Positions 1 through 64,000 of a stretch of DNA of 64,000 bases are shown here, in pieces. Below the pieces are notes generated by a model. The model was not told the origin of the DNA and searched no databases. It was given only the letters and a program-made list of their open reading frames with translations. The DNA lies in NCBI GenBank assembly GCA_943372645.1, contig CALRZN010000002.1, forward strand, positions 77,192 through 141,191, in the 5' to 3' direction. Position numbers and translations under genes: made by a program. This stretch comes from Chitinophaga pinensis. Its GTDB lineage: Bacteria; Bacteroidota; Bacteroidia; Palsa-965. How positions within the stretch are numbered: the first letter of the stretch is position 1; each line of letters starts with the position of its first letter.

Positions 1-1251
1 GTAATTGCCGGTAAACACAAAGATGCTGGCTTTCGGGCGGTAGCTCGAAATGCGGAACGCCGTGTAACCGGAATGCGTCATCGTAATAATCGCCGTGGCA
101 TCCGTCTGCCGCGCCAGTTGTCCGGCCGAGTAACAGATCTGGTCTGAAATAAGGCGGTCGTTCTGGCTCATGAGCGCGGGCTGTTCGATGTGGTAGATGT
201 GGCTTTCTTCTTCTACCTGCGCAATAATTTTCGACATCGCTTCAATTACGCGCGCGGGGTGTTTGCCTACGGAGGTTTCTCCGCTCAGCATCACGGCATC
301 GGCACCATCCATCACCGAGTTGGCCACGTCGTTCACTTCGGCGCGGGTGGGCGACGGGTTGGTGATCATGCTTTCCATCATCTGCGTGGCAATAATAACA
401 GGCTTCGAGGCTTCGAGGCATTTTTTCACCAGCATTTTCTGAATCACCGGCACGCGCTGCATCGGCACTTCCACGCCGAGGTCGCCGCGCGCCACCATCA
501 GTCCGTCCGTTTCGCGGATAATCGGATCAATATCGCTTACCGCTTCCGGCTTCTCAATCTTGGCAATGATTTTTGCCGTGCTGTTCGGATTGATTTCTTT
601 GATCAGGTGTTTCAGCTCAATAATATCAGCGCCTGAACGCACAAACGAAAGGCCGATCCAGTCAATATCATGCTGCAGTGCAAAGTGCAGGTCTTTGATG
701 TCTTTTTCGGTAAGGCAGGGCAACGAAATTTTTGTGTTGGGCAGGTTCACCCCTTTTTTTGATGACAGTATTCCGCCGTGTTCCACCACCGCGGTTACTT
801 CGTCTTTCCCGTTTGTTTTAACAGCACGCAAAACCAGTTTGCCGTCATCAATCAGAATCTGGTCGCCTTCTTTCACGTCTTTCGGAAACTGCTGGTACGT
901 CATAAAAACGCGTTGCGCATTTCCGATTACTTTTTCGGAGGTAAACACCAGTTCGTTGCCGGGAATGAGTTCCACGCCGTTGTTTTCTACTTCCCCGATG
1001 CGGAGCTTTGGTCCCTGCAGGTCGGCCAGTATGGCGATGTGTGTACCGAGTTTGCGGTTCACTTCGCGTATGTTTTTAATCACCTGCTCCACCACCGCAT
1101 AATCGCCGTGTGAAAAGTTTATGCGGAACACATCCGCACCGGCCAGGGCCATGGCTTCCAGCACTTCCGCCGAGGAAGACGCCGGGCCAATGGTGGCCAC
1201 TATTTTGGTTCGGTTATACGTAATCCGCTGGGCACTTGCCTGTTCGTTCAT
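1..1251 (-). CDS. pyk: Pyruvate kinase (3' end beyond the window edge, so C-terminus truncated)
   Basis: Reverse-strand translation starts MNEQASAQRITYNRTKIVATIGPAS with ATG at 1251 (reverse complement of cat at 1249-1251). It continues through recognisable pyruvate kinase motifs and runs off the window start, which is why it is absent from the ORF track. Confidence 0.88.
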   Translation of the reverse strand, partial: MNEQASAQRITYNRTKIVATIGPASSSAEVLEAMALAGADVFRINFSHGDYAVVEQVIKNIREVNRKLGTHIAILADLQGPKLRIGEVENNGVELIPGNELVFTSEKVIGNAQRVFMTYQQFPKDVKEGDQILIDDGKLVLRAVKTNGKDEVTAVVEHGGILSSKKGVNLPNTKISLPCLTEKDIKDLHFALQHDIDWIGLSFVRSGADIIELKHLIKEINPNSTAKIIAKIEKPEAVSDIDPIIRETDGLMVARGDLGVEVPMQRVPVIQKMLVKKCLEASKPVIIATQMMESMITNPSPTRAEVNDVANSVMDGADAVMLSGETSVGKHPARVIEAMSKIIAQVEEESHIYHIEQPALMSQNDRLISDQICYSAGQLARQTDATAIITMTHSGYTAFRISSYRPKASIFVFTGNY

Positions 1252-1322
1252 TTTCGTTTTTTTCTGGGGGGCTGTAAGCATAATTTCAAATTGTTTGTTT
1301 TATATAAAGGGTTATTAAAAGG

Positions 1323-1742
1323 CTAAAATACTAAGTTTTGCTTTGACCTGAGTTGCGCCGGGATAAGCGGAAAAGCCATAAGTACAAACGGAATGTTTTT
1401 TATGCCCTGCAGCATCCGCTCCTCTTCCTGTTTACCGAAAGGCCCTTTGGCCACAAAAAAACAGTCGGCCTGCTTCTGTTCGGGAATCAGCAGCCCGCCT
1501 TCGCTGCGGTTATTCACGATATAACAGGCGGTGTCGTGTTCCAGGTTCTCATACATATACAACGTAAACGATGCCGGTTTTTCGTCTTTTTTCAGCACGA
1601 TTTCCAGCGGGGCAATGCGTTCCATTTCAATGCCGAGCGCCGTATTCACCGCCCAGCAAAGCCGGTAGTCCTTTTCATGGCAGGCAATGCCGGCCAGGAA
1701 AAAGTCGTAATCGTATTCAATATCAAGGCGAAATTTTGTCAC
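1323..1742 (-). CDS. Conserved hypothetical protein, possibly IPExxxVDY family
   Basis: 139-aa ORF containing 'LLIPEQKQADCFF'. Compact spacing between pyk and the outer membrane protein on the same strand. Confidence 0.45.
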   Translation of the reverse strand: MTKFRLDIEYDYDFFLAGIACHEKDYRLCWAVNTALGIEMERIAPLEIVLKKDEKPASFTLYMYENLEHDTACYIVNNRSEGGLLIPEQKQADCFFVAKGPFGKQEEERMLQGIKNIPFVLMAFPLIPAQLRSKQNLVF

Positions 1743-1808
1743 TGGTAGCTATGACAAAAGTACACGAAAGAAAGTCAGCCGCTGTTATCCCAATGATAAT
1801 ATAATTGC

Positions 1809-2861
1809 CTAGAACGCAACCGAAAGCGAGCCGGTAACAATCAGCATGTCGCTGTTCGGAATGAAATAGCCCAGGTAATCCGACTTCAGGTACTTACCTT
1901 CCGCGCGCAGCCACACATTTTTGTATGGGCTGTAATCGAGGTTGAGCGAACTCGCCATCGTGTTCTGAAAACGCGCCTGAACGCCAATTTCATCGTTAAT
2001 GTATTCGCCCCGTACGGCCAGTTTCCATTTGTCGGAAAACGCATAACGGCCAATGAGCGCGGAAGTCATCCATTTCTCCTTACGGGTTAGTGTTGGCATT
2101 TTCTGCTGCTGAAAACCAATATCAAACAGCCCGCTGAGGTCAAATTTGTCGTTCACTTTCCAGGTGAAATAAAAATCGTGGAAAAAACGGGTAGGAACAT
2201 TGTAAAACGGGATCGAAATAAAGTCCGGCGATTCCCCGTAATACGTGCTTGAGTTAAATGTCAGCCGGTCGTTCGGTTTAAACGTGATCTGCGTGCCGCC
2301 GGCAATGGAGTTGCCGCTTTTGTACACATTCTGCCAGCCGTTCAGAAAGAGGCCGGCAAAAGTCCATTTGTCCCCGCATTCGTATGTCAGCTTTACACCG
2401 GTTTCATAATACGGACTGTATTCCGCCGCAATGGAGCGGGTAAGCGTGGCGTTGTCTTTCGAAATGGCCGTTTCAATACCGATGTGCGAAGGCATAATGC
2501 CCGCGTCAACCCAAAGCCCTTTCGCCAGTTTAAACCCGGCGTTGGCTTCATACACCATATCCGGTCCGTTGGCACTGGCATACGTTCCGGCATGGAGGCC
2601 GAGGTTGGCACGCACATTATCTGTTTTGTAGTGCGCCGTAAGCAGCGCGTGGTTAATGTTTATTTCGTTGCGGCGTGCATGGCTGTAATAACCGGGGATG
2701 TAGTTGCCGAATAAAGTTGTTTTGGGAGAACTCCACGCATAATACGCGTCCACATAACCATCAAAAGTTACCGGGATCTTTTTTTCTGTTTTGGAGGAGT
2801 CCGTTTGGGCGTTTAATGCGGTTGCGCAAAACAACGCGAGGGGAAGGAACAGGTTTTTCAT
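1809..2861 (-). CDS. Outer membrane beta-barrel protein (porin-like)
   Basis: Signal peptide MKNLFLPLALFCATALNAQ. Aromatic/Gly-rich alternating pattern and C-terminal Phe (…SLSVAF) typical of outer membrane beta-barrels. Confidence 0.6.
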   Translation of the reverse strand: MKNLFLPLALFCATALNAQTDSSKTEKKIPVTFDGYVDAYYAWSSPKTTLFGNYIPGYYSHARRNEININHALLTAHYKTDNVRANLGLHAGTYASANGPDMVYEANAGFKLAKGLWVDAGIMPSHIGIETAISKDNATLTRSIAAEYSPYYETGVKLTYECGDKWTFAGLFLNGWQNVYKSGNSIAGGTQITFKPNDRLTFNSSTYYGESPDFISIPFYNVPTRFFHDFYFTWKVNDKFDLSGLFDIGFQQQKMPTLTRKEKWMTSALIGRYAFSDKWKLAVRGEYINDEIGVQARFQNTMASSLNLDYSPYKNVWLRAEGKYLKSDYLGYFIPNSDMLIVTGSLSVAF

Positions 2862-2915
2862 CAGTGCAATAATAACAAATTGCGGGATTATTTTGTTTTA
2901 AAAAAACCGGAGACC

Positions 2916-3758
2916 TTAATTGAAAACAGTAACGTTGTTTCCGTCAAACGCTGCAAAAACCATACTCGGGTGCGAATCGGCGTGAAAGATGTTCCCGTTT
3001 TTATCAATCGCAATGGCACCTGCAAAACCATCAAAAGCCTTCAGTTCGTCAAACGATTTTGCAAACGCATCGGCAATCGGAAAACCATCGGTTACACGTG
3101 TTACAATTTTTGTGGCTAATGCGGCACTCACAATGTCTTCGCCAACGCCGGTGGTGCTTACGCCGCAATGTGCGTTTACAAAATTGCCGGCCACGGTTGC
3201 GGAATCAGAAATACGTCCGGGAATTTCAAAACCCTTGCCGCCGGTAGAAGTAGCTGCAGCCAGGTTGCCGTGTGCATCAAGCGCTACACAGCCCACGGTG
3301 CCTACCCCGGTTGCGGCCAGTTTGGCTTCGTATTCGCTGCGGCGTTGCGGAATTTCAGGACTGTAAAAATCAAATCCGTTTTCACGCGCAAAGTTGGTTG
3401 CCCCTTCCCCGCCCAGCACGCGGTCATCGTAACCGAATAATTTTTCGGCCACGCGTATCGGGTTCTTCACGTCTTCGATATTAATAACGCCACTGAATTT
3501 TTTGGTAACCCCGTCCATCACCGCCGCGCTCATGCGAATTTTCCCGTCGCGCTGAATCTGCGAACCGGTACCTGCATTAAACAGCGTATCATTCTCCAAC
3601 AGCTCCACCGCATAAATCACCGTTTCAAAAGCCGTGTGCGTTTGCAGGTAGTTGTATGATTCCATTATAATGCGCTGCAACGCATCCTGCTTCGCCTTTT
3701 TGGTTTCAGCACTGGTTGATGATTCGCTGAAAAAGCCGCCGTGTATGATGATTTTCAT
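2916..3758 (-). CDS. iaaA: Isoaspartyl dipeptidase / L-asparaginase, Ntn-hydrolase family
   Basis: 280 aa with GTVGCVALD and TSTGG (Thr nucleophile region) motifs of plant-type asparaginase/isoaspartyl peptidase. Lies immediately downstream of cyanophycinase, which releases beta-Asp-Arg dipeptides. Confidence 0.85.
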   Translation of the reverse strand: MKIIIHGGFFSESSTSAETKKAKQDALQRIIMESYNYLQTHTAFETVIYAVELLENDTLFNAGTGSQIQRDGKIRMSAAVMDGVTKKFSGVINIEDVKNPIRVAEKLFGYDDRVLGGEGATNFARENGFDFYSPEIPQRRSEYEAKLAATGVGTVGCVALDAHGNLAAATSTGGKGFEIPGRISDSATVAGNFVNAHCGVSTTGVGEDIVSAALATKIVTRVTDGFPIADAFAKSFDELKAFDGFAGAIAIDKNGNIFHADSHPSMVFAAFDGNNVTVFN

Positions 3759-3781
3759 ATTCCTTCGGATAGATTAGTCTG

Positions 3782-3843
3782 GATTTTCGATTGTTGATTT
3801 TTGATTTTATCCTATCCCAATCAAAAATCAACAATCGAAAATC
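3782..3843. promoter_or_regulatory. Perfect 25-bp inverted repeat (stem-loop) with 12-nt loop between cphB and iaaA
   Basis: gattttcgattgttgatttttgatt (3782-3806), loop ttatcctatccc, then aatcaaaaatcaacaatcgaaaatc (3819-3843), the exact reverse complement. No U-run on either strand follows it. Confidence 0.6.
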
Positions 3844-3881
3844 AAAAATCAGGTTGGTTGGCGCGCCGGCAAGCTCCTATG

Positions 3882-4754
3882 CTACGCATGCTGTTTATCG
3901 TGAATCACCATGTGGTGCGTACGCAGGTCATACCGATCGTACATACTCATTACATGCACCACGAGGTGTTTAATCGAAATCGGTTCGCCCAGGTCCACCT
4001 GCGTCAGATTCGTGTCTTTAATTTCACGTCCGTCAACAAGAATCACCAGTCCCGAACCGATGGCTTCCATCCGGTGCCCGTCGGTAATCAGCAGCCCGGT
4101 ATCTTCGCCGAGACCGACACCGAGAATGCGCGGGTTGCCCACTACGGCCTGGAACAAACGGCCGATGCGTCCGCGGTGTACGAAGTGTGTGTCAATAATC
4201 ACATCGTCAATCAGTCCGAGTCCGCCGGTAATTTTTACTTCGCCTTTCAGCAACGCTTCCTTGCTCGAACCCTGGTAAATCATGTTGTTTGAAGCGGCAG
4301 CGGCGCCGGCAGAAGTTCCGGCAAAAATAAATTCTTCGTTCTGGTATTTATGAATCAGCAGGTCGTGAAACTCCGTACCGCCAAGGATAGATGTAAGGCG
4401 CAGCTGATCGCCGCCGGTAAACATCACCACATCGGCTTTTTTCAGGCGCTCCACATGATCGGGATCCATCGCATGTTCCCGGTTTTCGATGTGCATCACT
4501 TCCACATTTTCGGCGCCGAGAAACTTAAATGCACGCGCATACTCCGGTCCCACTTCACGTGGAATTTTAGATGCCGTGGTTACGATTTCGATCTGCGACT
4601 TTTCCTTGTGCAGCGATTCAACGATAATCCGTTTTAAAATGCCCGACTCAAAAAAGTTGAGGTTCTTCTCAACCTGCTGGTCGAAATCTTTTTCGGTAAA
4701 ACTTCCTTTGTCAACCGCTCCGCCAATAATGACGAGTTTTCCTTTTGGAATCAT
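3882..4754 (-). CDS. cphB: Cyanophycinase (peptidase S51)
   Basis: 290 aa starting MIPKGKLVIIGGAVDKG…, with GTSAGAAAASNNM (Ser nucleophile in GxSxG) and overall CphB architecture. Clustered with cphA and iaaA. Confidence 0.85.
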   Translation of the reverse strand: MIPKGKLVIIGGAVDKGSFTEKDFDQQVEKNLNFFESGILKRIIVESLHKEKSQIEIVTTASKIPREVGPEYARAFKFLGAENVEVMHIENREHAMDPDHVERLKKADVVMFTGGDQLRLTSILGGTEFHDLLIHKYQNEEFIFAGTSAGAAAASNNMIYQGSSKEALLKGEVKITGGLGLIDDVIIDTHFVHRGRIGRLFQAVVGNPRILGVGLGEDTGLLITDGHRMEAIGSGLVILVDGREIKDTNLTQVDLGEPISIKHLVVHVMSMYDRYDLRTHHMVIHDKQHA

Positions 4755-4841
4755 GGCCGCAAAGTTAAGAACAAATTAAGAGCTTGCGCCTTTTCTTAAC
4801 CCGGTTAATGCACAATTACACGTTCATTTCTCAACAAGCAG

Positions 4842-6506
4842 TTATCCGCCCCAGGAATCTTTCAGTCCAACCGTTTTGTTAAACACCGCTTTTTCGGGAG
4901 CGGAATCCCTGTCGAGACAGAAATACCCTTTGCGTAGAAACTGGAAGTGCTCGCCCGCTGCCGCATTTTTCAGCGCAGGTTCGGCATACACCACAGGAAC
5001 TACGTGCAGGCTGTTTTCATTGATATATGCTTTGAACTCGCCTTCTTCGTTGGCCGGATCTTCCACCTTAAACAGGCGGTCGTATTCGCGCACTTCCACC
5101 GGGTAAGCATCTGCGATATTAACCCAGTGTACCGTGCCCTGTACCTTCAGGCCCGACACATCGCTGCCGCTGCGGCTTTCGGGAATGTAGGTGCAATGCA
5201 GTTCGGTTACATTTCCGTTTTCGTCTTTCACCACTTCGTTGCACGTAATGATGTAGGCGTATTTCAGGCGAACCTGTTTGCCCACGCTCAGGCGGAAATA
5301 TTTTTTAGGCGGGTTCTCCATGTAATCGTCCTGCTCAATATAAATTTCGCGGCTGAACGGAATGAGGCGTGTTCCGGCTGCTTCGCCTTCGGGATAGTTT
5401 TCACCCACGAGCTGCTCGGTTTGTCCTTCGGGGTAATTGGTAATTACCACTTTCAGCGGATTAAAAACCGCCATGCGGCGCTGTGCAATTTTATTCAGGT
5501 CTTCGCGCACAAAAAATTCCAGCAGGCCGATATCAATCAGGTTCTCGCGTTTGGCAACACCTACCCGATCTACAAAATCGCGGATCGCTTTCGGCGTATA
5601 TCCCCTGCGGCGCATGCCTGAAAGTGTGGGCATACGCGGATCGTCCCAGCCGCTTACGTGTTTGTCATTCACCAGCTGCAGCAGTTTGCGTTTACTCATC
5701 ACCGTGTAATTCAGATTCAGGCGCGCAAACTCGTATTGTTTCGAGGGGTAAATTTCCAGTTTCTCAATGCACCAGTCGTATAGCGGGCGGTGCGGAATAA
5801 ACTCCAGCGTGCAGATGCTGTGCGTGATATTTTCAATTGAATCACTCTGCCCGTGTGCGAAATCATACATCGGGTAAATGCACCACTTGTCGCCGGTGCG
5901 GTGGTGATGCGCAAATTTGATCCGGTATATAACCGGGTCGCGCATAATCATGTTCGGATCGGCCATGTTGATTTTGGCACGCAGCGTTTTGGAGCCCTCC
6001 GGGAACTCGCCGTTTTTCATTTTTACAAACAGCGTTTCGTTTTCTTCCGGCGTGCGGTCGCGGTATGGACTGTTTTTGCCCGGCTCTGTAGGTGTTCCTT
6101 TCAGCGCGGCAATTTCTTCCGACGTGGAATCATCCACGTAAGCAAGTCCTTTGCGTATCAGCGTAAGCGCAAATTCAAACAGTTGCGGAAAATAATCGCT
6201 CGCATAAAATTCATTCGCCCATTCAAAACCCAGCCATTTGATGTCGGCCTTAATGCTTTCCACGTATTCCGTATCCTCGGTAACCGGGTTTGTATCGTCA
6301 AAACGCAGGTTGGTTTTACCGCCGAATTTCTGGGCCAGTCCGAAATTAACGCAGATGGCTTTGCTGTGGCCGATGTGCAGGTACCCGTTCGGCTCCGGCG
6401 GAAAACGGGTTAATACAGCCGTATGTTTCCCGGATGCCAGGTCGGCGGCGATAATTTCTTCGAGAAAATTCTGGGGTTTCTCTTCTTCTTTGATGTTCTT
6501 TTCCAT
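4842..6506 (-). CDS. glnS: Glutaminyl-tRNA synthetase
   Basis: 554 aa with HIGHSKA (HIGH motif) and VMSKRK (KMSKS-like) motifs. Class I aaRS catalytic core plus the GlnRS anticodon-binding beta-barrel region. Confidence 0.93.
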
Positions 6507-6725
6507 TGCTGAGATAAATAGCAGGTTGTTTTATGGAACAAAATGCAGGCACAAAGCTATTGAATTTTAACCTCGTAAAAACAGGGTAAACCGGTTCGGC
6601 AGTACAATGCAACTTTTTCCGGCCTGCTCTTTTTGCCCGATAAAAAAACAGTGCATGCGGCCGCAATAGGAAATCCCGTTCTTTTTTTGATAAATTTACC
6701 AAAACACGAAAAAACCGACTGATTT

Positions 6726-9341
6726 ATGAAGATTCTGAGCGTTCAGGCCTTGCGCGGACCGAATATCTGGAGTGTAAACCGAAAAAAACTGATCCAGATG
6801 CGTCTCGATCTGGAAGACATGGAACAAAATCCGACCGATAAAATCCCCGGTTTCCGGGAACGGCTGGAAGCCATGTTTCCCACCATGATTGAGCACCGCT
6901 GCTCGGAAGGTGATCGCGGCGGCTTTTTTCACCGGGTGGAACGCGGCACGTGGATGGGCCATGTGATTGAACATATCGCACTTGAAACACAAAGCCTGGC
7001 CGGCATGGAAACCGGTTTCGGCCGCACCCGCGAAACCAACACACCCGGCATTTATAACGTGGTGTTCAGTTACGTGGAAGAAAAAGTCGGCCTGTTTGCC
7101 GCTGAATCAGCGGTACGCATTGCCGAAGCACTCATCAGCGGCGAGCCGTACGACCTGCAGGCCGATCTGAAAAAAATGCGCGAAATACGTGAAGATGTGC
7201 GCCTCGGACCCAGCACGGGAAGTATTGTTGACGAAGCCGTGGCCCGCGATATTCCGTGGATCAGGCTTGGTACCAACTCGCTGGTACAGCTTGGCTACGG
7301 CGTAAACCAGATGCGTTTCCAGGCCACCATTACCTGCAAAACGAGCAACATTGCGGTTGACATCGCCTGCAATAAAGAAGATACCAAACGCATGCTCGAC
7401 GCCGCCAGCATTCCGGTGGCCAAAGGCGATATCTGCGTGGATGAAGAAGATCTTGAAAACACCATCAAACGCATCGGCTACCCGATTGTGATTAAGCCGC
7501 TCGACGGCAACCACGGCAAAGGCGCTTCCATTAACGTGAACACGTGGGAAGATGCAGTAGCCGGACTGGCTTTCGCAAAAAAATACAGCCGCCGTGTAAT
7601 TGTGGAACGCTTCATCACCGGTTTCGATTTCCGCGTACTCGTTATTGATAACAAAGTAGTCGCAGCAGCACAGCGCGTTCCGGCTCACGTAAAAGGCGAC
7701 GGTAAAAATACGATCCAATACCTCATTGACGAAGAGAACAAAGATCCGCGCCGCGGGTACGGACACGAAAACGTGCTCACCGAAATTTCGGTTGACCGCG
7801 ATACGCTCGACCTGCTTTCGAAAAAAGAATACACGCTTGAAACGGTTCCGGCCAAAGACGAAATCGTGTACCTCAAATCAACCGCAAACCTGAGCACCGG
7901 CGGCACTTCCATTGATGTAACCGACATGATGCACCCGGAAAATATTTTCCTGGCCGAACGCATTGCGCGTGTAATCGGACTGGATGTGTGCGGTATCGAC
8001 ATCATGGCCAAAAACCTGACGCAGCCGCTGAAAGAAAACGGCGGTGTTATTCTGGAAGTGAATGCGGCTCCCGGATTCCGCATGCACCTGGCGCCTTCCG
8101 AAGGCCTGCCGCGCAACGTGGCTGCGCCGGTACTCGATATGCTGTATCCGCCCGGCAAACCGAGCCGCATCCCGATTTTTGCGGTTACCGGTACCAACGG
8201 AAAAACAACCACCACGCGCCTGCTTGCACACATTGTAAAATACAACGGATACAAAGTCGGTTACACCACCTCCGACGGTATTTATGTACAGAACCACATG
8301 CTTGAAAAAGGTGACACCACCGGTCCGATCAGCGCCGAGTTTATTTTAAAAGATCCGACCGTTGAGTTTGCCGTACTCGAAACCGCGCGCGGCGGCATCC
8401 TGCGCAGTGGCCTCGGTTTCAGCCGCTGCGACATCGGCATCATCACCAACATCCAGGAAGATCACCTCGGACTCAGCGATATTGATACGCTCGAAGACCT
8501 GGCCCGTGTAAAAAGCACAGTGGTGAAGAGCGTGAAAAAGGATGGCTGGGCCATCCTCAACGCCGAAGATGTGTGGTGCCTCAAAATTGCGGAATCACTC
8601 AGCTGCAATGTTGCACTGTTCAGCTTAAACGAACACTGCGATGCGATAGTAAAACATTGCCGCGCGGGAGGCATTGCCGCCATTTACGAAAACGGATTCA
8701 TCACCATTAAAAAAGGCGACTGGAAAATACGCGTGGAAAAAGCCTCGCATGTTCCGCTCACCATGGGCGGCAAAGCACGTTTTATGATTGCCAACGTGCT
8801 GGCCGCAACACTGGCTTCGTACCTGTATGGGTTTAAAACCGAAGACATCAAGATTTCACTCACCACGTTTATCCCGGGTGCTGCGCAAACGCCGGGCCGC
8901 ATGAACATCTTTAACTTCAAAAAGTTTAAGGTGATGATTGATTTTGCACACAACCCGGCCGGTTACCGCGGCATTGAGGATTTTATGCAGAACATTCCTT
9001 CGCCGCACAAGGTGGGCATTATTGCCGGCGTGGGCGACCGCCGCGACAGTGATATCCGCGACTGCGGTGAAATTGCTGCACGCATGTTCGATCACCTCAT
9101 CATCCGCCAGGAAAAACACCTGCGCGGCCGCACCGAAGACGAAATCATCAACCTCATCCTCGAAGGCATCAAAGCCGCCAACAAGGAAGTGACCTACGAA
9201 ATCATCCCGAAAGAAACCGAAGCCATCAAACACGCCATCAGCACGGCGCAGGAAGGTTCGTTTATCGTGGCGTTGAGCGACGTGGTTACGAATGCGATTG
9301 ATATTGTGCAGCAGTACCTGGATAAGGAAAGTGAGGAATAA
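6726..9341 (+). CDS. cphA: Cyanophycin synthetase
   Basis: 871 aa starting MKILSVQALRGPNIWS. N-terminal ATP-grasp region and C-terminal Mur-ligase-like region (GTNGKTTTT P-loop). Divergent from glnS-cphB-iaaA. Confidence 0.93.
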   Translation: MKILSVQALRGPNIWSVNRKKLIQMRLDLEDMEQNPTDKIPGFRERLEAMFPTMIEHRCSEGDRGGFFHRVERGTWMGHVIEHIALETQSLAGMETGFGRTRETNTPGIYNVVFSYVEEKVGLFAAESAVRIAEALISGEPYDLQADLKKMREIREDVRLGPSTGSIVDEAVARDIPWIRLGTNSLVQLGYGVNQMRFQATITCKTSNIAVDIACNKEDTKRMLDAASIPVAKGDICVDEEDLENTIKRIGYPIVIKPLDGNHGKGASINVNTWEDAVAGLAFAKKYSRRVIVERFITGFDFRVLVIDNKVVAAAQRVPAHVKGDGKNTIQYLIDEENKDPRRGYGHENVLTEISVDRDTLDLLSKKEYTLETVPAKDEIVYLKSTANLSTGGTSIDVTDMMHPENIFLAERIARVIGLDVCGIDIMAKNLTQPLKENGGVILEVNAAPGFRMHLAPSEGLPRNVAAPVLDMLYPPGKPSRIPIFAVTGTNGKTTTTRLLAHIVKYNGYKVGYTTSDGIYVQNHMLEKGDTTGPISAEFILKDPTVEFAVLETARGGILRSGLGFSRCDIGIITNIQEDHLGLSDIDTLEDLARVKSTVVKSVKKDGWAILNAEDVWCLKIAESLSCNVALFSLNEHCDAIVKHCRAGGIAAIYENGFITIKKGDWKIRVEKASHVPLTMGGKARFMIANVLAATLASYLYGFKTEDIKISLTTFIPGAAQTPGRMNIFNFKKFKVMIDFAHNPAGYRGIEDFMQNIPSPHKVGIIAGVGDRRDSDIRDCGEIAARMFDHLIIRQEKHLRGRTEDEIINLILEGIKAANKEVTYEIIPKETEAIKHAISTAQEGSFIVALSDVVTNAIDIVQQYLDKESEE

Positions 9342-9459
9342 AAAACATTTATTGATATGCGAAACTGCGCGTTTCAAGGAATAAAAAAGAGCGTGTGTAG
9401 ATCCGCGATGCTTCGCGGATGAACCACGAACATTGTTTTTGCAAAATAAAAGTTTGTTT

Positions 9460-9510
9460 ATCCGCGATGCAACAGGAACCCAAAACCTTGTGTGTCGCGG
9501 ATTTTTTAAT
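9460..9510 (+). terminator. Putative cphA terminator (long-loop stem followed by T-run)
   Basis: atccgcga (9460-9467) pairs with tcgcggat (9495-9502), followed by tttttaat. A second atccgcga/tgct/tcgcggat hairpin sits at 9401-9420. The loop is long, so this is tentative. Confidence 0.3.
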
Positions 9511-9687
9511 GACCTCTTATCCGAAAAACAAAAAGTAGCCGCCCACCATCACAATGATGATGAGGTACTGCCAGAAGTCGAGGAACAGTTTGAAAAACTG
9601 TTTGAAGAAATCGTTCATGTTGACGCAAAAGTAGGAATTCGGCGGTAATTTTTGATTTTCAGTTATCTTTCGGTGAATTCAATTCAC

Positions 9688-10326
9688 ATGGACGAGCAGC
9701 AACACGACCGGACGAAGCACTCGGTTGATACCTACAACAAGATTGCGCAGATTTACCAGGACAAGTTCATGGACATGGATCTGTACAATGAAACATACAA
9801 TCGTTTCTGCAGCCGGGTAAGCAAACAGGGCGCATCCATTTTCGAAGTCGGTTGCGGGCCGGGCAACATTACGCGTTACCTGTTAAACAAACGTCCCGAC
9901 TTTAAGATGGAGGCTACTGACCTTGCGCCGAATATGCTGGCGCTGGCAGAAAAAAATGTACCCGGCGCTTCGTTCCGTTTGATGGATTGCCGCGACATCG
10001 GATCGCTTCCCGGAATGTACGACGGTATCGTTTGCGGTTTTGCGATGCCTTATCTTTCAAAAGAAGCATGCGTGCAGTTTATCCGCGACAGCGCATTAAA
10101 ATTAAACAGCGGCGGTATTTTGTACTGCAGTGTGATTGAAGATGCGTACGAAAACTCGCGCATGCAGGTAAGCAGCAACGGCGAATTCAGCATATACATT
10201 TATTGCCACGAAGCGGAATACCTGCTCCGCGCGCTGGCCGAAAACGGGTTTACCAGCACGGAGGAATTCCGCATCAGCTACCCCGGAAACGCCACGCACC
10301 TGGTGCTGATTTCCGAAAAAAAGTAA
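9688..10326 (+). CDS. Class I SAM-dependent methyltransferase
   Basis: VGCGPGNIT (motif I, GxGxG) and a typical MTase fold spacing. Start taken at the internal Met (MDEQQHD) of ORF 9652..10326. Confidence 0.72.
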   Translation: MDEQQHDRTKHSVDTYNKIAQIYQDKFMDMDLYNETYNRFCSRVSKQGASIFEVGCGPGNITRYLLNKRPDFKMEATDLAPNMLALAEKNVPGASFRLMDCRDIGSLPGMYDGIVCGFAMPYLSKEACVQFIRDSALKLNSGGILYCSVIEDAYENSRMQVSSNGEFSIYIYCHEAEYLLRALAENGFTSTEEFRISYPGNATHLVLISEKK

Positions 10327-10524
10327 TTTCCGCATAAACGGTTTAGAACAATGCTCCCCGCGCCGGCAGGCGTGTTTACGGGCATGCGCAAAACAAAAAC
10401 GGCCTGCATTTTGCAAAGTCTGATCTGAAAACGTGTTAATAACATAACAACGGGTTCGGATTTACGTTGTAGAGAGACACTTAATGTGCAGTTGGTGAAC
10501 GACCTGTTCAAAAATGCATGGCTT

Positions 10525-11742
10525 ATGAAAACTTTTGTTCCGCTTGTCCTGTTCCTCGTTTCTGATGCGCTGCATGCGCGTTCGGTTACTCCGCAGAAAG
10601 TGTACAACAGCACACAACTGCCGGCCCTGATTAAAAAAGTAAAAACAGACACGGCGCTTTCAGAAGAACGTGCTGCAGCCATGCTGTTTCACGACCTGCT
10701 GAACGGTTTCCGGAAAGAAAATAATTTAGACACTATTCCGTTCAACGATTCGCTTTGGCTTACTGCGCGCAACCACTGTGTGTGGATGCAACGCAACAAC
10801 GCGCTGGAACACCGGCAGAAAAGCGGTTCCGAATTGTTTTCGGGCGAAACCATGTATTCCCGCTACGATTTTATAGTGCGCGGCAAAAACACCCGCCTGG
10901 TGTGTGCTTCTGAAAACATTGCGCGTGGCGGTGTTTCTGCTGCCGGTGAACGCAACTCCCGCGTGTGGGACATGGCCGAATGGGCCCTCGGTACCTGGAA
11001 AAATTCAGCCGATCACAAAACAAACATGCTGAACCCGGCGACGTTTCTGCATCACGGGGTTTCGTTCCTCGTTGATTATGAACGCGGCACAGTATGGGTT
11101 GCAGATGTGTATGCACGCGACATTAAAAAATCGCTGGCACCCGTTGCAAACAAACCGGCTCCAGCAATTGAACCGGTGGAAACCACGCCGGTTGCTGTGG
11201 GCACACCCAAAGAACAACCCGTGGCAAGTGTGGAAAATGCTGCACCGGTGGTTTACGAACAACAGGTAAGTGCCGAAAACTTCAGCACCATGAAAGCCCG
11301 CAAGGCCCTGCTGCCCCTGCTGTATGCCGGTATGGGTAAAAAGAAGGAAGATGTGGTGGCGCTGGCTGCAACCAACCATGCCAAATACCTGGCAAGCGCA
11401 AAAGACTCGTGCACCGAAGAGAAAAAAGGCAAGTCCTATTATACCGGCAAAAATGTACAGAGCCGGGTGGTAAATGCAGCCAAAACGTTTCATAAACACA
11501 AATACCGCAAGATGACCTACAACGAGGAAATCGTGTACATCGAAATGCCGGTAAGTGAATACAACGAAAAAGCCATCGCCGCACGCCTGCGCAAAACACT
11601 CGAAGCCGGTGCCCGCGAACGCGAAAAAACACCGACGTATGTGGGCTACGGCATAGAAGTTAAAAAGACCCGCGACATTGTTAAGATATGGGCTGTACGC
11701 GTTGATGCCGACGCCAAAAACGAGGACAACCCGGACTTTTAA
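10525..11742 (+). CDS. Secreted CAP (SCP/PR-1-like) domain protein, two-domain
   Basis: Signal peptide MKTFVPLVLFLVSDALHA. CAP motifs ARNHCVWMQRNNALEHRQ, GENIA, W..S..HKTNML. C-terminal second module ends KIWAVRVD. Start taken at the internal Met after the signal-less leader. Confidence 0.68.
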   Translation: MKTFVPLVLFLVSDALHARSVTPQKVYNSTQLPALIKKVKTDTALSEERAAAMLFHDLLNGFRKENNLDTIPFNDSLWLTARNHCVWMQRNNALEHRQKSGSELFSGETMYSRYDFIVRGKNTRLVCASENIARGGVSAAGERNSRVWDMAEWALGTWKNSADHKTNMLNPATFLHHGVSFLVDYERGTVWVADVYARDIKKSLAPVANKPAPAIEPVETTPVAVGTPKEQPVASVENAAPVVYEQQVSAENFSTMKARKALLPLLYAGMGKKKEDVVALAATNHAKYLASAKDSCTEEKKGKSYYTGKNVQSRVVNAAKTFHKHKYRKMTYNEEIVYIEMPVSEYNEKAIAARLRKTLEAGAREREKTPTYVGYGIEVKKTRDIVKIWAVRVDADAKNEDNPDF

Positions 11743-11902
11743 AACACACTGAACGAAGGATGATTTCGGGCCGGTTAAATCAACCGGTCCGAAAAAATCC
11801 GGGATATTTTGCAACGAATCGTCACTTTACGCGTTATACATCCATAAAGCACAACAAAAGCACTGATGAACAACACCTACCTGCACCTATACCGCACATG
11901 TT

Positions 11903-13024
11903 ATGAGGTACTTCATGCTTTTGACCGTATTGCTGGCCGCCCCGAACCTGGAGGCGCGCTCCACCGCACCACGTAAAATTTACACCGCAGCCCAGCTGCC
12001 CGAGTTGCTTAAGAAAGCAAAAACCGATTCGGCGCTTTATGAAGAGCGTGCCGCAGCCATGCTGTTTCACAAACTCATCAACGAATACCGCCGCGAAAAG
12101 AATACCGATACACTCGCCTGGAACGATACACTGTGGCTGGCTTCGCGCAACCACTGCGTGTGGATGATGGAACAGAACGAACTGACCCACCACCAGGCAA
12201 AAGGCTCCCCGCTGTTTACCGGCGGCAGTCCCGGTGACCGTTACAACTATGTGGTAAACAACAAGGGCCGCCACAGCTGGTCGGGCGAAAATGCGCTGTA
12301 CAACTTTTCGCACAACTATTCTCCCATGAAGACGCGGATCAAAATGATTGCTGAAAAATCATTTGGTCAGTGGCAGAATTCGCCCGGACACAATGAAAAC
12401 ATGCTGAACAAAGGCAGCGCGGTTCACGGTGTAGCGTTTGTGATTGATGAAGAAAACGACCGCACCTGGGGTGTTGACCTGTTTGCCCGCCGGCCGTATG
12501 GTGAAGCAGTTCCGGTAAGTTCATCGAAAGAAGAATTTACCAAACAGGAAACTGTTACTGGTTCGGATAAAACACCGACCGCTTCTGTACAGAAATTTAA
12601 CGCCACCAAATCGCGCGCAAAACTGTACGACCTGTTGTATGCCGACCGTAAAAAATACAAAGACGAAGTAATTGCCGAAGCCGCTGCAAAACATGCACGC
12701 TACTTAGCCAATACCAGCAGCGAAGGCCACCGCCAGGAAAAAGGCAAAGTGTATTATACCGGCAAAGACGCGAAACAGCGCGTACGCGCGGCGGCCAGCG
12801 GATTAGATAAAATACGCTACCGCAAACTGAAAATAAACGAAAGCGTTGCCTACATGGAAGTGCCGGCCGCCGGGTTCAATGAAAAAGAACTGGCCGAAGC
12901 CATTCGTACCATGTGGGAAAATGACAGCCAGGGAACGGACGCTACCCGCGTAGGCGTCGGACTGGAAGTAAAACGGGTAAAAGACAAGGTGAAGATATGG
13001 GCAGTGCGTGTAGAAGGCAATTGA
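11903..13024 (+). CDS. Secreted CAP domain protein, paralog of the upstream gene
   Basis: Same architecture and near-identical motifs (ERAAAMLFH, SRNHCVWM, HNENML, KIWAVRVEGN). Signal peptide MRYFMLLTVLLAAPNLEA. Confidence 0.68.
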   Translation: MRYFMLLTVLLAAPNLEARSTAPRKIYTAAQLPELLKKAKTDSALYEERAAAMLFHKLINEYRREKNTDTLAWNDTLWLASRNHCVWMMEQNELTHHQAKGSPLFTGGSPGDRYNYVVNNKGRHSWSGENALYNFSHNYSPMKTRIKMIAEKSFGQWQNSPGHNENMLNKGSAVHGVAFVIDEENDRTWGVDLFARRPYGEAVPVSSSKEEFTKQETVTGSDKTPTASVQKFNATKSRAKLYDLLYADRKKYKDEVIAEAAAKHARYLANTSSEGHRQEKGKVYYTGKDAKQRVRAAASGLDKIRYRKLKINESVAYMEVPAAGFNEKELAEAIRTMWENDSQGTDATRVGVGLEVKRVKDKVKIWAVRVEGN

Positions 13025-13042
13025 TTTACCTGTTTATTGATA

Positions 13043-13088
13043 ACGGGCAGCAGGAAAGTAGCATTCCTGTTGCCCGTTTTGTTTTTCC
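13043..13088 (+). terminator. Rho-independent terminator after the second CAP-domain gene
   Basis: acgggcagcaggaa / loop agtagca / ttcctgttgcccgt, followed by ttttgttttt. Confidence 0.6.
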
Positions 13089-13166
13089 GGGCAGTGTTGG
13101 CATTCCGAACCGCCTGCCTGTTGGCGCAATACTGCAGTATATTTGCGCTGCAAACAGAAACAAAAC

Positions 13167-14291
13167 ATGAACGCATTTCAACTACTTTTTACTGCTGCGT
13201 GTATTGCTGCTGCGGGCGCTGCATCTGCGCAGGGCTGTGTGGCGGTACGCCCGATGAGCTGTGCCGCACCGGGATCTTCCGGTTCTTCGCCTGCACTTCA
13301 TAAGGGCCAATGGCAGTCCGGTACCAGTTACCGTTATTTTAAATCGTACAAACATTTCAGGGGCGACTCGGAACAGGAAGAGCGCGTGGAGGCCGGCACT
13401 GAAGTAATCAACATTGCACATTCGGCCGATTTCAGCCTCGCATACGGACTTTCGAACCGGCTGAGCGCGGGTATAAATATCCCGGTGATTTATTACGACC
13501 GTTCATCGCTGTATGAACATTACGGCAACAGCCTCACCGCCAATCCCGACCAGCTTCGTTTTCATACCAGTGCTGCAGGACTGGGCGATGTCCGCATCAG
13601 CGGGACGTACTGGCTGTTTAACCCGGACAAGGATTCGCTCCGCGGCAATATCGCCGTAGGCCTTGGTGTGAAAACGCCAAGCGGTAATTCCAACGTAAAC
13701 GATGATTTTCATAAACGCACCGCAGACGGGCGCGATTCGGTGATCACTGCTTCTGTTGATCAGTCTATCCAGCCCGGCGATGGAGGCTGGGGTGCCACAC
13801 TGGAATTGCAGGGGTACTACAAAGTTTCAAAAAACTGCTGGCTGTATGCGGCCGGGTATTACCTGTTTAACCCGATGGGCGTAAACAAAACCGTTACGCG
13901 CGGGGCGACCGATCCGCTGATCATCAATCATTCCATTGCCGACCAGTTCAGCACACGTATGGGTGTTACATTTCCCGTTGTGAAAAAAATAAACCTGCTG
14001 GGCAGTTTCGGAAGCCGTTTTGAAGGCGTTCCTGCGCACGATGTGTTTGGCAGCAGTGAAGGATTCCGCCGCCCGGGTTACATCGTATCGGCCGATCCCG
14101 GTATTTCGTGGCTGCACAACAACCTGAACATTGCACTCAATGTGCCTGTTGCATTGTACCGCAACCGCGTAAAAAGCGTGTACGACCTGGCCGACCCTGC
14201 CGGCAAACGCCACGGCGATGCGGCTTTTGCCGATTACCTCATCAGCCTCAACCTCCTGTATCGTTTCGGGAAAAAGATGGATGCGCATTAA
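13167..14291 (+). CDS. Outer membrane beta-barrel protein
   Basis: Signal peptide MNAFQLLFTAACIAAAGAASAQ and C-terminal …LLYRFGKKMDAH. Alternating amphipathic strands. Confidence 0.55.
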   Translation: MNAFQLLFTAACIAAAGAASAQGCVAVRPMSCAAPGSSGSSPALHKGQWQSGTSYRYFKSYKHFRGDSEQEERVEAGTEVINIAHSADFSLAYGLSNRLSAGINIPVIYYDRSSLYEHYGNSLTANPDQLRFHTSAAGLGDVRISGTYWLFNPDKDSLRGNIAVGLGVKTPSGNSNVNDDFHKRTADGRDSVITASVDQSIQPGDGGWGATLELQGYYKVSKNCWLYAAGYYLFNPMGVNKTVTRGATDPLIINHSIADQFSTRMGVTFPVVKKINLLGSFGSRFEGVPAHDVFGSSEGFRRPGYIVSADPGISWLHNNLNIALNVPVALYRNRVKSVYDLADPAGKRHGDAAFADYLISLNLLYRFGKKMDAH

Positions 14292-14301
14292 CGTCGCATA
14301 T

Positions 14302-14340
14302 AAAAAAGTGCGGCCCCGTAACGGAGCCGCACTTTTTTTG
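14302..14340. terminator. Bidirectional rho-independent terminator
   Basis: aaaaaa-gtgcggc-cccgtaacggag-gccgcac-ttttttt. A-run and T-run flank the stem, and it sits between convergent genes. Confidence 0.7.
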
Positions 14341-14355
14341 TGCGTTGCCGGAAGC

Positions 14356-15417
14356 TTATTTTCCGCCGTTTTTGATAAACGTACGCAGGTTGTTTTTTTC
14401 GCTGTCAAAAGTCAGTTCATCCACTAATTTGTAGAAGTTGTTCTGGTCCGGGCATTTGGCGTAGCCGCCTTTGAACACGGTCAGTTTTTCTTCGCCGAAC
14501 GAAAACTCTTTCGACATGGTGCGCAGTTGTTCAACGCTGAAACAGTTGCTGGTTTCGAGCAGCGTAATCACCGGCAGTTTTTCACTGGTGAATGCTTTCG
14601 CGCGGATGTTTTTCATCATTTCAGCAAACTCCTGCTCAGTTACTTTGCAAACAGGCGGTGGCGGCGGCGGAGCCAGTACGTTTTTCGCGTAGCTCATCCA
14701 TTCGTTTTGTGCTGATACGGTTGAGAACAATACGATGCCGCTCTGGTAGTTGCCCTGGTCATACACCCGCGGGAAGGTGTTCATCAGTGTGCGCATACGC
14801 AATGTTTCTGCCTGCATCAGCGAAGCGAGTTTCATTACATGTGCAAAACCGAGACATGATTGTGCCGATGCAAGATCAATGGCCACGTATTTCGATTCGT
14901 CGGTGGGCTGACTGAAAACGTTCTGTGCAATTTTTTTGAATTCGTCTTCGCTGATTACCGGGCCGGGACATCCTTTGGTGCCGGTATAACCCGCAGTTGC
15001 CGGGTACGCCCAGGTCGGAAATGTGGGTCCGGAAGCAGGCGGCGGAGGTGTGGGCTGCGCCAGCGTGCCGATGTAATCGTGCAGGCGGAAAGCCATGGAG
15101 AATGCGGCAAACGCATCGTACACATCATAAAAGTTGGCACGGTCAACCGTGTGTGAATAGGCCTGTTTACAGAATTCGAGGCGGTACGCATCATCATTAA
15201 AAAGCAGTGCGATGTTTTTCACCTGTCCGCTCATAAAACAGTTTTTATTCAGGAGCGCTACGGCTTTATCGAACTTGGCCTGGTTGTTTTGCTGTATGGC
15301 AATCTGTGTAAAGCCATTCTGGTAAATCACGTCCGGTGCGGGCGCGGTGCAGTTCTGTGCTGTGGAAGCAGTAGCCGTAACAACAAGAAGCGTTAGTGTA
15401 GTAAAAATGTTTTTCAT
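14356..15417 (-). CDS. Secreted DUF4476-like repeat protein
   Basis: Signal peptide MKNIFTTLTLLVVTATASTAQ. Internal repeats of C…EFxxM/IxxxFxS/TEKLxVxxxxxxxxCFSxxQLxxMxKEFSFxxxKL, and poly-Pro linkers (PPPPPP). Confidence 0.55.
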   Translation of the reverse strand: MKNIFTTLTLLVVTATASTAQNCTAPAPDVIYQNGFTQIAIQQNNQAKFDKAVALLNKNCFMSGQVKNIALLFNDDAYRLEFCKQAYSHTVDRANFYDVYDAFAAFSMAFRLHDYIGTLAQPTPPPPASGPTFPTWAYPATAGYTGTKGCPGPVISEDEFKKIAQNVFSQPTDESKYVAIDLASAQSCLGFAHVMKLASLMQAETLRMRTLMNTFPRVYDQGNYQSGIVLFSTVSAQNEWMSYAKNVLAPPPPPPVCKVTEQEFAEMMKNIRAKAFTSEKLPVITLLETSNCFSVEQLRTMSKEFSFGEEKLTVFKGGYAKCPDQNNFYKLVDELTFDSEKNNLRTFIKNGGK

Positions 15418-15609
15418 AACAGTTGGTTTGTGTGTAGGTTAACAATTCCCGTTCCAAAGAAACAATAATTATTTTATTCCGCGTTTAATGCCGGGCTAAA
15501 AACCACACGGCACAAGGGTTTCGACGGTGCTATTATTTTCCGGAAAAAGAAGCCATATTTGTATTGTCCGGCGAAAAAAACACTGCCGGGTGTATAAAAA
15601 AACGATACC

Positions 15610-16347
15610 ATGCCCGCAACAAACTGGACAGCTGCACTGCAGCCGCTGCTGAAAAAATACAAAAACAAACCACATCCGCTCGCATATAAAAACATGTACC
15701 AGCTGATGGTAATGGTGGTGCTTTCCGCACAGGATTCCGACAAAAACATCAACAACCTGGCGCCGGAGCTTTTTGCGGCGTTTCCCGATATGGCTGCCCT
15801 GGCGCGTGCGGATGCGGAAGCGCTGTTTCCGTATGTGCGCAAGGTGCGCAACTTTGGCAACAAAACGAAGTGGCTGCAGCAGATTGCACAGGCGGTGAAA
15901 ACGGATAAAAATATTCCGCTGACCATGGATACGCTTACGGTGTTGCCGGGCATCGGCCGTAAATCGGCCAGTGTCATCATGCGCGAAGCGGGCAAACCGG
16001 CCGAAGGCATCATCGTTGATCTGCACGTGGTTCGCGTGGCACCGCGCATCGGCATCGCCGAAGGCACCGATCCGAAAAAAATAGAAAAACAATTGCTCGA
16101 AACCGTTCCGCAAAAAGACTGGGGCGAAGCCGGCATGGCCATTTCGTTCCTCGGCCGCGAAACCTGCCGCCCCACAAATCCCGATTGCGCAAACTGCGTG
16201 ATGAATGCGCACTGCGCCTATTTCAAAAGCAATGGCAGCAAACCTGTAGTGAAAAAGGCTGCTGCTGCAAAAAAGAAAACCGCTGTGAAAAAAGTATCGG
16301 CTGCTAAAGCGGTAAAGAAAAAAGTTCCAGCGAAAACGAATAAATGA
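15610..16347 (+). CDS. nth: Endonuclease III (HhH-GPD, [4Fe-4S]) with Lys/Ala-rich C-terminal tail
   Basis: LPGIGRKSASVIM (HhH-GPD) and CRPTNPDCANCVMNAHC (4Fe-4S cluster loop). The tail is KKAAAAKKKTAVKKVSAAKAVKKKVPAKTNK. Stop overlaps the next gene (ATGA at 16344-16347). Confidence 0.85.
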   Translation: MPATNWTAALQPLLKKYKNKPHPLAYKNMYQLMVMVVLSAQDSDKNINNLAPELFAAFPDMAALARADAEALFPYVRKVRNFGNKTKWLQQIAQAVKTDKNIPLTMDTLTVLPGIGRKSASVIMREAGKPAEGIIVDLHVVRVAPRIGIAEGTDPKKIEKQLLETVPQKDWGEAGMAISFLGRETCRPTNPDCANCVMNAHCAYFKSNGSKPVVKKAAAAKKKTAVKKVSAAKAVKKKVPAKTNK

Positions 16348-17036
16348 AAAACGCACTCATCACCGGCGCCACCAAAGGCATCGGCCTGGAAACTGCGCGG
16401 CAGCTGGCAAAAAAAGGATTCCGCGTTTTTATCACCGGCAGAAACGAGGATAAACTGCAGCAGGCCAAAAACATTTTGCAGGCAGATGGACTCACCATTG
16501 AAACGCTGCTGCTGGATGTGAGCGATGAAAAAAGCATCACTGCTGCTGCACACACATTTGCGGCGCTGCATACAAAACTGGATGTGCTCATCAACAACGC
16601 CGCCATCCTGCTGAAAGCCGACAACCGCCTGGCAACTGATGCAGCTGCTTTGTTTGAAGAAACCATGCGCACCAATGTGCACGGTCCGTTGCGCGTAACG
16701 CAGGCCCTGCTGCCGTATATGAATACGCCTGCACGCATCATCAACATTTCGAGTGCTGGCGGTTCCATGTCGGAGCCCGTGGGTGGCTGGTCGCCGGCCT
16801 ACTGCGTTTCAAAAACCGCACTCAATAGCATTACGCGGCAGCTGGCGGCAGAACTGGCTTCCCGAAAAATAGCAGTGAATGCGGTACATCCCGGCTGGGT
16901 AAAAACCGACATGGGCGGCAGCAGCGCCCCGCGCAGTATCGAAAAAGGCGCCGAAACCCCGGTGTGGCTGGCTTCTGCGGCAGCGCAGGAGTTAACCGGG
17001 TCGTTTTTTATGGATAAAAAAGCGATGGACTGGTGA
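16344..17036 (+). CDS. Short-chain dehydrogenase/reductase (SDR)
   Basis: TGATKGIGLETARQLAKKG (TGxxxGxG), NNAA, and a YxxxK-type catalytic region (YCVSK). Confidence 0.85.
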   Translation: MKNALITGATKGIGLETARQLAKKGFRVFITGRNEDKLQQAKNILQADGLTIETLLLDVSDEKSITAAAHTFAALHTKLDVLINNAAILLKADNRLATDAAALFEETMRTNVHGPLRVTQALLPYMNTPARIINISSAGGSMSEPVGGWSPAYCVSKTALNSITRQLAAELASRKIAVNAVHPGWVKTDMGGSSAPRSIEKGAETPVWLASAAAQELTGSFFMDKKAMDW

Positions 17037-17157
17037 AACCGGCACCCGGCTTTATGTGGCAATTATGTAAGTTATAGGTTTCACGGTGTAACAGGAAGGA
17101 CAGCTTGCTGCCTCACCTTTGTGGCAGGGCAGAACTAACTGAAGCCCTCTCAACACC

Positions 17158-18774
17158 ATGAAAATAAAATTACCTTTTCAATTTACCATTGCTGCATTAA
17201 TCACCTTGCCGGGAATACAATTTGCCCAGGCGCCTCCGCTCGGAACGGCTGCAAACTTTGTACTCTTTTCCACAAGCGGGGCAGTAGGAAACTCCGGCAT
17301 TTCACAGCTTACCGGAAATGTAGGAACCAATAACGGCCTGAATTCCGGATTCGGAAATGTAAACGGTAACATGCACGACAATGACCTTGTGAGTGCACAA
17401 TGTGCGTCGGATCTGCTCATCGCATACAACCAGCTTAACAGCACGGTTGCCACTTTCTTCCCTTCGTCGCTGTTTGGAAACGGCCAGGTACTTATTCCCG
17501 GTGTTTATTCGGTTTCCAGCGCAGCCACGCTGAATCTTGACCTTACCTTAAACGGGCAAAACGATCCGAATGCGGTTTTCATTTTTCAGATCCAGGGTCC
17601 TTTTTCAACCAATGCCAATTCAAAAGTAAACCTCATTAACGGCGCAATGGCCTGCAATGTATTCTGGAAAGTAGAAGGACTGGTGAGCATGGCTTCCGGA
17701 ACAACTATGCGCGGAACCATTATTGCAAACAATGCGGCAATTGTAATGAATACCAGCGACACCCTGGAAGGACGTGCTCTTACTACAACCGGGGCGATAA
17801 CCGTTGACGGCACAATGGCCTACACACCGGTAGGTTGCGGAAGCCCGGTCCTCACCGGTCCTGCTTTTCCGCCACTCGCTTCAACCGAATGTTATGCCCT
17901 CTTTTCTGCTGACGGTGCTGTTACCAACGCAGGTATTACCTACGCCACCGGTGACATCGGGACGAACGTGGGATTAACCACCGGTTTTAATCAGCTGAAT
18001 GTAACCGGAATTATTCACCCGATACCGGATGTTTCAACTGCACAGTGTGCTGCTGATCTCGGCGTGCTTTACACCTACCTCAACACCTTACCGGCTGATA
18101 TCGAGTTGCTTTATCCTGCCCAGTTTGGTGGTAATCTTGTGCTCACACCACACACGTATATTATGAATGCCGCCGCCGTGCTTACAGACACCCTGTACCT
18201 TAACGCGATGGGTGATGCAAATGCCGTGTTTGTAATCCAGGTGAACGGGGCGTTCTCTACAAGTACGTATTCGAAAGTGATTTTAACCAACGGCACGCAG
18301 GCTAAAAATGTGTTCTGGAAAATAGATGGTGCGGTTAACATTAATGACTATTCGGTTTTCAACGGTTCTGTAATTTGTAATAACGGGGCTGTAAGTCTCA
18401 ATACCGGCACTACTGTCAATGGACGTGTATTTACCACCACAGGCACATTAACCACACAGGCTATTACAGCTACAATTCCCCCGGGATGCATCGGCCTCGG
18501 AATCGGGGTTACCGGGTCAGCTACCAGTGAAGCCGTTACCGTTTATCCGAATCCGTTCACAAACCAGTTGTTTTTCAACCTGAACAGTGGATCAACCACA
18601 GGCTCCTGCCAGCTGGTAATTTACAATGTGCTCGGTGAAGAAGTAATGGGTACTGCCATCACCGGGCAAACAGCCACAATTGAAACAAGTGCGCTGCCTG
18701 CCGGAATTTATTTTTACAAAATAACCGGACAATCCAAAACGATCCAGGCCGGGAGGCTTGTTTCGAATCAATAA
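17158..18774 (+). CDS. Tandem DUF3494 (ice-binding-protein-like) protein with T9SS C-terminal sorting domain
   Basis: Two internal repeats of about 230 aa, each starting AANFVLFS…AVGNSG…TGNVGTN / ECYALFSADGAVTNAGITYATGDIGTN (DUF3494 signature A-A-N-F…G-D-x-G). C-terminal VTVYPNPFTNQLFF…GIYFYKI is a Por-secretion CTD. Confidence 0.68.
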   Translation: MKIKLPFQFTIAALITLPGIQFAQAPPLGTAANFVLFSTSGAVGNSGISQLTGNVGTNNGLNSGFGNVNGNMHDNDLVSAQCASDLLIAYNQLNSTVATFFPSSLFGNGQVLIPGVYSVSSAATLNLDLTLNGQNDPNAVFIFQIQGPFSTNANSKVNLINGAMACNVFWKVEGLVSMASGTTMRGTIIANNAAIVMNTSDTLEGRALTTTGAITVDGTMAYTPVGCGSPVLTGPAFPPLASTECYALFSADGAVTNAGITYATGDIGTNVGLTTGFNQLNVTGIIHPIPDVSTAQCAADLGVLYTYLNTLPADIELLYPAQFGGNLVLTPHTYIMNAAAVLTDTLYLNAMGDANAVFVIQVNGAFSTSTYSKVILTNGTQAKNVFWKIDGAVNINDYSVFNGSVICNNGAVSLNTGTTVNGRVFTTTGTLTTQAITATIPPGCIGLGIGVTGSATSEAVTVYPNPFTNQLFFNLNSGSTTGSCQLVIYNVLGEEVMGTAITGQTATIETSALPAGIYFYKITGQSKTIQAGRLVSNQ

Positions 18775-18917
18775 AAACCGCTGAACGCGTTTGAAAAGCC
18801 TCCTGTAATGCGGGAGGTTTTTCATTTTTAAGCCGCAGGCCCCTGCGGCAGATAATTCGCGGATACTTCCTTTGGATTAAAATATTTTCTTATTTTTGTC
18901 GCCCGTTCAGCATCTTA

Positions 18918-18993
<76 letters not shown>

Positions 18994-19000
18994 CGACTTA

Positions 19001-19037
19001 AACCTGTTCATTCCATTGGACAGGTTTTTTGTTTTTT
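19001..19037 (+). terminator. Terminator hairpin after tRNA-Ala
   Basis: cctgt…acagg stem followed by ttttttgtttttt. The same element recurs after the tRNA-like copy at 19589..19627. Confidence 0.55.
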
Positions 19038-19047
19038 ATACCATTTG

Positions 19048-19115
19048 TTGGAAGCGCTTGCTTGTCCCGACAGACGTCGGGAAAGAGGTCAGCGGTTCGA
19101 CTCCGATATGCTCCA
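19048..19115 (+). pseudogene. tRNA-Ala-derived fragment with anticodon arm replaced by cccgac-agac-gtcggg hairpin (copy B)
   Basis: ttggaagcgcttg + cttgtcccgacagacgtcgggaaag + aggtcagcggttcgactccgatatgctcca. Lacks the 5' acceptor strand and D-stem and has no anticodon. Followed by a degenerate copy of the terminator. Confidence 0.6.
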
Positions 19116-19188
19116 CGACTTAAACCTGTTCATTTTTGTGACCGAATTTTGTTATTTTAACCCATTAAACGGCGCGTTTGTGCCTACC

Positions 19189-19235
19189 GGCAGATGTCGG
19201 GAAAGGGAGCTGAGGCTCCTCTCCAATATGTTCAA
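19189..19235 (+). pseudogene. Further degenerate tRNA-Ala-derived fragment (copy C)
   Basis: ggcagatgtcgggaaag matches the replacement hairpin 3' half. The T-arm is replaced by a ggagctgaggctcc hairpin, then aatatgttca resembles the acceptor 3' strand. Confidence 0.4.
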
Positions 19236-19267
19236 ATTAACGTTTTCTTTTTTATAGTGGGCTGGTT

Positions 19268-19519
19268 ATGTCATACTTCGTGTACATCATCTTTTCTGGG
19301 AAGCTTAATAAATATTACGTCGGTTATACTGAAAATATGGAAAAACGGATCAGTGACCATATCTCCGGTATATCTGCTTTCACCTCAAAAGCCAATGACT
19401 GGGAATTAAAATACTCCGAAGCGTTTTCCTCCAGGGAAGAGGCGATGCAAAGGGAAAAATCGATTAAAAAGAAGAAAAGCAGAAAATATCTCGAATGGTT
19501 GATCAGCTCAGCTGGCTAG
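19268..19519 (+). CDS. Small GIY-YIG nuclease family protein
   Basis: 83 aa MSYFVYIIFSGKLNKYYVGYTENMEKRISDH… (GIY…YVG…R…H core). The last codons (…W L I S S A G stop) are read from a tRNA-derived 5' stub plus D-loop sequence (tggttgatcagctcagctggctag). Confidence 0.78.
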   Translation: MSYFVYIIFSGKLNKYYVGYTENMEKRISDHISGISAFTSKANDWELKYSEAFSSREEAMQREKSIKKKKSRKYLEWLISSAG

Positions 19520-19582
19520 AGCGCTTGCTTGTCCCGACAGACGTCGGGAAAGAGGTCATCGGTTCGACTCCGATATTCTCCA
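19501..19582 (+). pseudogene. tRNA-Ala-like copy D: D-arm and T-arm intact, anticodon arm replaced, 5' acceptor strand mutated
   Basis: gatcagctcagctggctagagcgcttg + cttgtcccgacagacgtcgggaaag + aggtcatcggttcgactccgatattctcca. The 5' strand ggttgat would give 2 mismatches with the acceptor 3' strand. No anticodon triplet. Followed by the same terminator (19589..19627). Confidence 0.6.
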
Positions 19583-19634
19583 CGACTTAAACCTGTTCAT
19601 TTAATTGGACAGGTTTTTTGTTTTTTAGATCAAA

Positions 19635-19720
19635 TTGTTGGGGCGCTTGTGACCATAGGGACATGGGCGACATGTCCCTATGGTCACAGGCGTCTCACGG
19701 TGCGGCAGGCTTTGCCACAA
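19635..19720 (+). repeat. tRNA-derived fragment copy E carrying a perfect 17-bp inverted repeat
   Basis: Begins ttgttggggcgcttg, like copy B. gtgaccatagggacatg (19649-19665), loop ggcga, then catgtccctatggtcac (19671-19687). Confidence 0.5.
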
Positions 19721-19846
19721 AAAACCCTTCTTCCTTTTTACTACCTTACCCTCCCCTGTTAAAGCATAAAACCAAAAACAGAACAAGAGCTTAAACAAAA
19801 CCGGCCGGCCCTTGTTGTATTAGTTCTAACACAAATAAACAGCAAA

Positions 19847-20179
19847 ATGAACACCGCATTAGTAACAACAACATTTACCATTGAAGGTTATTCCATTAAA
19901 AAACAGCTGGGCGTGGTGCGTGGCGTAACCGTACGTTCGCGCAGCATTTTCGGTAACATCGGCGCGGGATTCCAGGCGCTGGTGGGAGGTAACATTTCGC
20001 TTTATACCGAGCTTTGTGAAAAAGCGCGGCAGGAGGCCTTTTCGTTTATGCTTGGCCATGCACAGCAGATGGGCGCCAACGCCATTATCGGTATGCGTTA
20101 TGATGCGAACGAAGTAGGCAACGGCATTACCGAAGTGCTGGCGTACGGCACCGCCGTGTGGGTAGAACCAAACGCGTAA
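19847..20179 (+). CDS. ybjQ: YbjQ family protein (UPF0145)
   Basis: 110 aa. GVVRGVTVRSRSIFGNIGAGFQALVGG…ANAIIGMRYD is characteristic of the YbjQ/DUF74 family. Confidence 0.8.
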   Translation: MNTALVTTTFTIEGYSIKKQLGVVRGVTVRSRSIFGNIGAGFQALVGGNISLYTELCEKARQEAFSFMLGHAQQMGANAIIGMRYDANEVGNGITEVLAYGTAVWVEPNA

Positions 20180-20185
20180 CTATTT

Positions 20186-20677
20186 ATGAGTCCGGAAATA
20201 CGCACCGTTGCAGAAAAAAAACTGGCAGGCATGTACATCACCATGACCCTGGCCGAAAACCGTACAGCCGAATTGTGGCAACAGTTTATGCCCCGCCGCA
20301 ATGAAATCGTAACCGCGGTTACGGATGAACTGATTTCCATGCAGGTGTATGATGCAGCTGTGGCGCTGGCCGGTTACATGACCCCGCAAAGCGTGCATCA
20401 GCGGTGGGCCGCGAAAGAAGTAACTGATTTTACATCCGTGCCCGCCGGATTCGAAACGTTTGTGTTGCCGGAAGGATTGTATGCGGTGTTTACCTATCGC
20501 GGAACGCCGCAGCAGGCCGCCCCGTTTTTCAGGAAAATCTTTATGGAGTGGCTGCCCGCTTCGGGGTATGTGCTTGACAACCGCCCGCATTTTGAAGTGC
20601 TTGGTCCGAAATACAAACACAACGATCCGGAATCGGAAGAGGAGGTTTTTATTCCCGTGCGTTTGAAACAGGCGTGA
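20186..20677 (+). CDS. GyrI-like small-molecule-binding domain protein
   Basis: 163 aa. Matches the AraC-effector/GyrI-like pattern (…GLYAVFTYRGTPQQ…PHFEVLGPKY…). Confidence 0.65.
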   Translation: MSPEIRTVAEKKLAGMYITMTLAENRTAELWQQFMPRRNEIVTAVTDELISMQVYDAAVALAGYMTPQSVHQRWAAKEVTDFTSVPAGFETFVLPEGLYAVFTYRGTPQQAAPFFRKIFMEWLPASGYVLDNRPHFEVLGPKYKHNDPESEEEVFIPVRLKQA

Positions 20678-20725
20678 TTGCAAACAGCTGCGTAAGCTAT
20701 TTTTTATCTTTGAAAAAAAGAGCAA

Positions 20726-21241
20726 ATGAACTGGCGCAATCACCCCATACTGAAAGACAAATTTCACCGCGATTACCCGGACGATACGCAGGCGTTTCTC
20801 CATGAAGGTTTTCGTGCGGCTACTGTAAAACCCGAACTCGTCTGGATACGCATCACGGGCATGACCGGCGACCTGTTTACTGCCGAGCTGCTGAACCAGC
20901 CCATCAATCTGAAAAAATTTAACGCGGGCGAAAGCCATACGTTTCAGCTGAACGGCAGCGGAAAACTCATTTACGTTTCGCCGGAATACCAGGAAGAAAT
21001 AAAAGACTGGAAAATTTCGCCCTGCGAAAAATGTGCAAACGATGTGTTGTTCGATACGCCTTCAACCATCTGCCGCATTGCTTTCCCCGATCTGCCCGAA
21101 GGCTCGGTGATGCAGGTGTTCACCACCTTCTGCCCCATGTGCGGCAATGCGATGGCGGTGACGCAGCGGGCATTTGAGGAAAACGATGAAGAAACCGGCA
21201 AAACCGTTACCAGTAAAAAGTGGTATGAGTTCTGGAAATAA
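20726..21241 (+). CDS. Hypothetical protein with C-terminal CxxC…CxxC zinc-ribbon-like motif (possibly DUF2314-like)
   Basis: 171-aa ORF with CEKCAN…CPMCGN pairs. Confidence 0.5.
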   Translation: MNWRNHPILKDKFHRDYPDDTQAFLHEGFRAATVKPELVWIRITGMTGDLFTAELLNQPINLKKFNAGESHTFQLNGSGKLIYVSPEYQEEIKDWKISPCEKCANDVLFDTPSTICRIAFPDLPEGSVMQVFTTFCPMCGNAMAVTQRAFEENDEETGKTVTSKKWYEFWK

Positions 21242-21258
21242 TATAGCTATAAAAACAG

Positions 21259-21292
21259 GAAAGCCCGGATGAAAGTCCGGGCTTCTTTTTTG
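21259..21292. terminator. Bidirectional rho-independent terminator
   Basis: aagcccgga-tgaaag-tccgggctt followed by cttttttg, with an A-run upstream. Sits between convergent genes. Confidence 0.72.
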
Positions 21293-21308
21293 TTGTGCAA
21301 TCGCTGGC

Positions 21309-21989
21309 CTACTTCTTCAGGTTCTTCATGTACTTTTTAACGTACCGGTTCTTTTCTTTGGGAGGCAGGCGATCGAAATTTTCCACCGATCCGTTGATGT
21401 GCAGGAAATCGTTGGGTTTGCGCACCGGCGGTTGTTGTTTCACATTAAAGCCGCCCACAAACACGGAATAAAAAAACAACGCGCCGCCGCCGATCTGTTT
21501 CATGGTACCGAGCAGATCGGTGGTTTGCCACTCCTGCATCACTTTGCCGTTTTTTACGTTGCGTGTAAAAATGCCGTTTACATCCAGGTGTTTTTTATTC
21601 GCAGGTGCTCCCATAAATTTCCCGGTATTCACCACATGCGAAACAAAACGGATGGAAACAAAGTTGCCGTCAACAACGGGCTGTTCGAGCACCATTTCGA
21701 AATCGGAAAAGGCGGCGCGCATGTCCTGCATAAAACCGATGTACTGGTCTTTTGTAAAAACATAACCGTCGCCCGTATAGGTAAAATTGCTGTCGAGCAA
21801 CCCGTCCAGCGTAGCCCAGTCGCCCTGCAGAATGGCGCGGGAAACGGCCACGGCGGTGTTTTTGTTTTCGGAATAGCTGGAGGTGTCGGCCTGTGTGTGG
21901 GTGTCTTTCACCATTAACACGGCCGGTTTTTGCCCGAGGACTGCTGCGGTGTTTGCCATCATAAAAAGGATTAGTGTACCTGTTTTCAT
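21309..21989 (-). CDS. Secreted SnoaL-like/ester-cyclase (NTF2-like) protein
   Basis: Signal peptide MKTGTLILFMMANTAAVLG (internal Met of ORF 21309..22052). NTF2-like/ester cyclase pattern (…LDSNFTYTGDGY…FMQDMRAAFSDFEMV…). Confidence 0.6.
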   Translation of the reverse strand: MKTGTLILFMMANTAAVLGQKPAVLMVKDTHTQADTSSYSENKNTAVAVSRAILQGDWATLDGLLDSNFTYTGDGYVFTKDQYIGFMQDMRAAFSDFEMVLEQPVVDGNFVSIRFVSHVVNTGKFMGAPANKKHLDVNGIFTRNVKNGKVMQEWQTTDLLGTMKQIGGGALFFYSVFVGGFNVKQQPPVRKPNDFLHINGSVENFDRLPPKEKNRYVKKYMKNLKK

Positions 21990-22106
21990 TGTTGTTGATT
22001 TGTTCGCTGCAAAGGAGGAAACATTTGCAGCAGCGGCCAACATACTTACCAAAATGAAAGCACTGTTTTTTTGGTAAGTGCCTGCGCAGCGGTTAGTTTT
22101 GCAGGA

Positions 22107-22451
22107 ATGAAAACATATAAACTGAACGGCACCTTTTTTTACTGCCCGGTTGATTTAACGCTGAGTGTAATCGGCGGCCGCTGGCAGGGATTAATTATCT
22201 GGGCGCTCCGGACAGAACCGAAACGGTTTAATGCGCTCAAAAAAGAGCTGGTGGCCGTAAACGATAAAATGCTGTCGCAAACGCTGAAAACGCTGGTGGA
22301 GCAAGGCGTTGTTTCACGAACCGATTACAACAGCATGCCCCCGCACGTGGAGTACGCACTTACAAAAACCGGCAAAGAACTGCTCGGCGTTTTTGAACTG
22401 ATGGAAAAGTGGGGAACGAAAAACAGCGCGGAAACGAAAGAGCTGGTTTGA
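22107..22451 (+). CDS. HxlR-family winged-helix transcriptional regulator
   Basis: MKTYKLNGTFFYCPVDLTLSVIGGRWQGLIIWAL…HVEYALT matches HxlR/MarR-like wHTH. Divergent from the SnoaL-like gene. Confidence 0.8.
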   Translation: MKTYKLNGTFFYCPVDLTLSVIGGRWQGLIIWALRTEPKRFNALKKELVAVNDKMLSQTLKTLVEQGVVSRTDYNSMPPHVEYALTKTGKELLGVFELMEKWGTKNSAETKELV

Positions 22452-22535
22452 AAATTGCGTGTCATTATAAAAACAAAACCCGCCCCCAATTCCTTTCGGA
22501 ACCGGAAGCGGGTCGCTTTTATAATGCAGATTCGC

Positions 22536-23018
22536 TTACTCTTTAATGTAAACGTCCTGGTCTTTATCGTAGAAATAACTGTTCTTCTGGTTGGCCTGGA
22601 AGAACTTTTTCAGTTCAGCCGAAGTGGTGAATTTTTCGGTGATGTTTTCTGTAACCGGGCTCATGGTGCATTTTGAACCGCTGGTGCTGATTTCGATTTT
22701 GTAGAAATAGTACGTTTTGGTGGTTGAACCATCTTCATACACGTTCATGTAAACGGTGTTGTCAATTTTCGAAAGAAAGCCCATGTAGGTGGTAACATCG
22801 CCCGAGCTGGCGCTTTTCTTTTCGATTTTGTAGTGGTTCGCGTCCGTTTTGGTAACATCGTACGAGTAATCACTCGACGATTTTGATTCCCATTTGCCGA
22901 GCAGTTTCTCGTCAATTTTCACAGCCGGATCGTCAATTCCAACTTCTGCACTGTACGGACAGCCCATAAAAGCGATGCTGAACACAGCAAGCAGGGCAAA
23001 TAAGCGGATGTTTTTCAT
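22536..23018 (-). CDS. Hypothetical lipoprotein
   Basis: Lipobox AFMGC after an N-terminal signal. 160 aa. Confidence 0.5.
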   Translation of the reverse strand: MKNIRLFALLAVFSIAFMGCPYSAEVGIDDPAVKIDEKLLGKWESKSSSDYSYDVTKTDANHYKIEKKSASSGDVTTYMGFLSKIDNTVYMNVYEDGSTTKTYYFYKIEISTSGSKCTMSPVTENITEKFTTSAELKKFFQANQKNSYFYDKDQDVYIKE

Positions 23019-23186
23019 AAGGTGGTGTCTTTTTTCGTGTTATTTAACAAAGATAATGCCTTTTGGTGCAAACCGGCTGTTTTCAACTATCAATGGTTCA
23101 AAAATACGGCAAACGCCGTAGCCGGGCCGTGTTTATTCGGAGCAACTTCGTAGAATGGTGTATCCTGTAGTAAACAGGATCCCGCT

Positions 23187-24656
23187 ATGCGCATGAATCC
23201 ACTGAAGAAACTGGCCGGGCAAACGGCCATTTACGGACTGAGCACCATCCTGGGAAGGCTGCTCAACTATGCGCTGGTTCCGTTTTACACCTACATTTTC
23301 TCCGCCCCGGCCGATTACGGGGTGAATACGGAGTTCTACGCCTACATCTCGTTTCTGAACATTGTATTCACCTACGGCATGGAAACGGCGTTCTTCAATT
23401 TTGCCACGAAAGAAGAAAACAAAGGCAACGTATTTACCACGGCGTTCCGCTCCCTCACAGCCTCCTCGCTTATTCTTGCGGTGCCGTTTATTGTATTTGC
23501 CTGGCAGATTGCAGCAGGCCTGCGCCTCGAAAACCAGGCGATGTTTGTGATCTGGTGCATCCTCATTGTTTCTACCGATGCCATTGCCGCCATTCCCTTT
23601 GCGCGGCTGCGGCAGCAGAACAAGGCGAAGAAATTCGCAGTGATGAAACTGGTGAACATCTTTGTCAATATTTCGCTCAACGCGTTTTTCCTCGGGCTGT
23701 GTAAAAACGCCTACGAAAACGATCCGGGCAGCATGTTCGCCGCGTTCTACAATCCCGCCGTGGGCATCGGTTATGCATTTGTGGCCAACCTCATCGCCAA
23801 CATTGTTACGCTGATGCTGCTCGTTCCGGAAATGAAAGCAGAAACCGGTGTGTTCGATCACGCACTGTGGAAACGCATGATGGTGTATGCCCTGCCCCTG
23901 CTCATCGTGGGGCTGGCCGGTATGGTGAACGAAACGCTCGACCGCATTCTCATCAAATACCTGCAGAGCCCGGTGGTGGGCGAATACATGCAGGGTGTGT
24001 ATGGCGCGTGTTACAAGATTTCCATCCTCATGACCATTTTCATCCAGGCGTTCCGGTATTCGGCCGAACCGTTTTTCTTTTCGCGGCTGAAAGACGATGA
24101 CAACAAAAAGGTGTATGCCCGCGTGATGAAATATTTTGTGATTGCCTGTTCGCTCATCTTCCTGTTCACGGCGCACAACCTGTCGTGGATTCAATACATG
24201 ATCGGCGAAACCTACCGCGTGGGCATGCCCGTGGTGCCGGTGCTGCTGCTGGCCAATTTGTTTCTCGGCGTGTATTTTAACCTGTCCATCTGGTATAAAC
24301 TCACGGGCCGCACCATGTTCGGGGCGTGGATTACGTTGTTCGGTGCTGTGGTTACCATTGCGCTCAACTTCTGGTGGATACCGGTTTACGGTTTTATGGG
24401 TTCGGCCTGGGCCACGCTCATCTGTTATGCGGCCATGATGGTGGTTTCGTATATCCTTGGGCAACGCTATTACCCGGTGAAGTATGCGCTGCGACCCATA
24501 CTCACCTACCTCGGCATCGCGGTGTTACTTTATGTCGTGTCAACGTTTATTCACACGGGACATATTGTAGTGGATGTAATTCTTAAAAACGCATTGATTG
24601 TGCCGTACCTGCTGCTGCTGTGGAAAGTGGAAGTACCGGCGCTTCGCAAAAAATGA
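23187..24656 (+). CDS. Polysaccharide biosynthesis protein / oligosaccharide flippase (MOP superfamily)
   Basis: 489 aa, about 12-14 predicted TM helices. The MRMNPLKKLAGQTAIYGLSTILGRLLNY start is typical of Bacteroidetes Wzx/MurJ-like flippases. Confidence 0.78.
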   Translation: MRMNPLKKLAGQTAIYGLSTILGRLLNYALVPFYTYIFSAPADYGVNTEFYAYISFLNIVFTYGMETAFFNFATKEENKGNVFTTAFRSLTASSLILAVPFIVFAWQIAAGLRLENQAMFVIWCILIVSTDAIAAIPFARLRQQNKAKKFAVMKLVNIFVNISLNAFFLGLCKNAYENDPGSMFAAFYNPAVGIGYAFVANLIANIVTLMLLVPEMKAETGVFDHALWKRMMVYALPLLIVGLAGMVNETLDRILIKYLQSPVVGEYMQGVYGACYKISILMTIFIQAFRYSAEPFFFSRLKDDDNKKVYARVMKYFVIACSLIFLFTAHNLSWIQYMIGETYRVGMPVVPVLLLANLFLGVYFNLSIWYKLTGRTMFGAWITLFGAVVTIALNFWWIPVYGFMGSAWATLICYAAMMVVSYILGQRYYPVKYALRPILTYLGIAVLLYVVSTFIHTGHIVVDVILKNALIVPYLLLLWKVEVPALRKK

Positions 24657-24670
24657 AGTAATTTCGTACC

Positions 24671-25105
24671 ATGAACGTACGCATTATAAACAAATCGACC
24701 CACGAACTGCCCGCCTACGCCACCAGCGGGGCCGCAGGCATGGACATCCGCGCCAGCATCAGCGAGCCGGTAACACTGAAACCGTTAGAGCGGGCCATGG
24801 TGCCCACCGGGCTGTTTCTCGAAATTCCGGCGGGTTACGAAGCACAGGTGCGTCCGCGCAGCGGCCTTGCGGCCAAACACGGGGTTACGGTATTGAATAC
24901 GCCCGGAACCATTGACGCAGACTATCGCGGCGAAGTGAAAGTAATTCTCGTTAACCTGTCGAACGAACCGTTTACCATTAACGACGGCGAACGCATTGCC
25001 CAGCTGGTAATTGCAGCACACGCCACCGTTACCTGGGAAGAAACCAATGAACTGAGCGAAACCAGCCGCGGGGGCGGGGGATTCGGCCACACGGGAAAAA
25101 ATTAA
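24671..25105 (+). CDS. dut: dUTP diphosphatase
   Basis: 144 aa with [36 protein letters not shown] motifs. Confidence 0.95.
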
Positions 25106-25136
25106 ACAAAGAAAATCACTCACGTAAAAAAGAAAT

Positions 25137-26147
25137 ATGCGAATTATTGTACCAATGGCGGGAATGGGAAAGCGGATGCGCCCGCACACACTCACCATCC
25201 CCAAACCGCTGCTGCCTGTTGCCGGAAAACCAATCGTGCAGCGCTTAGTGGAAGACATTGCCAAAGTGTGTAACGAACCGGTAGAAGAAGTGGCCTTCAT
25301 CATCGGGCCCACGTTTGGCAAAGACGTGGAGAAAATGCTTGTGGATGTAGCTGCCAGCATGGGCGCCAAAGGTTCCATCTGGTACCAGGAAGAAGCACTC
25401 GGCACCGCACACGCCATTATGTGTGCCGCCCCGGCCATTACCGGGAAAGTGGTGGTGGCCTTTGCCGACACGCTGTTCAAGGCCGATTTTAAAATGGATA
25501 CGGCTGCCGAAGGCATCATCTGGGTACAGAAAATTGACGATCCCCGCGCATTCGGGGTGGTGAAGTTGAACGACGAAGGACACATCACCGACTTCGTGGA
25601 AAAACCGCAGACGTTTGTTTCTGACCTGGCCATCATCGGCATTTATTATTTCCGCGACGGCGATTTTTTGAAAAGCGAACTGCAGTACCTGCTCGATAAC
25701 GACATCCGCGACAAAGGCGAGTACCAGCTCACCAATGCGCTGGAGAACATGAAAAACAAAGGCGTAAAATTTGCGCCGGGAAAAGTAACCGAGTGGCTCG
25801 ACTGCGGCAACAAAGACGCAACGGTGTATACCAACCAGCGCGTACTCGAATTTAACCGCGGCAATGCGGCGCTGGTGGGCAAACACCAGAACGAAAACAG
25901 TATTATTATTCCGCCCTGCTACATCGGCGACGGCGTAATTGTTAAAAATGCTGTAATCGGGCCCTACGTATCCCTCGGAAACAACACTGTAGTAGAGAAC
26001 TGCGTTATTGAAAACAGCATCGTGCAGACCAATACGAAGCTGAGCAATGCCGTAATAAGCAACGCCATGATCGGAAATTATGCTGCCTATTGTGGAAAAG
26101 CAGCTGATCTGAGCATCGGGGATTATAACACGATTCAAAGCAACTGA
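25137..26147 (+). CDS. Sugar-phosphate nucleotidyltransferase with C-terminal left-handed beta-helix (hexapeptide repeats)
   Basis: N-terminal MRIIVPMAGMGKRMRP…KPLLPVAGKP (NTP-transferase signature). C-terminal I/V-G-x-x-x-x hexapeptide repeats. Confidence 0.78.
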   Translation: MRIIVPMAGMGKRMRPHTLTIPKPLLPVAGKPIVQRLVEDIAKVCNEPVEEVAFIIGPTFGKDVEKMLVDVAASMGAKGSIWYQEEALGTAHAIMCAAPAITGKVVVAFADTLFKADFKMDTAAEGIIWVQKIDDPRAFGVVKLNDEGHITDFVEKPQTFVSDLAIIGIYYFRDGDFLKSELQYLLDNDIRDKGEYQLTNALENMKNKGVKFAPGKVTEWLDCGNKDATVYTNQRVLEFNRGNAALVGKHQNENSIIIPPCYIGDGVIVKNAVIGPYVSLGNNTVVENCVIENSIVQTNTKLSNAVISNAMIGNYAAYCGKAADLSIGDYNTIQSN

Positions 26148-26151
26148 TCAT

Positions 26152-27921
26152 TTGAAACATTTCCGGAACTGTACGTTTTTTGTGCTTCTCGCGCTGGGTG
26201 CCTGCAAAACAGGTGACAAAACCACGGGGCGGGAAAAAGAAGGCAATACTTCGGCTACGGCGCGCAGCGTTCCGAAAGTGGTTCCCGCTGAACAGCTCCA
26301 GCAGCAGGCCTGGTACATTGATGCCAGCCGCGAAAAAATGCTCGGCAACTACCCGGAAGCCATTGCGCTGTACGAAAAGTGCCTGCAGGCCGATCCGAAA
26401 AACTGGGCCGCGCATTACGAAATCGCCGGCATCTACTCCAAACGCGCACAGCAGGGCCTCGCGCTTCCGCACGCACAGGCAGCAGCAGAAGCCGATCCGA
26501 AAAACAGCTGGTACCAGCAACTGTATGCGCACGTGCTGCAGCAGAATTATAAATTCAACGAAGCCGTTACTGTTTTACAGAAGCTGAACAAAACGTTTCC
26601 CGACAAACCGGAATTCCTGGCCACGCTGGCCGAAGCCCAACTGTATGCCGAAAAACCAGACGACGCGCTGAAAACATACGAGGCGCTGGAAAAACTGACC
26701 GGCCCTACGGAAGGGTTATTGCTGCAGAAACTGAAAATTCTTGACCGCAAAGGCGACAAGGTGCGCACGGAAGAAACGTTGAATGCCCTCATCGCGCTGA
26801 ACCCAACCGAGCAACGTTATTACAACATGCTCGGCGATTATTACCAGCGCAATGGCAAACCCGAAAAAGCGGTGGACGTGTATAACCGCCTGCTGCTGGT
26901 TGATCCCGACAACGGTTTTGTACACCTGTCGCTTTCCGATTATTACCGGCAGCAGAAAGACGATGCGCGCGCCTTCAGCGAAATGGTGGCCGGTTTTGAA
27001 GAACCGGGCGTGGATGTGGATACGAAAGTGAAAATACTGCTTAACTATTATTACGCCATTGACAACCCGCAGCTGCCCGGCCGCGAAAATTTTGTGTTCG
27101 AATCCGATTCGTTGTGCCGTGTGCTGGTTCGCGTTCACCCGGACGAAGCGAAAGCCTTTGCAGTGTATGGTGATTTCCTGGCGCGGTTTAACAAACTCAC
27201 CGAATCGCGCGACATTTACCGCAAAGCACTTGATTTAGACAAAAGCCGTTTCGCGATCTGGAACGAGGTGCTGCTGCTCAATTCGCGGCTGAACGATGCC
27301 GAAACGCAACTGAAAGACGCACGCCAGGTCATTGAGCTGTTCCCCGATCAGCCAACGCCGTATTTCTTTTATGGAACTGCATTATCGCAGCAAAAAAACT
27401 ACCGTGATGCGGTGAGCAACCTCCAGACCGGGGCGGCGTTTGTGGTGGACAACAATCCGCTGCTGACGCAGTTTTATGCCGCGCTGGGCGAAGCATACAA
27501 CGGGCTGAAAGAGTTTCCGAAGTCGGATGATTATTTTACCCGTGCCCTGGCCCTTGATCCGGATAACGCGTATGTGCTGAATAATTACAGCTACTTCCTC
27601 AGTATCCGCAACGAGAAACTGGAACAGGCCGAAAAGATGGCCGCCAAAGCCACGCGCCTCGACCCGCTGAACCCGTCGAACATGGATACATACGGCTGGG
27701 TGTTTTACCGCCTCGGCAACTTTGATGCAGCGAAAGAGTGGATTGAAAAGGCCCTGGCCATTGATACCAAAAACGGCACGCTTTTCGAACACCTCGGCGA
27801 TGTCCTGTTCCGGCTCGGGGATACCGAAAAGGCCCTTGACAACTGGCGGAAAGCCAAATCGTACGGCGGCGGCTCGGAGCTGCTTGACAAAAAGATAAAT
27901 GAAAAAAAACTGTATGAGTAA
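26152..27921 (+). CDS. TPR-repeat lipoprotein
   Basis: Signal and lipobox LLALGAC. Multiple W-LG-Y…A…Y…AL…P 34-residue repeats. Confidence 0.72.
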   Translation: MKHFRNCTFFVLLALGACKTGDKTTGREKEGNTSATARSVPKVVPAEQLQQQAWYIDASREKMLGNYPEAIALYEKCLQADPKNWAAHYEIAGIYSKRAQQGLALPHAQAAAEADPKNSWYQQLYAHVLQQNYKFNEAVTVLQKLNKTFPDKPEFLATLAEAQLYAEKPDDALKTYEALEKLTGPTEGLLLQKLKILDRKGDKVRTEETLNALIALNPTEQRYYNMLGDYYQRNGKPEKAVDVYNRLLLVDPDNGFVHLSLSDYYRQQKDDARAFSEMVAGFEEPGVDVDTKVKILLNYYYAIDNPQLPGRENFVFESDSLCRVLVRVHPDEAKAFAVYGDFLARFNKLTESRDIYRKALDLDKSRFAIWNEVLLLNSRLNDAETQLKDARQVIELFPDQPTPYFFYGTALSQQKNYRDAVSNLQTGAAFVVDNNPLLTQFYAALGEAYNGLKEFPKSDDYFTRALALDPDNAYVLNNYSYFLSIRNEKLEQAEKMAAKATRLDPLNPSNMDTYGWVFYRLGNFDAAKEWIEKALAIDTKNGTLFEHLGDVLFRLGDTEKALDNWRKAKSYGGGSELLDKKINEKKLYE

Positions 27922-28822
27922 GTCGCACACGCAATACCCGCTGCGAATGCGCGTTTCTTTAGTTCCTGCGCTTTTGCTGCTCACTGTTTTGCTGGCAGCA
28001 GAATCATGCCGCTCGAAAAAACAGGTGGAAGGAACCACCGTGGTTACAACGCCTGACAACTGCGGGCTTGCAAATAAAAATGCACGCACATTGAGTGCTG
28101 AAATGAAACAAAAGGAGTTTTCCTTTACCTCGTTGTCGGCCAAACTCGACTGCGAAGCACACATGGACAGTTCGGAACAGAAGTTCGACGTAAACCTCCG
28201 CATCAAACGCGACAGCATGATATGGCTGAACATTACCGACCCGGTGCTGGGCATTCGCGTGGCGCGTGCCATCATAACACCCGACTCGGTAAAGTTTGTG
28301 AACTTTTTCAGCAACCCGAATAAATGTTTCCAGGGCGATTTTGCCTACATCAGCAAGATGCTGAACACCGACCTTGACTACGACATCATCCAGGCAATAC
28401 TGGTGGGCAACAGCGTTGCGTTTTACGAAGAAGATGAAAAACTGCATGCGTCTGTTGACCAGGCAAAATGCAATTACATATTGAGTACGGTGCGTAAACG
28501 CCGGCTGCGGAAAACGATGGAAGGACAGCGTGAACCGAAAGAGCCGCTGCAGAACATTACCATTGATCCGAAAAGCATGAAGATTATGGAAGTGCTTTTC
28601 CGCGATTTTGAAAACAACCGGAATTTTAATGCGCTTTATTCGGAATTTGAGCCGGTTGATTCGGTGGCTTTTCCGCACAAAGCGGTGTTCACCATTTCCG
28701 ATGCCGCCAAAAAAGGATCTATTGATGTGAAGTATGGTAAAGTAACCACGAATAAACAGTTAACATTTCCATTCTCGATTCCCGATGACTGTGAGCCCAT
28801 TCAGTTTCGCCAGAAAAACTAA
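27899..28822 (+). CDS. DUF4292-like lipoprotein (outer-membrane lipoprotein)
   Basis: Lipobox LLAAESC. In Bacteroidota the TPR protein / DUF4292 / M23 peptidase gene order is conserved. Start choice is uncertain (alternative Met at 27947). Confidence 0.55.
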   Translation: MKKNCMSKSHTQYPLRMRVSLVPALLLLTVLLAAESCRSKKQVEGTTVVTTPDNCGLANKNARTLSAEMKQKEFSFTSLSAKLDCEAHMDSSEQKFDVNLRIKRDSMIWLNITDPVLGIRVARAIITPDSVKFVNFFSNPNKCFQGDFAYISKMLNTDLDYDIIQAILVGNSVAFYEEDEKLHASVDQAKCNYILSTVRKRRLRKTMEGQREPKEPLQNITIDPKSMKIMEVLFRDFENNRNFNALYSEFEPVDSVAFPHKAVFTISDAAKKGSIDVKYGKVTTNKQLTFPFSIPDDCEPIQFRQKN

Positions 28823-30230
28823 GCCGCTGGTTGCCCTGCTGCTTAGTGTGTGCCTGTTTTACAGCGGGCCGGTAACCCTGCACGCCCAGAAAGGCAGCGG
28901 GGATAAAAAGGTGCTGGAGAACAAAAAGAAAAAACTGCAGAACGATATTAAGGAGGTGGACAAAGAGCTGAAAGAAACGCGGCAGATTAAAAACCTGTCG
29001 ATGAACCAGCTTTTTACCATCAAGAAAAAAATTGAACTGCGCGAAGAACTCATAACCACCATCAGCAGTGAAATAAATGTGCTGGATGAGCAGATCGGCG
29101 AAAACAACAAATCCGTTACTACGCTGCAGCAGGAAGTTGACAAACTGAAAAAAGATTACGCTCGTATGATTGTGTATGCGTACCGTAACCGAAACAGTTA
29201 CCAGCGCATGGCTTATGTATTTGCCGCGGAAGATTTTAACCAGGCGTTTTCGCGCATGAAATACATCCAGCAGATAAACGACAGCCGCCGCAAAAAAGCC
29301 GCTGACATTGCCGCGCGGAAAAACACGCTGAATGAAAAAATACAGGCGCTGAGCCAGCAGAAATCGGAAAAACAATCGCTGCTTGGCATTGAAGAAACCG
29401 AAAAACAGAGCCTCGCGGTTGAAAAAGAAGACAAGGAAAAAACATTCGTGGCGCTTTCGGGCAAAGAAAAAGAGCTGAAAGAAGAATTGGACGAAAAGAA
29501 AAAACAGGCCGCGAAAATTGACCGCGCCATACAGGACCTGCTCGCTGCTGAAATGGCGCGCATGGAACGCGAACGCAAAGAACGTATTGCCCAGGAAGAA
29601 AAAGCGAAAAAAGAAAAAGCCGCCCTCGCCGCCAAAAAAGCGAAAGAGAAAAAAGAGAAAGGTGTAAAAGGCGCTACCGGCACTACAGGTACCGCATCGA
29701 ACAACCCGCCGGTGAAACCGGATAAAGAAGAACCGGAAATAGCCACCAACACTAACGACGAAAACAAAAAACCATCGCTCGGCCTTACCCCGGATGAACA
29801 GCTTATTTCCGACAACTTTGCGGGCAACAAAGGCAAGCTGCCCTGGCCGGTGCTTACGGGGCGCATCTCCATGGGCTATGGCCGCCATCCGCACCCCGTG
29901 CTCGAAAAAATTGATGTAAACAACAACGGGGTGGACATTACCACCGGCCGCAATGCACTCGTGCGCAGCATTTATGAAGGCGAAGTAACCGGCATCAGCG
30001 ATGTGCCCGGTGTAGGTAAAATCGTCATCATCCGCCATGGCGAATACCTGAGCATGTACGTGCGCCTCGAAGAAGTGTATGTGAAACTCGGCGACAAAGT
30101 AAAAACCAAACAGAACATCGGGAAAGTACGCTTCGATGAAGAAGAGGAACGCAGCATCGTACACCTCGAAGTGTGGAAAAGCGGCACCGGCAAGCTGAAC
30201 CCGGAGGACTGGATCGCTAAGACAAATTAA
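28785..30230 (+). CDS. Coiled-coil M23 family metallopeptidase (EnvC-like murein hydrolase activator/peptidase)
   Basis: Long Lys/Glu-rich coiled-coil middle region. C-terminal M23 domain (GVDITTGRNALVRSIYEGEV…HLEVWK). Overlaps the upstream gene by 38 nt. Confidence 0.78.
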   Translation: MTVSPFSFARKTKPLVALLLSVCLFYSGPVTLHAQKGSGDKKVLENKKKKLQNDIKEVDKELKETRQIKNLSMNQLFTIKKKIELREELITTISSEINVLDEQIGENNKSVTTLQQEVDKLKKDYARMIVYAYRNRNSYQRMAYVFAAEDFNQAFSRMKYIQQINDSRRKKAADIAARKNTLNEKIQALSQQKSEKQSLLGIEETEKQSLAVEKEDKEKTFVALSGKEKELKEELDEKKKQAAKIDRAIQDLLAAEMARMERERKERIAQEEKAKKEKAALAAKKAKEKKEKGVKGATGTTGTASNNPPVKPDKEEPEIATNTNDENKKPSLGLTPDEQLISDNFAGNKGKLPWPVLTGRISMGYGRHPHPVLEKIDVNNNGVDITTGRNALVRSIYEGEVTGISDVPGVGKIVIIRHGEYLSMYVRLEEVYVKLGDKVKTKQNIGKVRFDEEEERSIVHLEVWKSGTGKLNPEDWIAKTN

Positions 30231-30325
30231 TTTGCAATTTGCAGTTGGCAGTTTTGTTGGGTATAAAGGAATAGATTCTGGGCTTTATAAAAACAAAACT
30301 GCCAACTGTAAAACTGAAATTTGCA
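30231..30325. repeat. Large imperfect palindromic element with core gcagttggcagttttgtt
   Basis: ttgcaatttgcagttggcagttttgtt … aacaaaactgccaactg(taaaactgaaa)tttgcaa. The loop itself contains the nested IR tataaagg/cctttata-like sequence. Confidence 0.6.
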
Positions 30326-30357
30326 AACTGATGCGATAACTACGCGCAGCGTTTTAT

Positions 30358-30852
30358 ATGAAACTACTATACATTGTCCGTCACGCCAAATCCGACTGGG
30401 CCAACGCCGACCTTCCGGATATTGACCGCCCGCTGAATGAGCGCGGTTACCGCGATGCACATGCCATGGGCGAATGGCTCGACAAAAACGGCCACACGCC
30501 CGAACTGATGATCAGCAGCCCGGCGGTACGCGCACTTTCCACCGCACTTATTTTTGCGCGCAAGCTGCAGTACCCGGCCGACCTTGTTGAAATAAAAAGC
30601 CGCATTTACGAATCGGCGCCGTCCACCATCAATGATATTGTTTCGAACCTGCCGCAGAAACTGAAAAAGGTGATGCTGTTCGGCCACAACCCTACACTTA
30701 CCGCTGTTGCCGGCGAACTGAGCGGTATTCCGTTTGATAATATTCCCACCTGCGGCATTGTGTGTGTAAAATTTGATGCGCCCACCTGGGCCAACGCCGT
30801 GGAAGTAAGCGGCGGGTTGCATTTTTTTCAGTACCCGAAGAACTTCGTGTAA
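30358..30852 (+). CDS. Histidine phosphatase superfamily protein (SixA-like phosphohistidine phosphatase)
   Basis: LLYIVRHAKSDW (RHG/RHA motif). 164 aa, the small branch-1 size. Confidence 0.75.
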   Translation: MKLLYIVRHAKSDWANADLPDIDRPLNERGYRDAHAMGEWLDKNGHTPELMISSPAVRALSTALIFARKLQYPADLVEIKSRIYESAPSTINDIVSNLPQKLKKVMLFGHNPTLTAVAGELSGIPFDNIPTCGIVCVKFDAPTWANAVEVSGGLHFFQYPKNFV

Positions 30853-30867
30853 AACACCTGCGGTGTA

Positions 30868-31010
30868 GTTTGTGATCAGTCGGCAATCAGCAGTCGGCAG
30901 TCTGTTTTCGTTTCCATTTATGATCCCATTCCGTATTAAAATTAAAGAGCAAGCTCTTTAATTTTAATAATAACAGACTGCCGATTGCCGGCTGATCACA
31001 AACGAAAAAC
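30868..31010. repeat. Compound palindromic element with outer arms gtgatcagtcggcaatc…cagtctgtt and a central perfect 15-bp inverted repeat
   Basis: Outer arms 30868-30909 versus 30973-31010 (reverse complement with one 9-nt indel). Centre is ttaaaattaaagagc-aa-gctctttaattttaa (30945-30976). Confidence 0.6.
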
Positions 31011-31113
31011 AATCCTGATTTGTATCACAAACGCAAACGGACAACAGGTTAAGAAACCGTTAAAGTATTAAAAGCACCTGTTTTGTTCGTAAATTTGGGT
31101 TTTACATTCGCTT

Positions 31114-33234
31114 ATGAACCTGAAAAAAATACCGCTGGTAAACCGCGAGATCAGTTGGCTTTCGTTTAACGACCGTGTGCTGCAGGAAGCAGAAGATCCC
31201 GGTGTTCCACTGCTTGAACGGCTGCGTTTCCTCGGCATTTATTCCAACAACCGCGACGAATTTTTCCGGGTGCGTGTGGCCACCCTGCGCCGCATGGCCA
31301 AAGCGGGTAAAAAAGCGCGGGAAGTGATCGGCGAAGACCCGCAGGTGCTGCTCGATCGTATCCAGAAACAGATCATTGATTCATCGCGGCGTTTTGATCG
31401 CATATATAACACCATCCTGAAAGAACTCGGGCGCAAAAAGATTTTTATTGTCAATGAAAAACAGCTGACCCCGGCGCAGGGTGTTTTTGTGCGCAACCAT
31501 TTCCGCGACCACATTATGCCGAACCTGTTCCCGATTATGCTGGACCAGGCCCCGAGTTTTCCGTACCTGAAAGACCGCCTCATTTATCTTGCAGTGATGC
31601 TGCACCGCCGCGGGAAGGAAAAAAAACACCGGTATGCGCTCATCGAAATACCGACCGATCTGAATTCGCGTTTCCTCGTGCTGCCGGCTTCGGGCGATAA
31701 AAAGTTTGTAATGCTGCTAGACGATGTAATCCGGTATTGCCTCGAAGACATTTTCCCGATGCACGAATACAGCACCATTCACGCCCACACCATTAAAATG
31801 ACACGTGATGCGGAGCTGGATATTGATAACGACCTCTCGAAAAGTTTTATTGAAAAGATTTCGGGCAGCCTCAAGAAACGCAAAAAAGGAGCGCCGGTAC
31901 GTTTTGTGTACGACCAGCAGATGCCGGAAGAGTTGCTGCGGTTTTTGCTGCGCCGCCTGAATGTAGCCGTTTCCGAAAATATCATCCCGGGATCGCGTTA
32001 CCATAACTTCAAGGATTTTATTTCGTTTCCCTCGCTCGGTCATAACGACCTGCGCTACACCATTCCGCATCCACTGCCCCACCCGCGTTTTTCTGCCGGC
32101 GTAAGCATGTTTGATACCATAAAGGAAAACGATGTGCTGCTCCATTTCCCGTACCAGTCGTTTCACCACATTATTGACCTGCTGCGCGAAGCATCCATTG
32201 ATCCGCGCGTTGTGTCAATCAAAATCACGTTGTACCGTGTAGCCCGCAATTCCAACATTGTAAACGCACTCATCAACGCGGTGAAAAACGGCAAACAGGT
32301 AACGGTGGTGATGGAACTGCAGGCCCGTTTTGATGAAGAGAACAATATTTTCTGGGCCAACCGCCTGCAGGAAGAAGGCGCACACGTTATATTCGGCGTG
32401 CCGCACCTGAAAGTACATTCCAAAATTTTCCTCATCACCCGAAAGGAAGAGAACAAACTCGTTTACTATGCCCACATCGGTACCGGCAACATGAACGAAA
32501 GCACAGCAACCGTTTATACCGATAAAACATTGCTGACTGCGGATAAGAAAATTACCGGTGAAGTAGCGCAGATTTTTGACTTCTATAACGACAACCTCCG
32601 CCACGGCACCTACAAACACCTGCTCGTTTCGCCCTTCACCATGCGAAAAAAACTCGTCCAACTTATCAACAATGAAATTGACGAGGCAAAGGCGGGCCGG
32701 GCGGCTGAAATTTTCCTGAAACTGAACAACCTGGTTGACCGTGAGATGATTGCGAAGCTGTACGAAGCCAGCGGCGCGGGCGTAAAAATCCGCATCATCA
32801 TCCGCGGTACCTGCTCGTTAGTACCGCAGGTGCCGGGTTTCAGTGAAAACATCGAAGCCATCAGCATTGTAGATAAATTCCTGGAACATACCCGGGTGTT
32901 CATATTTCATAATGGGGGCGAAGAAAAGTATTTTATATCTTCGGCCGACTGGATGACGCGCAACCTCGATCATCGCTCTGAAGTGGCAGTGCCTGTTTAC
33001 AACAAGGAAAGCCAGCAGGAGATGAAAGAAATGCTCGAAATACAGTGGAAAGATAACCGCAAAGCACGGATCATCAACCGCAACCAGGACAATACGTACC
33101 GGCGAACCGAATCGCCGAAAACCGTCCAGGCACAGGAAGCGATTTATGCATTGCTCGCACGTAAAACAAAGGCTTCTGTTAAAACGAAGCCCAAAGTGGT
33201 AAGGAAAAAACGGGTTGAAGTTCGCCGCGATTGA
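31114..33234 (+). CDS. ppk: Polyphosphate kinase 1
   Basis: 706 aa starting MNLKKIPLVNREISWLSFNDRVLQEA…RDEFFRVRVA. Canonical PPK1 N-terminus and two PLD-like domains. Confidence 0.95.
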   Translation: MNLKKIPLVNREISWLSFNDRVLQEAEDPGVPLLERLRFLGIYSNNRDEFFRVRVATLRRMAKAGKKAREVIGEDPQVLLDRIQKQIIDSSRRFDRIYNTILKELGRKKIFIVNEKQLTPAQGVFVRNHFRDHIMPNLFPIMLDQAPSFPYLKDRLIYLAVMLHRRGKEKKHRYALIEIPTDLNSRFLVLPASGDKKFVMLLDDVIRYCLEDIFPMHEYSTIHAHTIKMTRDAELDIDNDLSKSFIEKISGSLKKRKKGAPVRFVYDQQMPEELLRFLLRRLNVAVSENIIPGSRYHNFKDFISFPSLGHNDLRYTIPHPLPHPRFSAGVSMFDTIKENDVLLHFPYQSFHHIIDLLREASIDPRVVSIKITLYRVARNSNIVNALINAVKNGKQVTVVMELQARFDEENNIFWANRLQEEGAHVIFGVPHLKVHSKIFLITRKEENKLVYYAHIGTGNMNESTATVYTDKTLLTADKKITGEVAQIFDFYNDNLRHGTYKHLLVSPFTMRKKLVQLINNEIDEAKAGRAAEIFLKLNNLVDREMIAKLYEASGAGVKIRIIIRGTCSLVPQVPGFSENIEAISIVDKFLEHTRVFIFHNGGEEKYFISSADWMTRNLDHRSEVAVPVYNKESQQEMKEMLEIQWKDNRKARIINRNQDNTYRRTESPKTVQAQEAIYALLARKTKASVKTKPKVVRKKRVEVRRD

Positions 33235-34120
33235 TATCGGTTCCAATGCTGTCCGCCTGCTCTTCGGCAATGTGTACGAAGGTGCTGCAGAACCCATTTT
33301 TAAAAAAGCTGATCTTGTTCGCGTGCCGCTCCGCCTAGGTGACGACGCATTCCTGCACAAACGCATTTCGGATGCCAAGGCCGACAAACTCATCACCGTG
33401 ATGAAATCGTTCCGGCACCTCATCAATTTTTACGAAGTAACCGATTTCCGTGCCTGCGCCACCTCGGCCATGCGCGAAGCGGTAAACGGGCCCGAAATTG
33501 TGGCGCGTGTAAAAAAAGAAACCGGCATTACCATCGAAATCATCGACGGCAAAACGGAGGCGCAGATTATCTACTCCAACCACATTGCCGAATCGCTCGA
33601 TAAAAATTACGATTACCTGTACATTGATGTAGGCGGTGGAAGTACCGAAATCACGCTGTTTTCGCGGGAGCAGGTGGTTACTTCCCGTTCGTTTAATATC
33701 GGCACCATCCGTATGCTCAACGACCTCGTTTCGCGCGAGCAGTGGAGTGAGTTTAAAAACTGGGTGAAAGAAACAACGAAAGACCACCGGCGCCCGCTCA
33801 TCGCCATCGGTTCGGGCGGCAACATCAATAAGATTTTCAAGATGTCGCGCAAAAAGCAGAACCGCCCGCTTTCGTACAGCAAGCTGAAAGCCATTTACGA
33901 TATGCTCGATGCGTTTACGCTGGATGAACGCATAAAAATTCTCGGCCTCAACCCCGACCGCGCCGATGTGATTATTCCCGCCTCGCGCATTTTTCTCACC
34001 GTGATGAAAACCGCCGAAACCGACAAGCTGCTCGTTCCGCAGATTGGTATGGCCGACGGGCTCATTCACCTGCTGTACGAAGCGTACCGCGAAAAAAACA
34101 AAATGATTTACCACGATTAA
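33215..34120 (+). CDS. ppx: Exopolyphosphatase (Ppx/GppA family)
   Basis: MKFAAIDIGSNAVRLL (ASKHA fold phosphate-1 motif). 301 aa. Overlaps the ppk stop. Confidence 0.88.
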   Translation: MKFAAIDIGSNAVRLLFGNVYEGAAEPIFKKADLVRVPLRLGDDAFLHKRISDAKADKLITVMKSFRHLINFYEVTDFRACATSAMREAVNGPEIVARVKKETGITIEIIDGKTEAQIIYSNHIAESLDKNYDYLYIDVGGGSTEITLFSREQVVTSRSFNIGTIRMLNDLVSREQWSEFKNWVKETTKDHRRPLIAIGSGGNINKIFKMSRKKQNRPLSYSKLKAIYDMLDAFTLDERIKILGLNPDRADVIIPASRIFLTVMKTAETDKLLVPQIGMADGLIHLLYEAYREKNKMIYHD

Positions 34121-34123
34121 ATT

Positions 34124-34882
34124 ATGGTGCTGCTTCGCCCGTTGCGTGTTATATTCGGCATTTATGCGGTGCTTATTTTTGCCGTAACCATGCTCATTGC
34201 GGGGCTGTACATCGTGCTGGTGTTTTCCCTTTTTCCGAAAAAAGCACCGCAGCTGGCACATGCCGGCAACCGCGTGTGGGCGCAAACGCTGCTCCTGTTT
34301 TTTTTCATCCGCGTTACCATCCGCAACAAACACCTCGTTGATCCGCAAAAGACGTACATCTTTATTGCCAACCACCAGTCGCAGCTCGACATCCCGATTT
34401 TTGCGCGCAGCTGCAGCAACACGTTCCGTTTCCTGGCGAAAGCCGAGCTCACCAAAATTCCGCTGCTCGGTTACCTCATCAAAAAAATGTACATCACCGT
34501 TGACCGCAACGACCGCAAAGACCGGAACCGCAGCATCGAAGTGATGAAAGCGTCGCTGGATGCACACATCAGCGTGTTTCTTTGTCCCGAAGGCACACGC
34601 AACCGCGAAACCGAACCTCCGCTGCTCGAATTCCGTGACGGAGCTTTCCGTCTTGCCGTACTCACCCAAACACCCATTGCGGTACTCGTGCTGTACAACA
34701 CCGGCCCGCTGCTGCATCCCAAACGCCCCGCAGAATTAGCGCCCGGTTTTGTAGAAGCCGAATGGCTGCGCGTAATTGATACCACCGGCATGACGATAAA
34801 CGATGTGCCCGCGCTGAAGGATAAGGTGTATGCGGAGATGACGGAGGCGCTGCGTGCGTGGCGTAGTGCCCGGTTGCGCTGA
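34124..34882 (+). CDS. plsC: 1-acyl-sn-glycerol-3-phosphate acyltransferase
   Basis: NHQSQLD (HX4D) and CPEGTR motifs, with an N-terminal TM helix. Confidence 0.85.
   Translation: MVLLRPLRVIFGIYAVLIFAVTMLIAGLYIVLVFSLFPKKAPQLAHAGNRVWAQTLLLFFFIRVTIRNKHLVDPQKTYIFIANHQSQLDIPIFARSCSNTFRFLAKAELTKIPLLGYLIKKMYITVDRNDRKDRNRSIEVMKASLDAHISVFLCPEGTRNRETEPPLLEFRDGAFRLAVLTQTPIAVLVLYNTGPLLHPKRPAELAPGFVEAEWLRVIDTTGMTINDVPALKDKVYAEMTEALRAWRSARLR
34823..34861 (+). repeat. Left copy of a 39-bp direct repeat (3' end of plsC)
   Basis: aaggtgtatgcggagatgacggaggcgctgcgtgcgtgg. The right copy at 35606-35644 differs at 4 positions (35/39 identical). Confidence 0.7.
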
Positions 34883-34889
34883 TTGCTAC

Positions 34890-35447
34890 CTATTTATTCA
34901 TCGGCGGCTGTTGGCCGTAATCACCATACATCAGTTGTTCACTGTAACATCGGGTTTGTGCGGTGACAATGTTCCCGTTTTTGTCGAACACCAGTTGCAG
35001 CACCCAGCCAAAAACTTCACCATGCCATTTCGAAGGCCAGTTGGCCGATGCAGGCAGTTTCGACGGATCAACACCCAGCGCCTGTGCAAGCGCAAGCGCT
35101 TCGCCATGGTGCCAGCAGATCAGGAGGTCGGTTCCGGCATATTTTGTCTCCTTTTCTGATTGCAGGTGTTTCGCCAGATCAGCATAATGGCTGTCTTTGT
35201 ATTTCGTATTGATTTTTTTACCGATGGTTTTCGCAAACGGTGTAATGGTAAGCAACGGGCGATGGCTATTCTGAGAATCTTCCGAAGCAAAAAGGTGACT
35301 GAATTTCAGCCCGCGTTTGCCAACGACCAGGTTGTTTAAATAAATGGAATACGCCTGTGCCCGTTCCTGGCCGGCAACAGCAAGCCCCGGCCCGCTCGCC
35401 GGTTTCTCCGCATGGCGGATAATGATGATCGTTGTGTTGTTAAGCAT
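34890..35447 (-). CDS. Histidine phosphatase family protein (phosphoglycerate-mutase-like)
   Basis: MLNNTTIIIIRHAEK… (RHxE motif). Start taken at the internal Met of ORF 34890..35519. Flanked by the 39-bp direct repeats. Confidence 0.68.
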   Translation of the reverse strand: MLNNTTIIIIRHAEKPASGPGLAVAGQERAQAYSIYLNNLVVGKRGLKFSHLFASEDSQNSHRPLLTITPFAKTIGKKINTKYKDSHYADLAKHLQSEKETKYAGTDLLICWHHGEALALAQALGVDPSKLPASANWPSKWHGEVFGWVLQLVFDKNGNIVTAQTRCYSEQLMYGDYGQQPPMNK

Positions 35448-35605
35448 AATGTAAGGTTGTGTAGTTGTATCCGAAAAATACAAAAAAGGGCAATACAAGG
35501 CTTGGTATCCTGACGGCAAAAACAGAAGATCCTAAACTGATATATAATACCAAAAAAGACAACCAGAGACGTATTGTTTCGGGAGTTCTGTCCGGACAGA
35601 AGGAA

Positions 35606-35644
35606 AAGGTGTATGCGGAAATGACAGAGGCGCTACGCGCGTGG
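35606..35644 (+). repeat. Right copy of the 39-bp direct repeat (duplicated plsC 3' end, inside a spurious 66-aa ORF)
   Basis: aaggtgtatgcggaaatgacagaggcgctacgcgcgtgg. Reproduces the peptide KVYAEMTEALRAW in ORF 35465..35665. Confidence 0.7.
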
Positions 35645-35706
35645 TTCGAAAATCACCAACAGTAAGGACTTCAACAGGCGCGCGTTTTTCCCAAATTTCC
35701 TTTCCG

Positions 35707-35717
35707 TACTTTTACAG
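35707..35717 (+). promoter_or_regulatory. Promoter-like -7 element tacttttacag upstream of the ClC gene
   Basis: TACTTTTA is 7/8 identical to the Bacteroidetes TAnnTTTG -7 consensus, 18 nt before the ATG. The identical 11-mer recurs at 37538-37548 before the next gene. Confidence 0.35.
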
Positions 35718-35734
35718 TTGCTAAATTTTTTGAA

Positions 35735-37510
35735 ATGACTTTTCAGCAACTGCTCACCAAAATAAACGACTGGCGCGTGCGTCACATCAGCAACAGGAAT
35801 TTCCTGATTGTTGCCAGTTTGCTTGTGGGCATCGTTGCGGGCATTGCAGCCATCGTTTTAAAATACACCGTGCACGGCATACAGTATGTGCTGGAGCAAT
35901 TGCGCGAAGCCTCGGGAACGAATTACCTCTATTTTATTTTTCCGCTCATCGGTATTTTACTCACCGTGTATTACGTGCAGCGTTTCCGTGGCGGTAAACT
36001 CGGCAGAGGCATTGCAAACATCCTGTACGCGATTGTAAAAAAATCGAGCAACGTGGAACGTGACAAAACCTATTCGCACATTATTACCAGTGCGCTTACG
36101 GTTGGCTTCGGCGGCTCGGCGGGGCTGGAAGCCCCTATTGTGGTTACCGGTTCCGCCATCGGATCCAACACGGGCCGCGACCTGCGCATGAACTACAAAG
36201 AGCGCACCGTGCTGCTGGCGGCAGGTGCAGCGGCGGGTATTGCGGCGGTGTTCAACTCGCCCATTGCGGGTGTGGTATTTGCGGTGGAAGTAATTCTGAT
36301 GGAAGTAGCCATTCCTTCGTTCATCCCGCTGCTTATTGCTGCAGCCACGGCGGCGGTGCTTTCGAACCTGCTTTATAAAGACCAGCTGTTTTTTCTCATC
36401 ACCAAAGGCTGGGTGTTCAAAGCCATTCCGTATTACATCCTGCTCGGCATTATCATGGGCCTGATTTCCGTTTACATCTCGCGTATTACGCTGCGCGTAG
36501 AAGGATTTTTCAAGGCACGCAAAAAGGTGTGGAAAAAAGCAATCTGGGGCGGCATCGGCTTGGGTTCGCTCATCTTCCTGCTGCCAGCACTGTATGGCGA
36601 AGGCTACGTTACCATTGAAAACCTGCTGAAAGGAAATTACATGCACCTTGCTTCCGGCAGCTGGTACGAATCATACGTCACCAATCCGTGGATGCTCGTT
36701 GGCGTGGGCGCAATCATTATTCTTATTAAAATTTTTGCCACCGGGCTTACTGTTGGCTCCGGCGGTAACGGCGGCATTTTTGCGCCTTCGCTGTTTACGG
36801 GTGCCATCACCGGGTTTGTTTTTGCAGAAGCAATTAACCTTTCGGGCATTGCCACGTTAACGGTTCCCAATTTCATCGTGGCGGGCATGGCCGGTGCGCT
36901 CAGCGGCGTGGTGCATGCGCCCATGACCGCGATCTTTCTCATCGCCGAAATTACCGGCGGTTATGCGCTCTTTGTGCCGCTCATGATTGTATCGGCGTTT
37001 TCGTATTTCATCTCGCGGTATTTTGAACCGTATTCCATTTACACGAAACGGCTGGCGGCACGCGGACTGCTGCTTACGCAGAACAAAGACAAAAACGTGC
37101 TGAACCTGATGAAGGTGAAAAACATGGTGGAAACGGATTTTATTGCGGTGAAACCCGAAGATTCACTCGGGCAGCTGGCCGATACATTTGCGCATTCGAA
37201 ACGGAATATTTTCCCGGTACTGGATGAAAACGGAAAACTCGTAGGCATTGTGCTGCTCGAAAACATCCGCGAAATCATGTTCCATACCGAGCTGTACGAC
37301 TCCACGTTTGTAAAAGACCTGATGACGCGCCCCAACGTAACCGTAGAAATCAAAGAAGCGATGGTGGATGTGATGCGTAAATTTGAACAGTACCACACGT
37401 GGAATATTCCCGTGCTTGACCAGGGCATTTACATCGGCTTTGTTTCCAAATCAACATTGCTTACCGAGTACCGTAAGAAGATGGCGAAGCAGGACAACGT
37501 GGTGGGTTAA
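35735..37510 (+). CDS. ClC-family voltage-gated chloride channel / H+-Cl- antiporter with C-terminal CBS pair
   Basis: GGSAGLEAP, GGIFAPSLF and GxAGALSGVVHAPMTA selectivity-filter-like motifs. Two CBS-like segments in the last 140 aa. Confidence 0.88.
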   Translation: MTFQQLLTKINDWRVRHISNRNFLIVASLLVGIVAGIAAIVLKYTVHGIQYVLEQLREASGTNYLYFIFPLIGILLTVYYVQRFRGGKLGRGIANILYAIVKKSSNVERDKTYSHIITSALTVGFGGSAGLEAPIVVTGSAIGSNTGRDLRMNYKERTVLLAAGAAAGIAAVFNSPIAGVVFAVEVILMEVAIPSFIPLLIAAATAAVLSNLLYKDQLFFLITKGWVFKAIPYYILLGIIMGLISVYISRITLRVEGFFKARKKVWKKAIWGGIGLGSLIFLLPALYGEGYVTIENLLKGNYMHLASGSWYESYVTNPWMLVGVGAIIILIKIFATGLTVGSGGNGGIFAPSLFTGAITGFVFAEAINLSGIATLTVPNFIVAGMAGALSGVVHAPMTAIFLIAEITGGYALFVPLMIVSAFSYFISRYFEPYSIYTKRLAARGLLLTQNKDKNVLNLMKVKNMVETDFIAVKPEDSLGQLADTFAHSKRNIFPVLDENGKLVGIVLLENIREIMFHTELYDSTFVKDLMTRPNVTVEIKEAMVDVMRKFEQYHTWNIPVLDQGIYIGFVSKSTLLTEYRKKMAKQDNVVG

Positions 37511-37537
37511 GCGCAGCACAGTAAAATTACTTTTCCC

Positions 37538-37548
37538 TACTTTTACAG
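37538..37548 (+). promoter_or_regulatory. Second copy of the tacttttacag promoter-like element
   Basis: 20 nt upstream of ATG 37568. Both copies are preceded by ttttccc. Confidence 0.35.
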
Positions 37549-37567
37549 AAATACCACCTCCCGGTTT

Positions 37568-38674
37568 ATGCTCATCTGTCGCACCTGTTACGCAACCTAT
37601 CCTGAAAAAGATGCCGTGTGGCGCTGCAAATGCGGCGGCCTGCTCGACCTTGATTTTAATCCCGCGCTGTCGCTGAAAAAACTGGCGGGCCGGGCATACA
37701 ACCTCTGGCGCTACCGCGAAGCATTGCCGGTGAAGTACGACAAAAACATTGTTTCGTTCAGCGAAGGTTTTACACCATTGCTGCCCGTTGCCTTCGGCAG
37801 CAAAAAAGCGTGGATCAAACAGGATCAGTTGTTTCCCTCCGGTTCGTATAAAGATCGCGGAACAACCGTGTTGCTTAGTAAACTGAAAGAACTCGGCATC
37901 CGACAAATCCTGGAAGATTCATCCGGTAATGCCGGATGTTCCATTGCTGCATACAGTGCACGCGCCGGCATCCGCTGCGACATTTATGTACCCGCCACGG
38001 CATCGCCTTCCAAGCTGGCGCAGATAAAAGCATACGGCGCAAAACTGGTCCAGGTAAACGGATCGCGGGAAGATACAGCAGCAGCGGCATGGCTGGCTTC
38101 CGCAAAAATGTATTACGCCAGTCATTGCTGGAACCCGTATTTTTTTCACGGCACCAAAACGTTTGCGTACGAAGTGTGCGAACAGCTCGGCTGGAAAGCG
38201 CCCGACACCGTGGTGCTTCCCGTAGGAAACGGAACGCTGGTAATCGGAGCGTGGATTGGTTTTACGGAACTGTACGACCTCGGCATCATTAAAAAACGGC
38301 CGCGCATCATCGGTATCCAGGTAAGCGCCTGCAACCCGGTGGCAAAAGCATTTGATGCAAAACAACGTGAAGTTACTGCAGCCGAAAAAAAACCAACCAT
38401 CGCCGAAGGCATCGCAACGTCAAACCCGGTGCGTGGTAATCAAATCCTGGAATGCATCCGCGAATCGGACGGGATGTGCATCAGTGTGGAAGAACCAGCC
38501 ATTGCCGATGCGTTCCGCAAAATGGCGCACGAAGGATTTTTTATTGAAATGACATCTGCCGCTGTAATTGCAGGATTGTCGCAATACATGCAAACTGCAG
38601 GCGCAAGAGAAAACGTGGTTTCGCTGTTTACCGGGCACGGGTTAAAAACGGCCGATCATCCGCTGCTGAAATAA
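37568..38674 (+). CDS. Threonine-synthase-like PLP-dependent enzyme with N-terminal zinc ribbon
   Basis: CRTCYATY…CKCGG zinc ribbon. SGSYKDRG (PLP-lysine motif of the Trp-synthase-beta/ThrC fold). 368 aa. No thrA/thrB neighbours. Confidence 0.78.
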   Translation: MLICRTCYATYPEKDAVWRCKCGGLLDLDFNPALSLKKLAGRAYNLWRYREALPVKYDKNIVSFSEGFTPLLPVAFGSKKAWIKQDQLFPSGSYKDRGTTVLLSKLKELGIRQILEDSSGNAGCSIAAYSARAGIRCDIYVPATASPSKLAQIKAYGAKLVQVNGSREDTAAAAWLASAKMYYASHCWNPYFFHGTKTFAYEVCEQLGWKAPDTVVLPVGNGTLVIGAWIGFTELYDLGIIKKRPRIIGIQVSACNPVAKAFDAKQREVTAAEKKPTIAEGIATSNPVRGNQILECIRESDGMCISVEEPAIADAFRKMAHEGFFIEMTSAAVIAGLSQYMQTAGARENVVSLFTGHGLKTADHPLLK

Positions 38675-38682
38675 TTTGCCTT

Positions 38683-40800
38683 CTACCGCGCAATGAGCAA
38701 TCGTTTTGTCGCAGCGCCTTTCGTTGTTTCAATACGGATGAGGTACATGCCCGCCGCCAGGTTGCCGGCAGCAAGTTCATAATACTGTCGTTTTTCGCCG
38801 CTGCATACAAATTGCTCGGTTTGTATTATCCGCCCGGAAAGATCGAGCACGGCTGCGTACACCTTGTTTCCCGCAGGTGCATCAAACTCCAGCGCAATGC
38901 GATCGTTTCCCGCTCCAATAAACAACGGATTCGGATACACCACCAGGTTCAGTTCATCTTCCGGTGGCGGTGTGCCGGTAATAATAAGCTGCGGGGCAAA
39001 GTGCAGAACAAGATCGTCATCGTCCCAATTCGATTGCATCACGGTCAGCGGGTTTCCGTTTTCGTCTTCTGCTTTTACAAGATCGAGCAGTTGCCCGTGA
39101 TCGGCAATAAAACTGATCATCGAATCGAGCGGCAGCAATGCAGACGGAACAATCACTGTAAGTGTATCGCCATCGAGGCGCGAAGTAAACGTAACACCAT
39201 CGCGTTGCCGCCAGTAATCGCCGAACGTTTCAATATCAGAAAGGAATACGCCACCCGGCAGCTGGCTGATGAGGCTCATTTCTGCCGTCAGTTTATACAT
39301 GCGGTTCGGATGAATGAGCAGGATGTTTGCCGCATTGTTGGCGCGGTTACGGTTAATCACATCCAGCCATATTGCTACTTTCTGCGGATAATTGGTGTTA
39401 TCAATCGGGTTGCTCTGAAACACATCGGAAATGGTCATCGGTATTTCCCAGATGGTGTTTGACAACATACCGTTCGAGTTTTTATCAAAGCGTCCGCGAA
39501 ACGGAAAATGCGTAAGCACATCTGCCGCCGCGTTGGTTGTGTTATATGTGTACCCAAGCGTATCCAGCGCATTTATCATTTTCGGATTGTACGCCAGGTG
39601 CCCGGAGCGGAATGTGCGGATGGTTACGCCGTAATCGTTTTCGAGAATCTGTTTCGACACCTGCAGTTCGCCATACACGCTGCCCCCGGCGGTGGGTCCG
39701 TTGGTCGGATAATAGGGCAGGTAATTCCCCTGCGTGTTGTTCTGGTTGCCCAGCGGGAAAATCGTTGGTGAATCAAAATCAGGGAAATGCCCTACCGAAT
39801 GGCTGGCAAGAAAATGGCCTTTGCCAAGCACATACTGTACTTTCGGAATGCTGGAGGCGTTGTAAAAATCACTCAGCCAGTCGTCGTTTATATAATGCGT
39901 GGTAATGAGGTACGTGCTTTTCACACCGATGTTAAATTCATAATCGGCATAATGACTCATCGTATCATACGCGGTAGTTGCATCCACATCGTGTGTGATT
40001 AGCAAACTGGTGGTGCTGGTTCCGGGGCTGGTATGCAGCCACACGGCGCGCGGGGTTTTTAATGTGTAAATGCCTTTGAGGAAAAACATCACCGCATCCG
40101 ATGTGGGTTCAAACCCGTTGGAATAAACGCGCTGCGCTTCGTAATCCAGGTTCAGCTGGTTGGTCTGGCACAGGCTTTTGAACGAAAAACCGAGCGCATA
40201 GGTTGTTCCCTGGCCGGAGGTGTTGCGCACAATCGCATCGGTAAGGTCGTCGTATTTGCCAAGGCTTTGCCCGGAAGCAATTGTATAATTACGCGTGGTA
40301 ATCACATTTACGTACGATGCACGGCCCAGGCTTATTTTAACTTCTGCCGTATCGTTCAGCCAGCGGCATTCGGCAGGCGCGGCGGCGGTATCAAACGTCA
40401 TGGTATAACGTGTGGTTGCAGATGCAACAGCCGAAACACCGAACAGGTTGAACAGCGCATTATCGGTAACAATGGGCGCCACCAGTGTTCCGCCCCGGCT
40501 CACAAACGCCGCCAACGAATCGCGTTCGGGCTGGTTCATGGTGCTGCTTTGCAGACGCGAGGAGGCAATGATCATCCCATATTGCATGGCCGTGTCCACA
40601 TTCGTCGTAACAACAAACGGGATGCCCGCCAGTTTCAGAAAATGCCGGGCAGAATAAATTTCGCCGTCGGAGGTTTCGTTGTTTCGCGCCGTACAATCAA
40701 GCAGGGCCACACTGCGTTGTTTAACTGCTGCGGGCTGCGAAAAGCAGAGGGCCGCGGAGCAGGCGAGTACAATGGTAAAAAGGGTCTTCATGGTTTGCAT
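38683..40800 (-). CDS. Secreted polysaccharide deacetylase (NodB-homology) domain protein with T9SS C-terminal domain
   Basis: Signal peptide. ITHDVDA (Asp-Asp motif) and ASHSVGHFPDF (H-S-x-x-H-P motif) in the NodB-homology region. C-terminus VVYPNPLF…GMYLIRIET is a Por CTD. Confidence 0.68.
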   Translation of the reverse strand: MQTMKTLFTIVLACSAALCFSQPAAVKQRSVALLDCTARNNETSDGEIYSARHFLKLAGIPFVVTTNVDTAMQYGMIIASSRLQSSTMNQPERDSLAAFVSRGGTLVAPIVTDNALFNLFGVSAVASATTRYTMTFDTAAAPAECRWLNDTAEVKISLGRASYVNVITTRNYTIASGQSLGKYDDLTDAIVRNTSGQGTTYALGFSFKSLCQTNQLNLDYEAQRVYSNGFEPTSDAVMFFLKGIYTLKTPRAVWLHTSPGTSTTSLLITHDVDATTAYDTMSHYADYEFNIGVKSTYLITTHYINDDWLSDFYNASSIPKVQYVLGKGHFLASHSVGHFPDFDSPTIFPLGNQNNTQGNYLPYYPTNGPTAGGSVYGELQVSKQILENDYGVTIRTFRSGHLAYNPKMINALDTLGYTYNTTNAAADVLTHFPFRGRFDKNSNGMLSNTIWEIPMTISDVFQSNPIDNTNYPQKVAIWLDVINRNRANNAANILLIHPNRMYKLTAEMSLISQLPGGVFLSDIETFGDYWRQRDGVTFTSRLDGDTLTVIVPSALLPLDSMISFIADHGQLLDLVKAEDENGNPLTVMQSNWDDDDLVLHFAPQLIITGTPPPEDELNLVVYPNPLFIGAGNDRIALEFDAPAGNKVYAAVLDLSGRIIQTEQFVCSGEKRQYYELAAGNLAAGMYLIRIETTKGAATKRLLIAR

Positions 40801-40877
40801 TTCAAATATAACATATTATGTGTTCTTGCTTCGGAAAACCGGCTGTTTTCCGTATGTTTGGAGGAAATAATTGCATT

Positions 40878-41951
40878 ATGAAAAAACTTTTACTCGCTTC
40901 CTGCTGCCTCTTTTCAATGTACGCCCTCCAGGCACAAACCTTCAGTTCTCCTGAAAGTGTGGAATACGACGGCGTAAACAACCGCTGGATTGTAGGCCAG
41001 AACGGCTCCGGCATTATACACATTTACAGCCCTGCCTCTTCTTCGCTGGTTCAGCTGGGAAGCACCACGCTGCCAAGCGGACCGCACGGCCTCGAAGTGC
41101 TCGGCAACACGTTGTATGCCTGCGACGGCAATGCCATCAAGGGATTTGACCTCACCACCGGCGCCCAGGTGTTTAATGTAAACCTCGGCGCAACGTTTCT
41201 GAACGGACTTACTTCCGACGGCGGGCATTTTTTATTCACGACTGATTTCACTGCGAAAAAAATATACCGGGTAAATACAAATACCAGTTCGTATAACCTG
41301 ATGACCAACACCACCTACACACCCAACGGTATTTATTACGACGGCGCAAACAACCGCTGCGTATTTGTAAACTGGGGTTCAACGGCCCGTGTGCAGGCCA
41401 TGAGCCTGGCCGATTCTACGGTATCAACATTATACACCACAGCAACCAGTAACATTGACGGCATTACCCGCGACCTGCAGGGCAACTGGTACATCACCAC
41501 CTGGGGCGGCAATGCGCTGCGGATGTTTGATGCTACATTTTCAACCGCACCAACCAGTGTAATGACCGGACTTTCGAGCCCGGCCGATATTGACATTAAC
41601 GCGGCCGGCGATTCCATCGGTATTCCGAATTCGGGCAATGCGAACAACGTGGTTTTTTATGCTGTTCCTTCTTCGCTCGGTATTCCGCAGCATGTTGCTC
41701 CGCTGCAGGCCATGGATTGTTTTCCGAACCCGGCCGTTACCGAAGTACGTATCGTGCTCGAACAGGCGGTTGAAAACGCAATGCTTATTTTGTTTGATGC
41801 TTCCGGCAAAAAAGTGTCGGAACAGGCTGCAAATGGAAATCAGTTCACTGTTTCGCGCAACAACCTGGCCGACGGATTTTATTATGTGGCGCTTTACAAC
41901 AGCACACAGCAACTGATCGCCCTGCAAAAGGTAGCGCTCATGCCGCAGTAA
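40878..41951 (+). CDS. Secreted beta-propeller (NHL/SMP-30-like) protein with T9SS C-terminal domain
   Basis: Signal peptide MKKLLLASCCLFSMYALQAQ. Repeated propeller blades (…GNTLYACDG…, …GNWYITTWGG…). C-terminal CFPNPAVTEVRIVL…GFYYVAL CTD. Confidence 0.62.
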   Translation: MKKLLLASCCLFSMYALQAQTFSSPESVEYDGVNNRWIVGQNGSGIIHIYSPASSSLVQLGSTTLPSGPHGLEVLGNTLYACDGNAIKGFDLTTGAQVFNVNLGATFLNGLTSDGGHFLFTTDFTAKKIYRVNTNTSSYNLMTNTTYTPNGIYYDGANNRCVFVNWGSTARVQAMSLADSTVSTLYTTATSNIDGITRDLQGNWYITTWGGNALRMFDATFSTAPTSVMTGLSSPADIDINAAGDSIGIPNSGNANNVVFYAVPSSLGIPQHVAPLQAMDCFPNPAVTEVRIVLEQAVENAMLILFDASGKKVSEQAANGNQFTVSRNNLADGFYYVALYNSTQQLIALQKVALMPQ

Positions 41952-41972
41952 TCATTTTACTGTTCACGTCCC

Positions 41973-44045
41973 GTGGCGAAGAAAAAAAACCAAGCGCCGG
42001 ATGTCGTTCCCGGTAAAACCAGTTTCCTGACACAGCAGCGTTTCCCGTTGTTGCTGGTATTGCTTGTTTTTATTGTTTTCGGTAACTCCATCCGCAACAA
42101 CTATGCGATGGATGACGAGTACTTTACCAATGGCGGATCTTCGCCGCTCAACGATCACATCCGGCAAGGCTTCAGCGGTATTCCTGCCATTTTCAAATCG
42201 CGTACATTTTTCGGTGAAGACGGCGGAGGCTCATCATACCGCCCCGTTGCCGCAGCCACATTTGCCGTTGAATATGCACTGGCCGGAGAGCGTCCGCAGC
42301 TGAGTCATTTCATCAGCCTGCTGTTGTATGCCGTAATCGTGGTGCTGCTGTTTGCATTGCTGCGGCGCTGGTTTAAGGCGCAGGGCGACTGGTTTGCATT
42401 TTTTATTGCGTTGCTGTTCCTGGTGCATCCGTTGCATACAGAAGTGGTTGACAACATCAAGTGCCGCGACGAACTGCTTGCTTTGCTGGGCGGCATCGGC
42501 TGCCTCTATTTTGCGTGGCGGTTTTACGAAACCAAAAAAATCGTTTTCCTGGTGGTGTACCCGTTGTTTTTCTTTGCCGGGTTGCTTTCCAAATACACCA
42601 TCATTCCCTGGATCGCTGCGTTTCCGCTTGCATTTTATTTTTTCAGCGACCTGAAAATAAAACAGATCCTGCTGTACCTGCTGCCGGTGCTGGTGGCTGC
42701 ATTATTCACGGCGGCGATTCAGCAGCTGTGGCTGCCGCCGCAGGACCGTGTATTCCAGTTGCAGGAAAACCCGTTTTATACCGAACATATCGGATTGGGT
42801 TCGCGTATTGCAACGGCCAGCCTCATCAGTGGTAAATACCTGTTGCTGCAACTGTTTCCGCACCCGCTGCTGTTTTATTACGGCTACCGCAAAGTGGAAG
42901 TGGTTGGTTTTGACAACATCTTCGCGATTCTTTCGCTGCTCGTTTTTGGTGCGCTCGTATTTCTTGCGTTCAAAGGCTTCCGCAAAAAAACAATTTGGGC
43001 CTTTGCCATTTTGTTTTTCGGTTTACACATTGCGGCCTATTCAAACCTGCTGCGCCCTGCTCCGGGACTGATGGCGGAGCGGTACGCCCTTTCCGCTTCG
43101 CTGGGCTTTTGCATTGCGCTGGTGTGGCTGGTGTTTTACCTGCTGAAAAACAATCCTGAACGGTTTGCCTGGAACAGCAGCCGCGCCGGGTATATAATTA
43201 CAGGTGTGGCTTTGCTTTTCGGGATACGGACACTGGTGCGTAACGGCGACTGGTTCGATAAAATGACGTTGTATAACAACGATATTGAATACCTCGAAGA
43301 GTCGGCCAAAGCCAACCTGATGCTGGGCGGGCATCTTGCCGAAAGCTCCATCGCACTGAACCGGGAAGCACAGCAGCTGGAAGCGCAGGGCCTGCGCGCA
43401 GAGGCACAAATCCGTTACAACCGCGCCGACTCGATGCTGCGCGAAGGTGTAGCGCGGATGGAACGCGCCATCAGCATTGATTCCGGTTATACCAAAGCAT
43501 GGAATAACCTCGGCAGTTATTACTACATGCAGGCCGATTACAAACGCGCGATTCAAACGTATAAAAAAAGTATTCTGCGCGATTCGGCAAACCATGTGGC
43601 ATGGACCAACATGGGCCTGTGTTTTGTAAATCTGAAAAACGATTCGGTGGCTGAAAAATGTTTCCGTTCGGCCATAGAAGTTGATTCGGCCTACATGCCG
43701 GCATACCAGGGACTGGCGCAATTGCTTACCGCAAAAAAACAGGCACCGGAAGCGATCGCGCTGCTGCAGCGGGCCACGAAAATAAATCCGGCCGAAGCAA
43801 ACATTCCGCTGGAAGCACTTTCGCGCATTGCCCTCGCACAGGGCGATACGTCATCCGCTTCTTACCTTATGGCAGATGCAATGCTGATTAAACCCGGCAA
43901 CGTACAACTGATGCGCAACCTCGCAGGATATTTCAGCAGCAAAGGCGATCAGCAAAAAGCCGATGCAATGCTGCAGAAAGTAAAAGCCGTCGAAGAAAAA
44001 GAAAAACGCTCGTTTGCCGGACGCAAAGCAAAAAAGCGGCGGTAA
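41973..44045 (+). CDS. TMTC-like membrane glycosyltransferase (PMT_2/DUF1736 multi-TM domain) with C-terminal TPR repeats
   Basis: YRPVAAATFAVEYAL, HPLHTEVVDNIKCRDELLA and roughly 10 TM helices, as in TMTC/ArnT-like GT-C enzymes. The C-terminal 300 aa contain TPR units (AWNNLGSYYY…, AWTNMGLCF…). Confidence 0.68.
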   Translation: MAKKKNQAPDVVPGKTSFLTQQRFPLLLVLLVFIVFGNSIRNNYAMDDEYFTNGGSSPLNDHIRQGFSGIPAIFKSRTFFGEDGGGSSYRPVAAATFAVEYALAGERPQLSHFISLLLYAVIVVLLFALLRRWFKAQGDWFAFFIALLFLVHPLHTEVVDNIKCRDELLALLGGIGCLYFAWRFYETKKIVFLVVYPLFFFAGLLSKYTIIPWIAAFPLAFYFFSDLKIKQILLYLLPVLVAALFTAAIQQLWLPPQDRVFQLQENPFYTEHIGLGSRIATASLISGKYLLLQLFPHPLLFYYGYRKVEVVGFDNIFAILSLLVFGALVFLAFKGFRKKTIWAFAILFFGLHIAAYSNLLRPAPGLMAERYALSASLGFCIALVWLVFYLLKNNPERFAWNSSRAGYIITGVALLFGIRTLVRNGDWFDKMTLYNNDIEYLEESAKANLMLGGHLAESSIALNREAQQLEAQGLRAEAQIRYNRADSMLREGVARMERAISIDSGYTKAWNNLGSYYYMQADYKRAIQTYKKSILRDSANHVAWTNMGLCFVNLKNDSVAEKCFRSAIEVDSAYMPAYQGLAQLLTAKKQAPEAIALLQRATKINPAEANIPLEALSRIALAQGDTSSASYLMADAMLIKPGNVQLMRNLAGYFSSKGDQQKADAMLQKVKAVEEKEKRSFAGRKAKKRR

Positions 44046-44127
44046 CCTCTGCCGGAACGCACCTGGCGGCGCATTCTTTTTTAGCTTAACTTTGATATCC
44101 GATCATCCCTTTTTAAAAACCGATCCC

Positions 44128-45684
44128 ATGAAAACAAACCTTTTCCCCTTTGTTTGTGCTGCCTTGCTTGCTGCGGCACAACTACCTGCCCAAAACGACA
44201 CCTGGTATTTCGGTAACGGAGCCGGGCTGCATTTTAACGGTATAATCACCACACCGGCAGGCGGCTCACTGCTTAACACAAGCGAAGGCTGCGCAACGGT
44301 TGTTGATTTTAACGGCAATGTGGCCATGTACACGGACGGCGTGAATATCTGGAACGGCGCACATGTTTTGCAATCATCCTCCGCAGGTTCGCTTGGCGGT
44401 CACCCATCGTCCACACAGGCTGCACTTATCGTTCCGCTGCCTTCTCCGAACTGCGGCAAATATTTTATTTTCACCACACAGGCGGTGGAATCGGATTACG
44501 GAGTAACTGCCGGCCCGAACAACCTGGCCTCCAGTTCGGGGCTGCGTGTTTCGCTCGCAACAGTTACAGGAACAGCACCATCCACAACAGTTACCATATT
44601 GCCTGCTGACCGGGATGTCAATCTTACGCCCGGCATTCTTATGTCAGAACGGCTCACCGCAGTTGATGACGGCAGCAACGGCTGCTGGGTGATTGCGCAC
44701 GGAGCCGGAACGTATTCGAATCCGAACACGACCTCGCCTATAAACATCGCGGGAGAAAAAAGTTTTTACACCGTTCACATTACGAACGCTACACCAACAG
44801 TGGCGTCTTTATCTGTTAACTCCACCTCTTTTACGCCATCACCGCATGTTTCTTATTCACATCCGTATCCGGGAAATTCGAATGCATACTTTACCCAGGG
44901 ACAACTGAAAGCAACCATGGGCGGAACGCGTCTCGGAGTTGCTATGAGTTATGGCTTCGAGGTGCAGCTGTATGACTTTAATCCTTCTTCCGGGGCCGTT
45001 TCAAACCAGGTATTGCTGAACGGAACAAACTTTGCTTTTGACCCGTTCAGCGAAGCCACAGTTTACGGACTTGAGTTTTCACCAAACGGAAACCTGCTGT
45101 ATGTAACAACTACGTTTGGCGGGATGTACGATTATATTTACCAGTTCGACCTTACGGCAAGCAATGTGGCGGCTTCGCGCGTAGCCATTGATTCGATTCC
45201 GGGTAATTATGCGTTCGGACAGATGCAGCTCGCCCGTAACGGCAAGATTTACATTGCGAAACAGCCCACACTTTCAACAGGATCGCTTGATGTGATTAAT
45301 AATCCGAATGCCCAGGGCCTTGGATGCAACCATGCTTCTGCAGCGGTTCCTATAGGTGGTTTTTCCCGCCTTGGTTTACCAACGGTTGTGTTTTACAGCC
45401 CCTGTGATAAGTTCAGTTCCATCGGTAACGAATACAGCGACAATGCAAACAATGCCATGCAGCTGATTCCGGCCGGCAACGACGTTACGCATGTGGTGCT
45501 GTCCGATCGGCCCGACGGGGGAAAAATAAACGTGTTCAACAGCATCGGGCAGCTCGTGCTGGGCGTGCGCTGCGAAGGCACCACTACCGCACTGCAAACC
45601 GGCGTGCTGCCTCCGGGTGTTTATATTGTTTCGTATGAAAACGGGATGAAACGCCTGAGCAAACGACTTGTGATCAGCCGGTAA
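44128..45684 (+). CDS. Secreted T9SS cargo protein, YVTN-like beta-propeller
   Basis: Signal peptide MKTNLFPFVCAALLAAAQLPAQ. N-terminal WYFGNGAGLHFNG…TSEGCATVVDFNGN. C-terminal VFNSIGQLVLG…GVYIVSYENG is a Por CTD. Paralog of 46916..48970. Confidence 0.68.
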   Translation: MKTNLFPFVCAALLAAAQLPAQNDTWYFGNGAGLHFNGIITTPAGGSLLNTSEGCATVVDFNGNVAMYTDGVNIWNGAHVLQSSSAGSLGGHPSSTQAALIVPLPSPNCGKYFIFTTQAVESDYGVTAGPNNLASSSGLRVSLATVTGTAPSTTVTILPADRDVNLTPGILMSERLTAVDDGSNGCWVIAHGAGTYSNPNTTSPINIAGEKSFYTVHITNATPTVASLSVNSTSFTPSPHVSYSHPYPGNSNAYFTQGQLKATMGGTRLGVAMSYGFEVQLYDFNPSSGAVSNQVLLNGTNFAFDPFSEATVYGLEFSPNGNLLYVTTTFGGMYDYIYQFDLTASNVAASRVAIDSIPGNYAFGQMQLARNGKIYIAKQPTLSTGSLDVINNPNAQGLGCNHASAAVPIGGFSRLGLPTVVFYSPCDKFSSIGNEYSDNANNAMQLIPAGNDVTHVVLSDRPDGGKINVFNSIGQLVLGVRCEGTTTALQTGVLPPGVYIVSYENGMKRLSKRLVISR

Positions 45685-45697
45685 AAAAATACAGGTG

Positions 45698-45737
45698 AAA
45701 AAAAACCGTCCCGGCCTGGCCGGGACGGTTTTTTTAT
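45698..45737. terminator. Bidirectional rho-independent terminator
   Basis: aaaaaaaa-ccgtcccggc-ctg-gccgggacgg-ttttttt, between convergent genes. Confidence 0.75.
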
Positions 45738-45751
45738 TGTTTCATTGCGGG

Positions 45752-46513
45752 TTATTTAAAAATGTCATTCAGCACCGCAGCCAGCCGCAGGCCGCCTTTG
45801 GCAATCTGGGTTTCGATTACTTCCTTGTTCCATTCGAGGTACTCGGGTTGAATGGTTTTGTTTTTAAAATTGTACACATTCGCCAGCAGTTCGCGCGAGT
45901 CGTACATCCACACCGTCGGGTTAATCTGGCCGATGGTGAGCTTTTCACTTTTGCTCCACCCGCTCACAATGCGTGTACAGCGGCGCAGTGAAATGTCTTT
46001 GTCTTTGATGATTCCGCTGTCCCAGAAACTGTGCAGGCTGGTGGTATCTTTTCCAACCTTTACGGTTACTTTGTTTCCGCCCTGGTCTGTTCCGTATCCC
46101 ACATGCAGCGGCTGTGTAATATCGCCGCACAAATGAAACAGGATTTTCAGATCGCGCTGCACATCGGCATTTTTCATGTTTTTATAGTTGCGCAATTCAT
46201 TGATGATGGAATCGAGCACGCAGGTGGCATCGCCTTTCGGACTGCGTTTGTATGATTTACCCTCGTCAATATTCACATAATGCCAGGGTTTCATGTAATC
46301 GAGCGAATGATCTGTTTTCTTTATATCATCCATCCATGTTGCCGCTTTTGCAAATGAAAACGTATCGAGGTACTGCTGCACTTTTGCCTCAATCCCTTTG
46401 TCGAGGTTTTTGCGTGCAACTTCTGCAACATACTGATGGCCCTGGCTTCCCCAGGCGAAAGAAAAAAGCGGCAGCAACAGTGCGGCAACCGTGAGTCTGT
46501 GTTTTGAAAACAT
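45752..46513 (-). CDS. S1/P1-family zinc nuclease
   Basis: Signal peptide, then mature N-terminus WGSQGHQYVAEVA (the conserved Trp-1/His pair of P1/S1 nucleases), and HLCGDITQPLH. Confidence 0.82.
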   Translation of the reverse strand: MFSKHRLTVAALLLPLFSFAWGSQGHQYVAEVARKNLDKGIEAKVQQYLDTFSFAKAATWMDDIKKTDHSLDYMKPWHYVNIDEGKSYKRSPKGDATCVLDSIINELRNYKNMKNADVQRDLKILFHLCGDITQPLHVGYGTDQGGNKVTVKVGKDTTSLHSFWDSGIIKDKDISLRRCTRIVSGWSKSEKLTIGQINPTVWMYDSRELLANVYNFKNKTIQPEYLEWNKEVIETQIAKGGLRLAAVLNDIFK

Positions 46514-46915
46514 GTTCGTGCGAATTAAATTATTTTATATCGTTTTTGTAAGCGTTATGCAATGTAAGTAATCTTTCAAAAACTCCTGCTTCACCTGTCT
46601 GCCGGTTTGTTTTAAAAATAAACACGCGATAAATCGTTACAGAACAGCTGTTTTACAAGGCTTTTCGGCGCATTTCCTGAAAATCGTTTACTAAATGAAC
46701 ATGGTCAGATAACTTTTTGTTGCCTCATGGTTTTCGGTTAGCCTATACATTCGTATCAAATTAATCCGTTGCACAATCCGCGGTGAATAAAACATCGCTG
46801 GTGTGCGATACCGATCCGCTATTTCACAGCGCTTGCCGCATCCCGGTTTTTTGCCGGGCTGAAACAGTATTGTCTTTTTTGAAATGCACTTTATACTAAC
46901 CAAAACACAATTTTT

Positions 46916-48970
46916 ATGAAAAAAAAGCTGATTACACTCTTCTCGCTGCTGGCCTTGGGCACAGGTCTTCTCCATGCACAAACCGGGGTCTGGTATTTCG
47001 GAAACGGTGGCGGATTACAGTTTACAAACACTGGCACTAATCCGATTGCAGGTTCGCCGATCAATACCAGTGAAGGTTGCGCAGGCGTTGTAGATGCGCT
47101 GAACAATGTAGAGTTTTATACAGACGGTGCGAATATCTGGAACGGAAACCATGTTAACCAGTCGGGAACGGCAGGCACACTTGCCGGTACGATATCTTCA
47201 TCGCAAACTGCGCTGATTATTCCTGTTCCGGATCAGACCTGTAACAACTTTTTCATTTTCACCACGCAATCGGTTGAGAATAACTATGGTGTTGCCGGTG
47301 TAAGTGACGGGCTGCGGGTTTCCCTGGCCACTGTTACCGGAACAGCACCAAGCACTACAGTTACAATTACTACTGCAAACCGGAACCAGCTGATCAATAC
47401 CGGGGGCGCCCTGATGTCGGAACGCCTTACCGCAGTGAGTGATGGTAACGGCGGTTATTGGGTACTTGCGCACGGGTGCGGAACCTATGGCGCGGCTTCA
47501 TTCGGTACACCATTGAATACACTTGGCGAAGGCAATTTTTACCGCGTACACGTAACAAACACTACAACAACAATTGGATCGCTCACGGCAACAGCCATCA
47601 ATTTCCCGGCCAGCACTCACCGATCCTGCATCCATCCGTATTTAACAACGAACGGATCAAGCAATATTTTTTATACACAGGGACAGATGAAGCTGAGTGC
47701 TGACGGTCGCCGTCTTGCAGTTGCAATGGGTATGCTGCGCGAGGTTCAGTTATATGACTTCAACCAGTCAACGGGTGCCATCACCAACCAGGTATTAATT
47801 ACCAATTTTGCCGGGACGGAAGCAACGGTTTACGGCGTGGAGTTTTCTCCAAATGGCGATATGCTTTATGTAGCAACAACATACGCCGGCTCTACGAAAA
47901 ACGTTTACCAGTTCGATCTTCTTACAAATGTTCGCACAACACTTGCCACATCTACTACGAACTATAATTTCGGTCACCTGCAGCTCGGCCCCGATCAGCG
48001 TATTTACGTTGCACGTCAGCCGAATAATACAACCACCGTTCTTGACGTTATCCAGAGTCCGAATACGTCTGGTACGGGCTGTACTTATGTTTCGGGAGGA
48101 GTAACCATTGCAGGTCAGTGCCGCCTTGGCCTTCCTACGGTGCTTGTAAACAACCCCTGCGAAGGAAACGGAGGCCCGACAGGGTGTGTGTGCAATTCAT
48201 CAGCAACCATTACCGGCTCAACTCTGCTTAAAGACGGAACAGGAACAGCAACCCTCGCGCTCAACAGCGGAACAATGCTCGTCCGCCGTTTAAAAATTAC
48301 GCTCGTAAACTTTACGCAGTCCGTAACTCCTGAATGCCTGAAATGTGAAATGAATGCCGCTTCGCAATTCGGTACAATCACTAACACCCCGGTTGTAAAC
48401 ACGGTTACCGGCGTGCTTGCTCCTGCCACCACCAATGGTGTTGCATCGTGGTCGAAACAGATTTCGTGGACACTCACAACGCCTGCTGTTGTAAACGGAA
48501 GCGTTACGCTCAACCTCCGTTTCCCGGGCGTGTTAAACCTGAGCTGTTGCGCAAACAAAGTAGATTACTGCTTCAACGTGGAATACATTGATGCCGACTG
48601 CAATATTTGTGAAAACACCACCTGCACCAGCACCGGATCGCCGCAGGCGCTTAAGCTGAACGACGAACAACCGGCAAACGAAATGGTAATTCCTTCGGCT
48701 CCTGCTGTTAAACCGGAAACCGGCAACAAAAACGACATCATGCAGCTGTTCCCGAATCCGACCGGCGGCAACGTAACCGTTGAACTGGCTGCTTCTGATC
48801 TCGGCGGAAAAATCCAGGTGTTCAACAGCAACGGAACCATGGTGCAGAGCCAGCGCTGCGAAGGACCGGTAACTGTTATCAGCACCGGCAACCTGCCGAA
48901 CGGCCTGTACATGATTACGTATGAAAGCAACGGCACGCGCGTAAGCCAGCAGTTGCTTGTGCAGCACTAA
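46916..48970 (+). CDS. Secreted T9SS cargo protein (paralog of 44128..45684) with extra Cys-rich module
   Basis: VWYFGNGGGLQFTN…TSEGCAGVVDALNN…IWNGNHV parallels the upstream paralog. C-terminal LFPNPTGGNVTVEL…GLYMITYESNG is a Por CTD. Confidence 0.68.
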   Translation: MKKKLITLFSLLALGTGLLHAQTGVWYFGNGGGLQFTNTGTNPIAGSPINTSEGCAGVVDALNNVEFYTDGANIWNGNHVNQSGTAGTLAGTISSSQTALIIPVPDQTCNNFFIFTTQSVENNYGVAGVSDGLRVSLATVTGTAPSTTVTITTANRNQLINTGGALMSERLTAVSDGNGGYWVLAHGCGTYGAASFGTPLNTLGEGNFYRVHVTNTTTTIGSLTATAINFPASTHRSCIHPYLTTNGSSNIFYTQGQMKLSADGRRLAVAMGMLREVQLYDFNQSTGAITNQVLITNFAGTEATVYGVEFSPNGDMLYVATTYAGSTKNVYQFDLLTNVRTTLATSTTNYNFGHLQLGPDQRIYVARQPNNTTTVLDVIQSPNTSGTGCTYVSGGVTIAGQCRLGLPTVLVNNPCEGNGGPTGCVCNSSATITGSTLLKDGTGTATLALNSGTMLVRRLKITLVNFTQSVTPECLKCEMNAASQFGTITNTPVVNTVTGVLAPATTNGVASWSKQISWTLTTPAVVNGSVTLNLRFPGVLNLSCCANKVDYCFNVEYIDADCNICENTTCTSTGSPQALKLNDEQPANEMVIPSAPAVKPETGNKNDIMQLFPNPTGGNVTVELAASDLGGKIQVFNSNGTMVQSQRCEGPVTVISTGNLPNGLYMITYESNGTRVSQQLLVQH

Positions 48971-48993
48971 TTGCACGTCTGAATTGCCTCATC

Positions 48994-49038
48994 AAAACAG
49001 CAGCGGCCTCTGTTAAACCGAGGCCGCTGCTGTTTTTA
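48994..49038. terminator. Bidirectional rho-independent terminator
   Basis: aacagcagcggcctc-tgttaaacc-gaggccgctgctgtt followed by tttaaa. Convergent genes on either side. Confidence 0.72.
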
Positions 49039-49051
49039 AACGGTGTTTGTG

Positions 49052-50635
49052 TTATTGTTTTTTTACTTCGAGTATTGCGGCAACATATCCTTTATCATTC
49101 AGCGGTTTTTCAATGCGCACGTTGCCGTTTGCATCCGTACTGAATTTTGCCTGCGCCGATAATTTCCCGGCAAGTGCCTTGTTTATTTTTTCGCCCAGCG
49201 AACTGCCCGTCGCCGAACTGATCTTTGCGTTCAGCGCGTTGTAATCAATCGGTTCATGCGTAATGATTACTGCCATCTGGTCGGTGGTGCCCGCATCGTC
49301 GGGATAAAGCGTGTGGTCTTTCGGAAACAGGCGTGTGCCGGTTACACCACAATACGGCGAGTGTTTTTTTGTGTACGGAAAAAGCACATACGTCGTGTTG
49401 TTGTTTTCAAGTCCAACGAGGTACGTGTAACATTCCGTGTTATTCGTAAACTCAATTTTAAACGGCGTTCCTGCTTTTCCTTTTTTTACCGCGTTGCGGT
49501 TTGTAAACACATTGCCGTTTTTCTGTCCGAAGGGAATGTTCGCTTTCGTGTTTTGGTTCTGTAAACCGAACGACGCGGTAAATGTTGTCGGAGCTGCTTT
49601 GCCCGCTTCGCCCATCGGGTGCAGGCCCATGGCCTCTACCACAAAAAAATCAAAGTCTTTGTAACGCACCCATGCCGTGCCGTTATCGCCCCACTCCGGC
49701 CCCCACGAATTCATCAGTTGAAATGCACCGCCTTCTAAATAGTCGTCGTATCCGATTACACACATCGCGTGTCCGCCGAAACCGCTCATGTCGTAATCAC
49801 GGCTTTCGGGTATCCACACTTTTTTGCCATCCATGCTGCGCATAAACGAGCCGCCCACCTGCATACCGATCACCACCGGCGCACCGGCCGCGAGGTTTTG
49901 TTTGATGGCAAGCATATTCACTTTGTAATCTTCGCCATCCAATGAAAGCCGCGTAAATCCTTTAATGCGGTAAGCGGATGCTTCACGGAGCAGGCTGCCG
50001 TCCGGATCTTTGCTGCACGAATTTTCGTTGTACGGAAACTTGTCAAAATCCACATCGCCTTTTTGTTCCAGCGATTCCATGGCGCGGATGAGGTACGAGC
50101 CCTGGCAATCTTCCAGCGCAATCTGGTTGTACAAAAACGACGGACTGAACGCAACCTCATCCGGATTTTTCCCGCTTTCGCGTGCGTACATAATGCTGCG
50201 CGCAGCATACGAGCTGGCCCACGCCACACACGAACCCTGCTGGCCCTGGTTGAGGCGTTTGGGTGCGTACTGCAAAAGCGATACACGTTCGGGCATCGGG
50301 TTTTTAATATTATCCGCAAGCGGTTCATACACCATCGCCTGGTCGTATAAATCCTGGTTCATAGAACAGCCGCGGCTGTAGGCAGATGATGCGGGCTGAT
50401 TGCCACCGAAGCCGATGCGGTCGCGGAAAAACCAGAGCCCGATGAGCACCAGCACAACCACCGCCCCCAGTTTGGGATTGCGGAACAAAAACCGGATGAT
50501 CTGCGGCAGAAACATCAACAGCATCATCAGCAGTCCGCCACCGCCTCCACCACCGCCGCCTGTAAATCGCGGGCGGTTGCCGTTGCTGTTGTCGGGAGAA
50601 TAATTTTCGTTATCGCGGTCAATTCGGATCGGCAT
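49052..50635 (-). CDS. Membrane-anchored papain-like (C1 family) cysteine peptidase with C-terminal extra domain
   Basis: QGQQGSCVAWASSYA (Gln oxyanion and Cys nucleophile), GGHAMCVIGYDD (His), NSWGPEWGDNG (Asn-Ser-Trp). N-terminal cytoplasmic tail with GGGGGGGGG followed by one TM helix. Confidence 0.78.
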   Translation of the reverse strand: MPIRIDRDNENYSPDNSNGNRPRFTGGGGGGGGGLLMMLLMFLPQIIRFLFRNPKLGAVVVLVLIGLWFFRDRIGFGGNQPASSAYSRGCSMNQDLYDQAMVYEPLADNIKNPMPERVSLLQYAPKRLNQGQQGSCVAWASSYAARSIMYARESGKNPDEVAFSPSFLYNQIALEDCQGSYLIRAMESLEQKGDVDFDKFPYNENSCSKDPDGSLLREASAYRIKGFTRLSLDGEDYKVNMLAIKQNLAAGAPVVIGMQVGGSFMRSMDGKKVWIPESRDYDMSGFGGHAMCVIGYDDYLEGGAFQLMNSWGPEWGDNGTAWVRYKDFDFFVVEAMGLHPMGEAGKAAPTTFTASFGLQNQNTKANIPFGQKNGNVFTNRNAVKKGKAGTPFKIEFTNNTECYTYLVGLENNNTTYVLFPYTKKHSPYCGVTGTRLFPKDHTLYPDDAGTTDQMAVIITHEPIDYNALNAKISSATGSSLGEKINKALAGKLSAQAKFSTDANGNVRIEKPLNDKGYVAAILEVKKQ

Positions 50636-50795
50636 AGTGTGTTTTTATTATTTGCCGAAAGATAATTTATTCGGGGCGAAAAAGGGTGCGCAGGATGAGA
50701 AATGTCATCCTGACAATGGTTTTATTGCCATACGTAACTGACAATAATTTCATTGTCAACGCATGTAAAAAACTCCCCGTATCTTGTAACCACCA

Positions 50796-51806
50796 ATGCA
50801 AACCACGCCACTCCCGAAAACAGTCCTCGTAACAGGCGCCACCGGCTTCCTCGGCTTCCGCCTGGCCGAATTGCTGCTGGAAAAAGGTGTGCGTGTAATT
50901 GCAACCGGCCGCACATTAAAACCGGAGCTGACATTAACCCATTCAGACATCGCGTACAAACTCGGTTCACTCGAAAACGAAATTTTTGTGCAGTCGCTTT
51001 TCGCAGATGAAAAACCGGATGCCATTGTGCATTGCGCTTCGCTGTCGTCGCCCTGGGGCAAAAAAGAATGGTTTCACGCATCCAATGTGCTTTCGCAGCA
51101 GTACCTCATTCGTGCAGCGCAGCAGCACGGCATAAAGCGGTACGTTTATATTTCCTCGCCAAGTATTTATTTTGATTTCAGCGACCGGTTTGATGTAAAC
51201 GAAGAAACGCCGCTGCCCGCAAAATTTGTAAACGACTATGCGCGCACCAAGTTTGAGGCGGAACAATTGCTGCACAAAACCGATCTCGATTATGTCATCC
51301 TGCGTCCGCGTGCCATGATCGGGCGCGGCGACATTGTGATTATGCCGCGCCTCATCCGCGCTTACGAAGAAGGCCGTCTGCGCATCATCGGCAGCGGAAC
51401 CAATGTGGCCGACCTTACGCCGGTGGCCAATGTTGCTGATGCCATAACCTGCGCGCTGGTGGCAGAAAACAATGCATTAAAACAGGCGTACAACATCACC
51501 AACGGAACCCCGGTGAAACTGTGGGATTCCATTTCCGATATGCTCACCACGCTCGGCCTTGAACCGCCGGCAAAAAAAATAAGCGCAGGAACGGCGTATA
51601 AAATTGCCGGTACGATGGAATGGTTCTATCGTAATTTTATGCCGGGAAAAGAACCTGCGCTTACCCGTTACAGTGTGGGCACGCTGGCCGCTTCATTTAC
51701 GATGGATATCCGCAAGGCAAAAGAAAAACTGCGTTACGGCCCGCGCATGAGCGTAGCAGAAGGCATGCAGGAGTTTGCCGACTGGTATAAAAACAAAAAC
51801 GCATGA
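50796..51806 (+). CDS. NAD-dependent epimerase/dehydratase (extended SDR, 3beta-HSD-like)
   Basis: VLVTGATGFLGFRLAELL (Rossmann GxxGxxG) and YARTK (YxxxK). First gene of a translationally coupled operon (overlaps the next gene by 4 nt). Confidence 0.85.
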   Translation: MQTTPLPKTVLVTGATGFLGFRLAELLLEKGVRVIATGRTLKPELTLTHSDIAYKLGSLENEIFVQSLFADEKPDAIVHCASLSSPWGKKEWFHASNVLSQQYLIRAAQQHGIKRYVYISSPSIYFDFSDRFDVNEETPLPAKFVNDYARTKFEAEQLLHKTDLDYVILRPRAMIGRGDIVIMPRLIRAYEEGRLRIIGSGTNVADLTPVANVADAITCALVAENNALKQAYNITNGTPVKLWDSISDMLTTLGLEPPAKKISAGTAYKIAGTMEWFYRNFMPGKEPALTRYSVGTLAASFTMDIRKAKEKLRYGPRMSVAEGMQEFADWYKNKNA

Positions 51807-52651
51807 GTACCGTAAAGTTCCGTTACTGCAGTGCCGGGTACTGCAACGCGCCCGAGTTCCTTGCCATTAAAGGCGGGCGTTTTAAAGAAATCCGTTTTTA
51901 CGCCACCTTCGGCATCATCAAACACCCGACTGAGGGCGTTATTCTTTTTGATACCGGGTACTCGCATCGTTTTTTTGATGCCACGAAAAAATACCCGGAA
52001 CGCCTGTATGCAAAAATTACAAAGGTGTTTCTTGAAAAACAGGAAGAAGCCGTGGAGCAGCTGAAAGCACTCGGCATTGCAGCAGGTGATGTGAAAAAAA
52101 TTATCCTCTCGCATTTTCATGCCGATCACACGGCCGGCCTGCGCGATTTTCCGGAAGCCGTAATTTATTGCTCCGAAGTGGCTGCCGCAAAAGCCTTGCC
52201 GCTGCGCGGATTCGGTGCGGTAAGCAAAGGCGTACTGCCGCAGCTGCACCCCGATGATATCCAAACGCGTTTACGCATCATTGGCAAAGATGCCGGCGTG
52301 GTGCATATTGATTCCCTTTGGGGCGAGGTTGTTGATCTTTTCGGAGATGGTTCCATTAAACTCGTACACGTTCCCGGCCATGCCGCGGGCATGATCGGAG
52401 CGCTGCTGCGTACACACAAAGGAACCGTTTTCCTGATCGCGGATGCCGCCTGGGTGCGCAAATCGTGGCAGGAGTTTGTAATGCCCAACCGCCTGGCCGG
52501 ACTCATTTTCGATTCGTGGCGCGATTTTAAAACATCGCTGCGCAAAGTGCATGAATATGCCATGGCCAATCCCGAAACGGTAATCATTGCTACCCACTGC
52601 CGCGAAACGATGGACGCTGTTTTTAAATCACAGGAAGAAGATGCGTTTTAA
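51803..52651 (+). CDS. MBL-fold metallo-hydrolase (lactonase-like)
   Basis: SHFHADHTAG (HxHxDH zinc motif) and downstream His/Asp ligands (VHVPGHAAGM). 282 aa. Confidence 0.8.
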   Translation: MSTVKFRYCSAGYCNAPEFLAIKGGRFKEIRFYATFGIIKHPTEGVILFDTGYSHRFFDATKKYPERLYAKITKVFLEKQEEAVEQLKALGIAAGDVKKIILSHFHADHTAGLRDFPEAVIYCSEVAAAKALPLRGFGAVSKGVLPQLHPDDIQTRLRIIGKDAGVVHIDSLWGEVVDLFGDGSIKLVHVPGHAAGMIGALLRTHKGTVFLIADAAWVRKSWQEFVMPNRLAGLIFDSWRDFKTSLRKVHEYAMANPETVIIATHCRETMDAVFKSQEEDAF

Positions 52652-53945
52652 ACTGCGGATACTCGTTTATTTTTTACGGTTCCGTTTGTTCACCCCGCGC
52701 ACGCGCGAAGCCGTTATGCACGTGCAGCAGCGGCGGCTGAAAAAACTGACGCGCGTTTTAATCCGCTCCCCGTTTTACCGGGAACTTGCAGCAACCGGTG
52801 CGCCGCTTACGACTTACCCGCTGATGAACAAGGCCGCGATGATGGAATCCTTCAGCCGCATCAATACCGTGGGCATCACCACTGAAGACGCGTTTGCCAT
52901 TGCCATACGCGCAGAAACTTCGCGCGATTTTGCACCCGACTGGCACGGCATTTCCATCGGGCTTTCGTCAGGCACTTCGGGCAACCGCGGTATTTTTCTT
53001 GCTTCGGAAAAAGAACGGGCGTTGTGGGTGGCGGCTGTGCTGCACCGCGTAATCGGTTTTTCGCTGCGCAAACGGCGCGTTGCATTTTTTCTGCGTGCAA
53101 ATAACAACCTGTACGAATCGGTAAATTCATCGCTGCTGCAGTTCCGGTTTTATGATATTCTTTTCCCGGTTAATGATCACCTAGTAAAGCTGCAGGAACA
53201 ACAGCCGCACATTCTTGTGGCGCAGCCGTCGGTGCTGCTGCTGCTGGCGAAAGCAGTGGAGGAAAAACAATTGCACATCGCGCCTGCAAAAATTATTTCC
53301 GTGGCCGAAGTGCTTGAACCGGTTGACCGCCGTTACCTCGAACGGGTGTTCAAACAAACCATTCACCAGGTGTACCAGGCCACGGAAGGTTTTCTTGCAA
53401 CGACCTGTAAAAACGGAACGCTGCATTTTAACGAAGACACTTTGCTGATTGAGAAAAAATATGTGGACGATGCGCAGACGCGTTTTTACCCGGTAATTAC
53501 CGATCTGTTCCGCGAAAGCCAGCCCGTGGTGCGTTATGAACTGAACGACCTTATTATTGAAAAACAAAACTGTTCCTGCGGGTCGCCGTTCCTGGCTATT
53601 GAAGCCATCGAAGGCCGTTCGGATGATGTATTCCGGTTTACCGACCGCAACGGAAAAGAAGCAATCATATTCCCTGACTTCATCCGCCGCGCGGTAATGC
53701 TGGCATCTGAACACATCAGCGCGTATGAAGTGGTGCAGAGCGGGTTAACAGAAATTTCCATTTTTCTGAAAATCAGCGATGGGGAGTTATCCACCGTTTC
53801 CGGGCAAACCATAAACAACATTGTATCTTTATTGCAGCATTACCAGGTAGAAAACGTACGTGTAATTTTCAGGGATGTTTTCCCGGAAGAAGAGCACGGA
53901 AAAAAAAGGAGGCGTGTACGCAATGCAAGTCAGAAACCCGTTTAA
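52641..53945 (+). CDS. F390-synthetase-related / PaaK-like adenylate-forming enzyme
   Basis: LSSGTSGNRGIF (AMP-binding P-loop S-S-G-T-T/S-G-x-x-G) and YQATEG…. About 435 aa, the small stand-alone adenylating-enzyme size. Start at the internal Met overlapping the MBL stop by 11 nt. Confidence 0.68.
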   Translation: MRFKLRILVYFLRFRLFTPRTREAVMHVQQRRLKKLTRVLIRSPFYRELAATGAPLTTYPLMNKAAMMESFSRINTVGITTEDAFAIAIRAETSRDFAPDWHGISIGLSSGTSGNRGIFLASEKERALWVAAVLHRVIGFSLRKRRVAFFLRANNNLYESVNSSLLQFRFYDILFPVNDHLVKLQEQQPHILVAQPSVLLLLAKAVEEKQLHIAPAKIISVAEVLEPVDRRYLERVFKQTIHQVYQATEGFLATTCKNGTLHFNEDTLLIEKKYVDDAQTRFYPVITDLFRESQPVVRYELNDLIIEKQNCSCGSPFLAIEAIEGRSDDVFRFTDRNGKEAIIFPDFIRRAVMLASEHISAYEVVQSGLTEISIFLKISDGELSTVSGQTINNIVSLLQHYQVENVRVIFRDVFPEEEHGKKRRRVRNASQKPV

Positions 53946-54921
53946 GTTCACCGGTGCCGGCAAAGCACTGCCCGCGAACTGTGTTACATCCGATGTACTC
54001 GAAAAACAACTTGGTATACCGCCCGGCTGGTCGCAACGCTACTCCGGCGTAAAATCGCGCTACCACGTAACCACCGAAACCGGCGCAGGCATGGGCGCGG
54101 CTGCCGTGCGCGAAGCGCTTGAGATGGCGGGTATAACACTCGCCGATATTGACCTGTTACTTTGCGGGGCAGCTTCATTTGATTATCCGCTACCCAACCA
54201 GGCTTCAGCAATAAAAAAAGAACTCGATCCGGATTTTAAGTTTACGTTTCCTGCTGTTGATATTGACAGCACCTGCCTGAGTTTTGTAACAGCTGTTGAT
54301 TTTGCGTCTTCCCTGCTCGACGGGAAACGGTTCCGCCGCATCGTGGTGGTCAGCACCGAAATTGCATCCAAAGGATTAAATCCCGATCAATGGGAAACGG
54401 CCACGCTGTTCGGCGACGGCGCTGCGGCAGTGGTGATGGAATATGATCCGGAAAAAAAAGCGGGACTTATTCACGCACACATGAAAACGTGGTCCGATGG
54501 TTTTGATCACACCATGATACGCGGCGGCGGCAATTCGTTTTATTTTAAAGAACATCCGTACAACCGCGAACTGCATTCGTTTTACATGAACGGCAAAATG
54601 CTGTTGCGCCTTGCCAAAGAACGGATCCCGGATTTTATGAATGATTTTTTCCGCGAACTGCCGGTTGATGTAACCGGGGTTGATTACATCATTCCGCACC
54701 AGGCCAGCCGCACCGGTGTTGAAATATTCCGCAAGATGTACAACTTCCGCGACGACCAGATTCTCGGCAACCTGGAAACACACGGCAACTGCATTTCGGC
54801 CTCCATCCCGATGACGTTTTATGATTTTGTAAAAAACGGAACACTGCGTCCGGGTATGACCTGCCTGCTTTCCGGCACATCGGCGGGATTTGCTATTGGA
54901 GGAGTTTTAGTGCGGCTTTAA
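53923..54921 (+). CDS. Beta-ketoacyl-ACP synthase III-like (FabH/KAS III family) condensing enzyme
   Basis: DIDSTCLSF (active-site Cys), IPHQASR (His) and HGNCISASIP (Asn/His region). About 333 aa. Overlaps the upstream gene by 23 nt. Confidence 0.82.
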   Translation: MQVRNPFKFTGAGKALPANCVTSDVLEKQLGIPPGWSQRYSGVKSRYHVTTETGAGMGAAAVREALEMAGITLADIDLLLCGAASFDYPLPNQASAIKKELDPDFKFTFPAVDIDSTCLSFVTAVDFASSLLDGKRFRRIVVVSTEIASKGLNPDQWETATLFGDGAAAVVMEYDPEKKAGLIHAHMKTWSDGFDHTMIRGGGNSFYFKEHPYNRELHSFYMNGKMLLRLAKERIPDFMNDFFRELPVDVTGVDYIIPHQASRTGVEIFRKMYNFRDDQILGNLETHGNCISASIPMTFYDFVKNGTLRPGMTCLLSGTSAGFAIGGVLVRL

Positions 54922-54960
54922 AAAAGAATTTCTTTTGCAGCAGTCGGTAACATTGCGTTC

Positions 54961-55081
54961 GTTTTTTGTTTTTGAATAATGAATGTATAAAACCTGTTCT
55001 CGACTGCCGCTCGAACTGACGGTAATATTAATTTCCCGAGTACCGCTCGAACTGACGGTTGTTTTTTGTTCCTGAATTATG
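54961..55081 (+). promoter_or_regulatory. Direct-repeat-containing leader upstream of the sulfotransferase gene
   Basis: 17-mer ccgctcgaactgacggt at 55007-55023 and 55043-55059 (36-bp spacing). ttttttgtt…tgaat(a/t)atg occurs twice (54962-54985 and 55061-55081), the second including the real ATG. Confidence 0.45.
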
Positions 55082-56236
55082 TACTTCAACATCACACTGC
55101 TGTTCCGCCTGCTTCCGAAAACATTTTCGGCAAGCCGTAAAAGTTTGCGTTATCCTTCGGGCAAACGCATCGGCCGGCTGCTGCTTTTGTTTCCGCTGTT
55201 TACCGTGTTGTTTATGGTGAACAGTGTTTTTCTTTTACTCGATTATGTTTTTTTTCCGCACTTCCTGTGGGTGAAAATTCCGAAAAGCGTTTTCATTGTT
55301 GGTGTACCGCGCACCGCCACCACGTTTCTGCTCGAAAGCCTTTCTTCCGACCGGGAACAGTTTACCTGCTTCCGCCTGTGGGAGCTCGTGTTTGCGCCGT
55401 CGGTTATCCAGAAATATTTTTTCCGCGGGCTGCTGTTTGTTGATCGTTATACTGGCAAACCGTTCCGCCGCCTGGCCGGTTTATTTGACAAATGGATTTT
55501 CGGAAACTTCCGCGCCATACATAATATGGGCCTGGGCAAGCCGGAAGAAGACGAAGCGCTGCTGCTCTGGTGTTTTTCATCGGCCTACCTCGCGTATTTT
55601 TTCCCGGAAACAGTTGCGGCGGACGAATTGCTTTTTTTTGATGCCTCGCTTCCGCTGAACAAACGGAAACGCATCATGCGTTTTTATTACCGTTGTGTGC
55701 AGCGCCACCATCTGGTATTTAACCGGCGCAATGAAAAATATTTTCTGTCGAAAAACCCGGCTTTTGTATGCAAGATGGAAACCGTTCCGTTTTTTTTCCC
55801 GGAAGCAAAAATACTGTACACGCTGCGCACGCCGTTCCGCACCATTCCCGCAACCATCAGCCTGAATGCAAACATTTACAGCGCATTTTCACATCTGCCG
55901 GAAAAATACCCGCTGCAGCACGAAACAAAAAACGCGGTGATCCGCTGGTACAAAATGGCCGATGCCGCACTGCGTAAAATGCCGGAAAACAACTACCGCA
56001 TTGTTCCGTTCGGGCGCATTTCAAAACAGCCGGAAAACGAACTGGAGACGATTTATCAGTTTCTGCATGTGCCGGTGAATGCCTTGCGCAAAGCGGCTTT
56101 CCAAAGCATCCAGCAAAAAGCAGATTCTTATAAAAGCGGGCACTCGTACGATACCGCCTCCGGAATTGATGAACACGAGATACGAACCGAACTTGATTTT
56201 GTAATCAATGGTCCGTATAAAAACGAAATCGGCTGA
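55079..56236 (+). CDS. Membrane-anchored sulfotransferase family protein
   Basis: N-terminal TM segment LLLLFPLFTVLFMVNSVFLLL. VGVPRTATTFL (5'-PSB-like PAPS-binding P-loop) and YTLRTPFRTI (3'-PB-like R-x-P). Stop and next start share TGATG. Confidence 0.6.
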   Translation: MYFNITLLFRLLPKTFSASRKSLRYPSGKRIGRLLLLFPLFTVLFMVNSVFLLLDYVFFPHFLWVKIPKSVFIVGVPRTATTFLLESLSSDREQFTCFRLWELVFAPSVIQKYFFRGLLFVDRYTGKPFRRLAGLFDKWIFGNFRAIHNMGLGKPEEDEALLLWCFSSAYLAYFFPETVAADELLFFDASLPLNKRKRIMRFYYRCVQRHHLVFNRRNEKYFLSKNPAFVCKMETVPFFFPEAKILYTLRTPFRTIPATISLNANIYSAFSHLPEKYPLQHETKNAVIRWYKMADAALRKMPENNYRIVPFGRISKQPENELETIYQFLHVPVNALRKAAFQSIQQKADSYKSGHSYDTASGIDEHEIRTELDFVINGPYKNEIG

Positions 56237-57090
56237 TGGAACCGCTGCACGAACAATTCGTGGAAATAAACGGCGCGCGTATCAATTACGTGCGCTGCGG
56301 AACAGGTTCGCCACTCGTGTTCCTGCACAACGGCGGCGGTTTCTGGCAATCGTGGGAAAAACAGATCCGGTACTTTTCACAAACACACGATTGCATTGCA
56401 TTCGACTGGCCGGGGTTCGGAAAATCCACACCGCACGGAGAAATAGCGATTACACTTGATTTTTATACACGGAGTTTACAGGAAGTGCTTGAACAACTCG
56501 GTATTTCAAACGCTTCGCTCATCGGCAACTGCATCGGCGCTTCGGTAGCCATTCAGTATAAACAACTGCATCCGCAGCGCGTGAACAAACTGATAGTGCA
56601 AAACATCTGCCCGGGCCGGCGTATTTTTCCGAATGCATTTGCCGCAAAAATCTTCCGCGGTATTTCCAAAAAGAAATTGCTGCGGCGCACAGGCATAAAC
56701 GTATTCGCATTCCTGCTGCCACGCCCGCCCATGAAAAACAAATCGCCGCGCATCCTGTTTGGTAAAACCTACAACGCGTCCGATCCGCTCGTGCAAATGT
56801 ATAACACGACTTTTGCCCGCCCCTTCATCACACGCAGCCGCGCCGCAATGTTGTTCGATGTAGATACATTTACGCTCGCTGATTTTCTGCAGCCTGCATT
56901 TGATACCGGTAACGTAACGCTGCTGTGGGGCAAAGAAAACAACGTTGCTGCTTTTGAAAAAGAAGGTCGATACCACCAGCAACTGCTCGGTCTGGAAAGC
57001 ATTCAGCCCGTTGAAGGCGGAGGCCACCTGTGCATGTACGAATGCCCGGACGCTGTGAACGAAACGATTGCAGCAGCCCTGCGCAAATAA
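56236..57090 (+). CDS. Alpha/beta-fold hydrolase with Cys nucleophile (G-N-C-I-G)
   Basis: VFLHNGGGFWQSW (oxyanion HGGG-like), LIGNCIGASVA (nucleophile elbow GxCxG rather than GxSxG), HLCMYE near the C-terminus (His). Confidence 0.8.
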   Translation: MEPLHEQFVEINGARINYVRCGTGSPLVFLHNGGGFWQSWEKQIRYFSQTHDCIAFDWPGFGKSTPHGEIAITLDFYTRSLQEVLEQLGISNASLIGNCIGASVAIQYKQLHPQRVNKLIVQNICPGRRIFPNAFAAKIFRGISKKKLLRRTGINVFAFLLPRPPMKNKSPRILFGKTYNASDPLVQMYNTTFARPFITRSRAAMLFDVDTFTLADFLQPAFDTGNVTLLWGKENNVAAFEKEGRYHQQLLGLESIQPVEGGGHLCMYECPDAVNETIAAALRK

Positions 57091-57140
57091 AAAACGACGA
57101 CCGTTTCCGATCGTCGTTTGCTGTTTATTCTTTTTTGAAA

Positions 57141-58820
57141 TTACTTGCCTGGAGCCGGGGGCAGCACACAGGTGGTGAGGTCTGCCGCGGTTGCTTTTTT
57201 CACGTTATCGTAGCCGAGAATCTGTTTCGCAGCGGCGTTTTCCGGATCAATTTTCTGCAGGGCTTCCATGTATGCTTTGGTACAGCCGAAGTTCCCGTTG
57301 TTGTAGTGGTACTGACCCAGGTTACCATACGCATCGGTAAGCTCGCGTTTGTTTTTCACCGCGTCAGCAGCGCCAAGTTCAACTACCTTTTCGAGGTACG
57401 GACGGGCTTTGCCTTCTTTGTTGGTCGGGTCGAGCTTCATGTTGCAGCGGCCTCTCCAGTAATACCCCTGGATGTACGTCGGGCTCAGCTCAACCACTTT
57501 TGCAAAGGCGCTGTCGCCGTCCACATATTTTTCAAGGAAGTAATACGAACGACCGAGGTAGTTGTAGTCGTTTGCAGCCATCTTGGCTCCTGCATTCTTT
57601 TTCCGCAGGATGTAATTCACGGCATCGCCGTATTTCTTGGCGGTGAAAGACATCACACCCATCGTGTAAAGCAGTTCTTTGCGGGTAGAATCCATTTCGT
57701 ATGCCTTGTTCAGTTCGATTATACCGAGCGAATCTTTTTTCAGCTTCGAGTAAATTTTACCGCGGTATTCGTAGTCATCGCTGATTACTGCCGGGCGGCC
57801 TTTTGCTTTGGCTTTCGCCAGGAATTTATCGTTGTTCACCAGTGCCATGTCGTACTTGCCGGTTTCAAACTGGCACCAGTTGAGTACGCGGTACAACACC
57901 ACTACCGAAGAGTCGCGCTGCTGGGCATTGGAAATCATTTCAATGGCTTTTTCGTATTCCCCGATGAGGTACAGAAATGTACCGTAACGGCCTAATGCAT
58001 CCGGGTCGCCGGCGTTCAGGTTCAGGTATTTTTCATAGTTTTCTACGCCGCCTTTGTAGTTTTTCTGACGGTAGAGTGCTTCTGCTTTACCGCGATATGC
58101 CGGGGCATAGGTGGGATCGCAGGCAATGGCCTGGTCAAATGCTTCAATGGCCAGCACCAGGTTTTTCGCGTTGATCCAGAGAATACCGATGCGGTAATCG
58201 GCCTGGCACAGTTTCGGGTTGATTTCTTTTGCTTTTTTATACGAAGCAATTGCTTTCGATCCGTTCATTACATCGGTCGCAAAAACATCGCCGCGCAGCA
58301 TGTGCACATCTGCATTTTTTGCATCCAGTTTTTCAGCGGCCGCAAGCAGGTTGTTTGCTTCTTCCAGGTTTTTGGTAGGGCCGTTTACCCATGCTTCTGC
58401 AATCTGGAGGTAAACCACGGCCTGTTTGTTTGCAGGAATACTTTTCGCCTGCGTCTGCATAAGCATTTTGGCTTCCTGGAAATATTTTGTGGCTTCGGTG
58501 TTTTTACCGGTATACGCATAATAACGACCCAGTCCCACTTTCGAAAGCGGGTTGGAAGCGTTGAGTGCATCGCCCTGTTTGAAAACGATGAGCGCCGAGT
58601 CGTTGTAACCCGATTTGATGTAGTTTTCACCATACCAGAAATAATAATCGCCGTTATTCGGTTCGGCCTGCACCAGCTTTTTGTAAGCCGCGGTGGCCAT
58701 GCTGTAACGTTCGTTATCGGTAAGTTTCAGTGCATCCTGTAAGGTCTGCGCCTGAACATGACCGGCAGCCAGTAAAAGCACTGCGGTCTTTATGAGCGTT
58801 TTCATAGTTGTCTTTTTCAC
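57141..58820 (-). CDS. Secreted TPR-repeat protein
   Basis: Signal peptide MKKTTMKTLIKTAVLLLAAGHVQA and about 10 TPR units. Confidence 0.78.
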   Translation of the reverse strand: MKKTTMKTLIKTAVLLLAAGHVQAQTLQDALKLTDNERYSMATAAYKKLVQAEPNNGDYYFWYGENYIKSGYNDSALIVFKQGDALNASNPLSKVGLGRYYAYTGKNTEATKYFQEAKMLMQTQAKSIPANKQAVVYLQIAEAWVNGPTKNLEEANNLLAAAEKLDAKNADVHMLRGDVFATDVMNGSKAIASYKKAKEINPKLCQADYRIGILWINAKNLVLAIEAFDQAIACDPTYAPAYRGKAEALYRQKNYKGGVENYEKYLNLNAGDPDALGRYGTFLYLIGEYEKAIEMISNAQQRDSSVVVLYRVLNWCQFETGKYDMALVNNDKFLAKAKAKGRPAVISDDYEYRGKIYSKLKKDSLGIIELNKAYEMDSTRKELLYTMGVMSFTAKKYGDAVNYILRKKNAGAKMAANDYNYLGRSYYFLEKYVDGDSAFAKVVELSPTYIQGYYWRGRCNMKLDPTNKEGKARPYLEKVVELGAADAVKNKRELTDAYGNLGQYHYNNGNFGCTKAYMEALQKIDPENAAAKQILGYDNVKKATAADLTTCVLPPAPGK

Positions 58821-58896
58821 TTATTTGTCGTTTGTGCGATTCGCTGAACCTCCTGTGGTCGTGGCTTTGCGGGAAACAAAGCTAATAAAATTGATG

Positions 58897-59841
58897 TTAA
58901 TCTGCTTTTATCTCAATCTTACGCTCTGGTTGCCGCGCCGGTACCAATCCCGATTTCAGAATGATGAGCTGACCGCGTTCCGTTGATACAAAGGAAACAA
59001 AGCCCGTGCCAAGCGATGTATAAACGCCGGGTTTCACAATCCATACTTCGCGGCGGAAGGGATAAGTACTGTCGCCGATAAACGTTTGCCAGGGCGGTAC
59101 AAACTGCGCCGTGTCGCTGCTCCGGAGCGAAACCACGTTCACTTTTCCGCGCAGGGCACGGCAGGTGGAATCGTCTTTATCACTGATCCAGTTTACGGCC
59201 ACAAAACCGATTGCACCGGCATGTTCGCTCACGTATTCAATAACGGCTTTATTCGACTTTACCGCATAACAGTTGGGCGAAAAAGGCTTGCCGTTTAACA
59301 ATTTTTCGGATAAATACCGGGAGTTGCCCGAACGATTATTGTCGAAAACCACGGTTATTTTTCCGGCTTTTGAGGTATCGCTGATCTGGTTCCAGGCCGT
59401 ATCCTGTCCGAGCAGCAGGCGTTTGATTTGTTCGGTTGAAAGTTTCGTGTTTGTGTTTTTCGGATTCACTACCACGGCAATGGCGTCGTCCATTATTTTT
59501 ATCGTGGTGGGCGTGCGGTTGCGGCCTTCCATGTATTTTTTTTCTTCGGGAGTGAGGTCGCGGCAGATGACGGCTGTTTCGAGCAGGGAATCTTTCAGCA
59601 GGCTTTTTATTACATCGCCTTCGGGCATGTAGGCCACATCAAAATGCGTTTGCGGGTAACTGCTTTCGTAGGTATAAATTTCGGACTGGAACACGGGCTG
59701 CACCGACTCGTCAATACTCACCCGCCCGATGCCCATGGTGGGCAGGTTGTCGCTTCCGCTGCTCAGGCAGCCGCTTAAGCCGGTGAGCAGTAAAACGACG
59801 CTAACGGCGCCTGCGGTTATTGTCCGTATGGTGTTCCTCAT
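58897..59841 (-). CDS. PstS-like phosphate-binding (PBP2) lipoprotein
   Basis: Lipobox LLTGLSGC. Periplasmic-binding-protein type-2 pattern. Conserved position next to tonB/exbD in Bacteroidota. Confidence 0.7.
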   Translation of the reverse strand: MRNTIRTITAGAVSVVLLLTGLSGCLSSGSDNLPTMGIGRVSIDESVQPVFQSEIYTYESSYPQTHFDVAYMPEGDVIKSLLKDSLLETAVICRDLTPEEKKYMEGRNRTPTTIKIMDDAIAVVVNPKNTNTKLSTEQIKRLLLGQDTAWNQISDTSKAGKITVVFDNNRSGNSRYLSEKLLNGKPFSPNCYAVKSNKAVIEYVSEHAGAIGFVAVNWISDKDDSTCRALRGKVNVVSLRSSDTAQFVPPWQTFIGDSTYPFRREVWIVKPGVYTSLGTGFVSFVSTERGQLIILKSGLVPARQPERKIEIKAD

Positions 59842-60067
59842 TTTCTTCCTCCTGGCGCCGGCGTTTTTCCTTTTCCCAGGCGAGCCATGCGCGTAATACG
59901 GACCAGACGATTAATCCAACCCCAACATAATAGCGGTTGGGAGCAGGAACGGTGTCTATCATCAGTTCCGTAAACAAAAATACGAAACCCAGGCTCAGGA
60001 ATGCAACAACCATAATTGCAGCGAGCAATAAGGCAGGCGATCCGAAACCTGGGTTTCTGTATGTCAA
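59801..60067 (-). CDS. Small 2-TM membrane protein with basic/acidic tail (uncertain)
   Basis: 88-aa ORF with two hydrophobic helices. Overlaps the pstS-like start by 41 nt. Confidence 0.3.
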   Translation of the reverse strand: MTYRNPGFGSPALLLAAIMVVAFLSLGFVFLFTELMIDTVPAPNRYYVGVGLIVWSVLRAWLAWEKEKRRRQEEENEEHHTDNNRRRR

Positions 60068-60078
60068 TTTATACGGTA

Positions 60079-60885
60079 TTAACGAAGCACAAACTTCACC
60101 GGAACGCTGCAGGATACGCGAACGGGGCGGCCCTGCATTTTACCGGGTTGCCACTTCGGCATCGCTTTGATTACGCGGATTGCTTCTTTGGTGAGGCCGG
60201 GGCCGGTTTTTACTTCTTTAATTGCTTTCACATCCGACACACTGCCATCGCGTTCAACAACGAACGAGATGTAAACAGTACCCTGTATCTGGTTTTCTTT
60301 TTCGTAACCCGGATAGGTAATGTTTTTCTGCAGGTAGCTCATCAGGGCAGCGTCACCACCGGGGAAACCGGCCGGATCTTCTACCGCCATGAACACTTCA
60401 TTGCTTTCTTCCTCAACCTTGTTGTTGGTTTCCACAATTTCGTCCACTTTGGCATCTTTGTCGCCTTCCTGGTCTTTGTCGCCAACGTTGGTCTGGTTTA
60501 CCTGCTCCTGTGTTGGAGGCGGTTCTTCCACATTTTCTTCAACCACAGGCACCGTAAACTGGATCGTTTCGATCTGCTGTGGTGGTGGTGGCGGTGGTGG
60601 CGGCGGTGGCGGTGGCGGCGGTTCCTTCTCCATCGGAGGGGGTTCCGTCAGGTTTACATTTGTAATGGTAACGAGCTCCGGTGCTTCGTCATCACCGCTG
60701 CCGAAAAGTGTAATCAGCATGGGTGTTCCTGCACCGATCAGCATGGCCGAACAGCCGATACCGAGTGCGATGAGCAGCGCGGCATGGTAGTTTCTGCGAA
60801 GCTGGAATGCGCCGTAATTTTTATTACGACCCTCGAACACGAGTTCATTCCGCTCTCCGGTTACTGCATCATTCCATGTTTCCAT
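60079..60885 (-). CDS. tonB: TonB energy transducer
   Basis: N-terminal TM anchor, poly-Pro spacer (PPPPPPPPPPPPPP) and C-terminal TonB domain (…YPGYEKENQIQGTVYISFVVERDGSVSDVKA…). Confidence 0.85.
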   Translation of the reverse strand: METWNDAVTGERNELVFEGRNKNYGAFQLRRNYHAALLIALGIGCSAMLIGAGTPMLITLFGSGDDEAPELVTITNVNLTEPPPMEKEPPPPPPPPPPPPPPQQIETIQFTVPVVEENVEEPPPTQEQVNQTNVGDKDQEGDKDAKVDEIVETNNKVEEESNEVFMAVEDPAGFPGGDAALMSYLQKNITYPGYEKENQIQGTVYISFVVERDGSVSDVKAIKEVKTGPGLTKEAIRVIKAMPKWQPGKMQGRPVRVSCSVPVKFVLR

Positions 60886-60916
60886 GATTGATCAGATTTT
60901 TTGTTTAACTGTTTCT

Positions 60917-61600
60917 TTATTTTGCGGGCGCTGCTGCTGCTTCAGGAACCAACCCGGTAATGGGTTTTCCCAGCTTGCGGTAGAGCACAATTTTTTCTGC
61001 AACTGAAATGTCAACCAGTGCATAACGACCGATGTCTGCGATTTTCAGTTCATCAATCGCATCCACCACGGTGCGGTAAGGCGCTTCCCCTGTTGTTTTT
61101 ACGATTACAAACGGCGCTTTCACATCTTCTTCCTTCACTTTCGCCTGTTTTTCGTCGTACTGTTCCTGCGTCAGTTCTTTCCGCGCAAACTGCATACGCA
61201 GGTCGTTGATTTTGTCAACAACGTTTTTGTTGCGTTTCAGCAGCAGTTTACGGAATCCTTCCGCAGAAAGGTCGGTTTCGGTAAGCTGTGTGGTTTCGAG
61301 CACAAACTTCCCGGTGTAATAAAACACCTTGTCGTTTTTGGTCGAATCGAGCAGCAGGGTGATCGCGAGATCGTCGTCCACCTTCGACTGCTTTTCCTGG
61401 TCTTTCGTGTCTTTCGGCACACTCATCTCGATGGCTTTGGGCTTTGAGAATTGTGTCGTAAGCATGAAGAAGGTCAGCAGCAGTGCGGCGAGATCCACCA
61501 TCGGTGTCATGTCCACACGGGTCGATGATTTCTTGGCGCGTTTCTTCTGGTGTTTACCTTTACCATGTCCACCGCCATCATCGGTATTGAGTTCTGCCAT
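60917..61600 (-). CDS. exbD: Biopolymer transport protein ExbD/TolR, paralog 3
   Basis: DMTPMVDLAALLLTFFMLTTQF (ExbD TM signature with conserved Asp). Confidence 0.85.
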   Translation of the reverse strand: MAELNTDDGGGHGKGKHQKKRAKKSSTRVDMTPMVDLAALLLTFFMLTTQFSKPKAIEMSVPKDTKDQEKQSKVDDDLAITLLLDSTKNDKVFYYTGKFVLETTQLTETDLSAEGFRKLLLKRNKNVVDKINDLRMQFARKELTQEQYDEKQAKVKEEDVKAPFVIVKTTGEAPYRTVVDAIDELKIADIGRYALVDISVAEKIVLYRKLGKPITGLVPEAAAAPAK

Positions 61601-61638
61601 TTTCTTTTATCGTTAAATGATTGAACGTTTCTGTTTAG

Positions 61639-62259
61639 TTATTTCTGCGCGGTTAATTCTTCCCGGTGCAGCATTTCCGTTTCTGCTTTGCTCATGTCGG
61701 TGATGGCGTACTGTTTCACGTTGGTGATGTTCAGTTCGTCAATCACATCCACCACGGTTTCGTACCTTGCTTTGTCGCCTGTTTTGATAACTACAGGAAA
61801 CGCTTTGGTATGATCCGCATAAAGCGCGTCGATTTGGTCTTTCAATGCATCTTCCGATAAACGTCCATTTTTAAACTCGCCCTGAAGCGCTTTTACCTGA
61901 TCGTTTACCTGGTTGTTTCTTTCAAAGAGCAGTTTGCGAAGCCCCGTATTGGAGAGGCTTACATGCTTAAGACGCGAAACATCCTCAAACTTCCCAAAGT
62001 AATAGTAAATTTTTTCTTCGGGGGCATCAATAAGAACCGTCATTGTTCCTTTCGGCCATGGTGTTGGCTGGCCTTTTTCGGCCGGGAACGACACTTCCAT
62101 CACCTTGAATTTGGTGAAGACAGTGGTGAGCATAAAGAACGTAAGCAAAAGGGCAGCGAGATCAACCATGGGTGTCATATCCACACGTCCTGCTGCACGT
62201 ACGCTGCGGCGTTTCTTCCCGCGGCGCTTTCCCGACTCACTCTGCATGATTTCAGCCAT
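61639..62259 (-). CDS. exbD: Biopolymer transport protein ExbD/TolR, paralog 2
   Basis: DMTPMVDLAALLLTFFMLTTVF. 206 aa. Confidence 0.85.
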   Translation of the reverse strand: MAEIMQSESGKRRGKKRRSVRAAGRVDMTPMVDLAALLLTFFMLTTVFTKFKVMEVSFPAEKGQPTPWPKGTMTVLIDAPEEKIYYYFGKFEDVSRLKHVSLSNTGLRKLLFERNNQVNDQVKALQGEFKNGRLSEDALKDQIDALYADHTKAFPVVIKTGDKARYETVVDVIDELNITNVKQYAITDMSKAETEMLHREELTAQK

Positions 62260-62285
62260 GATCTTCTCTCCTGTCCGTTCTTGTT

Positions 62286-62939
62286 TTACTTCGCTTCCTG
62301 GCTGGTTACCAGGTTAAAGCGGTAGATGTCCTGCATTTTAAAAATCGCAACCACATCTTTCACTTTTTTGTAAGCAGTTGCACCATCGGCTTTGATGGCA
62401 AAGCGCAGATCCGCTTTTTTATAGTTCGGATCTTCATTCACTTTGTTTTCCTGGATGGCAGCGTGGTGACGGCGACCGAGGTTGATCCAGAATGCAAGCT
62501 GGTTCTTCTCGGTGAGTGCCGTGTCCATCGGGATGCCTTTCGAGGCATTGTCAATGGCCTTCCGTTTATCCGCTTTCATGTCAATGTACGCTGGCAGTTC
62601 CGCTACGGGCAAACCTACTGAGGTCATTTTCGAGAACGTAATTTTCTGCTGTTCTGTGAAAGGAACCTTGTACTGTGTGCCGAGGTCGGAGATCAGCTTG
62701 TAGCGTACTTCCTGCCCGTCAATGGTGTAGAATACGCGTCCCGCGGTGTCGATGGTAATGAGCATCGTATTGTCCGGCAGGATTTTGTCCGAAGTGGATT
62801 TCGGCGTATCTACCATTACCGGTTCTTCGTTCCGGAACGTGGCAGTGAGCATGAAGAACGTCACCAGCAGGAAGAACAGATCCACCATCGGTGTCATATC
62901 CAGCGACGGGCTGCTTCTGGGTGCTTTGATCTTCGGCAT
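62286..62939 (-). CDS. exbD: Biopolymer transport protein ExbD/TolR, paralog 1 (divergent)
   Basis: DMTPMVDLFFLLVTFFMLTATF. 217 aa. Confidence 0.8.
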   Translation of the reverse strand: MPKIKAPRSSPSLDMTPMVDLFFLLVTFFMLTATFRNEEPVMVDTPKSTSDKILPDNTMLITIDTAGRVFYTIDGQEVRYKLISDLGTQYKVPFTEQQKITFSKMTSVGLPVAELPAYIDMKADKRKAIDNASKGIPMDTALTEKNQLAFWINLGRRHHAAIQENKVNEDPNYKKADLRFAIKADGATAYKKVKDVVAIFKMQDIYRFNLVTSQEAK

Positions 62940-62974
62940 AGTTAAATTGTTTTAGTGAACTGTTCCGTAATAAA

Positions 62975-63775
62975 TTACTTGTTTTCGCCGTGTTTCGAAG
63001 CGAAGGTCTGGATGATGCTGAAATTCGCTTCGTCCATACCGTAAGTGAGCGCATCAATACGGGTCGAGAACACGTTGTACATTACGATAGCAAGGGCCGA
63101 ACCGATGATACCGAATGCGGTGTTCCAGAGAGCTTCCGAGATACCGGTTGCGAGTGCGTTTGCGTCAGGAGCACCTGCTTTTGCAAGCGCCGAGAACGCT
63201 TTGATCATACCGAATACAGTACCGATAAGACCAACGAGTGTGGATACCGAAGCCATGGTAGAAAGGATAACGAGGTTTTTCGAAAGCATCGGAAGTTCGA
63301 GCGCGGTGGCTTCTTCCTGGTCTTTCTGGATGGCCTGCAGTTTCATTTCTTTGTCCATAGAACCATCGTTTTCAACCATTTTGTATTTCACGAGGCCCGA
63401 ACGAACTACGTTGGCAAGTGAACCACGCTGACGGTCGCATTCTGCAATAGCTTCGTCAACACGGTTGTTTGCAATCAGGCTGCGGATGTTACGCACGAAC
63501 GAGGCGATGTTGCCACGGCCGTTTGCACGGAAAATGGTAATGGCACGCTCAATAGAAAAGGTAATTACAATGAGGTTAATACCCATCAGGATAGGTACAA
63601 TAACACCACCGTCATATATCGCACCAAAGGTATTCAGCGGTTTATGTGTAACCGGGTCAACACCGATAGCACCGAACAGGAAATACAGTGCGACACCGAT
63701 GCCGAAGCATACCAACATTGCAAGAATTGTAAAAAGCGATTTGAAGCCGCCATCAGTTTTTCCAGAATTGCTCAT
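62975..63775 (-). CDS. exbB: MotA/TolQ/ExbB proton-channel protein
   Basis: 266 aa, 3 TM helices. C-terminal conserved …GLIGTVFGMIKAF…ALWNTAFGII… pattern of ExbB/TolQ. Confidence 0.88.
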   Translation of the reverse strand: MSNSGKTDGGFKSLFTILAMLVCFGIGVALYFLFGAIGVDPVTHKPLNTFGAIYDGGVIVPILMGINLIVITFSIERAITIFRANGRGNIASFVRNIRSLIANNRVDEAIAECDRQRGSLANVVRSGLVKYKMVENDGSMDKEMKLQAIQKDQEEATALELPMLSKNLVILSTMASVSTLVGLIGTVFGMIKAFSALAKAGAPDANALATGISEALWNTAFGIIGSALAIVMYNVFSTRIDALTYGMDEANFSIIQTFASKHGENK

Positions 63776-64000
63776 AATGGATTTCGTTTTTAGTTTGTAT
63801 TAGTTAGACGTTGCGTTTTGTTTTTGGATGCCCGACCTGGCATCCCCCTGCATCCGGAAAAACGACGAGCAGTAATCTTTCCCCCGTTTACAGGCCGCCA
63901 AACATAGCAAAACTTCCTTAATTGTGAAAGCCGGCAGCGCCGGGAATCCGGGTTTTTACCTCTGAATTCCGAATGTTAGGACGCAAAAAAGGGAAAAAGG

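Follow-up and report, generated by a model that had tools for sequence, protein, structure and literature searches.

A widely conserved four-gene core with an optional sulfation module forms a candidate lipid biosynthesis operon in Chitinophaga pinensis

Six adjacent genes (G1 to G6) in the 64,000-nucleotide stretch of Chitinophaga pinensis DNA analysed here (the window) form an operon made of a widely conserved four-gene core, G1 to G4, and an optional two-gene sulfation module, G5 and G6. In our best reading, which we put forward tentatively, the core builds a hydroxylated, fatty-acid-derived and non-glycerol lipid scaffold, and the two-gene module adds sulfate to it at the membrane. The analysis directly shows gene order, family and fold assignments, conservation of catalytic residues and modular neighbourhoods, whereas we infer all substrates, the sequence of reactions and the product, reading the chemistry from family resemblance.

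Operon architecture

The six open reading frames all lie on the plus strand, at the coordinates given in the initial annotation. G1 (50796-51806) encodes an extended SDR of the 3-beta-HSD/OleD type, G2 (51803-52651) an MBL-fold metallo-hydrolase of the lactonase clade, and G3 (52641-53945) a PaaK-like adenylate-forming enzyme of the TIGR02304 'F390 synthetase-related' family. They are followed by a KAS III-fold, MxnB/CorB-like condensing enzyme (G4, 53923-54921), a membrane-anchored PAPS-type sulfotransferase of the Sulfotransfer_3/mycobacterial Stf type (G5, 55079-56236) and an alpha/beta hydrolase with a dehalogenase/epoxide-hydrolase fold (G6, 56236-57090). Exactly as claimed, the genes G1 to G4 overlap by 4, 11 and 23 nt, a single 157-nt gap with repeats separates G4 from G5, and G5 overlaps G6 by 1 nt. 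The 11- and 23-nt figures hold with internal ATG starts for G3 and G4, which are backed by ortholog N-termini and by gene calls in relatives. All six enzyme-family assignments pass family profile searches (Pfam, TIGR02304).

Upstream, the operon borders on a divergent C1-peptidase gene (49052-50635, minus strand), and the two share the intergenic region at 50636-50795 (plus strand), the presumed operon promoter region. This region has no match in Rfam, and a promoter scan, which did not extend to Bacteroidota promoter types, found no convincing sigma-70-type site in it. Downstream, the boundary is a convergent TPR gene, in front of which lies a hairpin terminator common to both (57092-57119; 12-bp stem, 6 GC pairs), called on the minus strand by the scan and followed by a T-rich stretch on the plus strand. 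The six genes are a real operon, and the analysis supports the initial proposal that they act as one biosynthetic unit to make a lipid-like molecule. No PAPS-synthesis genes occur within the window, which counts against our main reading.

The gap between G4 and G5 (54922-55078, plus strand) contains tandem and inverted repeats, among them two tandem 36-nt copies (54997-55068) that share an exact 17-nt core, CCGCTCGAACTGACGGT, and a 26-nt repeat running as far as the start codon of G5. The 17-nt core has no other copy in the window (chance expectation 0.01). One relative that is 90% identical (L084) lacks the insertion and has a TAATG junction, while in another (L094) the insertion is present as a 27-bp hairpin (-67 kcal/mol, z -8.3); the corresponding figures for the copy in the window are -36.5 kcal/mol and z -2.2. 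The insertion is also where two independent short-read contigs break off. The direct repeats reported initially are present, but the gap is a lineage-specific insertion, a decayed palindromic element, at a junction that is otherwise a TAATG overlap.

Distribution and modularity of the cassette

A conserved neighbourhood, on which the initial annotation had staked its proposal, is found in dozens of genomes: the order and spacing of G1-G2-G3-G4 are kept in 73-75 of 80 loci at a protein identity of about 50%, and the genes co-occur far beyond chance. A survey across Bacteroidota had been suggested, but the cassette is also present outside this phylum. Homologous cassettes occur in Bacillota, in Rhodobacterales and in 674 of 5426 complete E. 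coli genomes, and all four core proteins have full-length homologs (31-47% identity), encoded by adjacent genes, in Pontibacillus, Bacillus mycoides, Ketogulonicigenium, Paracoccus and E. coli. The cassette spans Bacteroidota to uropathogenic E. coli, with a patchy distribution on plasmids and in variable regions. Its tightest pair is G2-G3, adjacent in every version of the cassette and found as a bare pair on a Pseudomonas megaplasmid.

A sulfotransferase gene directly follows G4 in 22 of the 57 loci with enough downstream sequence; G6 comes next in 14 of these 22 and is missing from the other 8. None of the 80 loci has G6 beside the core without the sulfotransferase; a G6 relative at 30% identity does occur in a cassette variant without sulfotransferase, which counts against our main reading. 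Elsewhere, the position after the core is taken by a BtaA-like DUF3419 or an ATP-grasp enzyme, never together with a sulfotransferase. As the sulfotransferase (33 loci), DUF3419 (15) and ATP-grasp (9) modules are mutually exclusive and scattered across the G3 tree, sulfate appears to be one of several alternative head groups. The six genes therefore form one operon, as proposed, but not an indivisible six-gene system.

Recurrent accessory genes encode a DesA-like acyl-lipid desaturase, an OlsE-like fatty-acid hydroxylase and a Rieske oxygenase, the desaturase and hydroxylase genes being variably present among loci. In E. coli, the cassette is accompanied by PAP2_3, FA_hydroxylase and FA_desaturase genes, and a natural PAP2_3::TIGR02304 fusion protein exists. 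These genes and the fusion, together with the predicted transmembrane helix of G5, point to a lipid product. Two Rhodobacterales versions include a TetR regulator, and in two Rhodobacterales plasmids with different flanks an unrelated Sulfotransfer_3 gene adjoins the cassette. Exporter or receptor genes are not conserved beside the core, nor are transporter, ring-cleavage or beta-oxidation genes near the operon, which itself encodes no PKS and no dedicated carrier protein or ACP.

The core enzymes

G1 belongs to the SDR family (Pfam Epimerase 118 bits, 3Beta_HSD 84 bits), as annotated initially, but what was labelled an epimerase most resembles OleD, a 3-oxo-acid reductase. Its best curated models are the OleD 2-alkyl-3-oxoalkanoate reductases (187-188 bits, full length, E 2e-55), followed by HpnA at 108 bits; the OleD match lies below the 580-bit equivalog cutoff, which counts against our main reading. 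With S120, Y148 and K152 conserved in 75 orthologs, G1 is a probable NAD(P)H-dependent reductase of a 3-oxo to a 3-hydroxy group.

The HxHxDH motif ascribed to G2 is present as HFHADH (Lactamase_B 55.7 bits), and seven metal ligands are conserved (H104, H106, D108, H109, H193, D214 and H265). The nearest curated or solved relatives are the lactonases AttM, AiiA and AiiB and 4-pyridoxolactonase, while PqsE is not among the solved-structure matches at E <= 1e-3. The invariant W217 occupies the position of the Tyr of the DAAY motif in the best-matching solved AHL lactonase (9khq). For G3, the suggested TIGR02304 search gives 474 bits (cutoff 252). Among solved structures, a PaaK-type ligase of B. 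thetaiotaomicron comes nearest (4r1l, E 2e-12), and the ANL motifs SSGTSGN, YQxTEG, RYxLxD and GRxDD and the C-terminal Lys are invariant.

G4 is a KAS III family member (ACP_syn_III 68 bits, ACP_syn_III_C 73 bits), as first described, but FabH is not its closest relative. It matches MxnB (4v2p; 208 bits, E 2e-60) and CorB (4yuc; 203 bits) over its full length, compared with 132 bits for the best FabH, 79-83 bits for PqsD and a local match of about 37 bits for the solved OleA structures. The Cys-His-Asn triad that it shares with MxnB and CorB (C118, H259 and N289) is conserved in 76 sequences.

The sulfation module

The assignment of G5 as a PAPS-type sulfotransferase, set beforehand as a point of possible refutation, holds: the protein scores 65.6 bits with Sulfotransfer_3 (cutoff 27), and the PAPS-motif residues R78 and T81 (5'-phosphosulfate loop PRTATT) and R250 (3'-phosphate motif) are invariant in 44 sequences, as is H148. 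In Foldseek, its AlphaFold model (pLDDT 93) is matched best by Stf9 (2z6v) and Stf1 (2zq5), with E 3e-10 and TM 0.62-0.72, whereas the sulfotransferase domains of CurM and of the cyanobacterial olefin synthase (OLS) rank 6-7 (E 3e-5, TM 0.33-0.49). The proposed membrane anchor is borne out as a predicted transmembrane helix at residues 30-61 (Kyte-Doolittle 2.41). A G5 relative at 33% identity adjoins an MBL-fold alkylsulfatase, and automatic annotation in one source gives some G5 homologs the function of Stf3.

For G6, the family (Abhydrolase_1 70 bits), the Cys nucleophile and the GxCxG motif (GNCIG) stand, but not the likeness to PHA synthases. Epoxide hydrolases and haloalkane dehalogenases are its closest solved relatives in sequence, and the model (pLDDT 95) gives haloalkane and fluoroacetate dehalogenases and epoxide hydrolases as top Foldseek matches (TM 0.70-0.79). 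Across 40 sequences with identities as low as 27%, C99, H264 and N235 never vary. In the alignment with the epoxide hydrolase 9c2g, C99 and N235 fall on its DY and GD aspartates, which we take, on the pattern of this enzyme class, to be its nucleophile and acid. With this fold, and with Cys and Asn in place of both catalytic Asp, G6 is unlike a PHA synthase or a thioesterase. Across the operon, the conserved residues suggest that all six enzymes are catalytically competent.

Proposed pathway and alternatives

In the pathway that we favour, G3 would adenylate a fatty-acid-type carboxylate and pass the acyl group to CoA, a host ACP or directly to the condensing enzyme; its family also includes enzymes that do not make CoA thioesters, namely F390 synthetase and ester- or amide-forming ligases, which weakens a thioester role. 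G4 would create a new C-C bond in a Claisen condensation, and G1 would reduce the 3-oxo group of the resulting intermediate, which is probably 2-alkyl branched, to a 3-hydroxyl; this order of condensation and reduction is supported by the proximity of G4 to MxnB/CorB and of G1 to OleD. G2 may release the product by opening a thioester or lactone, a role weakened by its closeness to lactonases rather than to known MBL thioesterases. G5 would then transfer sulfate from PAPS to a lipid hydroxyl, giving an anionic sulfate-ester lipid. The sulfotransferase is linked to the core by its position after G4, the Rhodobacterales Sulfotransfer_3 neighbours, the Stf fold and the alkylsulfatase-adjoining relative. 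G6 may act in the same branch through a thioester acyl-enzyme step, in acyl transfer or ester cleavage; since its fold is that of enzymes displacing leaving groups from sp3 carbons, acyl transfer is weakened, and elimination or displacement fits better. Together, G5 and G6 probably turn the hydroxylated lipid product of the core into a sulfated lipid, and elsewhere sulfate on this scaffold appears to be replaced by other polar groups, added by a DUF3419/BtaA-like, an ATP-grasp or a PAP2_3 enzyme.

The alternative to which we give most weight, although we consider it unlikely, is that sulfation is an activating step: G5 would sulfate the 3-hydroxyl made by G1, and G6 would expel the sulfate and decarboxylate the product to an alkene, as a free-standing analogue of the CurM/OLS sulfotransferase-thioesterase offloading pair. 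The 3-hydroxyl-making reductase upstream, the translational coupling of G5 to G6 through their 1-nt overlap, the restriction of G6 to G5-bearing loci among close orthologs, the significant CurM/OLS matches of G5 and the leaving-group-expelling fold of G6 all agree with this; the beta-lactone decarboxylase OleB is of the same enzyme class. However, G5 is far nearer to Stf1/Stf9 than to CurM/OLS, G6 is not a PF00975-type thioesterase and is absent from 8 of the 22 sulfotransferase-bearing loci, no ACP is encoded, a Cys nucleophile in an SN2 mechanism would end in a dead-end thioether, and a hydrocarbon product leaves the alternation with BtaA-like and ATP-grasp modules unexplained.

Second in line, and quite unlikely, is an Ole pathway built from non-orthologous parts, in which G4 would act as OleA (head-to-head condensation), G1 as OleD and G3 as OleC, closing the 3-hydroxy acid via an acyl-adenylate to a beta-lactone, which G2 would process; either a beta-lactone lipid or an internal olefin would result, and sulfation would be a side branch. 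The best curated match of G1, the proximity of G4 to enzymes that fuse two long chains, the lactonase affinity of G2 and the tight G2-G3 pairing, which recalls the known OleB-OleC fusions, are in its favour. Against it, G4 matches solved OleA only locally, G3 is a short PaaK-type enzyme with no OleC-type model among its curated matches, and beta-lactone decarboxylation by an MBL enzyme is not known. Without rehydroxylation, an olefin would also lack an acceptor for sulfate and for homoserine-type or phospho head groups, and the operon has no hydroxylase.

Third, and improbable, the product could be not a membrane lipid but a small signal or antibiotic that diffuses, with G4 forming an alpha-pyrone or lactone like MxnB, CorB and the photopyrone synthases, G2 opening or tuning the lactone, and sulfation altering solubility or activity. 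The triad and full-length alignment of G4 with pyrone-forming enzymes, the quorum-quenching lactonases nearest to G2, the TetR regulators and the patchy plasmid and variable-region distribution would suit such a molecule, but the accessory genes encode membrane-bound enzymes for long acyl chains, G5 is membrane-anchored, PAP2_3 is found fused to the adenylating enzyme, and the core has no conserved exporter or receptor neighbour. A catabolic operon for aromatic or lactone breakdown (PaaK-like CoA ligase, lactonase, dehydrogenase and thiolase-like enzyme, with sulfotransferase and hydrolase for detoxification) is very improbable: phenylacetate-CoA ligases are the nearest solved relatives of G3 and G2 resembles lactonases of gamma-butyrolactone and pyridoxine catabolism, but a KAS III with a Cys-His-Asn triad is a condensing enzyme, not a degradative thiolase, the accessory genes are lipid-modifying, and transporter, ring-cleavage and beta-oxidation genes are not conserved nearby.

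Comparison with known systems

The initial view that this is not a described pathway agrees with our searches, in which no curated model or paper describes the cassette. MxnB and CorB, the KAS III enzymes of myxopyronin and corallopyronin synthesis, which resemble G4 in triad and full-length alignment (203-208 bits), join two carrier-bound polyketide chains from large assembly lines into an alpha-pyrone (PMC5724707, PMC5506619). The neighbours of G4 are instead an SDR, an MBL hydrolase and an adenylating enzyme, and a reaction of the MxnB/CorB type is weakened because carrier-bound chains from assembly lines are absent here.

OleABCD, the long-chain olefin/beta-lactone pathway, is likewise encoded by a small operon and has four kinds of enzyme in common with this variant: a thiolase-fold condensing enzyme, a 3-beta-HSD-type reductase, an adenylate-forming enzyme and a dehalogenase-fold hydrolase. 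However, only G1 is detectably similar to its Ole counterpart, below the equivalog threshold; G4 is MxnB/CorB-like rather than OleA, and G3 is of the TIGR02304/PaaK type rather than OleC. The hydrolase is optional here and G6 has Cys and Asn at the aspartate positions of the aligned epoxide hydrolase, while the MBL hydrolase and the sulfotransferase have no Ole counterpart.

In the CurM/OLS offloading pair, too, a PAPS sulfotransferase adjoins an alpha/beta hydrolase downstream of a 3-hydroxyl-making step, but there the sulfotransferase and thioesterase are PKS-module domains acting on an ACP-bound chain. That thioesterase is of the PF00975 type with a Ser nucleophile, whereas G6 has a dehalogenase-type fold with Cys and is absent from a third of the sulfotransferase-bearing loci. 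The Pqs alkylquinolone pathway also combines a carboxylate-activating ligase (PqsA), KAS III-like enzymes (PqsD, PqsBC) and an MBL enzyme (PqsE) with no dedicated carrier, but it has neither SDR nor sulfotransferase, G3 does not resemble PqsA, and G2 falls among the lactonases.

The mycobacterial Stf enzymes, of which Stf1 and Stf9 are solved, differ from G5 in their entirely unlike genomic partners, in their low identity to it (14-17%) and in the strongly hydrophobic N-terminal helix of G5, but they are its best structural match and, like G5, have the 5'-phosphosulfate loop and a long extension at the N-terminus. One of them, Stf3, makes the sulfated menaquinone S881 by PAPS-dependent sulfation of a lipid alcohol.

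Organization of the operon

Six forward-strand open reading frames lie where the initial annotation had placed them, encoding an extended SDR enzyme (G1, 50796-51806), an MBL-fold hydrolase (G2, 51803-52651), an adenylating enzyme (G3, 52641-53945), a KAS III enzyme (G4, 53923-54921), a predicted sulfotransferase (G5, 55079-56236) and an alpha/beta hydrolase (G6, 56236-57090). The ATG starts chosen for G3 (52641) and G4 (53923) match the N-termini of orthologs (consensus MxFKLxIL) and independent gene calls in close relatives. With these starts, the first three junctions overlap by 4, 11 and 23 nt, followed by a gap of 157 nt and an overlap of 1 nt, as annotated. Upstream, 160 bp separate the operon from a divergent C1-peptidase gene, and a 12-bp hairpin (57092-57119) marks its end, before a convergent TPR gene. 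No riboswitch or known RNA was found in the leader or the gap, the sole Rfam match being a chance-level sRNA inside G3.

The gap between G4 and G5 (54922-55078, 157 bp) is missing in L084, a close relative with 90% G3 identity, where the G4 stop codon runs into the G5 start in a shared TAATG at about position 3017. A second relative, L094, has an insertion (7685-7843) that forms a 27-bp hairpin with a folding energy of -67 kcal/mol (z -8.3), while the copy in the window folds at -36.5 kcal/mol (z -2.2) and is decayed. In two independent assemblies of near-identical strains from short reads, the sequence breaks off inside this element. The gap looks like a small palindromic insertion, which may belong to a small mobile palindromic family or act as a regulatory hairpin within the operon.

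Around the operon lie genes for T9SS-secreted proteins, an S1/P1 nuclease, a C1 peptidase, TPR and PstS-like proteins and ExbBD. These genes have no relation to the operon and are unlike its flanks in other genomes, and a link with the window neighbours was therefore rejected. An anti-phage role was also dismissed, with no PADLOC match for any of the six proteins. The source organism belongs to Bacteroidota, judging by the secretion-tail domains and by the taxonomy of its relatives, and the close ones among these are represented by metagenome assemblies only. Elsewhere in the window, C-terminal sorting domains of the T9SS are found in three proteins (38686-41948 and 46916-48967), one of which also has an SMP-30/gluconolactonase-like region, and two large ORFs (44014-45681 and 33338-34717) match no family. 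A threonine-synthase-like PLP enzyme is encoded at 37568-38671 (forward strand), outside the operon and 12 kb from it, and scores just below several ThrC cutoffs (284.5 versus 301 and 160.1 versus 167.1 bits). The cysteate synthases that serve sulfonolipid (capnine) pathways are ThrC-like, and this protein could be one of them.

The core enzymes G1 to G4

G1 belongs to the extended SDR enzymes, and its residues S120, Y148 and K152 are conserved. Its top curated matches are two models of OleD, the 2-alkyl-3-oxoalkanoate reductase, over the full length (187-188 bits, E 2e-55); the score compares with an equivalog cutoff of 580 bits for OleD and with 108 bits for the next model. In G2, all seven metal ligands of the MBL hydrolases are conserved. 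Its nearest relatives are the lactonases AttM, AiiA and AiiB and 4-pyridoxolactonase, and an invariant Trp aligns with the Tyr of the DAAY motif in 9khq, the best-matching solved AHL lactonase.

The annotation of G3 as related to F390 synthetase holds: the protein scores 474.2 bits against the TIGR02304 model (curated equivalog cutoff 251.9) over residues 4-428 of 434. The ANL motifs SSGTSGN, YQxTEG, RYxLxD and GRxDD and the C-terminal Lys are intact and invariant in 14 sequences. Judged by its sequence, G3 is a PaaK-like enzyme and a clear member of TIGR02304, in a family that comprises 498 clusters at 50% identity (E <= 1e-30). G4 has the fold of KAS III enzymes and a conserved Cys-His-Asn triad. 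Its full-length alignments score 208 bits with MxnB and 203 bits with CorB, compared to 132 bits for the best FabH; MxnB and CorB catalyze the head-to-head fusion of two long chains in myxopyronin and corallopyronin biosynthesis (PMC5724707, PMC5506619). A motif scan of the window and of the surroundings of the core in 80 loci detected no ACP-like ORF that might serve as a dedicated carrier protein.

The putative sulfation module, G5 and G6

G5 matches Sulfotransfer_3 (PF13469) with 65.6 bits, well above the gathering threshold of 27. An AlphaFold model built with 44 homologs has a pLDDT of 93, and all top 50 Foldseek matches of this model are sulfotransferases. The best are the mycobacterial Stf9 and Stf1 (E 3e-10, TM 0.62-0.72), and the sulfotransferase domains of CurM and of an olefin synthase rank sixth and seventh (E 3e-5, TM 0.33-0.49). 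Invariant residues include R78 and T81 in the 5'-phosphosulfate loop (PRTATT), which aligns with the loop of Stf1, R250 at the 3'-phosphate, and H148. Eight residues after R250, the consensus has Ser and the G5 of the window has Ala, followed by Thr. Residues 30-61 form a strongly hydrophobic helix. Since the residues of the PAPS motifs are invariant, the assignment is not undermined by motif loss, and together with the family score and the fold of the model it stands, so that G5 is a predicted PAPS-dependent sulfotransferase of the Sulfotransfer_3/Stf-like type.

An alphaproteobacterial sulfotransferase was rejected as an ortholog of G5 (BLASTP E 0.79), although both belong to Sulfotransfer_3. 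Nor do distant G5 homologs always accompany the cassette of core genes, as one relative with 33% identity sits in a sulfatase/alkylsulfatase cluster. This cluster (L095, GCA_029261835.1) contains a TetR regulator, an amine-oxidase-type FAD enzyme, a ferredoxin, an MBL-fold alkylsulfatase, a sulfatase and a second Sulfotransfer_3 gene, and looks like a separate sulfation/desulfation locus. The alkylsulfatase beside this relative is consistent with sulfate transfer to an aliphatic alcohol in the G5 clade.

G6 matches the Pfam families Abhydrolase_1 and Abhydrolase_6, and not Thioesterase. By sequence and fold, it is nearest to haloalkane and fluoroacetate dehalogenases and to epoxide hydrolases, and a reading as a PHA-synthase-like or thioesterase-like enzyme was rejected on these grounds; the structure models served for fold matching alone. 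No substitution of C99, H264 or N235 occurs among 40 members of the family, which reach down to 27% identity, and C99 and N235 align with two aspartates of the epoxide hydrolase 9c2g, which we take to be its nucleophile and acid. The predicted catalytic set of G6 is thus Cys-His-Asn on a dehalogenase scaffold, a combination for which we know of no precedent.

Distant G6 homologs do not always accompany the cassette either. A relative with 30% identity occurs in L096 (2140-8840, GCA_963851725.1), a cassette variant with neither G3 nor a sulfotransferase and with the gene order SDR, MBL, 162-aa ORF, c17-like protein, KAS III, ATP-grasp-like enzyme and G6-like hydrolase. The ATP-grasp enzyme may stand in for the adenylating enzyme at this locus.

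Modularity of the cassette in related genomes

Scanning one genome per species, we identified 556 genomes with a close G3 relative and compared the neighbourhoods in the best 80. The order G1-G2-G3-G4, with near-constant spacing and about 50% protein identity, is kept in 73-75 of the 80 loci, the exceptions being mostly contigs that end early. Downstream genes were counted in the 57 of these loci with at least 4.5 kb 3' of G4. A sulfotransferase follows the core in 22 of them, accompanied by the G6 hydrolase in 14 and lacking it in eight, and a DesA-like desaturase lies between G4 and G5 in 7/57. These counts bear out the proposed co-occurrence of the six families, and they also show that the six-gene unit is modular.

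Accessory families, defined as BLAST clusters of raw ORFs, include further neighbours of the core: an OlsE-like fatty-acid hydroxylase, a Rieske oxygenase with a BtaA-like DUF3419 protein, and an ATP-grasp enzyme with a partner protein. The sulfotransferase (33 loci), DUF3419 (15) and ATP-grasp (9) modules never occur together and are interleaved across a quick neighbour-joining tree of G3. Such alternation is expected if alternative polar groups are added to one scaffold.

The cassette adjoins the defence-type genes AIPR, DUF4420 and Z1 in a Fluviicola genome (L081, 15820-21284), and SMODS, QueC and NUDIX genes in a Parvicellaceae MAG (L082, 14387-17785), which suggests that it resides in variable genomic regions.

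The cassette outside Bacteroidota

Searches with tblastn located the same four genes in plasmid records, in the order KAS III-SDR-MBL-G3 and with 31-47% identity to the window proteins. The cassettes of Pontibacillus and Bacillus mycoides have an ATP-grasp gene embedded, and those of Ketogulonicigenium and Paracoccus adjoin a divergent TetR gene and a different Sulfotransfer_3 gene. In Escherichia coli, the cassette is part of a seven-gene island (L088/L089), flanked by narI and by the tRNA genes tyrT and encoding KAS III, SDR, MBL, TIGR02304, PAP2_3, fatty-acid hydroxylase and fatty-acid desaturase proteins. Oxygen-dependent desaturase and hydroxylase genes are outside the standard lipid pathways of E. 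coli. Of 5426 complete E. coli genomes, 674 (about 12%) carry the island, including O25b:H4-ST131 and uropathogenic isolates. In addition, in a metagenomic protein of 642 aa (P0321), a PAP2_3 membrane domain (59-191) is naturally fused to a TIGR02304-type adenylating enzyme (213-636), which connects this enzyme with phospho-lipid chemistry at the membrane.

On a megaplasmid of Pseudomonas sp. Leaf58 (L091, 6076-8424), the MBL and TIGR02304 genes occur as a bare pair, followed by a 75-aa hydrophobic ORF; a G1-like SDR gene lies 5 kb upstream and the KAS III gene is absent. This locus points to MBL-G3 as the tightest association of the cassette, and the two genes may also function independently of the others.

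Proposed pathway and alternatives

The evidence favours a sequence of six steps, for which we infer all substrates and the product. G3 would activate a fatty-acid-type carboxylate, G4 would carry out a Claisen condensation, and G1 would reduce the 3-oxo group so formed. The product would then be freed by G2 and sulfated by G5 on a hydroxyl at the membrane, and G6 may perform a further step via a thioester. Four observations suggest a lipid product: desaturases and hydroxylases bound to the membrane recur near the core, PAP2_3 is found fused to the adenylating enzyme, G5 has a membrane anchor, and G5 resembles the mycobacterial Stf enzymes.

Sulfation could instead activate an elimination that yields an alkene, as in CurM. 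The dehalogenase-type fold of G6 is the main support for this serious rival. The chief arguments against it are that the sulfotransferase alternates with other head-group enzymes and that eight sulfotransferase-bearing loci have no G6. A diffusible pyrone or lactone signal as the product of the pathway is likewise a serious rival.

The sulfated lipid can be embedded in a broader and more tentative proposal, which taken as a whole we consider possible but rather unlikely: that the cassette builds a new class of lipids, neither glycerol-based nor sphingoid, with swappable head groups and a distribution across phyla, and that G6 is the first Cys-His-Asn hydrolase of the dehalogenase fold. The head group would be sulfate here, and elsewhere of the homoserine type via the BtaA-like DUF3419 protein, amino-acyl via ATP-grasp, or phospho via PAP2_3. 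This class would span Bacteroidota, Bacillota and Proteobacteria, including the ST131 and other uropathogenic strains among the E. coli carriers.

Novelty and significance

The enzyme families, and small lipid or metabolite operons of this kind, are already known. What appears undescribed is how the genes are combined, how widely they are distributed and how their modules are swapped: curated model libraries and RefSeq annotations gave no function for the cassette beyond generic family names, and no description was found in the open-access full-text literature, where "F390 synthetase" is mentioned in gene lists or for methanogens; a description in subscription journals is possible. If correct, the proposal opens the way to membrane lipids or lipid-like metabolites of a family that has gone unstudied, with a core cassette recognisable in hundreds of species. 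Sulfated lipids are rare in bacteria and biologically potent, as known from the mycobacterial sulfolipids. The swappable head-group modules offer a testable evolutionary model, and carriage by E. coli brings genetic tractability and possible relevance to host interaction. The chief interest lies in the reach across phyla, pathogenic E. coli included, and in the unusual predicted active site of G6.

Comparison with known systems

An Ole-like beta-lactone/olefin route, in which G3 would synthesise the lactone and G2 would process it, is a further serious rival. OleD is the top curated match of G1 over its full length, at 188 bits far below the 580-bit equivalog cutoff, and G6 shares its fold class with OleB. 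An identity as OleA, OleB or OleC was rejected for G4, G6 and G3, respectively. The solved OleA chains (3row, 3s21, 4ku5 and others) match G4 only locally, at residues 57-148, with 33-38 bits compared to 203-208 for MxnB and CorB. OleB has an Asp nucleophile and is always present, whereas G6 has an invariant Cys at this position and is missing from most cassettes. As for OleC, G3 is of the TIGR02304/PaaK type, and OleC-type models are absent among its curated matches.

The sulfotransferase domains of CurM and the olefin synthase (OLS) are significant fold matches to G5, weaker than Stf1 and Stf9. The offloading partner of these systems, a PF00975 thioesterase acting on an ACP-tethered substrate, has no counterpart here, as G6 is not a Thioesterase family member and no ACP-like ORF lies near the core in the 80 loci or in the window. 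MxnB and CorB share with G4 the KAS III fold, the Cys-His-Asn triad and the closest similarity, but the PKS context in which they function is absent from the operon. Finally, the capnine/sulfonolipid pathway was rejected because it relies on a PLP-dependent cysteate synthase and a cysteate-acyl condensing enzyme, and none of the six proteins is a PLP enzyme; that pathway leads to a sulfonate, whereas the one proposed here would give a sulfate ester.
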